Shown here: one piece after another, positions 1-24,785 of the stretch | How positions within the stretch are numbered: position 1 is the first letter of the stretch | Layout: every line of letters begins with the position of its first letter | From: Bdellovibrionales bacterium | GTDB taxonomy: Bacteria; Bdellovibrionota; Bdellovibrionia; Bdellovibrionales; UBA1609 | DNA: 24,785 bases | Direction of reading: 5' to 3' | Assembly (NCBI GenBank): GCA_050246815.1 | Contig: JBFWVI010000043.1 | Span: 1 to 24,785 of the forward strand | The notes under the pieces: model-generated | Databases searched by the model: none | Told to the model about the DNA's origin: nothing | The model's input: the letters and a program-made list of their open reading frames with translations, nothing else | Made by a program: the position numbers and the translations under genes

Positions 1-2
1 TT

Positions 3-623
3 TTCACCCGCATCGGCGCCAGTGATTTTTTGAGCGAAGGACTTTCGACCTTCATGGTTGAAATGAAAGAAGCCGCCGAAATTTTAGCTCGTGCCGATCC
101 GCGTTCGCTGGTGATTTTAGACGAGATTGGTCGTGGCACCAGCACCTACGATGGTTTAAGTTTGGCCCAATCGATCCTCGAGTATCTTTTGGTTCAGCGT
201 AAACCAATGACGTTGTTCGCCACGCACTACCATGAGTTGGCCAGTCTGAGTGGTCGGTTTGCGCAAATTCACAATGCCCATATGGCCATTCATGAGAAAA
301 ACGGCGACATTCAATTTTTGCACACGCTGCGGCCGGGGCCGGCCAACAAATCATACGGCATACAGGTGGGAAGGCTGGCCGGGTTACCGGTGTCGGTAAC
401 CAAACGTGCGGCCACGTTGTTGCAGGCCCTGGAATCGGGTTTGCCGCAAGACTCGTCGCAACTGTCTTTAAGCGTGTCTTTGGCTCCTCAATCAGAAGCG
501 GTGACGACATTGGACCCCGAAACTGAAATGCTACTTGAACAGATCCGCCAAGCCTCGGTGCAAAAGATGACTCCTCTTGAGGCCCTCAACCAGATCGCGC
601 AATGGCAACGAAGTCTTTCTTAA
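3..623 (+). CDS. mutS: DNA mismatch repair protein MutS, C-terminal part (5'-truncated by the window edge)
   Basis: Frame is open from nt 3. MutS domain V motifs: FTRIGASD, STFMVEM, LVILDEIGRGTSTYDG, LFATHYHEL, SYGIQVGRLAGLP, and C-terminal MTPLEALN. Confidence 0.97.
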   Translation, partial: FTRIGASDFLSEGLSTFMVEMKEAAEILARADPRSLVILDEIGRGTSTYDGLSLAQSILEYLLVQRKPMTLFATHYHELASLSGRFAQIHNAHMAIHEKNGDIQFLHTLRPGPANKSYGIQVGRLAGLPVSVTKRAATLLQALESGLPQDSSQLSLSVSLAPQSEAVTTLDPETEMLLEQIRQASVQKMTPLEALNQIAQWQRSLS

Positions 624-2854
624 CGGCCGACGAAGAAGTCTTCGCCCTGAAGAACTTTGCCGCGCCGAACTTTTTAACCGCCACACCCACCGGTGGCTTG
701 GGCAGCGCCTGCGCCAAGTGGCTGGGCGAACGCTTGCGTGCGAAATTGGAAGAGGTTCCGGATTGGCTGAATGCAAGACCCGTGGCTTTGGGCTCATGGG
801 CGCGGGGCGAACTTTGCCCCAAATCTGATATCGATGTGATTTTTTGTGGATCTGAAGAGATCGTACAAAAAGTTGTGGGCCAAATTCAGGCGCGGGGTTT
901 GCGTTTGCGCTCGCGAGTGCCTCAAGATTTAAATGATTGGACCATTGGGGTTGAGCCCTTTGATGTCTTAGCCATCTTGCATGGCCAAACCTTTGATCCC
1001 TTGGCCGCCGCGCAGTTGCAGGTTCAACAAGATCTGATTCGAAGCCGTGGCGAAAAATTCGCCCGTTCTTTGCTAGTTGCGATAGAAAATGAAAAAGTCG
1101 CCCGCAGTTTGCGTTTTGATTCGGTGGCCAACTACCTGGAGCCCAATATCAAATATGGGCCTGGTGGTTTGCGTGATCTTGAGCAGGCGCTGAGTGTGCG
1201 CCGTTTGTTTGAAGATCGTTTCGCGATGACAGATGCGGCTGCCGATGTATTTCGCCACTATAAGTTTTTGTGGCTGGCCATACGCCAGCGCCTTCATTTG
1301 ATGGGTGGCGGCGATCTGTTGAGTGGCCCCGAGCAACCTGATTTGGCAAAGGCCTTCGGCTTCACTGAGCTTAAAGATTTCATGCGTGAATTTCAGCGTG
1401 GGATTTCAGAGGTGAACTTTTACGCCAATTGGGTGATCGCGAAGGCTCGTAAAACCAGGTGGTCAAAACCACGTCGATTGAAAACTTTCAACGATGCTTT
1501 GAAGACGCTCGAACGCGATCCCTCGGTGTTGACTCAAGCCGAGGTGCGATTCGCGTTGCCGCATTTAAAAGGCCCGGCTGATTTAGCCACAGTTTTTAAA
1601 GTGACACAAAAAGAGGCCTGGTTTGGGTCCTTGTTTGATTCGCATTTGCTAGACCACTGGCTTAAGGACATCACAAGACTACGTGGGCATGTGCAGCATG
1701 ACCACTATCATCGTTTCACCGCGGACGCTCATTTGCTTCAGGCCATCAAACAGGTGGTACGGGCTCGCCGGCGCCCAAAGTTTTTGGGGAGGCTGGCCTT
1801 TTGGGCCAAAGCATTCACCTTGCTCGATTGGCAAATACTGCTGTGGACGGCTTTATTTCATGACTTGGCCAAGGGTAAAGGCGGCGATCATTCGCAAAAA
1901 GGCCGCGAGCTGGCTGAAACCGAAATGCGTCGCTTGGACTTAAGTGAAGACCTGATTCATGAAGTGAAGTGGATGGTGCAAAACCATTTGCTTCTCTCGA
2001 CGGCGGCATTTCGCATGAATGTGCAAGAGCCCGCCACTTGGCGGCATCTCCACGGCGCTGGTGCGGTCGGTGCCCGACTTTCTAGACTGGCCGTTTTCAC
2101 CGCCCTGGATATTTGTGCGACTAACCCCGAAGCCTGGAATGATTGGAAGGAGCGCTTGCTGGCCGACCTTTTGACCGCTATGCAGTCAGCTGAGGCGGCG
2201 GGATTTATGAATCTTTTGGCCAAAGCCACAAGTGCCTCGGCCAAAGAAGTGGCGGCGCAAATTGATCCGGCCGTGGCTCAAGCGGTACCGACCAAAAAGT
2301 TGTTGGCCGACCTGGCGCGCGCGGGTAAGTCCAAAAAAGATCTTTCGCCTTTGGCCTTGCGCAATCGGCGCGGCGAAATGTGGGTTCGCTTCCACTCTTC
2401 ACAGGATCGACCGGGTTTGTTTTTGCAGTATGTGGCTAAGTTGTTTGCTCTAGGATGTTCCATTCAGCAGTCGTCCGTGCGCACTTTGCCCAAGGTCGGT
2501 GTTTACGATTGGTTTCAGGTGCGTACGACCAAACGTCCGGCACAGATTCTGAAACAACTCGATTTGATCAAGGATTGGACCGAAGTTGAGCCGCCGCAAG
2601 TGCGTCTCAACCAGATCGAAGTGATTTCAGAAGGCGATGGCGAAATAATTTTAAGCTTTCGGGGTAAAGATCAAAAAGGTGTCTTATTGGCGACAGCCAA
2701 AGCGCTTTTTGAATTGGGGTTCACGGTACGCTGGGCGAAGGTGATTACCTGGGGTTCGCAAATCGATGATATTTTCTGTGTGCAGAGAGAGGGTGGTGAT
2801 TTGTCCGCTGCACTTGAAAGTATGCGCACAAGCTTCAACGTCAAAAAAGACTAG
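602..2854 (+). CDS. glnD: Bifunctional PII uridylyltransferase/uridylyl-removing enzyme (GlnD-like), compact 750 aa form
   Basis: Nucleotidyltransferase motif ALGSWARGELCPKSDIDV, then EPNIKYGPGGLRDL. HD domain QHDHYHRFTADAH...LFHDLAKGKGGDHS. Two C-terminal ACT-like motifs (DRPGLF, DQKGVL). Overlaps the end of mutS by 22 nt. Confidence 0.88.
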   Translation: MATKSFLTADEEVFALKNFAAPNFLTATPTGGLGSACAKWLGERLRAKLEEVPDWLNARPVALGSWARGELCPKSDIDVIFCGSEEIVQKVVGQIQARGLRLRSRVPQDLNDWTIGVEPFDVLAILHGQTFDPLAAAQLQVQQDLIRSRGEKFARSLLVAIENEKVARSLRFDSVANYLEPNIKYGPGGLRDLEQALSVRRLFEDRFAMTDAAADVFRHYKFLWLAIRQRLHLMGGGDLLSGPEQPDLAKAFGFTELKDFMREFQRGISEVNFYANWVIAKARKTRWSKPRRLKTFNDALKTLERDPSVLTQAEVRFALPHLKGPADLATVFKVTQKEAWFGSLFDSHLLDHWLKDITRLRGHVQHDHYHRFTADAHLLQAIKQVVRARRRPKFLGRLAFWAKAFTLLDWQILLWTALFHDLAKGKGGDHSQKGRELAETEMRRLDLSEDLIHEVKWMVQNHLLLSTAAFRMNVQEPATWRHLHGAGAVGARLSRLAVFTALDICATNPEAWNDWKERLLADLLTAMQSAEAAGFMNLLAKATSASAKEVAAQIDPAVAQAVPTKKLLADLARAGKSKKDLSPLALRNRRGEMWVRFHSSQDRPGLFLQYVAKLFALGCSIQQSSVRTLPKVGVYDWFQVRTTKRPAQILKQLDLIKDWTEVEPPQVRLNQIEVISEGDGEIILSFRGKDQKGVLLATAKALFELGFTVRWAKVITWGSQIDDIFCVQREGGDLSAALESMRTSFNVKKD

Positions 2855-3069
2855 AGGCGGCTATTTATTTTTGAGATGGACTGTAAAGATGCTTTCGCTT
2901 TCATACCAGTTGATCACGACTGTGGTCGAGGCCGGTTAATTTTTGGTCTGAGAACAGCAGGTTGTTTGCGTAACATAAGTTTTGCAAGAGTTCCGTAGCC
3001 TTATCTAGAACGGCAAACCGGTTAGTAATGCAGCAAAATTATTGTCGAGTCGAGGCCCAACATTTTGTG

Positions 3070-3097
3070 TTGCGGTTGGATAAAAGTTCTGTAGACT
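3070..3097 (+). promoter_or_regulatory. Putative sigma70-type promoter for the LuxR-family gene
   Basis: TTGCGG-N16-TAGACT, about 75 nt upstream of ATG 3172. Confidence 0.35.
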
Positions 3098-3171
3098 TTA
3101 ATACAGGTGGTCGAGCCGACCAATGATCTAGATGGAATGGATCAAATAACCAAATGGGGGAGGGAGCAAGG

Positions 3172-3552
3172 ATGCTCAGAGATGTACTAATTCAAAAAGG
3201 TTTGTCCAGTCGTGAGGCGGAAGTCGCTGAACTGGTGACCAAAGGCCTGTCCAACAAGGAAGTTGCCAACCAGTTGTTCGTGACTGAAAAAACAGTCAAA
3301 TTTCACCTGACCAACATCTATAAAAAGATGAACGTCAAGTCGCGCGCTCAGCTGATCGTGTGGTGCTTACCTCACCTCGGTTTTGTGGAAAAAGAAGAGC
3401 GTCAACAAAACCAAGAGACCATTATCGCCGGAGCCGCCGCAAGCGCTCAGACGATTCCTGTTGGCAACGCCAACAACATGGCTCAAGGCATCGCTATTCC
3501 CGGCCTGAATCGCGGTCAAGGTAACGGCGGTAACGACATCGGCACTTTCTAG
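3172..3552 (+). CDS. Stand-alone LuxR/GerE-family HTH transcriptional regulator with a low-complexity C-terminal tail
   Basis: LSSREAEVAELVTKGLSNKEVANQLFVTEKTVKFHLTNIYKKMNVKSRAQL is a classic LuxR HTH, with no receiver domain. ATG 3172 follows a GGAGGGAG RBS, so it is preferred over 3154. Confidence 0.92.
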   Translation: MLRDVLIQKGLSSREAEVAELVTKGLSNKEVANQLFVTEKTVKFHLTNIYKKMNVKSRAQLIVWCLPHLGFVEKEERQQNQETIIAGAAASAQTIPVGNANNMAQGIAIPGLNRGQGNGGNDIGTF

Positions 3553-3634
3553 TCTGTTGAAGAAAAAGTCAGTTGCGGCTCTCTTATGCTGCGAACCAAG
3601 ACTTTTAAGCCCATTCGTGAAGTGAGCATAATAG

Positions 3635-3670
3635 AAGCTCACTTGCAACACGAGTGGGTTTTGTTTTTTT
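3635..3670 (+). terminator. Intrinsic terminator-like hairpin, part of a possible attenuator
   Basis: AAGCTCACTTG-CAACA-CGAGTGGGTTT stem (3 G:U pairs) followed by TGTTTTTTT. Confidence 0.65.
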
Positions 3671-3683
3671 AAGGGGTTATAAA

Positions 3684-4163
3684 ATGAAGCCAATACCAGT
3701 CAAAGATTCGATTACCACCATGACCGAACTGGTTTTGCCTCAGCACACCAACGCGCTCGGCACTGTGTTTGGGGGCGTGATCATGTCTTGGATCGACATT
3801 TGCGCGGCTATTGCAGGATCACGTCATACCTCAAGACAAGTGGTGACCGCCAGTATTGATGCCCTGAACTTCGTGGCGCCGGTGTACAAAGGATGGATCG
3901 TGAGCCTACATGCGGCTGTCAACTATGTTGGACGAACATCGATGGAGATTGGGGTGCGAGTCGACGCCGAAACTCCGATTGAGCGCAAAAAGGTTCATAC
4001 CGCCTCGGCCTATCTGACTTTTGTGGCGTTGGATCAGCATGGAAGGCCGATTGAAATACCACCCGTGTTACCTGAAACGCCTGAACAAAAACGACGCTAT
4101 GAAGCGGCCCAGCTGCGCCGCACCGCACGGTTGGAAATGATCAATAAACTGGGCAAAGGTTAA
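3684..4163 (+). CDS. Acyl-CoA thioesterase (HotDog fold, YciA-like)
   Basis: VLPQHTNALGTVFGGVIMSWIDICAAIA, VVTASID, VNYVGRTSMEIGVRV, AYLTFVALD. ATG 3684 follows an AAGGGG RBS. Confidence 0.93.
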   Translation: MKPIPVKDSITTMTELVLPQHTNALGTVFGGVIMSWIDICAAIAGSRHTSRQVVTASIDALNFVAPVYKGWIVSLHAAVNYVGRTSMEIGVRVDAETPIERKKVHTASAYLTFVALDQHGRPIEIPPVLPETPEQKRRYEAAQLRRTARLEMINKLGKG

Positions 4164-4172
4164 GGAGTCACC

Positions 4173-4826
4173 ATGAAGAAGATCGTTTACATTTTGTGTC
4201 TGATTTTTATCAACGCCGCCGATGCCGTTAATCTGCTTGAAGGTGAGCACGAGTTTAGTTCCAACTGCAAAGTTCAGGTGACCAAACACGACGGGTGGTT
4301 CTATCTGCGCTTCGATCAATCACCATCCTTTAGCTCAGTGAAAATGTCGTTGTCGGGCGAAGAATTGGTCGGAGGGCTTGGGATTTGCAACGATGAACAA
4401 AAAGAGTACCCCGCTCGGTATCATAAAAAAACCGTGGGCAAGTACCTGGTGTACAGCGCTCGCTGCGGCGGAAAGAATGATCGACTGGATTATGTTTTGA
4501 ATTTCGTGATTGATAAAGAGCGAGCCAAAGTCGTCCATGCTTTTGCTGAAAATAAAGTGGCTCGTTATTCGCTGGGCTCTAAACATTCGGGCCGTTGGTC
4601 GAAGGTCAAACAAGATGGTGAATTGGTCTGTCCGAATGACAAGGAGCTCAGCGGTGTTGAAGCCTTCCGTTCTCGTAAAGCGATCGAGAACAAGCTCGAC
4701 ACCGAGGCTAACGAGGTCAAAGATTTTTTGACTTTGGAAGAGGCCTTGAAGCAAAGCCAACAGAACCAGAAACCCACGCTAGAGAAGAAGCCTGCGGCCA
4801 AAAAGCAGAGGGGTACGGCAAGCTAG
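4173..4826 (+). CDS. Hypothetical secreted protein
   Basis: AAGGAG RBS. Sec-like signal MKKIVYILCLIFINAADA. Four Cys in the predicted mature part and a Lys/Ala/Pro-rich C-terminus. No family recognised. Confidence 0.75.
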   Translation: MKKIVYILCLIFINAADAVNLLEGEHEFSSNCKVQVTKHDGWFYLRFDQSPSFSSVKMSLSGEELVGGLGICNDEQKEYPARYHKKTVGKYLVYSARCGGKNDRLDYVLNFVIDKERAKVVHAFAENKVARYSLGSKHSGRWSKVKQDGELVCPNDKELSGVEAFRSRKAIENKLDTEANEVKDFLTLEEALKQSQQNQKPTLEKKPAAKKQRGTAS

Positions 4827-4838
4827 ATGGGCTCAAGA

Positions 4839-5879
4839 TTATTGGAACTGAATCGCCCACCACTGTTGAATGGCCGCGCACAGCCCTGAGTTGATGCCGC
4901 CGTTGCACCCATTGAAGGGATGTTCGCTGCCGCGGGCGTTGGTGATCAGATTGTTGGTGCTTGCAGTACCGTTGTTGGCGGGGGTCGGGATGATCAAGTT
5001 GGTGAAGGCCAAGTCGATATTCATGGTGTGGCAGTTGTTGCACTGAGAATTGATCGTCGGTAAAATATTGGTGTTGAAATAGTTATTGCCCGCAACGGTC
5101 CTAACGTAGGCACCGTAATTTAAAGGTGTTTCGGGGCTTAAATTGCTGGCCACCGCATCACCTAAATACATATAAAGCTGGTGCGTGCGATTGTCGATGT
5201 ACTGCGAAGGAATTTGGAACGAATAGTAATTGCCGCTGTAGGCGCCAACATCCACGATATTGGCCAAGACGTTGCCTAGCGCCACTCCAGATCCCACCGG
5301 GCCATCCATATAAAAATACACTCGCACCTTGGCCGCCGGGTTGGTCGGGTTTAAAGCCCAGCCGGTGATGCGGCCCGAAGGGGCGACTTGGTTCAGCTGA
5401 CCAGTCAGTCCTGCCACCATCGAGGGGTATTCCTTTTGGTGCCATTGAATCAAAAGACCACAAACTGGGTCGTTCAGGCTTAAGCCAAACGAGCAAAAGT
5501 TACCCCCGGTGTGGGGAATCATATCACTGACTTTGCGGATTAAATTGTTGTTGGTGATACTTGTTCCGCCTGCGGCAAGAAGAAGCTTTACCTGTGAGTA
5601 ATTGTAAATCGCCAGCGTTGCGGGTGTGCCTGTGACAAAGCGAGGTTCAGCATGGCAGGCGTTGCATCGGGCTTGAAAGGCGACACGCACGTTTTCAACG
5701 AAAAATTTTTCAGCTAAGGGCAAGCTGTTAGAGCCATCCGGGTCGTTGCCTGGGTCGCCCCCACTTGAGCTTGCGTTTGTCGCGCTTTCAACTTCGTAAG
5801 GCTGACAGTTTTGAAAGACCAACGCCACCATCATGATTGACGCCAGCAGAGCGAAAAACTTCATATTTCGTTTAGTCAT
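4839..5879 (-). CDS. Diheme c-type cytochrome lipoprotein
   Basis: Signal peptide ending VFQNC (Cys25). Two CxxCH motifs: CNACH (5666-5652) and CNNCH (5042-5028). Central beta-rich segment (GRITGWALNP...VRVYFYMDGP). Confidence 0.82.
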   Translation of the reverse strand: MTKRNMKFFALLASIMMVALVFQNCQPYEVESATNASSSGGDPGNDPDGSNSLPLAEKFFVENVRVAFQARCNACHAEPRFVTGTPATLAIYNYSQVKLLLAAGGTSITNNNLIRKVSDMIPHTGGNFCSFGLSLNDPVCGLLIQWHQKEYPSMVAGLTGQLNQVAPSGRITGWALNPTNPAAKVRVYFYMDGPVGSGVALGNVLANIVDVGAYSGNYYSFQIPSQYIDNRTHQLYMYLGDAVASNLSPETPLNYGAYVRTVAGNNYFNTNILPTINSQCNNCHTMNIDLAFTNLIIPTPANNGTASTNNLITNARGSEHPFNGCNGGINSGLCAAIQQWWAIQFQ

Positions 5880-5900
5880 ATAAACCCCAACCCAACCCTC

Positions 5901-5909
5901 ATTTTATCA
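5901..5909 (-). promoter_or_regulatory. Possible internal extended -10 promoter for the last operon gene
   Basis: Minus strand reads TGaTAAAAT about 21 nt upstream of ATG 5879. The -35 region is weak. Confidence 0.3.
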
Positions 5910-5944
5910 TTGGCCAACGGGGAACGCATGGAAAGGCTTGGGGA

Positions 5945-5959
5945 TTCTCAAATTGAGAC
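5945..5959. promoter_or_regulatory. Palindromic putative operator/UAS (TTCTCA-AAT-TGAGAC)
   Basis: Imperfect inverted repeat. Similar sites occur at 12478-12492 and 15398-15412. Confidence 0.45.
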
Positions 5960-5972
5960 ATTAAGACGGGGG

Positions 5973-7319
5973 CTAGAATTCGCGGTAAATTTGGCTCTCG
6001 AAAAAATTTGCAAAAAAGTTGAACACCGAGCTGATGGCTTCTTGTTCGGGAATGCCAAATTCGTCGGTGAGTACTTTCGCAATGGTGCGGATGCTCTTAT
6101 GCCCGTCCACCTGGCTGATCACCAAATTATAGATTTCAGAGCGAGTGCGAAAGGCCAGTGTCTCGTTGCTGACCGGCACAGGTGTGTCCATGTTTTGCAG
6201 CCAGTTGGGCATGTACTCAAAATGGGCCGGGCGTTTGCTTTGAGATTTTTTTTGGGCGGAAAAGGTCCAAACCATGTCCATACGGCCGACGGCATCATGG
6301 GGCGAGATCAGATAGGGGATGTCGGCGGTCTTCCAATGTGTGATTTCAAAACCCGCCTCCTTCAAGATTTCTTGCACTTCGTCGGGTCGATACACCTGGG
6401 CCAGGTTCAATTTATCAAAACCTAACTGGCCAATGTTGACCCACACCCCATCCATAGGCAAAAGACTGTTGATGAGTTTGGCGGTCTCGCGAAAATCGCG
6501 AGGAATAATATCGATAAACCAGCTGGTGACAACCGTGTCCAGCTGTCCTTGGCGCAAATTCAAATTTTGCGCATCACAAAAGGCCATCTCAAAACCCGGT
6601 GCGGTTTTGCCCTTTAACTGCAGCTGATGTTCGACGTAAACGTCCTTGGAAGTTTTAGGAACCTGTGGAAACTCCACCATGGCAAAGGACTCGCCGTCCA
6701 AAAGCCGCTTGGCGGGGATCAGCAAAAAGGGATTGATGTCCACGGCCAATGAAAGTTCGGGTTTTAATTGGTTGTGAATCATCAGGGGCAGGCCACAGGC
6801 TCCAGCCCCCAAGAAGGCAATACGTTTTTGCTTTGTCAGATGGGGCAAAAGCAAATCTGCATAATTTTTGATCTGCTCTTGTCCCCAAACCCAATCACGA
6901 AAGAGCGTGGATTGATAGGCCAATGCAGCCTGCTGGCGCGGCACGCGCTCAAGGCTCAAATCTTCTTGGGTGGTATTGGGTTCGGCGATAAGCCCGAGAA
7001 TCTTTTTAGTGCGCTGCAGAAATTTTGCGTACCCTTCGCTCAAACGCTTCAAGCGCGAAATCGTGGACGGAAGCAAAGCCGGTTGCCGCAAGGCTTGCTG
7101 ACACTGATCTTGTTTTTGTAGCGAAAAATCAAAAACGTCTTGAATCTTTTTTTGCCAATGAGCCAACGCGCTTCCGGGATGACGGTAGAGCCAGACAATA
7201 CCATTGAAACTTGGGTATTCACTTTGAGAAGAGCGGTAAATGCCGTCCTCAACCGTTAAGGGCTCGCCCGATTTTGGACAGAGCAAAATAGGATGGGTCT
7301 TTTTGGTGTCGGCAGCCAG
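5973..7319 (-). CDS. Class I SAM-dependent methyltransferase, carnosine N-methyltransferase (N2227)-like, with Trm112-like N-terminus and PqqD-like C-terminus
   Basis: SAM motif IAFLGAGACGL and LAVDINP. N2227-like motifs LFRDW and DTVVTSWFIDI...GVWVNIGQL. N-terminus ILLCPKSGEPL...YPSFNGIVWL. C-terminus SQVDGHKSIRTIAKVLTDEFGIPEQEAISSVFNFF. Start is either TTG 7286 or CTG 7319 (GAGGT RBS 5 nt upstream). Confidence 0.8.
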   Translation of the reverse strand: MAADTKKTHPILLCPKSGEPLTVEDGIYRSSQSEYPSFNGIVWLYRHPGSALAHWQKKIQDVFDFSLQKQDQCQQALRQPALLPSTISRLKRLSEGYAKFLQRTKKILGLIAEPNTTQEDLSLERVPRQQAALAYQSTLFRDWVWGQEQIKNYADLLLPHLTKQKRIAFLGAGACGLPLMIHNQLKPELSLAVDINPFLLIPAKRLLDGESFAMVEFPQVPKTSKDVYVEHQLQLKGKTAPGFEMAFCDAQNLNLRQGQLDTVVTSWFIDIIPRDFRETAKLINSLLPMDGVWVNIGQLGFDKLNLAQVYRPDEVQEILKEAGFEITHWKTADIPYLISPHDAVGRMDMVWTFSAQKKSQSKRPAHFEYMPNWLQNMDTPVPVSNETLAFRTRSEIYNLVISQVDGHKSIRTIAKVLTDEFGIPEQEAISSVFNFFANFFESQIYREF

Positions 7320-7346
7320 TTGAGACCTCGTCGTTGCAAAAGCCTT

Positions 7347-8549
7347 TTAACGTGCGATCGCGGCATCGTTCAGCGGAGCCCCATCCAAGATCCAGTCGCG
7401 AATCACATCGCGAGAGGTCGCGGGTTCGATCAAGCCCGTGGGTGGCATTGGCGAACCGGGATCGTTGATCCGTTGATAGATGAAATTATCCGATAAAGTG
7501 AACGGCGTGACGAGTGTTTTGTCTGAATTTGCGGTCCTGCCCACGACGTTGTTATAGTTGTTGGGCCCCAAATTGTATCCGCCGGGCGGGGTGGGGTTAT
7601 CTGGACTGTGACAACTCACGCAGTTGGTGGCGAAAAAGCCGGCTCCATTGGTCAAAGCCGTGTAAGTGGTCGGTACAAAGTTGATTTCAGAGGCACCCAA
7701 AACACCCACCGCCAATTGAATGCGTAAGGGCTCCGTAATGGGTGAATCAACAGGGCGCGGAAAAAAATTGGCGCCTGGGGCTAGGCGGCGCGAGTTGTTA
7801 TTGGCCACGTTGGGAATGTAGCGATCCACATATAAATACGTGTCACCCGCGATTTTAACACCATTCACATAAACGGCGACGCCATTGATATAAGCCGAAC
7901 TGGCACCGGCATTAATAAAACGCAAATTTTCAATCTGATAAGCCGGCGGGCCGCCGGCGATGGTCACGCCGCGCACGGTGACAACCAGCTGTCCGCCTGC
8001 GTACGAGTTGGCTGCATCGACAAATTCGGTTCCGGTGTTCCAGGTCAGGTTTACGGTTTGGTTCAAGTTCGGGTTCGCATTTTTAGCGATTAACATTTTG
8101 GTTGGCGTAACTGTCGTTGGCACGTCAGGCACATCGCCATTGGCAGTTTGGCAAGCAGCGTATTGAGCTTTGGTGACGTTCCAAGATTGATTGATGCCAG
8201 CAACTGCGGCATTGTGTTGCGTGCCGGTGTAGGGCGGCTTGTGGGTGCTTGTCGCAAATTCAGAAATTTTATCAGCGGTTTTGCGTGAAAAGGCAGAAAA
8301 TGAGAGTGAGGCATTGTTAGAAGCAAAAAAACCGCTGCCCGGACCGACCGCATGGCAGTTGGCACAATTGGATTTTAGGAAGGGGTAAAAGCTTCTTTGA
8401 AAACCATCCACCAACACGCTTTGGCACGCTGAAAGACTCGAGAAATCCCCACTGCCCGAGGTGTGCACCGGGGAACAGTTATTGAAAAGAAGCGCAACTG
8501 CTGCGGCCGCTGTCACTAAGCTGAAAGTGGCCTTTAATTTTAACCCCAT
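7347..8549 (-). CDS. Diheme c-type cytochrome lipoprotein with a C-terminal planctomycete-cytochrome-like domain
   Basis: GGAGG RBS. Signal ending LFNNC (Cys25). CANCH (8366-8352) and CVSCH (7622-7608). C-terminal SPMPP...IRDWILDGA resembles PSCyt1-type domains. Confidence 0.83.
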   Translation of the reverse strand: MGLKLKATFSLVTAAAAVALLFNNCSPVHTSGSGDFSSLSACQSVLVDGFQRSFYPFLKSNCANCHAVGPGSGFFASNNASLSFSAFSRKTADKISEFATSTHKPPYTGTQHNAAVAGINQSWNVTKAQYAACQTANGDVPDVPTTVTPTKMLIAKNANPNLNQTVNLTWNTGTEFVDAANSYAGGQLVVTVRGVTIAGGPPAYQIENLRFINAGASSAYINGVAVYVNGVKIAGDTYLYVDRYIPNVANNNSRRLAPGANFFPRPVDSPITEPLRIQLAVGVLGASEINFVPTTYTALTNGAGFFATNCVSCHSPDNPTPPGGYNLGPNNYNNVVGRTANSDKTLVTPFTLSDNFIYQRINDPGSPMPPTGLIEPATSRDVIRDWILDGAPLNDAAIAR

Positions 8550-8605
8550 GACCCTTGTCCTCCACCCTTTTTATCCCGAAAACGTTCTTCCTATCGAGTG
8601 AACCT

Positions 8606-10180
8606 TTAAGCGATCTTCCTCATGAAGGCCTTTTGTGCGGCTGTGTAAGTTTTTAAGCCCGCCATTGTGCGATCAAATAGAGCTTCTCCGCCGCCACTCA
8701 GCATGCAGTAGTTATAGAATACGGCGGCTCCGCCATCATCCATGTTGGTGGTGAAGTTGCCGTTGCCGTTATCAACGTTGCCGCGGGCATTCAAGCCCCC
8801 GATTTGTGCGGGTAGTGCACTGACTGTCGCAACCGGTGCAGCTGGGCTGTAAGCGATAAAATGGTGCGCACCGTGACAGTTGCCGCTGTTGTCATCGTTG
8901 TTAAAGCTGCTGTTTGGCTGGCCACCGTCGCAAACCACCGCGCCGTTGGTGGTGATCTGAATGAACACTTTACTGTTCAAAAGACGAGCGGACTCAAGCA
9001 TGCGGCCTACACACAAACCGATGTTAAAGGCACCGGTTTCTTGGTCTTGGCGCGAGTTGTTGCCGCCCCCGTGAATGTCATAGCCACCGACGTTGATCGC
9101 GGCACCCGCGGCGTTACCGTTGAGCACGTTGACCACCATGGCCGAAATCGCGTCGTTGTTAAAATTGCCTGTGACAACGCCGTTGGTTTGGGCAAAGTTG
9201 TTCCAGATCGCGGCCATGCCGGCAATGTCGCGAGGATTGATGGCGGCGCCGCCACCTTCTAAGTTTTTAATATTCTGATCGGTTGCGCACTGAGCAAGCT
9301 TAGCCATTTGCGGACCGCCGTTTAGGCCTGTGATACTTGCCGCTTGAGCAGCATTCAGGCTTTGAATCGCTCGCCCCAAGCGAAGTTGTTGGGCCGTGGT
9401 CAACCGAGCCAAAGCGCCCGTGGGCTGAATGGCATTTAACACGCTATTGATATTGTTCACTTGCAACGGGCGCACCGAAGTGGTGATACCAAAAGTTGGC
9501 AAGCCGCTAATTCCTGTGTCAGCCTCGCCACCTTGGCGTAGGTAATTCAGTTTCGCACCCGCACGGCCGGCACGAGAAATCAGGCCCAATATACTTGAGC
9601 GTTGATCGCTATCGCCGTTGTCTCTGACGGGAACAGTGACCAGGGCGGCATTCGACAAGGTTGTCGCCTGCGCACTGGCCAGCAGGCCGCGCAAGAAGCC
9701 TTGGTTGGCGCCGTTGTCGAATAATTCGGCCCGATTGGCGAAAACGTTGTTCACAAATGCTGGTGCCGTGCCCAAGCCTAGACGGGTGTAGCTGTCTAAG
9801 CGATTTCCGTTCGTCATACGAGGTGTGACGGCAGACAAGGGTTGATAACCACCTGACAAGTGCAGGTTAATGAAGGGCGCCGGGCCAACACCAGCCGGTG
9901 GCGGCGTCGGGCATTCTCCCATCACTTGGGCGTAGGCCTCTTCACTCAAAGTACCTAAAATTGTGGCGATCGATGGCCCAAGCATATAGCCAACGGTTGA
10001 ATACACACCCGCCTCTAAGAGGGTGCGGCGAGTGATGGGCTTTCTTTCGTGTGGGTGATTGGCCAGGTGTTTTTGCAGTTGTTGCTTATGCAGTGCCTGA
10101 TCCGCTTCCAGATCTTTCTGGCGCTGTTTTCTCTCAAGAGCCTCTTCAAGTCTCTTCAGTCTGCTAATTTTGTTACCCAT
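8606..10180 (-). CDS. Tat-exported DUF1501-like protein
   Basis: Twin-arginine motif ITRRTLLE, a hydrophobic stretch and AYA cleavage site. FINLHLSGG and GGYDIH resemble the DUF1501 LxGG and GGWDTH motifs. ATG 10180 lies 8 nt after a GAGGGG RBS, so it is preferred over GTG 10189. Confidence 0.7.
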   Translation of the reverse strand: MGNKISRLKRLEEALERKQRQKDLEADQALHKQQLQKHLANHPHERKPITRRTLLEAGVYSTVGYMLGPSIATILGTLSEEAYAQVMGECPTPPPAGVGPAPFINLHLSGGYQPLSAVTPRMTNGNRLDSYTRLGLGTAPAFVNNVFANRAELFDNGANQGFLRGLLASAQATTLSNAALVTVPVRDNGDSDQRSSILGLISRAGRAGAKLNYLRQGGEADTGISGLPTFGITTSVRPLQVNNINSVLNAIQPTGALARLTTAQQLRLGRAIQSLNAAQAASITGLNGGPQMAKLAQCATDQNIKNLEGGGAAINPRDIAGMAAIWNNFAQTNGVVTGNFNNDAISAMVVNVLNGNAAGAAINVGGYDIHGGGNNSRQDQETGAFNIGLCVGRMLESARLLNSKVFIQITTNGAVVCDGGQPNSSFNNDDNSGNCHGAHHFIAYSPAAPVATVSALPAQIGGLNARGNVDNGNGNFTTNMDDGGAAVFYNYCMLSGGGEALFDRTMAGLKTYTAAQKAFMRKIA

Positions 10181-10219
10181 AAAACCCACCCCTCAAAAAT
10201 TTCAAGACCAATTAAAAAA

Positions 10220-10918
10220 CTACTGCTGCACGCCGTTCAAGGCCGAGGCCATGGCCGTGCATAGGAACAAAGCCGCTTCTTGTGTTTTATTGGCATTGTT
10301 CTGGTTGTCCAAAGCCATCGATTCATTCACGGCTGTGGTCAAAATTTGCCGTTCTTCCGCGGATTCATTGCGCTGCCAGATTGAGCGTGCAATGCGGTTG
10401 ATGGCCACACCTAAATTGGCATCATTCACGTTGTTGGCAGGGGCCGCAGCCAAGTTGATGCTGTTGAACAGCACTTTGTTGGCGGCATTGTTCGCGTTGC
10501 TTTCAAATGCGATACGGTCCAGGCACACCTGGCCGGCCAAAGTTGAAAACGCGAGTGCCAGAGGCGAACCCAGAGTTCCGGGTTGACCCGAATCAGAAAA
10601 GTTGCCCGACTGGCGGTTAAACTCATCGCGCGATTGGGTCGTCGGAGTCACCACTTGCAGAGCTGAAAACAGCGTGGCGTAAGTTTGACCCAAGATCGGT
10701 ACTCCCACAGTGGGGATGCCCGATGTTGCCGGTGGAATTTCAATCGTCGAAGGCAAGTCAAAACCTGCGCTAGAGTTGTCCAGGCTGTTGCCTTGCAAGC
10801 CCGTGCTGCAGGCAAAACCAAAAGTGCTCACGACAACAGCCAAGGTCACAATGCTGGCCAGTATTTTTAAGCTACTTAAGCCTTTATTCATCATCTGAAG
10901 TCTCGATTGTGTTTTCAT
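10220..10918 (-). CDS. Hypothetical lipoprotein of the cytochrome operon
   Basis: GAGGG RBS. Hydrophobic segment ending FGFAC. Two further Cys (GQVCLD, LFLCTAM). Helical, Asn/Ala-rich, no CxxCH. Confidence 0.72.
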   Translation of the reverse strand: MKTQSRLQMMNKGLSSLKILASIVTLAVVVSTFGFACSTGLQGNSLDNSSAGFDLPSTIEIPPATSGIPTVGVPILGQTYATLFSALQVVTPTTQSRDEFNRQSGNFSDSGQPGTLGSPLALAFSTLAGQVCLDRIAFESNANNAANKVLFNSINLAAAPANNVNDANLGVAINRIARSIWQRNESAEERQILTTAVNESMALDNQNNANKTQEAALFLCTAMASALNGVQQ

Positions 10919-10950
10919 AGTCTTACCCTCTATTCCTGAAGTGCCTGTTA

Positions 10951-12273
10951 CTACTGACCCGAGCAGGCGGCTGAAGTTGCGACTCTTTCAAAAAGCCAAC
11001 GTAATTTGTAATTGCCCATAGCCGGATTTTCCCAATCGCGCGCCAAAGCTCTTAAAGCTCCACCGGCTGCTTTTTCTGAAGCCGTGGGCGAGCGTCGGCA
11101 AACGTTTTCAAACACGTTTTCTGCAACACAGCGCGAGAATGCTTCTGAGCGGCTGAGCATTGTGCCGTAGGCATTCAGTCCGCGGCCCATAATCGGTGTA
11201 GTGACGGGACGGCCTTGGGCGTCGCGCCAGCCATAAAGTTCATTTAATTCAGGAGTGACGGCGTAGTTGACCCAGTTGTCGTTGGCGACCACTTGACCTT
11301 GGTTGAACTGACCTTCACCCAAACGGTTCAATTTATTAGCCACGCGAGTGGTGCCGTCATAAAGACCCGTGTTTAAATTCACCTGACCGTGTTTGACTTG
11401 GTTGTTGTCAAACTCACTGTAAGCAAAGGCCGAGCGATGTGCGTCCATATTGGAATGGCAGCCTTTGCAAGTCAGCAAGAAGGCCGAAGGATCGCCGCCC
11501 GGAGCGCGGCTGACGTCGCGGCCGACGCGGTCATCAGGCAGAGAGGTGCTCACCACTTCTTCCAAGGTATGGCAGGTTAGACGTTTCACCACTTTTTCAT
11601 AGCAGCGGCGATTGGTGCCGGCGTCGGCACAATCCGACATGAACTGACGTGTCGTCAACAGGCCTGCCGCATCCGGATGATTCACGCTGGCCTGGTTGTC
11701 GTCGACTATGGTTTGTTGGACCGAAACCAGGTTCGGGCGGATGTCCATGACAGGGTTTAAGGCCAAAGCGGCGTCCACGTCGTTATAGTGATTGTTTGAT
11801 CGGGCGATATCGTTGACCGGATTAATGCGTAGATTTGGAATATTTTCGAAGCGATAGACCGAATTGGTGGTCAATAGACCACGTGCATCCAAATCATCTT
11901 TGGTGAAACCGATCACGGTTGCAGTTAAATCATTCATCGGAACGCGGTAAACGCCAGCGCGAGTTGACATTTTCGAGCCCAGCAGGCGAACAGTTTGCGA
12001 ATAAAAGGTCGGCTGGTTCGTGGCGATACGGGCTGCGCCCATTTGATCACCCGCATTGATCAAGGCTTCCATATCCTTAATCACTTGCGAATCGATTGGT
12101 GCTTTTTGACCGGTCAATCTGTTGTAAAGAAAGGCTGCGCGGGTCCGTGAGGCAGATATGACGCCGTTGGCTTCATAAGCAACTTGGGCTGTTGCAGGAG
12201 TTGCAACTCCTAACAACACAACGCTAAGACAAATCTTCATGACTGTGCGTTTTAATTGCTTGTCCTGTCCCAT
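10951..12273 (-). CDS. Exported monoheme c-type cytochrome-like protein (reminiscent of DUF1588/DUF1585-type proteins)
   Basis: GGGGGA RBS. Sec signal ending PATA-Q. AAGLLTTR, GTNRR and TCKGCHSNMD (CxxCH at 11469-11455). C-terminal AFSRCVAENVF...YKLRWLFERVA. Confidence 0.75.
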   Translation of the reverse strand: MGQDKQLKRTVMKICLSVVLLGVATPATAQVAYEANGVISASRTRAAFLYNRLTGQKAPIDSQVIKDMEALINAGDQMGAARIATNQPTFYSQTVRLLGSKMSTRAGVYRVPMNDLTATVIGFTKDDLDARGLLTTNSVYRFENIPNLRINPVNDIARSNNHYNDVDAALALNPVMDIRPNLVSVQQTIVDDNQASVNHPDAAGLLTTRQFMSDCADAGTNRRCYEKVVKRLTCHTLEEVVSTSLPDDRVGRDVSRAPGGDPSAFLLTCKGCHSNMDAHRSAFAYSEFDNNQVKHGQVNLNTGLYDGTTRVANKLNRLGEGQFNQGQVVANDNWVNYAVTPELNELYGWRDAQGRPVTTPIMGRGLNAYGTMLSRSEAFSRCVAENVFENVCRRSPTASEKAAGGALRALARDWENPAMGNYKLRWLFERVATSAACSGQ

Positions 12274-12310
12274 AAATCCCCCCAGTGACCAGATGCTTTA
12301 CAGACCATCG

Positions 12311-12327
12311 TTGCATGACCCATGCCG
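12311..12327 (-). promoter_or_regulatory. sigma54 (RpoN)-type -24/-12 promoter of the cytochrome operon
   Basis: Minus strand CGGCATGGGTCATGCAA fits GG-N10-GC (consensus TGGCACGnnnnTTGCW). It lies 37 nt upstream of ATG 12273. Confidence 0.65.
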
Positions 12328-12477
12328 TCCAGTGACGAAATACGGCCACCTGGTCGCGCACCTTCTAGACAGTGCTCAATCATTGTACTGGGTTTGAACA
12401 GGAAATCGACTTTCGGCCAGTCTTGCGGCTCAAGCTGCGACTGAGTTACATAACTATATGTAAATGGAGTTTATTTT

Positions 12478-12492
12478 GTTTCATTATGAGAC
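12478..12492. promoter_or_regulatory. Palindromic putative upstream activator sequence (GTTTCA-TTA-TGAGAC)
   Basis: Near-perfect inverted repeat about 150 nt upstream of the sigma54 box. A weaker copy, GGCTCA-AGC-TGCGAC, is at 12427-12441. Confidence 0.5.
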
Positions 12493-12603
12493 AGTGCCGT
12501 TTCAAAACGCGGCATTTAAGTTAGACGATTGAGGACAAACTTAGAATTGTTATAAGTTGAACACTGCCGGCATCAATCCGCCATGGTTTGAGGCGCTTTT
12601 GAT

Positions 12604-14946
12604 CTAAACTTTAGCCTTCGTTTTACCTGGCAAAGCAGCGGCGGAAGCTCGTCCTTTTAAGACCTTAGGTCGTTTGATCTCGTCGACGCTCTGATAGGTG
12701 AATTTGAGACTGTTCTGCTCCAATGTGATTAAAACGCGGCCGCCATCGCTTAAACGTCCAAAAAGGATCTCATCAACCATGGGCTTTTTGAGGTATTCAT
12801 CCACGGTGCGTGCGAAAGGGCGTGCTCCATAGGCAGGATCGTAGCCTTTTTCAAAGAGCCATTCGTAAACCGCTGGCTGAACTTCAAGCTGAATGCGCTT
12901 GGCCAGCAGCTGAGCTTCAAGCTCATGTACAAACTTGGCGATCACCTGTAACAAAATGGGGCGATCAAGCGGTCTAAACTCCACCACGCTGTCTAGGCGG
13001 TTCAGGAACTCAGGCCTGAAGCTTCGTTTAATCGCGTCCACCGAGATGGCGGAGCTTCGATCTGGGTTAATGCCCAAGCCCCCCTTGGCGGCTTCGTGTG
13101 CACCTGCATTGCTAGTCATAATTAAAATCACATTTGAAAAATCACTGACCCGGCCGTTGCTGTCGGTCAATTTTCCCGAATCCATCACTTGCAGCAAGAT
13201 GTTGATTAAATCGGGGTGGGCCTTCTCAATTTCATCCATTAAAAGTACGGCGTAAGGGTTTTTGGTGGCCGCGTCGGTTAAAAGACCGCCATCTTCGTAG
13301 CCCACATAGCCGGGGGGCGCACCGACCAGCCGCGAGACCGCATGCTTTTCCATGTATTCCGACATATCAAAACGCAAAAACTTAACCCCTAAGGTCTCGG
13401 CCAATTGTTTGGCCACTTCGGTTTTGCCCACGCCTGTGGGGCCGGCGAACAGATAACTGCCGATGGGTTTGTGTTGGCGGTTCAATCCGGTGCGAGCCAA
13501 TTTAATGGAAGCGCCCAAGCGGTGAATCGCCTCATCTTGACCATAAATCACGGCTTTTAGACGAGGCTCAAGCTCCTTTAAACGGTCGCGATCCGTGTTT
13601 GAAACCGAGCGGGTGGGAACCTGCGCGATACTGGCGATCACACTTTCAACATCCTCAACCCTGGCCGTGATCACTTCGTCGTTTGCGGCACGTAAACGTA
13701 AGGCCGCACCCACTTCGTCGATCACGTCGATAGCTTTGTCGGGCAATTGCCGGCCATGAATATGTTTGGCGGCCAAATCGACAGCGGCCTGAATCACTTC
13801 ATTGGGGTAAGCTACGCCGTGATGTTCTTCGTAGCGGCTTTTCAGGCCACTTAAAATGGCTTTGGCCTGCTCTAAAGTGGGCTCTTGCACGTCGATCTTT
13901 TGAAATCGGCGAGCCAAAGCACGGTCTTTTTCAAAATGATTTTTATACTCTTTGTGCGTGGTCGAGCCGATGCAGCTTAAGGTGCCGTCGGCCAGAGCGG
14001 GTTTAAGCAGATTCGAGGCATCCATGGAGCCGCCTGATGTACTGCCGGCGCCCACCACCGTGTGGATTTCATCGATAAACAAAATCGCACCCGGTTGCGC
14101 TTTCATTTCGCGCAGTACGGCTTTCAGTCTTTCTTCAAAATCACCACGGTATTTGGTGCCTGCGATCAAAGCCCCCATGTCCAGCGAATAAATCACCGAG
14201 TTCAGCAGGCGCTTAGGCACTTGGCCAGCCACGATCCGCGCCGCTAGGCCGTCAGCAATGGCGGTTTTCCCCACGCCGGCCTCACCGATCAAAAGCGGAT
14301 TGTTTTTGGTGCGTCGGGCAAGAACTTGCACGGCTCTTTCCAGCACATCTTCGCGTCCCACCAAGGGATCCACTTTACCGGCACGGGCTTTCTCATTCAG
14401 ATTCACGGAGTACTGGCTTAAGGCCGAGGCGTTGGAGCGGGGGGTATCCCGGGTTTCCTGACTTTCCGAGCCCGTGGTGGTGGATGTGACCGGGGTAATG
14501 CCAAAGCGCGAAACCCCATGCGAGATATAATTGATCACATCATATTGAGAAATGCTCTGTTCCTCCAGAAAAAAGCGGGCATGCGAGTCGGTTTCGTGGA
14601 ACAAGGCCACCAGAAGATGGCCGCTGGTCACGGTTTTTTTGCCGGCGGCTTGCACCTGCACTGCCGCACGCTGCAGCAGGCGATGAAAAGCCAAGGTCAG
14701 CTCGGGTCGCCACTTTGGATCTAAATCATTTTCATTTAATTGAGGGCAGTGCTGTTGCAGATGAGCGCGCAGGCGCTGGATCAAACCATTCACGTCACCG
14801 CCGCACGCCGACACGATGCGGGCCGTCTCGGGGTCATGTTCAACCAAACTCAGTAAAACGTGTTCAAGGCTAACGTACTCATGCCGCTCTTGCAGCGCCA
14901 ACTGCACGGCTTTGTTTAAAGCTTGTTCCAGTTTGGGATCGAGCAT
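12604..14946 (-). CDS. clpA: ATP-dependent Clp protease ATP-binding subunit ClpA
   Basis: Clp N-domain (HEYVSLEHVLLSL). D1 GEAGVGKT, GTKYRGDFE, FIDEIH. D2 GPTGVGKT, GAPPGYVG, MDEIEKAH. No ClpB M-domain. Directly downstream of clpS. Confidence 0.96.
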   Translation of the reverse strand: MLDPKLEQALNKAVQLALQERHEYVSLEHVLLSLVEHDPETARIVSACGGDVNGLIQRLRAHLQQHCPQLNENDLDPKWRPELTLAFHRLLQRAAVQVQAAGKKTVTSGHLLVALFHETDSHARFFLEEQSISQYDVINYISHGVSRFGITPVTSTTTGSESQETRDTPRSNASALSQYSVNLNEKARAGKVDPLVGREDVLERAVQVLARRTKNNPLLIGEAGVGKTAIADGLAARIVAGQVPKRLLNSVIYSLDMGALIAGTKYRGDFEERLKAVLREMKAQPGAILFIDEIHTVVGAGSTSGGSMDASNLLKPALADGTLSCIGSTTHKEYKNHFEKDRALARRFQKIDVQEPTLEQAKAILSGLKSRYEEHHGVAYPNEVIQAAVDLAAKHIHGRQLPDKAIDVIDEVGAALRLRAANDEVITARVEDVESVIASIAQVPTRSVSNTDRDRLKELEPRLKAVIYGQDEAIHRLGASIKLARTGLNRQHKPIGSYLFAGPTGVGKTEVAKQLAETLGVKFLRFDMSEYMEKHAVSRLVGAPPGYVGYEDGGLLTDAATKNPYAVLLMDEIEKAHPDLINILLQVMDSGKLTDSNGRVSDFSNVILIMTSNAGAHEAAKGGLGINPDRSSAISVDAIKRSFRPEFLNRLDSVVEFRPLDRPILLQVIAKFVHELEAQLLAKRIQLEVQPAVYEWLFEKGYDPAYGARPFARTVDEYLKKPMVDEILFGRLSDGGRVLITLEQNSLKFTYQSVDEIKRPKVLKGRASAAALPGKTKAKV

Positions 14947-14949
14947 GTT

Positions 14950-15309
14950 TTAATCCTCTCGCTCTAGTATACACTTCAGCGGATGACGGTGGGTCCGGGA
15001 AAATTCATTGACCTGGTAGACTTTAGTCTCGGCCACTTCAAACGGATAAACCCCAGCTAGACCTGCGCCCTGATGATGAACTTCCAGCATAACCTTGGTC
15101 GCCTCGGGATCGGATTTATGAAAGAAGCGGCGCAAAATCAGGATCACAAAATCCATCGGGGTGTAATCGTCATTCAGCAGAATGACTTTGTAGAGGGCTG
15201 GGCGAGCGGTTTTTGGTCTGGATTCGACCAAAATCTGCCCCTCAGCGTCGTTTTGACCCCCTGTTTCATTGCCATTTTCAGCGGTCATCCGCAAAAAAAA
15301 ATGTCTCAT
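14950..15309 (-). CDS. clpS: ATP-dependent Clp protease adaptor ClpS
   Basis: [36 protein letters not shown]. The start may instead be ATG 15288. Confidence 0.96.
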
Positions 15310-15397
15310 CGTTGTACGCTTCGGCCCTTTTTCACCGCCTCATTAAGAAACTTGGGTTCAAATGTTGCCGAGTCAAGTCGAGATCGTTTAGATGGCC

Positions 15398-15412
15398 GAA
15401 TCATAATGAAAC
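15398..15412. promoter_or_regulatory. Palindromic putative operator in the clpS/pilA divergent region
   Basis: Minus strand GTTTCATTATGATTC shares 12 consecutive nt with the 12478 site (GTTTCATTATGAGAC). Confidence 0.45.
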
Positions 15413-15511
15413 TAAGACCCAAGTTTTCTTGTCATTAATGGAAGCTTAAGACACAATTTGAGGGGTACTGAACAATAGTACATATCTATTAATGAACGTA
15501 GAGGGGTATAT

Positions 15512-16144
15512 ATGATGTTACGATCTAAGCGAGGTTTCTCGCTGGTAGAATTAATGATCGTGGTCGCCATTATTGGCATCTTGGCCGCGATTGCAATTCC
15601 AAACTTTGTGCGATTTCAATCTAAAGCTCGCCAGGCTGAAGCCCGTGCGGACTTAAGTGCGATCTATGCCGCACAAAAAGCTTTCAATGCCGAGTGGCAA
15701 CAGTTCTTCGGCGATTTCAACGAAATCGGCTATCGCCCAGAAGGTGCGTTTCGTTATGAACACGGCTTTGGCGCAGCTGGTATCGTCAGCCCAGCCAGCT
15801 ACACGGGCGCAATCGGTGCCGCAGCAGCGGCCATGGCTTTCAACACCCTGGGCAACTTAGGCCCTGTTGGTATGCAGCAGCCTTGCGGAGCGAACATTTT
15901 GCCGGCCACCATTACCGCCAACGTCTGCGGTGTGGAACGCACTTACGCGGGAGCTTCGATGTTGCCAGCTTTGGCAGGCAGCGTGACCGCGGCCAACGCA
16001 TTCATCGCCACAGCGGCGGGCAACATCGACAACGATGCCGCCTTTGATGCCTGGTCGATCGATCAAAACAAAGCGATCTCAGGCCCAAGCAACGTCATGG
16101 CTGCTCCGGTGGCCATCGGTAACGGCGGCGACTTAGATAACTAA
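15512..16144 (+). CDS. pilA: Type IVa major pilin
   Basis: Class III signal KRG/FSLVELMIVVAIIGILAAIAIPNF with E5. KARQAEA...L.AIY.AQKAF is typical of deltaproteobacterial PilA. C-terminal AxGNIDND...DxW. Strong GAGGGG RBS. Confidence 0.9.
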   Translation: MMLRSKRGFSLVELMIVVAIIGILAAIAIPNFVRFQSKARQAEARADLSAIYAAQKAFNAEWQQFFGDFNEIGYRPEGAFRYEHGFGAAGIVSPASYTGAIGAAAAAMAFNTLGNLGPVGMQQPCGANILPATITANVCGVERTYAGASMLPALAGSVTAANAFIATAAGNIDNDAAFDAWSIDQNKAISGPSNVMAAPVAIGNGGDLDN

Positions 16145-16184
16145 GTCTTTAGGCGTCGTTTAAATATTCAAATGGTTTTTTTTA

Positions 16185-16213
16185 AAGAGTCTTCCCCATG
16201 TGGGAGGACTCTT
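16185..16213 (+). terminator. Stem-loop after pilA (partial terminator or mRNA stabiliser)
   Basis: AAGAGTCTTCCC-CATGT-GGGAGGACTCTT, a 12 bp stem with one G:U pair and only a weak downstream U tract. Confidence 0.6.
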
Positions 16214-16227
16214 GTATTCTTGGGGGC

Positions 16228-16935
16228 ATGCTCAACCTGGTTTTTTTCATCTTGTCCATATTGGGTGTCGTCCTGACCTCCATCAGCAAAGAAGTCAAAG
16301 CGCCTAAATTCGATCCCGTGCTTTTACCGCCTCAGCAAATCGAACACTTCACGTTTAGCTATGACGAAATAATGGCCGATCTGCTTTGGCTGAGGGCAAT
16401 TCAATCCCTGGACTATTGCGGGAAAACCTTTATCACCGATGAACAGGTCAAGCTGGGCACAAATGTGTTTCGCATTTGCCAGGAAGGCTGGGTGTACCAG
16501 ATGCTGGACGCCGCCACCCGCATTACGCCTCGTTACCGCATTATTTATTCGCGCGGAGCGGTCGCTTTAAGCGTTTTGGTCAATGATCGTCAGGGTGCTT
16601 TACAGCTGTTTGAACGGGGCTCCAAAGTTTACCCGCAGGATTGGGTGATTCGTTATTATTCCGGCTTTCACCGCCTGATGGAAATGAACGATCCCGCCGG
16701 AGCCGCCGAAGATATGCGTATGGCGGGTCTTAATGGCGCCCCCAATTGGCTGACATTACTTGCAGCTCGTCTTTACAATGAGGCCGGTCAAGCCGAATTT
16801 GGATTGCGGGCTTTGAGTGATTTTTATGGCCAGGAGCCTTTTGGAAAATGGCCTGCCCGTGCGCAGGAGCGTTGGCGCGAACTTGAAACAAAGCTGGGTC
16901 GCAAAGTCACGCCACCCACTCCCACCCATAATTAA
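16228..16935 (+). CDS. Pilin-associated membrane-anchored TPR-like protein (Myxococcus PilG-like)
   Basis: N-terminal TM helix, ADLLWLRAIQ motif and helical repeats. Lies immediately after pilA. ATG 16228 is preferred because ATG 16198 is inside the hairpin loop. Confidence 0.7.
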   Translation: MLNLVFFILSILGVVLTSISKEVKAPKFDPVLLPPQQIEHFTFSYDEIMADLLWLRAIQSLDYCGKTFITDEQVKLGTNVFRICQEGWVYQMLDAATRITPRYRIIYSRGAVALSVLVNDRQGALQLFERGSKVYPQDWVIRYYSGFHRLMEMNDPAGAAEDMRMAGLNGAPNWLTLLAARLYNEAGQAEFGLRALSDFYGQEPFGKWPARAQERWRELETKLGRKVTPPTPTHN

Positions 16936-16946
16936 GGGGAAAACTC

Positions 16947-19829
16947 ATGTCGATTCGCTTGATGCAGATCCTGGTTTTGTTGTCGGGGTTTGCCGGCCTG
17001 CTTTATCAGGTGGTGTGGCAAAAGTACTTGGCGATTTTTTTGGGCAGTGACGCGCCGGCAACGGCTTTGATTTTGGCCGGTTTTTTTCTTTATATGTCTT
17101 TGGGCTACCAATTTTTCGGGCGCTTTATTCAGCGCCTGACCATCTCGCGCATTAAAATATACGCCTATTTAGAACTCGGCATTGGCGTTTGTGGCTTGCT
17201 GTCGCCGGATTTTTTCAGTCTTCTTCGCAATTATTACTGGGCCAGCAGCTGGCTGCAGTACCCCCTGTTGTCGGGCGCGATTCTGACATCGCTGTGTGTG
17301 GGATTGCCGGCTTTTCTAATGGGTGGAACGATTCCGGTTTTAGCCGAAGGATTGTCGCGCAGTTTTGAGCAAAGCCATCAAGTCCACGCCCGTGTGTACA
17401 GCCTCAACACCCTGGGCGCGTTTTTGGGGGCCCTGGTCACGACTTTTTATCTGATCGAGAAATTTGGTTTGCCCATTTGTCTGATGATGGGGGCCGTGAT
17501 CAACATCGCGGTATTTTTATTCTCGTGGCTGGTGGCGCGTTCGCAACCCGAAAAATTCACACCACCACAGCAAGACATGGGGGGGCGGGATTTACTCAAG
17601 CGCGATCAGTGGGTCATCCTGGGATTGTCTTTGCTGAGTGGTTTTTACGTATTTAGTTTTGAAAACCTGATTATTCGTATGGCCGGTGTGGCCTTGGGAA
17701 GTTCGGTTTACACATACGGGTTGGTGGTGGCCGCTTTTATTTTGGCCATCGCGGTGGGCAGCCATTTGAGCGAACGACTGGACAGCAGTCGGCGTCCGGC
17801 TATTTTAGCGCTGGTGCAAGGCGCTTTGTTGGTCACAAGTGTCGCACTTTATTTCTTGATTCCTTATTGGCCCGATTTATTTTTGCGCATCCGCTTTATT
17901 TTCAATCCAGTCACGATTAATTTTGAGCTCTACCAACAAGTGGTTTGGCTGGTCATGAGTCTTTTGCTGCTTGTGCCGGTTGCGTTGATGGGTATGAATT
18001 TACCGCTCTTGTTCGGGTATTTGCGGCGTAGCCAATACAATATTTCAGGAATCGTCGGTCGGCTGTATTCAATTAACTGTTTAGGGGCTGTTCTTGGTGC
18101 AACGATCGGCGGATATTTCGCGTTTCATTATTTGTCGTCGGCCATGATTTTTCGTTTGGATTTATTTTTGGTTTTGACGGGCCTTGTTCTTTTTATCTGG
18201 TTGGCACGCTTGAAACCACAATGGTATGCCTTGCCCGTTTTGGGGCTTTCGGTTTTACTTTTACCCGATTGGCACCTGAGGCAATTTTTGCCCGCACGGG
18301 CGTACATCGCCAAACCCATCGCGGTGGAAGAGACCTCATTCGAAAATTTTCGTAAAGAGATACTGGATTTAAAATTGGATGTGCAATTTCACCGTGAAGA
18401 TCCCAACTTGAATGTTGCCGTGGTGGGCATTGAGTCCATCCCCAATAACGACGGCGTCGTGCAAAAGGACGTTGGTCTTTATTTGAACGGCAAAGCCGAT
18501 GCGATTTACCCGGCCGATGAAACCGTGCGTGCGATGTTGCCGCTATTTGCGGCCAGCCTGGCGCCCAAGGCCGAACGCGCCGCCATCGTCGGGCTGGGGG
18601 CGGGTTTAAGCTTGGGCATCAGTGCCAATCTGCAAACCATGAAGCGCGTGGATGTGGTTGAAATTTCACCGGCCGTGGTCGAGGCCTTGCCCTATTTTGA
18701 AAAGTACATTCCAGGACTTAAGCAGAATCAGGATAAAACACGCTTACTGGTCGGGGACGCCTTTCAGGTGCTCAGGCGACAGGCCGGCCAATACGACTTT
18801 ATTTTGTGCGAACCCACTAACCTTTGGATCATGGGCGTCGACAAGCTTTACACCGCCGATTTTTTTGAGTTGGTGGCGGGGCAACTAGCGCCAGAAGGCC
18901 TTTTTGCGCTTTGGATTCCGATGTCTACGTTAAGCCACGAAAGTTTTTCTTTGATTCTAACCACTTTAAAGACGGTCTTCCCCTATGTGACCATTTGGAA
19001 TTCAGGGTTTGGCACAGTGTCAGCAATTTCTTCGAAAGCTCCGCTGAAAATGCCTGCCTTAGATGTTTTGCGCGCCCGTTTTCAAGACAACAAACCCTTT
19101 TTCGACCGTTTGAAAATCACTCAGCCCGAAACCTTATTGGCGTTGCAAATCGCCACGCCTTGGGTTTTGAACGGTTTGAGTCAGCGTGACCCGCGCGTGC
19201 ATACCGTTGAATATCCGATGCTGACTTATTCTGCGGCGCGCACCTTGTTCACCAAGATCGGAACGAACTTCGACGTATTTTTAAGCGAGCGGGTGCTGCG
19301 CGCAGGTCCCATCCAAGACCCGCTCAATCAATTTGTGGCCGACGGGGTGAAGTTCTCGAAAGAGGTTCTGGCCGACGTGGTTTCAATTTATCAGCGTTAT
19401 GGTCGCATCAGCTCGGGGTTGTTTGAATTAAAATGGCTTTACATGGCCGACGAGGCTGGGGTTTCACAAGCCAAAAATAGTCGATTTCAAGCCGTGACTT
19501 CGCTTCGTTCGGTGATCGAAAACAAACCTTTGCCACCAGTCACACCCGAGCCTTCAAACATGTCCAAGGTCGAAAGACTTTTGCGGGCCTATCAGCGTGC
19601 CCGACTACTGGGTTTTCAGGCCTCACCAGCCATTGTGATGAAAAACTATGATTGGGACTGCCAGAGCTTCTTGTGCGCTCGCTTGGCTCTGGGGCTTCTA
19701 AGTGAATTTTTGCCCCTTTCTGAGGTCAAATCGTTTCGTGAAAAAGATCTCAACAAGCCCTCGGACCGACAAGTTATTTTTCAAGCGCTGAAAGCCTGGG
19801 CCGGCTCTGAGGACGCACAAACAAAATAG
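16947..19829 (+). CDS. Fused multi-pass membrane (MFS-like)/spermidine-synthase-like SAM-binding protein
   Basis: SGFAGLLYQVVW and repeated LMG...P.L and Y..N.LGA..G motifs across about 12-13 TM helices. These are followed by LYLNGKADA, AIVGLGAGLS, VDVVEISPAV, GDA and YDFILCEP. Confidence 0.88.
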   Translation: MSIRLMQILVLLSGFAGLLYQVVWQKYLAIFLGSDAPATALILAGFFLYMSLGYQFFGRFIQRLTISRIKIYAYLELGIGVCGLLSPDFFSLLRNYYWASSWLQYPLLSGAILTSLCVGLPAFLMGGTIPVLAEGLSRSFEQSHQVHARVYSLNTLGAFLGALVTTFYLIEKFGLPICLMMGAVINIAVFLFSWLVARSQPEKFTPPQQDMGGRDLLKRDQWVILGLSLLSGFYVFSFENLIIRMAGVALGSSVYTYGLVVAAFILAIAVGSHLSERLDSSRRPAILALVQGALLVTSVALYFLIPYWPDLFLRIRFIFNPVTINFELYQQVVWLVMSLLLLVPVALMGMNLPLLFGYLRRSQYNISGIVGRLYSINCLGAVLGATIGGYFAFHYLSSAMIFRLDLFLVLTGLVLFIWLARLKPQWYALPVLGLSVLLLPDWHLRQFLPARAYIAKPIAVEETSFENFRKEILDLKLDVQFHREDPNLNVAVVGIESIPNNDGVVQKDVGLYLNGKADAIYPADETVRAMLPLFAASLAPKAERAAIVGLGAGLSLGISANLQTMKRVDVVEISPAVVEALPYFEKYIPGLKQNQDKTRLLVGDAFQVLRRQAGQYDFILCEPTNLWIMGVDKLYTADFFELVAGQLAPEGLFALWIPMSTLSHESFSLILTTLKTVFPYVTIWNSGFGTVSAISSKAPLKMPALDVLRARFQDNKPFFDRLKITQPETLLALQIATPWVLNGLSQRDPRVHTVEYPMLTYSAARTLFTKIGTNFDVFLSERVLRAGPIQDPLNQFVADGVKFSKEVLADVVSIYQRYGRISSGLFELKWLYMADEAGVSQAKNSRFQAVTSLRSVIENKPLPPVTPEPSNMSKVERLLRAYQRARLLGFQASPAIVMKNYDWDCQSFLCARLALGLLSEFLPLSEVKSFREKDLNKPSDRQVIFQALKAWAGSEDAQTK

Positions 19830-19849
19830 CAGACCAGAATCGGCGTGGT

Positions 19850-19880
19850 CAAAAAAATTGACACATCGTCACTTTTTTTG
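19850..19880. terminator. Inverted repeat, either a bidirectional terminator-like hairpin or an operator
   Basis: CAAAAAAATTGAC-ACATC-GTCACTTTTTTTG. It contains TTGACA (19858-19863), 17 nt from a weak -10 (TAGGAC). Confidence 0.45.
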
Positions 19881-19968
19881 TAGGACCTAGCCCAGAGCTT
19901 TTTTTCATCGAGTGACGGCCTCAAAAGCGAAACAGAATCAAATCTTGAAAACTATTTGAGGTGGAGTC

Positions 19969-22698
19969 ATGTCACTCGACTGGAAAATTTTATCTTTTTG
20001 TATCTGCGCAGTCTTGCTGCCCAGTGAAAGTTGGGGGGCAGCCGATGGACCAAAGGTCGCACCTCGCAAACCAAAACCAGTCCTAGCACAGAAGGCTTCT
20101 CGCTCAGCGGCGACGAACAGGGATCAGAGCATTTCGATCGCGCCACCCCTTAAGGGTTGGTTCTCTGATGAGACGTATCAGGGCCGAGATATCGAGCTGA
20201 GGTACAACAGTAAAACCGGTCAATTTTATATAAAAAATCAAAATGATCCGATGTTTGAGATCGTGGGAATGCCCGCCTGGCGGGACTTGACCCGCCAGGA
20301 AATCGTATTCGCGGTGAACATGCTGCCGACAATGGATTTAACGGAGTCTGATAATTCAAGATTTGTTATGGTGAAAATCCATGCGCGAACATTTCTTGTG
20401 GATTTGGCAAATCAAAATGTGCGCGGGGAGATCGAACTGCCGAAAATTCAAAGTATGCAGAATATTGAATTTTTTTATTCGCTCGAACTCGGCGCCACGG
20501 TTATTGGCAGTGATGCCTACACCTATTGGCTGACAGAAGAAGACGCACCAGATCCTGATGTGAAAGAATCCTTCTCTCGCATCTCTTCGCAATCCAACAA
20601 TGTCGCACGAAGAGCCTATGTGGGTTTACGAAAGTACATTGAGAAAAAGTTGCTCGAACGACCACGCGCCAAAGTCGATTTGCCCACGGACTCATCCGTA
20701 AAAATTGCCAGTGGACGTGATGGCAACCCAGCCGAAAATGCAACGCGCCTGCGTGAGACGAAATTAAACTCAGCTGCAGAACGCTTTCCGCCGATACCTA
20801 AAATCATTGTGCCAGATCCGAATGGTAAGGATGTGGAGGCTGTCCAGTTGGTCGCAGGCTTTACCGAGGATGCGATTCAAGAGGCGGTAAACTCAGGTGC
20901 ACATTACACTCAAGACGCGGCGATGCGAGCCCTTGAAGATAAAATTCTGATCAGCTTAATGAAGCCTGAGCAGCCGGGAGTAAAGCTATTGGGCCCTTCT
21001 GGTGCGGGAAAATCCGAACTGATCCGCAGGTTGATGCTCAGATTCGCAAGTGGTGATTTACCAGATGAACTGATGAATTATCGTGTGCGCACTTTTAGCG
21101 GGGCCTCTTTGGATGCAGGAACCAAATATGTGGGGACCGTTGAATCAAAAATAAGGGCGATGATGGCCTTATCGCGCGAAGTGCCGATCCTATGGGTCGT
21201 GGACGAGGCGCAAACCATTGTCAATGCCGGCGTTTCAGAGGGGCGCACTTCAAACGTATTGCAAAACCTAAAGTCGGCTTTGCGCAAAGGGGAAATGCGA
21301 ATGATCCTGAGCACAACCGAACCCGAGTGGCAGGAGTATTTCTCTCATGATACGGCATTTGACGGTCGTTTTGCCCTTGTCCGTTTTGACCCACCTTCTG
21401 ATCAACAAACAAAAGTCGTGGTGCAGGAATGGTTGAAACGATTCAACTACGCAAAGATGAGTGACCAGATTTTGATGAAGATGATTGAACTGTCGAACCG
21501 ATATTCGACCTTGCCGACACAGCCGAATCGCGCGATTCGTTTTGCGGAGCATTTGTTCACCACCCGAAAATTCCACAAGCAGTCTGGACCCTTGTCCACT
21601 TCTGATATCACTTTAACCGCTCAGGATTTTTATCAGGTAGACCCCGCAGAATTTGATGCCGCGGTGTCTGCACAAACCTTGGAGCGGCTTGAGAGAGAAT
21701 TTGCCAATATTGTCGGGCAAGACCAGGCCAAACAAAAGCTTCTCATTGCAACCAAGCAAATTCATGCCGGAGTACAGGACTGGACCAAACCGCGTTACCG
21801 TTACATTTTGGCCGGACCGGTCGGGCAGGCGAAAACCATGATCGCGATGAAATTGGCGAAAGCTTTGAATCGCCCGTTTTGCCGAATACTGATGAGTAAA
21901 TATACATCAATTCATCAGACGGAATTATTGCTGCATGAAATTGGTAAATGTGTCATAGCGAACCAATTTTCATTTCTCTTTCTGGATGAGTACGAAAAAA
22001 CTCCGATTGCCGTGCAAGAGTCGCTTCTTAGCGTCTTCGACTATGGCGAGCTTCGCTATATCAACCACGACAACAATCGCTCGCAAGTGGTATCGCTTCG
22101 TTTGAACAACGCCAGCATTCTGATCGCCACAAACGCCGGCGGTGATTTTATTTCGAAGGCTTCGTCTGGGGTCGTGCGGATGGGTTTTGACCAGAATGTG
22201 CCGGGCGCGAATTTAAAAACCATGGATCATCAAGATCTGCGTCAGGCACTGCAGGATGATGGATTCAGTGAAGCGATTTTGGACCGAATGGCAGGGGTCT
22301 TGGCATTTGGTTATCTGGATGAAAGCTTGATGCGGGAGCTTGTCAGGGGCCGGGCGCAGCAGATTCGAACAGAAATCAGCGAAAAATTGGCGCGTCCGAT
22401 AGACGTCATCAATTGGGACGATTTTATGGACCAAATAACGAAAGAGGTCTTGTTACGGCTGGAATCGACAAATCGATCCAATCGCGAAGTCGATCGAATT
22501 GTTGATCACGCATTACGGGTTGGCCTGCTTCCTTTTATGGTCAGTGGGGGGGATGCAAAACCCCTCAAACTGATCTGGACGGGGGTTGGGTTTGAGGCGG
22601 CTCGAGCAAATCAGGCCTGCGACCAGGCTCTAGGCGCCAAGCGCAGCACCCCTCAACCTTCAAGGCAAAAGGCCAAGGCGACAGCGAAAAAACGCTGA
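19969..22698 (+). CDS. Divergent ClpA/ClpB-family double AAA+ ATPase with an N-terminal signal peptide
   Basis: GAGGTGGAG RBS. Signal-like MSLDWKILSFCICAVLLPSESWGA. D1 GPSGAGKS, GTKYVG, VVDEAQ. D2 IVGQDQA, GPVGQAKT, FLDEYEK, IATNAG, RMGF. Confidence 0.85.
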   Translation: MSLDWKILSFCICAVLLPSESWGAADGPKVAPRKPKPVLAQKASRSAATNRDQSISIAPPLKGWFSDETYQGRDIELRYNSKTGQFYIKNQNDPMFEIVGMPAWRDLTRQEIVFAVNMLPTMDLTESDNSRFVMVKIHARTFLVDLANQNVRGEIELPKIQSMQNIEFFYSLELGATVIGSDAYTYWLTEEDAPDPDVKESFSRISSQSNNVARRAYVGLRKYIEKKLLERPRAKVDLPTDSSVKIASGRDGNPAENATRLRETKLNSAAERFPPIPKIIVPDPNGKDVEAVQLVAGFTEDAIQEAVNSGAHYTQDAAMRALEDKILISLMKPEQPGVKLLGPSGAGKSELIRRLMLRFASGDLPDELMNYRVRTFSGASLDAGTKYVGTVESKIRAMMALSREVPILWVVDEAQTIVNAGVSEGRTSNVLQNLKSALRKGEMRMILSTTEPEWQEYFSHDTAFDGRFALVRFDPPSDQQTKVVVQEWLKRFNYAKMSDQILMKMIELSNRYSTLPTQPNRAIRFAEHLFTTRKFHKQSGPLSTSDITLTAQDFYQVDPAEFDAAVSAQTLERLEREFANIVGQDQAKQKLLIATKQIHAGVQDWTKPRYRYILAGPVGQAKTMIAMKLAKALNRPFCRILMSKYTSIHQTELLLHEIGKCVIANQFSFLFLDEYEKTPIAVQESLLSVFDYGELRYINHDNNRSQVVSLRLNNASILIATNAGGDFISKASSGVVRMGFDQNVPGANLKTMDHQDLRQALQDDGFSEAILDRMAGVLAFGYLDESLMRELVRGRAQQIRTEISEKLARPIDVINWDDFMDQITKEVLLRLESTNRSNREVDRIVDHALRVGLLPFMVSGGDAKPLKLIWTGVGFEAARANQACDQALGAKRSTPQPSRQKAKATAKKR

Positions 22699-22760
22699 AA
22701 AATTATATATTCAAAGGTGCGCCGGGGCTTGAAGCGTACCTAATTGAAATATTTAAGCCT

Positions 22761-22793
22761 TCAAGTTGACGCCCTAGGTTTAAACCTCATATT
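22761..22793 (+). promoter_or_regulatory. Putative heat-shock (RpoH-like) promoter of dnaJ
   Basis: TCAAGTTGAC-N14-CCTCATATT resembles the sigma32 consensus CTTGAA-N13-17-CCCCATnT and matches the site before dnaK. Confidence 0.65.
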
Positions 22794-22807
22794 CATTCAT
22801 CATACGT

Positions 22808-23917
22808 ATGGATAGAGATTACTACGAAGTGCTCGGGGTGGGCCGAACGGCCGACGCTGACACCATCAAAAAGGCCTATCGCAAGCTCGCTTTGCAATAC
22901 CACCCGGATCGCAATCCCGGTGATAAGGCCGCCGAGGACAAGTTCAAAGAGGCCGCCAAGGCCTATGAAATCCTTTCGGATCAAGACAAACGCATGCGCT
23001 ATGACCAGTTTGGCCACGCCGGGGTCAACGGACCTGGTTTTGGTGGGCCCGGGGCCCAAGGCTTTGGCGATGTCGGGGATATTTTTGAGGCCTTTGGAGA
23101 TATTTTCGGCGACATTTTTGGTGGCCAGGGCCGAGGTCAAGGGCGCACGCGTTCACGCTCGGTCCGAGGTGCGGATCTGCGCTATGTGATGGAAGTGGGT
23201 TTAAAAGAAGTTTTGACCGGCGTGAAGAAGGACATCGAGTTCACTGCCGAAAACGAGTGCAAAACTTGTGATGGCAAAGGAGCCGAGCCCGGAACAAGTG
23301 TCGAGACCTGTGGCACCTGCGGAGGGTCCGGCCAAGTGGTTCGCCAGCAGGGCTTCTTCTCTATGGCCAGCACTTGTGGCACTTGCCGTGGCCGTGGTGA
23401 AGTGATCAAAAAGCCGTGCAAGGTTTGTCGTGGTAGCGGCCGTGAATCCAGCAAGAGAAAGCTGGTGGTCAATGTTCCGCCCGGTGTGAACAATGGAACC
23501 CAACTGCGTTTGAGCGGTGAGGGCGAAGGTGGAGCCCGAGGGGGACCGCCAGGGGATCTTTATGTTGAAATTCGGGTGCGGGCAGACAAGCGTTTCCAGC
23601 GTCAGGATGATCACTTGGTTGCGGAACTTCAGATTTCGTACTTGCAGGCTCTTTTGGGGGCCGAAATCGAGTTTGAAACTTTGACCGGGCCTGAAAAGGT
23701 GCAAGTTCCCAAAGGCTCGCAACCGGGGGAATTGATCCGCCTTGCGGCTCAGGGGTTGCCCTCGCTGCGTTCCGGGCGTCGAGGGGATTTGGTTTTACAG
23801 TTGACCGTGGAGTTTCCGCACAAGCTTGGCAAAGAGGAAGAGCGGTTATTACGAGAGATTGCCCAGGCCAAGGGCGAAACCGTAGCAGAACCAGGTAAAG
23901 GGTTTTTTAAGCGTTAA
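22808..23917 (+). CDS. dnaJ: Chaperone protein DnaJ
   Basis: J-domain with HPD, G/F-rich linker, four CxxCxGxG repeats and C-terminal substrate-binding domain. Confidence 0.98.
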
Positions 23918-23950
23918 TAACGTATCGCATTAAAACAAAACGGGCAGCGG

Positions 23951-23983
23951 TCAACTTGACGAAATTCAGAGTGACCTCAAATT
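23951..23983 (+). promoter_or_regulatory. Putative heat-shock (RpoH-like) promoter of dnaK
   Basis: TCAACTTGAC-N14-CCTCAAATT, with the same spacing as the dnaJ site. Confidence 0.65.
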
Positions 23984-24024
23984 GAAGTCGTACCCGTTAA
24001 GCAGGGGCGAAGGAGACAGTTTAT

Positions 24025-24785
24025 ATGAGTAAAATCATTGGTATCGATTTAGGAACGACCAACTCGGTGGTCGCAATTATGGAAGGTGGCGAGCCCAAAG
24101 TGTTAGTCAACGAAGAAGGTGGTCGCACGACCCCCTCGATTGTGGCGTACACCAAAGATGGCGATCGTCTGGTGGGTCAAATCGCCAAACGCCAAGCGGT
24201 CACCAACCCCGAAAACACGATTTATTCGGCGAAGCGTTTTATCGGCCGCCGTTTTGACGAGGTTCAAAAAGAGGCCGAACTGGTGCCTTATAAAGTAGTG
24301 AAAAAAGGCAATCAGGATTCGGCCTTCCAAGTGCAGGGCAACACGGCCTCGCCTGAGGAAATTTCGGCTGCTATCTTAGGCAAGCTCAAGAAAGTGGCCG
24401 AGGACTATTTGGGTCATGAAGTGACAGAGGCCGTAATCACGGTTCCGGCTTACTTCAACGATGCCCAACGCCAAGCCACTAAAGACGCCGGCCGCATTGC
24501 GGGTCTGGATGTGAAACGAATCATCAACGAGCCGACCGCGGCCGCATTGGCCTACGGATTGGACAAGAAAAAAGATCAAACCATCGCGATCTACGATTTC
24601 GGGGGCGGTACTTTTGATATTTCCGTCCTGGAAGTGGGCGATAATGTGGTCGAAGTCAAAGCCACCAATGGTGACACTCACCTGGGCGGTGACAACTTTG
24701 ACCAAACGATCTTGGTGTGGATGATCGACGAATTCAAAAAAGACCAGGGCATCGACCTTAAAAACGACAAAATGGCTTTGCAGCG
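24025..24785 (+). CDS. dnaK: Chaperone protein DnaK (Hsp70), 3'-truncated by the window edge
   Basis: [81 protein letters not shown]. Absent from the ORF track because it has no stop in the window. Confidence 0.98.

Follow-up and report, generated by a model that had tools for sequence, protein, structure and literature searches.

The closest described counterparts of the locus analyzed in this work are gene modules of PVC bacteria, in which a DUF1501 protein is combined with PSCyt1, PSCyt2, and PSD1 proteins and for which four-gene versions and LamG add-ons have been described (Kamneva et al. 2012, PMC3542564; He et al. 2017, PMC5615132). That such PSCyt/DUF1501-type modules are common and lack a known function has been pointed out since at least 2012 (PMC3542564), and the passages of both papers that deal with them likewise assign no function and mention no methyltransferase (PMC3542564, PMC5615132). 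Two further comparators are the DUF1552 modules (HXXSHH, PF07586), with their DUF1592/DUF1588/DUF1585 partners, and a four-gene block of Bdellovibrio bacteriovorus HD100, Bd2532-Bd2529, which is annotated as hypothetical and is named in no main text of the literature searched. No functional study of the module was found in that literature either (subscription papers and bioRxiv supplements were outside the scope of the search).

The window, i.e., the whole 24,785-nt stretch of DNA that was analyzed, contains six ORFs, all on the minus strand, which encode a Sec-exported monoheme c protein (g1, 12273-10951, 440 aa), a heme-free lipoprotein (g2, 10918-10220, 232 aa), a Tat protein (g3, 10189-8606, 527 aa), a diheme c lipoprotein (g4, 8549-7347, 400 aa), a cytoplasmic methyltransferase (g5, 7286-5973, 437 aa), and a second diheme c lipoprotein (g6, 5879-4839, 346 aa). 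The intergenic gaps, from g1 to g6, amount to 32, 30, 56, 60, and 93 nt (ORF coordinates), in agreement with the six co-oriented genes and short gaps (about 27–93 nt) of the original prediction, and its five CxxCH motifs were recovered as well, at C269 of g1, C62 and C310 of g4, and C72 and C280 of g6. A hydrophobic N-terminal stretch is present in g1, g2, g4, and g6 and absent from g5, lipobox-like cysteines are found in g2 (C37), g4 (C25), and g6 (C25), and the five exported proteins contain 8–11% Asn vs. 3.7% in g5. All six genes are single-copy in their own genome (tblastn), and no plasmid matches were found for g1 or g5.

The six genes had been put forward as one unit, a view that had to be abandoned, since the six-gene order was absent from every other fetched locus. 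The order g1-g2-g3-cytochrome, on the other hand, is kept in 118 of 138 related loci, g2 being flanked immediately by g1 and g3 in 126 of the 138, and the Tat gene (g3 family) is present in 127 of the 301 sampled genomes of the phylum; the family itself comprises 1,022 clusters at 50% identity (E<=1e-10). In HD100, the orthologous four-gene core (Bd2532, Bd2531, Bd2530, and Bd2529 for g1, g2, g3, and g4, respectively) has the same order, but the genes that come after it encode another cytochrome (Bd2528) and YceI and have their own promoter. Relatives add LamG, FG-GAP, and Calx-beta domains. The g1-g4 block, which has the same order across this phylum of predatory bacteria, likely builds a heme-containing envelope enzyme complex; among the PSCyt/DUF1501 modules, which are known but have no assigned function, it forms a divergent branch. 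The uncharacterised envelope cytochrome system that had been predicted, with its relation to these modules, is supported, but g3 itself is not DUF1501 by profile. Our preferred reading, to which we give about an even chance, is that the g1-g4 core forms a lipid-anchored envelope heme redox complex, in which the optional CARNMT1-like g5 N-methylates His373 of g3 before export.

The core resembles the DUF1501 modules in that a Tat protein of similar predicted structure is encoded beside an apparently PSD/PSCyt-type cytochrome, but it differs from them in that g1 matches PSD2/PSCyt2 only below the cut-off, g3 lacks PF07394, a heme-free lipoprotein gene lies between g1 and g3, and there are mostly one to few copies per genome. 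With the DUF1552 modules it shares the Tat protein beside a monoheme PSD protein and the C-terminal PSD2-like part of g1; however, g3 lacks HxxSHH, and g1 has no match to PSCyt3/PSD4. The PSD2/DUF1585-like C-terminus of g1 is seen through its homologues, which match PF07624 below the cut-off (E 2.6e-5 to 0.0096); one g1 homologue matches PSCyt2 (E 0.001, below the cut-off). The residues C269, C272, H273 (all of the CKGCH motif, 269–273), D277, G219, R222, and D253 are invariant in the homologue alignment, and the g1 chain itself offers its heme no invariant distal Met or His. The AF2 model of g1 is confident (pLDDT 92.8), yet it has no clear match among solved structures: the best PDB hit of the structure search had a Z of 4.9, a value that is no proof of a new fold, Foldseek returned no match at E<=0.001 for the g1 or g3 models, and the PDB sequence search with the g1 and g3 profiles gave nothing significant.

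The lipoprotein g2 has no Pfam or NCBIfam match and is likely a membrane anchor; in the metagenome loci of some relatives, a g2-like region is fused to a diheme protein. The g4 protein, which carries CANCH and CVSCH, matches PF13442 and PF00034 above the cut-off and PSCyt1 weakly (E 0.0057, below the cut-off), and a P-M368-P motif is conserved among its homologues after the second heme, which is probably His/Met-ligated. The g6 protein (CNACH and CNNCH) is a rare add-on, distantly similar to the N-terminal heme domain of g4 (weak BLAST, E 4e-4) and with homologues in only two other fetched loci, L043 and L068 (phmmer). As had been stated, none of the genes within the locus could be recognised as a quinol oxidase, porin, or reductase, nor was an outer-membrane barrel gene, as in porin-cytochrome conduits (Mtr/Pcc/Cyc2-type), found there. 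As a general remark, the absence of a porin did not hold, as a gene combining CxxCH with a beta-barrel-like part lies near 38 of 170 homologous loci and occurs twice elsewhere in the window's genome. The barrel-like CxxCH genes have no Pfam or NCBIfam match and presumably resemble Cyc2.

The g3 protein carries T-R-R at positions 53–55, with R54 and R55 invariant in 58 sequences, i.e., a twin-arginine leader predicting Tat export. PF07394 (DUF1501) was matched by neither g3 nor five homologues, nor was a match found in the window's genome (a control matched in 1 of 14), and DUF1552 (PF07586) was rejected as well, there being no Pfam match and only one invariant His; the hhalign alignment of g3 with a DUF1552 protein was confined to the leader, with a probability of 1.3%. 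The databases misname the g3 family 'general secretion pathway protein GspF', an identity that we rejected given the absence of any hydrophobic peak above 1.6, the soluble alpha/beta fold, and the lack of a GspF profile match. The Atlas model of g3 has a TM of 0.56–0.64 to DUF1501-carrying clusters, which falls short of the threshold at which the Atlas assigns a family name, and its Atlas feature neighbours carry PSCyt2/PSCyt3/PSD2.

In the fold search, all 50 rows belonged to the alkaline phosphatase superfamily (sulfatases, phosphodiesterases, phosphoethanolamine/phosphoglycerol transferases, and phosphatases), the best with Z 10.4 and rmsd 4.3 over 242 aligned residues; the g3 model had a pLDDT of only 68.8. 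It is therefore conceivable that g3, with its alkaline-phosphatase/sulfatase-type fold, is a working hydrolase or transferase of this superfamily, acting on phosphate, sulfate, or prey/self envelope polymers, the cytochromes forming or regulating its active site instead of conducting electrons for respiration, and g5 still methylating its metal-binding His. Sulfatase genes often adjoin PSCyt genes (PMC5615132), the gene after g3 in locus L085 is fused to a sulfatase-modifying-factor-like domain, and the attack-phase expression described below would suit a role in prey contact. However, g3 has only 4–12% identity to those enzymes at an rmsd over 4 A, and such an enzyme would not account for the constant association with at least three hemes. 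The usual alkaline phosphatase metal set comprises a first-strand ligand and more than one His. In g3, by contrast, the first strand ends in an invariant Gly-Gly (G113 and G114), and the residues D193, D371, H373, and G416 are also invariant in the 58 sequences, D415 is found in 52 and D432 in 57 of them, and a second conserved His is absent. The protein thus seems to keep a partial alkaline-phosphatase-type metal site (D193, D371, H373, D415/N, and D432) and to lack the usual first-strand Asp and later His ligands, a mapping made by motif order. We regard the hydrolase or transferase as unlikely, and keep to the redox complex, with g3 as an alkaline-phosphatase-type fold whose metal-ligand set appears to be kept only in part and which is linked to c-type cytochromes.

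The g5 protein scored 26.6 bits against PF07942, i.e., 0.4 below the cut-off of 27, while four homologues exceeded it (34.5–61.3 bits), and the best PDB match of its profile was the carnosine N-methyltransferase 5yf0 (E 7.5e-16), with which it shares the RDW, GxGxGRL, T-x-x-x-ID, and GPL motifs. Unlike human CARNMT1, it is bacterial, some of its homologues have an extra Trm112-like N-terminus and PqqD-like C-terminus, and it is predicted to act on a D-x-H-G motif within an exported protein and not on a zinc finger. CARNMT1, a carnosine and protein histidine N1-methyltransferase, is described as methylating metal-binding His in proteins, its protein targets being Cys/His metal motifs Cx(F/Y)xH (PMC10546975); among the papers listed by literature searches on the subject, none reported a bacterial enzyme-substrate pair of this kind. 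By hand count, g5 was found in 30 of 301 genomes, 28 of which are Tat-positive (127/301 overall), and in 19 of the 30 it is separated from the Tat gene by no more than about 8 kb; among metagenome loci, it is the gene immediately following the Tat gene in 21 of 80, and 19 of 30 long loci contain g5 without the module. That a methyltransferase belongs to the system, as first suggested, is supported by the co-occurrence of g5 and the core in genomes. Judging from its sequence, g5 would be a histidine N-methyltransferase of the CARNMT1 type, optional but tightly associated with the core. Most core-bearing genomes have no g5 match, including all 18 sampled genomes of the genus (g18) that holds the close HD100 matches, and the modification is therefore not essential.

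The candidate target lies in the D371-I-H373-G374 motif of g3 (9068..9079, minus strand), which contains the invariant Asp and His. The residue following His373 is Gly in 33 of 37 Tat proteins with g5 in the locus, as compared with 7 of 126 without it. When all alignment columns were scanned against g5 status, this position ranked first among the 527 of g3 (MCC 0.72; next column 0.48), the best columns elsewhere reaching 0.44 in g1 and 0.55 in g2. All 20 readable motifs from metagenome loci with g5 beside the Tat gene read GGYDYHG. In the hold-out, Gly was found in 3 of 59 new loci without g5 and in none of eight Tat proteins with g5 elsewhere in the same genome. Two of the Gly exceptions (G336 and G338), when tested, had g5 elsewhere in the genome, three others (G033, G124, and G187) had no g5 match, and four of the 37 Tat proteins with g5 in the locus lack Gly. 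On a tree built with the motif masked there were 13 and 14 changes, and 5.6 independent pairs changed in the same way vs. 0.0 in the opposite way, about half of the pairs showing no difference; the signal recurs in several separate clades, but the covariation survives tree correction only weakly (median p 0.031, range up to 0.125, FastTree with long branches flagged). Other candidate signals of g5 were rejected: the residue after CxxCH did not shift in g1 or g4-like proteins with g5 status, the g1 and g2 columns were weaker than that of g3, and the length of the Tat leader or a leader His showed no clear pattern on inspection.

These data make His373 of g3 the likely target of g5. They have to be weighed against the possibility that the redox core is as proposed and g5 acts on an apo-cytochrome, at a heme-binding His, or on a small imidazole cofactor, in which case shared ancestry or a cofactor pocket would account for the Gly signal. 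Among the nine closest relatives of the window's g3, the residue after the His is N, A, A, G, N, A, T, A, and A, and four of the nine apparently share a contig with a g5 homologue, only one of these four having Gly, so that the clade closest to the window has not retained Gly; in the comparison with HD100, the nearest homologues have Ala or Ser. In three genomes (L126-L128), g5 homologues also adjoin PSCyt3/PSD4 or DUF1552 modules whose partners lack His-Gly, the PqqD-like and Trm112-like ends suggest recognition of a peptide or partner, and the Cx(F/Y)xH motif targeted by CARNMT1 (PMC10546975) recalls CxxCH. A target outside g3 nevertheless agrees poorly with the unshifted position after CxxCH, the lower g1 and g2 columns, and the recurrence of Gly in separate clades. 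Furthermore, cytochromes c exit the cytoplasm unfolded, by the Sec route. We consider such a target rather improbable and retain His373, which g5 could reach: g3, as a Tat protein, would fold in the cytoplasm, presumably alone among the core proteins in staying there folded, and would therefore be accessible to a cytoplasmic enzyme.

The original prediction described the system as sigma54-driven, which was not confirmed. A weak sigma54-like -24/-12 17-mer, GG-N10-GC (12312..12328, minus strand), lies 38 nt upstream of g1 and agrees with 10 of 14 consensus positions, and rpoN is present in the window's genome; however, none of four tests, including those of homologous upstream regions, revealed enrichment, e.g., 7/62 vs. 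18/226 in the background (p 0.28) and 10/71 vs. 17/160 (p 0.29). Conservation of the site within the window's family, an impression gained post hoc, was rejected on 19 further loci (2/19 vs. 1/60, p 0.14), and a de novo Gibbs motif search upstream performed no better than the background (IC 9.9 vs. 9.3–9.7). Across homologues, a sigma28 -10 box was enriched upstream of the first gene (20/62 vs. 11/226; 13/71 vs. 11/160, with kin not independent), while the window has no good box of this kind (best 5/8).

In HD100, Bd2532-2529 form one four-gene attack-phase transcript with a mapped FliA (sigma28) promoter, according to the supplements of PMC3627812, which also list RPKM values of 721–2,677 vs. 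0.7–10 for Bd2529-2532; by the published TSS map, the co-transcription expected for the window is thereby upheld for the four core genes of HD100. All five proteins Bd2528-2532 were detected with 5–35 unique peptides in a supplement of PMC12546842, and their time courses therein are similar (r 0.62–0.95, without a computed background); the Bd tags searched are absent from the Tn-seq supplements of PMC6561027. Control by FliA links the complex to the motility and chemotaxis programme and, together with the LamG, FG-GAP, and Calx-beta add-ons, typical of surface binding, and the lack of a quinol-oxidising membrane subunit in the core of the surveyed loci, might point to an envelope apparatus that serves the motile phase in sensing (e.g., of redox state or oxygen) or as a structural element (e.g., a surface scaffold), in which the hemes are sensors and not an electron wire. 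Since the neighbourhoods of homologous loci show no recurrent signalling domain or transducer and the second heme of g4 resembles an electron-transfer His/Met site, we find such an apparatus distinctly improbable.

How the redox complex might work can be sketched as follows. Since g3 seems to retain only a partial metal site and the g1 chain lacks an invariant distal ligand for its heme, we propose that the two proteins pair, so that D371 and H373 would face the g1 heme, either supplying its sixth ligand or providing a metal site next to it, and form the catalytic centre. The pair would be anchored by g2, and electron transfer to the c-type respiratory chain would fall to g4, together with add-ons like g6, while methylation of His373 may tune or protect the oxidative centre. 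The likely job is the oxidation of an external or periplasmic substrate, which would supply electrons to the free-swimming, prey-less cell. A bolder reading, which we offer tentatively and hold less probable than the redox complex with its methylated His373 as such, is that of an undescribed, widespread class of envelope enzymes, in which a cytochrome c of new fold and a repurposed alkaline-phosphatase-fold Tat subunit share one heme/metal active site, and a dedicated CARNMT1-type enzyme installs N-methylhistidine at the key histidine of this site.

The covariation singles out one residue, His373, which is probably the histidine of the active site and the one on which a bacterial CARNMT1-like enzyme is likely to act. 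Methyl-histidine ligands are of interest to enzyme design, and so they are in oxidative enzymes, e.g., the LPMOs of fungi; a bacterial enzyme installing such a ligand would, if true, be both useful and surprising, and the methylated residue would represent a natural bacterial methyl-His metal or heme ligand for which the enzyme and the target residue are both named. A single-operon version of this branch, switched on in the attack phase, is present in the genetically tractable HD100 (Bd2532-2529), and the function of the module is therefore directly testable.

Six minus-strand genes, separated by gaps of 30–93 nt, make up the locus in the window. These are, in operon order, a monohaem protein (g1), a lipoprotein (g2), a Tat protein (g3), a dihaem lipoprotein (g4), a CARNMT1-like methyltransferase (g5) and a further dihaem lipoprotein (g6). 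All sequence features of the original prediction were found, i.e., six closely spaced genes, five CxxCH motifs, the lipoproteins (three lipobox-like cysteines) and a twin-arginine motif. The flanks were classed as housekeeping, with clpS/clpA upstream and a convergent unknown gene, a thioesterase and a LuxR-type regulator downstream. Elsewhere in the window, positions 15512–19829 (+) encode a type IV pilin, then a TPR-like unknown protein and a 960-aa membrane protein with a fused spermidine-synthase-like domain, and positions 19969–22698 (+) encode another Clp-like double AAA+ protein, divergent and signal-like at its N-terminus, located near clpA/clpS and dnaJ/dnaK.

The conserved unit is the four-gene core g1–g4, not the six-gene system originally proposed, as the order g1–g6 was seen in no other fetched locus and g6 homologues occurred in just two others of about 100 searched. 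The Tat gene was detected in 86 of the 301 sampled phylum genomes with a single-sequence query and in 127 with a 58-sequence profile, and its named relatives are Bdellovibrio or Bdellovibrionales records, which places the family in Bdellovibrionota; in the Atlas, the nearest clusters belong to Pseudomonadota and Myxococcota. Full-length Tat ORFs were present in 138 fetched loci (from three locus sets, in which kin are not independent); g1-g2-g3 were co-oriented neighbours in 126 of these, and in 118 a CxxCH protein came next. Several of the remaining 20 can apparently be put down to contig ends, miscalled ORFs or fusions of g2 with a cytochrome. Metagenome loci beyond these 138 show the same block, with g2 fused to a dihaem protein. 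The core system is real and widespread.

Several other genes accompany particular subgroups. In 12 loci (e.g., L031:1710-3617), an FG-GAP repeat protein of ~560–725 aa precedes g1, and g1 and g4 are longer in the same subgroup. In seven loci of one clade (e.g., L078:11327-12193), a gene resembling lipoprotein signal peptidase II comes after the core, which is consistent with a heavy lipoprotein load. Nine metagenome loci (e.g., L272:1-1603 (-)) carry upstream of the module a divergent gene weakly resembling hydrazine synthase alpha and TolB propellers (E ~5e-5, far below the cut-off). Near 38 of 170 Tat loci (e.g., L038:6042-7211 (-) and L091:13206-14540 (-)) lies a ~390-aa family that lacks any Pfam or NCBIfam match, carries CxxCH immediately behind the signal peptide and ends in an aromatic, barrel-like C-terminus, a layout that we take to be Cyc2-like; YceI and a small cytochrome are usually alongside. 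The window's own genome has two copies outside the locus, both beside YceI (C25:41364-42524 and C1:45291-46427), as well as an open frame of 856 residues containing 30 CxxCH motifs (C9:18745-21312 (-)), overlapping or near an 8-motif frame (C9:17343-18182 (+)), which could represent a large multihaem cytochrome or an artefact of repeats.

A cluster look-up matched a named Bdellovibrio bacteriovorus locus to the HD100 proteins CAE80330, CAE80329 and CAE80327/Q6MK82, to which tags Bd2532-Bd2528 were assigned through serial numbering and matching gene lengths. According to PMC3627812, one attack-phase transcript, with a mapped start and a FliA site, spans the four genes Bd2529-2532, a further FliA promoter serves Bd2528-2527, and RPKM values are 721–3,966 vs 0.7–12, in columns taken as attack vs growth phase. 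In the proteome data of PMC12546842, all five proteins Bd2532-Bd2528 are present, with a dip at 3–4 h and recovery at 6–7 h, and their time courses correlate (r 0.62–0.95, no background computed). Upstream of homologues, the sigma28 -10 box (at least 7/8 matches) was enriched (20/62 vs 11/226; 13/71 vs 11/160). The sigma54-driven expression proposed earlier was not borne out as a family trait: sigma54-like boxes showed no enrichment there (7/62 vs 18/226; 10/71 vs 17/160). The window itself has a weak sigma54-like candidate site (10/14) and no good sigma28 box. Gene spacing suggests that g5 and g6 are co-transcribed in the window.

In a fold search with the predicted g3 model (pLDDT 68.8), all 50 rows belonged to the alkaline phosphatase/sulfatase superfamily (best Z 10.4, rmsd 4.3 Å over 242 residues). 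A haem-regulated hydrolase or transferase is one rival reading. The DUF1501-like assignment stood in part: the twin-arginine motif is present and the model resembles DUF1501-type Atlas clusters (TM 0.56–0.64), but neither DUF1501 nor DUF1552 profiles match g3. R54, R55, G113, G114, D193, D371, H373 and G416 are invariant, D432 is kept in 57/58 sequences and D415 in 52/58 (Asn in the window protein). The pattern resembles a partial metal site containing one His, its residues being assigned to the canonical ligands by motif order. The g1 model is confident (pLDDT 92.8) and resembles no PDB entry clearly (best Z 4.9), and g1 homologues weakly match PSD2/DUF1585 and PSCyt2. Besides the CxxCH His, g1 has no invariant Met or His (best columns M383, 37/44; M68 and H162, 35/44). 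In g4, a P-M-P follows the second haem and is conserved. On this evidence the system belongs to the PSCyt/PSD + DUF1501 modules as a divergent branch; PMC3542564 and PMC5615132 describe these modules as function-unknown.

The best PDB match of the g5 profile was carnosine N-methyltransferase (E 7.5e-16), which, according to PMC10546975, also N1-methylates metal-binding His in proteins. By hand count, 28 of the 30 g5-positive genomes (among 301) carry the Tat gene, 19 of them within ~8 kb of g5 in varied order and orientation; in three other genomes g5 adjoins PSCyt3/PSD4 or DUF1552 genes, and the remaining copies lie in unrelated contexts. Of 508 metagenome loci the best 80 were examined: g5 directly follows the Tat gene in 21, and of the 30 that span at least 9 kb, 11 contain the module and 19 do not. 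A rival view is that g5 methylates another target. CARNMT1-like genes beside PSCyt3/PSD4 or DUF1552-type modules (L126:5143-8452, L127:9924-13217, L128:9750-11195, L134:471-2288), whose Tat-like proteins have HxWGH or HxxSH motifs, may indicate service to a wider module superfamily.

A column scan found Gly directly after His373 (His+1) in 17/21 Tat proteins whose locus carries g5 vs 1/44 from g5-less genomes. Data collected after the scan agreed: all 20 readable metagenome motifs beside g5 were GGYDYHG (one clade), and Gly occurred in 3/59 hold-out loci without g5 (60 loci, one without a called Tat ORF). Across 163 distinct Tat proteins of at least 400 aa, the counts were 33/37 where the locus has g5 vs 7/126 where it does not; four of these seven Gly exceptions come from genomes with g5 elsewhere (two confirmed by targeted search) and three do not. 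Within Bdellovibrionota alone, His+1 was the best of 527 g3 columns (17/20 vs 8/127, MCC 0.72), above the next-best, ten residues away (MCC 0.48), and above every g1 or g2 column. With the motif masked, a FastTree tree implies 13 and 14 changes for the two traits, and 11 independent pairs gave 5.6 agreements, 0.0 disagreements and 5.4 without difference (median p 0.031, range 0.016–0.125). At His+1, the nine nearest relatives of the window g3 have mostly Ala or Asn, yet several of them seem to have g5 on the same contig; His-Gly is accordingly preferred rather than required. In L053 (11811-13270), two overlapping ORFs make up the methyltransferase, through a frameshift or assembly error, and the Tat protein is still His-Gly.

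Four points lead to the simplest reading, in which His373 is methylated by g5 and which we consider probable: g3 is the one core protein folding in the cytoplasm, g5 lacks an export signal, the g5 family methylates His, and the covarying residue lies beside the sole invariant His of g3. With greater confidence, g1–g4 are predicted to form one envelope complex, for which a sensory or structural role is the rival to catalysis. In the catalytic account, g5 would methylate His373 ahead of Tat export, His373 would face the g1 haem in a putative g1-g3 catalytic pair, and g2 would anchor and g4 would wire this pair; taken whole, we regard this account as evenly poised. Of all parts, the methyltransferase tells the most, since it points to a particular residue and modification, both testable in HD100.

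Follow-up and report, generated by a model that had tools for sequence, protein, structure and literature searches.

The window, i.e., the whole stretch of 24,785 nucleotides that was analysed, carries a gene for a class I Clp/Hsp100-like ATPase of 909 aa that begins with a predicted export leader; the protein appears to belong to a real variant family of class I Clp ATPases that is unnamed and apparently undescribed. The reading preferred here, with a probability of roughly 0.4, is that of a secreted unfoldase that would use the ATP of the prey and, in the IGF-bearing members of the family, the ClpP of the prey as well. Bacterial Clp/Hsp100 motors are textbook cytoplasmic machines because the periplasm is poor in ATP; more than 100 diverged clusters in which an export leader precedes two conserved ATPase sites would mean either that secreted machines reach prey ATP or that an unknown extracytoplasmic ATP supply exists. 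ATP of the prey is the likely fuel of the family, which may also direct a protease of the prey against the prey itself; PMC10225642 counts the route of Bdellovibrio-like predators to the cytoplasmic contents of the prey among the open questions. The family would moreover be a natural experiment on Clp mechanics (D2 pore loop deleted, GYVG-type loop in D1), and the Cys tag that it shares with other proteins would give a handle for listing what a possible new secretion route carries. The initial annotation had made its proposal conditional on a predatory host: the host (genome of 3.4 Mb, 99.1% complete) is indeed a Bdellovibrionales relative, and a predatory lifestyle is suggested by membership of this order.

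Features of the gene (positions in the window; basis in brackets):
19958..19966, forward strand: Shine-Dalgarno-like GAGGTGGAG upstream of the first ATG, with a 2-nt gap (sequence)
19969..22698, forward strand: gene for the 909-aa class I Clp/Hsp100-like ATPase with leader (ORF and domain/fold matches)
19969..20040, forward strand: predicted Sec/SPase-I signal peptide, aa 1-24 (heuristic scoring)
20041..20778, forward strand: N-domain, a low-confidence linker and a beta-strand-rich part in place of Clp_N (model, profile searches)
20809..21648, forward strand: D1 AAA+ module, without middle domain (alignment)
20992-21015, forward strand: D1 Walker A, GPSGAGKS (sequence)
21124-21135, forward strand: D1 KYVG pore loop (sequence)
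21193-21207, forward strand: D1 Walker B (alignment)
21313-21318, forward strand: D1 sensor-1 (alignment)
21367-21369, forward strand: D1 R finger (alignment)
21652..22578, forward strand: D2 AAA+ module with Walker B DE, sensor-1 N722, R773 and sensor-2 R839 (alignment)
21814-21837, forward strand: D2 Walker A, GPVGQAKT (sequence)
within 21892-21987, forward strand: D2 pore-loop deletion (alignment)
22180..22188, forward strand: flexible loop with MGF where the IGF/IGL ClpP-docking tripeptide would stand (alignment, model)
22618..22632, forward strand: Cys tag CDQAL (Cys884), family pattern C-x-x-[LAVI]-[LF] (family comparison)

The ORF and all motifs named in the initial annotation were re-read from the sequence and found in place. 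The stretch 19500-22163 is spanned by one contig of run X1, from which the window may derive, with zero differences. Promoter and terminator scans gave hits at chance level only.

Relatives were searched for among 1.84 billion representatives; the 149 non-self matches listed and the query were sorted by D2 loop length alone, which gave, among the matches listed, 127 sequence clusters with the D2 pore-loop deletion and 23 canonical ones. The family members are related to each other, so the counts given below are not independent. In an order-level survey of 301 genomes, GYVG was missing in 23 of the best 30 loci (own locus included). A phylum sample gave a family match above 429 bits in 30/401 genomes (own included, 16 families), and all 30 loci were without the D2 loop; there is overlap between these loci and the sets above, and the loci examined do not include five matches at 412-422 bits. 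Three same-genus genomes (74-96% complete) gave no family-level match, and word-indexed homolog searches returned canonical Clps only, among the 120 matches listed. In a 38-row tree, 22/23 family rows, the query included, were placed beyond a branch of 1.2 changes per site (SH-aLRT 100) from the canonical Clps, P0262 being the outlier; the tree was obtained by a quick search with 23 of the 127 family members and leaves the parent Clp class undecided. Conserved neighbours were looked for in flanks of 1.5-6 kb and none were found, genes being shared only between close genomes. The patchy, stand-alone distribution and the variable N-domain would be as for accessory secreted enzymes.

Two tandem Clp-type AAA+ modules with Walker A/B motifs, sensors and R fingers place the protein in class I of the Clp/Hsp100 ATPases. 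In the AlphaFold2 model (21-row alignment) D1 and D2 were confident, residues 16-269 were poor, and residues 735-749, the site of MGF, were disordered; the top Foldseek matches of the model were ClpC/ClpP and ClpAP complexes. The replacement of the Clp N-domain by unrecognised sequence agrees with the profile search, in which Clp_N (PF02861) was absent; the N-domain of this protein had no Pfam match, no Atlas match and no similarity to the main N-domain cluster of the family. The main N-domain of the relatives was modelled (pLDDT 82.6) as almost entirely beta; Foldseek at E<=0.001 was empty for it, with weak beta-propeller rows only. An Atlas look-up of the relative P0174 gave generic AAA clusters only.

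Leaders were scored by a custom heuristic throughout. The leader of this protein has the n-h-c build of a Sec/SPase I signal peptide with small residues at -3/-1, without lipobox and without twin arginine; it contains a 13-aa uncharged run, and cleavage is predicted near S-W-G/A (Ala24-Ala25). It is atypical in that the net charge of the n-region is 0 and a basic linker stands behind the hydrophobic run. A signal-peptide-like leader was scored in 88/112 full-length family members vs 1/23 canonical Clps, and several of the members scored leaderless are truncated gene calls. Among 90 family leaders, the n-region was positive in 76, [AVS]xA was found in 68 (background 23%), a lipobox in 1 and a Tat motif in 0; the 15 residues that follow had a mean charge of -0.6, and the n-region was more positive than these in 68 leaders and less positive in 7. 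From the 22 non-own loci of the order-level survey that lack GYVG, 19 were 5'-complete, and 19/19 of these had a signal-like leader start (18 passed the heuristic where the start had been chosen, and one passed from a start further downstream). The AAA core of the family is poor in Cys (80/65,139 residues, 0.12%, vs 101/20,342, 0.50%, in canonical Clps). B. bacteriovorus has a large Sec secretome, as described in PMC7174725; the host genome carries four secretins. Export of the leader-bearing ATPase, which the initial annotation had proposed, is supported by the family-level leaders with cleavage-type motifs, the Cys-poor core and a C-terminal tag common to leader-bearing proteins; cleavage by SPase I and export are predicted with high probability. 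The genome-wide count of paralogs suggested at the same time gave leaders in 3 of the 27 AAA-matching ORFs of the host genome, i.e., this protein and two further AAA+ proteins (C20 and C34); a giant 5'-truncated AAA+ protein (C73) of the same genome bears the Cys tag.

The requirement of a Clp motor is far above nanomolar ATP. The same leaders and Cys-poor core would serve an exported chaperone or remodeller in the predator's own periplasm or on its surface, which would obtain ATP via another route and dock a non-ClpP partner with MGF; the two further leader-bearing AAA+ proteins and the Cys-tagged giant AAA+ of the host genome are in its favour, and a precedent is Lig E, a signal-peptide-bearing bacterial enzyme that depends on ATP, although Lig E is a small ligase with an ATP Km that is micromolar or lower and is not a ring motor (10.64898/2026.03.22.713542). 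Such a chaperone is rather unlikely: extracellular ATP is given as nanomolar (10.64898/2026.03.22.713542), and the gene is patchy, was not found in the three same-genus genomes and has no conserved neighbours, unlike housekeeping machinery. A search for an ATP/ADP translocase (PF03219) gave no match, the positive control being equally silent.

A cytoplasmic protein, resulting from a downstream start or held by an N-terminal membrane anchor, would be an extra ClpA/ClpX-like partner of the predator's own ClpP. This would solve the ATP and the ClpP problems together, the only ClpP found being cytoplasmic, and the basic residues behind the hydrophobic run of this member would suit an anchor; the public gene call P0001 (815 aa) begins at Met95, whereby the leader is lost. 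However, the first ATG has a strong ribosome-binding site and Met95 has none; codons 1-94 scored best in the ORF frame (-0.02 vs -0.53 and -0.55 in the other frames), their coding score being below that of the remainder of the gene, and the leader is kept in the relatives, which is in keeping with the first ATG over Met95. The downstream start that the initial annotation had allowed for is unlikely. Its N-anchored cytoplasmic ATPase is disfavoured as well, since the 13-aa uncharged run is short for an anchor, the n-region of the relatives is the more positive side in most leaders, the core is depleted in Cys and the tag is common to trypsin+PDZ proteases; a cytoplasmic location is on the whole quite unlikely.

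D1 had been described as intact, and its Walker A and KYVG loop were found accordingly. The altered D2 was recovered too: its Walker A reads GPVGQAKT, and the segment from MSxY to Walker B is of 32 aa vs 44 in the ClpA of the window, a deletion of 12 aa that removes GYVG. The catalytic K, DE, sensor-1 N, R finger and sensor-2 R of D2 are kept in this protein. The candidate explanation that D2 is dead was rejected, as the G-to-A exchange in Walker A occurs in 7/127 members and every catalytic residue is kept. Across the family, D1 retains the Walker A K in 120/124 members, DE in 109/124 and the R finger in 116/124; D2 retains K in 125/127, DE in 120/127, sensor-1 N in 124/127, the R finger in 116/121 and sensor-2 R in 111/121. 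ATPase residues of both rings are thus conserved in 88-98% of members, which implies that ATP is needed. The D1 loop has the form aromatic-x-G in 91/124 members; its middle residue is hydrophobic or small in 74, and just 10 have the R of ClpA there. With the catalytic residues conserved and the grip loop deleted, D2 is probably an active ATPase minus its grip loop, and the gripping of substrate would have shifted to D1. For ClpA, it is reported that the D1 KYR loops engage substrate, that D1 loops alone move unfolded substrates into ClpP and that the D2 GYVG loops are required for unfolding of stable native proteins (PMC8666677); a motor that relies on D1 only may therefore be weak.

By the features tested the protein falls outside ClpA, ClpB, ClpC and ClpV. 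ClpA (TIGR02639; E. coli ClpAP, PDB 6uqe, 7uiv) is the best NCBIfam and PDB sequence match; both have two AAA+ modules and no middle domain (linker median of 67 aa in the family vs 68 in ClpA), and the candidate docking tripeptide MGF stands where ClpA has its own. Unlike ClpA, the protein scores 168.5 bits with TIGR02639 against a cut-off of 993.15, which the window's own ClpA (12604-14946; 24% identical to this protein) passes with 1052; Clp_N and the D2 GYVG are absent, the D1 loop is KYVG where ClpA has KYRG, and the export leader and the C-terminal Cys tag are present. ClpC (S. aureus MecA/ClpC/ClpP, PDB 9gi1) is the best Foldseek match (E 4e-37), and MGF resembles its xGF-type docking motif; the protein differs from it by having no middle domain (linker of 124-125 aa in two ClpC references), neither Clp_N nor GYVG, and a leader. 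The class I core is shared with ClpB/Hsp104, and so is the lack of a ClpP-docking motif in the short-loop family members, whereas the coiled-coil middle domain of ClpB/Hsp104 is missing (linker of 194 aa in the ClpB of this genome); the host genome carries this canonical ClpB separately. With ClpV/TssH the score was 149 bits vs 885, and type VI secretion VipB had no match in the host genome (99.1% complete), the E. coli control being positive. Torsins are signal-sequence-bearing relatives of Clp D2 without the aromatic pore loop; they reside in the ER lumen of eukaryotes, have only one AAA+ module and need an activator. In the open-licence PMC and bioRxiv literature no description of a bacterial protein of such kind was found.

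Plasmodium HSP101 (ClpB2, PTEX) has a signal peptide. It is a class I Clp that acts outside the cytoplasm at the host interface, where cargo is threaded by it through a membrane that faces the host, its C-terminal domain serving for docking (PMC7355975). An exported motor of this type, which would sit on a membrane pore and thread further secreted proteins into the prey, would make use of the conserved C-terminal tag and the docking-type loop of the family. HSP101 differs in being eukaryotic and in having a middle domain and dedicated pore partners, none of which were found here. A motor of this type is nevertheless very unlikely: HSP101 grips cargo by its D2 pore loops (PMC7355975), which are deleted in this family; no conserved pore or adaptor gene was present in the 1.5-6 kb flanks, though partners might be encoded elsewhere, and the occurrence of the tag on unrelated hydrolases suits cargo better than a motor.

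The MGF tripeptide described at the ClpP-docking-loop position was confirmed by sequence and alignment; in the relatives the tripeptide is mostly IGF. The strict motif [ILMV]GF stands at this position in 40/121 members vs 17/1093 background windows, and a broader motif in 48/64 long, 7/14 medium and 1/43 short loops (background 47/977). The motif is mostly present in long loops and nearly gone in short ones, which indicates that the loop tends to stay with the motif and to shrink without it; 21 changes were counted on a 120-tip tree. A co-occurring strain variant has non-synonymous differences beside MGF and synonymous ones only inside it. IGF loops are described as docking at the H-sites of ClpP and opening its pore (PMC9035409). 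One ClpP was found in the host genome, in a clpP-clpX operon and without leader, and in 22 family-bearing genomes 0/26 ClpP matches (two of them fragments) had a leader; if the protein is exported, a ClpP partner must therefore be foreign. The motif is missing in 81/121 members by the strict and 65/121 by the broad definition, i.e., in about half of the family, so that hijacking of ClpP cannot be the family's sole job, and ClpP docking would not be its core function. The ClpP hijack of the initial annotation is accordingly plausible as docking (motif far above background, cytoplasmic ClpP only) and fails as a general job of the family. When D2 was modelled as a complex with two host-genome ClpP chains, the score was 0.01 (mark 0.32), which gave no answer either way. 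IGF-like tripeptides were seen in the tail of 12/81 members without the loop motif vs 2/40 with it; a relocation of IGF to the tail was rejected as not significant (p=0.14).

A delivered, non-threading poison that joins ClpA/ClpB/ClpC hexamers of the prey, or occupies and opens ClpP as ADEP antibiotics do, would accord with the D2 pore-loop deletion, the defining feature (127/127 members), and with the tail tripeptides (not significant), but it is very unlikely, and the poisoning of Clp hexamers suggested initially is disfavoured, in view of the 24% identity to ClpA, the branch of 1.2 changes per site to canonical Clps, the conserved catalytic residues, the many members without any IGF, and the aromatic D1 pore residue (91/124) and R fingers kept in both rings, as expected of a working homo-oligomer.

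The motif CDQAL was absent from the initial annotation, yet it is conserved across the family. A Cys within the last 45 residues was found in 108/121 complete members vs 111/1984 internal windows, with a median of 8 residues from Cys to the end, and among the order-level relatives in 21/21 3'-complete loci a Cys stands near the C-terminus. In the host genome, the tag pattern, picked after the data had been seen, occurs at the C-termini of 26/912 leader-bearing proteins vs 27/6146 internal windows and is without enrichment in leaderless proteins (15/1185, p=0.11); of two looser Cys-tail patterns tried genome-wide, one was weak (44/1034 vs 37/1426) and the other gave no enrichment. A Pfam scan of 22 host-genome proteins gave matches in 8: three AAA+ proteins, a pair of trypsin+PDZ proteases, a pair of alpha/beta hydrolases and an M3 peptidase. 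Tag carriers include these proteases, hydrolases and the peptidase as well as an AAA+-M41 protein, whereas the AAA+ protein C34 is without tag. The Cys tag may serve as a sorting or tethering signal.

For the secreted unfoldase the following course is proposed. The two-ring Clp/Hsp100-type ATPase would be exported by Sec via its leader and cleaved by SPase I; it would be released past the predator periplasm, possibly via one of the four secretins, the Cys tag sorting or tethering it, and the hexamer would assemble where prey cytosol is exposed. The ATPase would then pull on prey proteins at the expense of prey ATP, with D1 as the sole gripping ring and D2 as an ATP-hydrolysing scaffold that bears the docking loop, while substrates would be selected by the variable N-domain; the MGF loop would dock on prey ClpP and make digestion faster. 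Docking on ClpP would be limited to loop-keeping members, the others being ClpB-like or feeding co-secreted proteases. Action in the prey cytosol would be the simplest account that unites export with a ClpP-type loop and with ATPase sites that are conserved. Prey ATP is expected to drop fast after killing, which counts against the use of prey ATP. Epibiotic B. exovorus is described as feeding through a sealed junction within which the inner membrane of the prey is disrupted (PMC12428579), so that secreted enzymes would meet prey ATP and ClpP there; B. bacteriovorus, according to PMC13689555, leaves the cytoplasmic membrane of its prey intact, which counts against action in the prey cytosol. 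The fullest version is tentative and rather doubtful: Bdellovibrionota would have evolved an ATP-driven unfoldase that is secreted into the prey cytosol, is fuelled by the ATP found there, has its motor function shifted from D2 to D1 and docks prey ClpP, whereby the proteome of the prey would be digested by the prey itself; the Cys tag would be the mark of a so far undescribed route of secretion or sorting, used by about two dozen proteins per genome.

A link of the gene to the adjacent dnaJ-dnaK or clpS-clpA was considered and rejected, because these neighbours are shared with no relative. The Hsp70 search gave 5 matches.

Window genes around the 909-aa ATPase (19969-22698, plus strand):
4839-12273, minus strand, envelope-type ORF cluster (ORF calls, Pfam search)
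12604-15309, minus strand, canonical clpA (by profile match) behind a clpS-like ORF
15512-19829, plus strand, type IV pilin, 245-aa ORF and 960-aa membrane protein (Pfam search)
22808-24785, plus strand, dnaJ-dnaK-like genes (sequence)

The ATPase gene is flanked by clpS-like/clpA genes and dnaJ-dnaK-like genes; neither linkage is kept in relatives (proteins sharing the deletion of the D2 pore loop). At 15512-19829, the 960-aa membrane protein is a fusion with a spermidine-synthase-like domain, and the 245-aa ORF had no match in Pfam. Within the envelope-type cluster, two ORFs carry multiple CxxCH motifs (cytochrome c matches for one), a 527-aa ORF has a leader of twin-arginine-like kind, and two ORFs gave no Pfam match.

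Strain variants (sequencing runs X1 and X2) were concentrated in three stretches of the window: 20009-20122, post-leader linker; 22134-22258, MGF loop; 22605-22771, tail beyond the Cys tag (C-terminal C-x-x-[LAVI]-[LF]); none was found elsewhere in the ATPase gene in these runs.

Commonest N-domain of the family (sequence clusters, predicted structure):
L122:3175-3840, minus strand, example; also in relatives

This domain was found in 66/112 family members, in some of them repeated in tandem; its fold was predicted with confidence as nearly all-beta, and comparison with the PDB gave no clear match. At the opposite end, five members from family f25 genomes (L135, L136, L137, L138, L145) are devoid of the Cys tag and terminate in an aromatic motif (e.g., MYN, MYQ, YFN), possibly an alternative, lineage-specific C-terminal signal. 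An IGF-like tripeptide is located in the C-terminal tail or a small-domain insertion of L032, P0194, P0217, P0235, P0237, P0286, P0313 and L017, all without the loop motif (IGF-type tripeptide in the D2 loop at the ClpP-docking position); enrichment among members without this motif was not significant.

Other AAA+ proteins of G000, an assembly of the same organism:
C20:20931-24281 (L050:8932-12282), plus strand, leader-bearing two-AAA+/M41 protein, 1116 aa (sequence, domain matches)
within C34:12354-21659 (L066), plus strand, ClpB-like leader-bearing protein, 795 aa (sequence)
C73:4-4974 (L049), plus strand, 5'-truncated AAA+ ORF, at least 1656 aa (sequence)

The 1116-aa protein combines a leader, two AAA+ modules, an M41 protease domain (FtsH-type, HEFGH) and a C-terminal Cys tag; it is a candidate exported ATP-dependent protease of self-contained type. 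The 795-aa protein has a leader, degenerate D1, a coiled coil and intact D2 GYVG, and lacks the Cys tag; three large leader-bearing ORFs lie upstream of its gene on the same strand. The truncated C73 ORF ends in the Cys tag.
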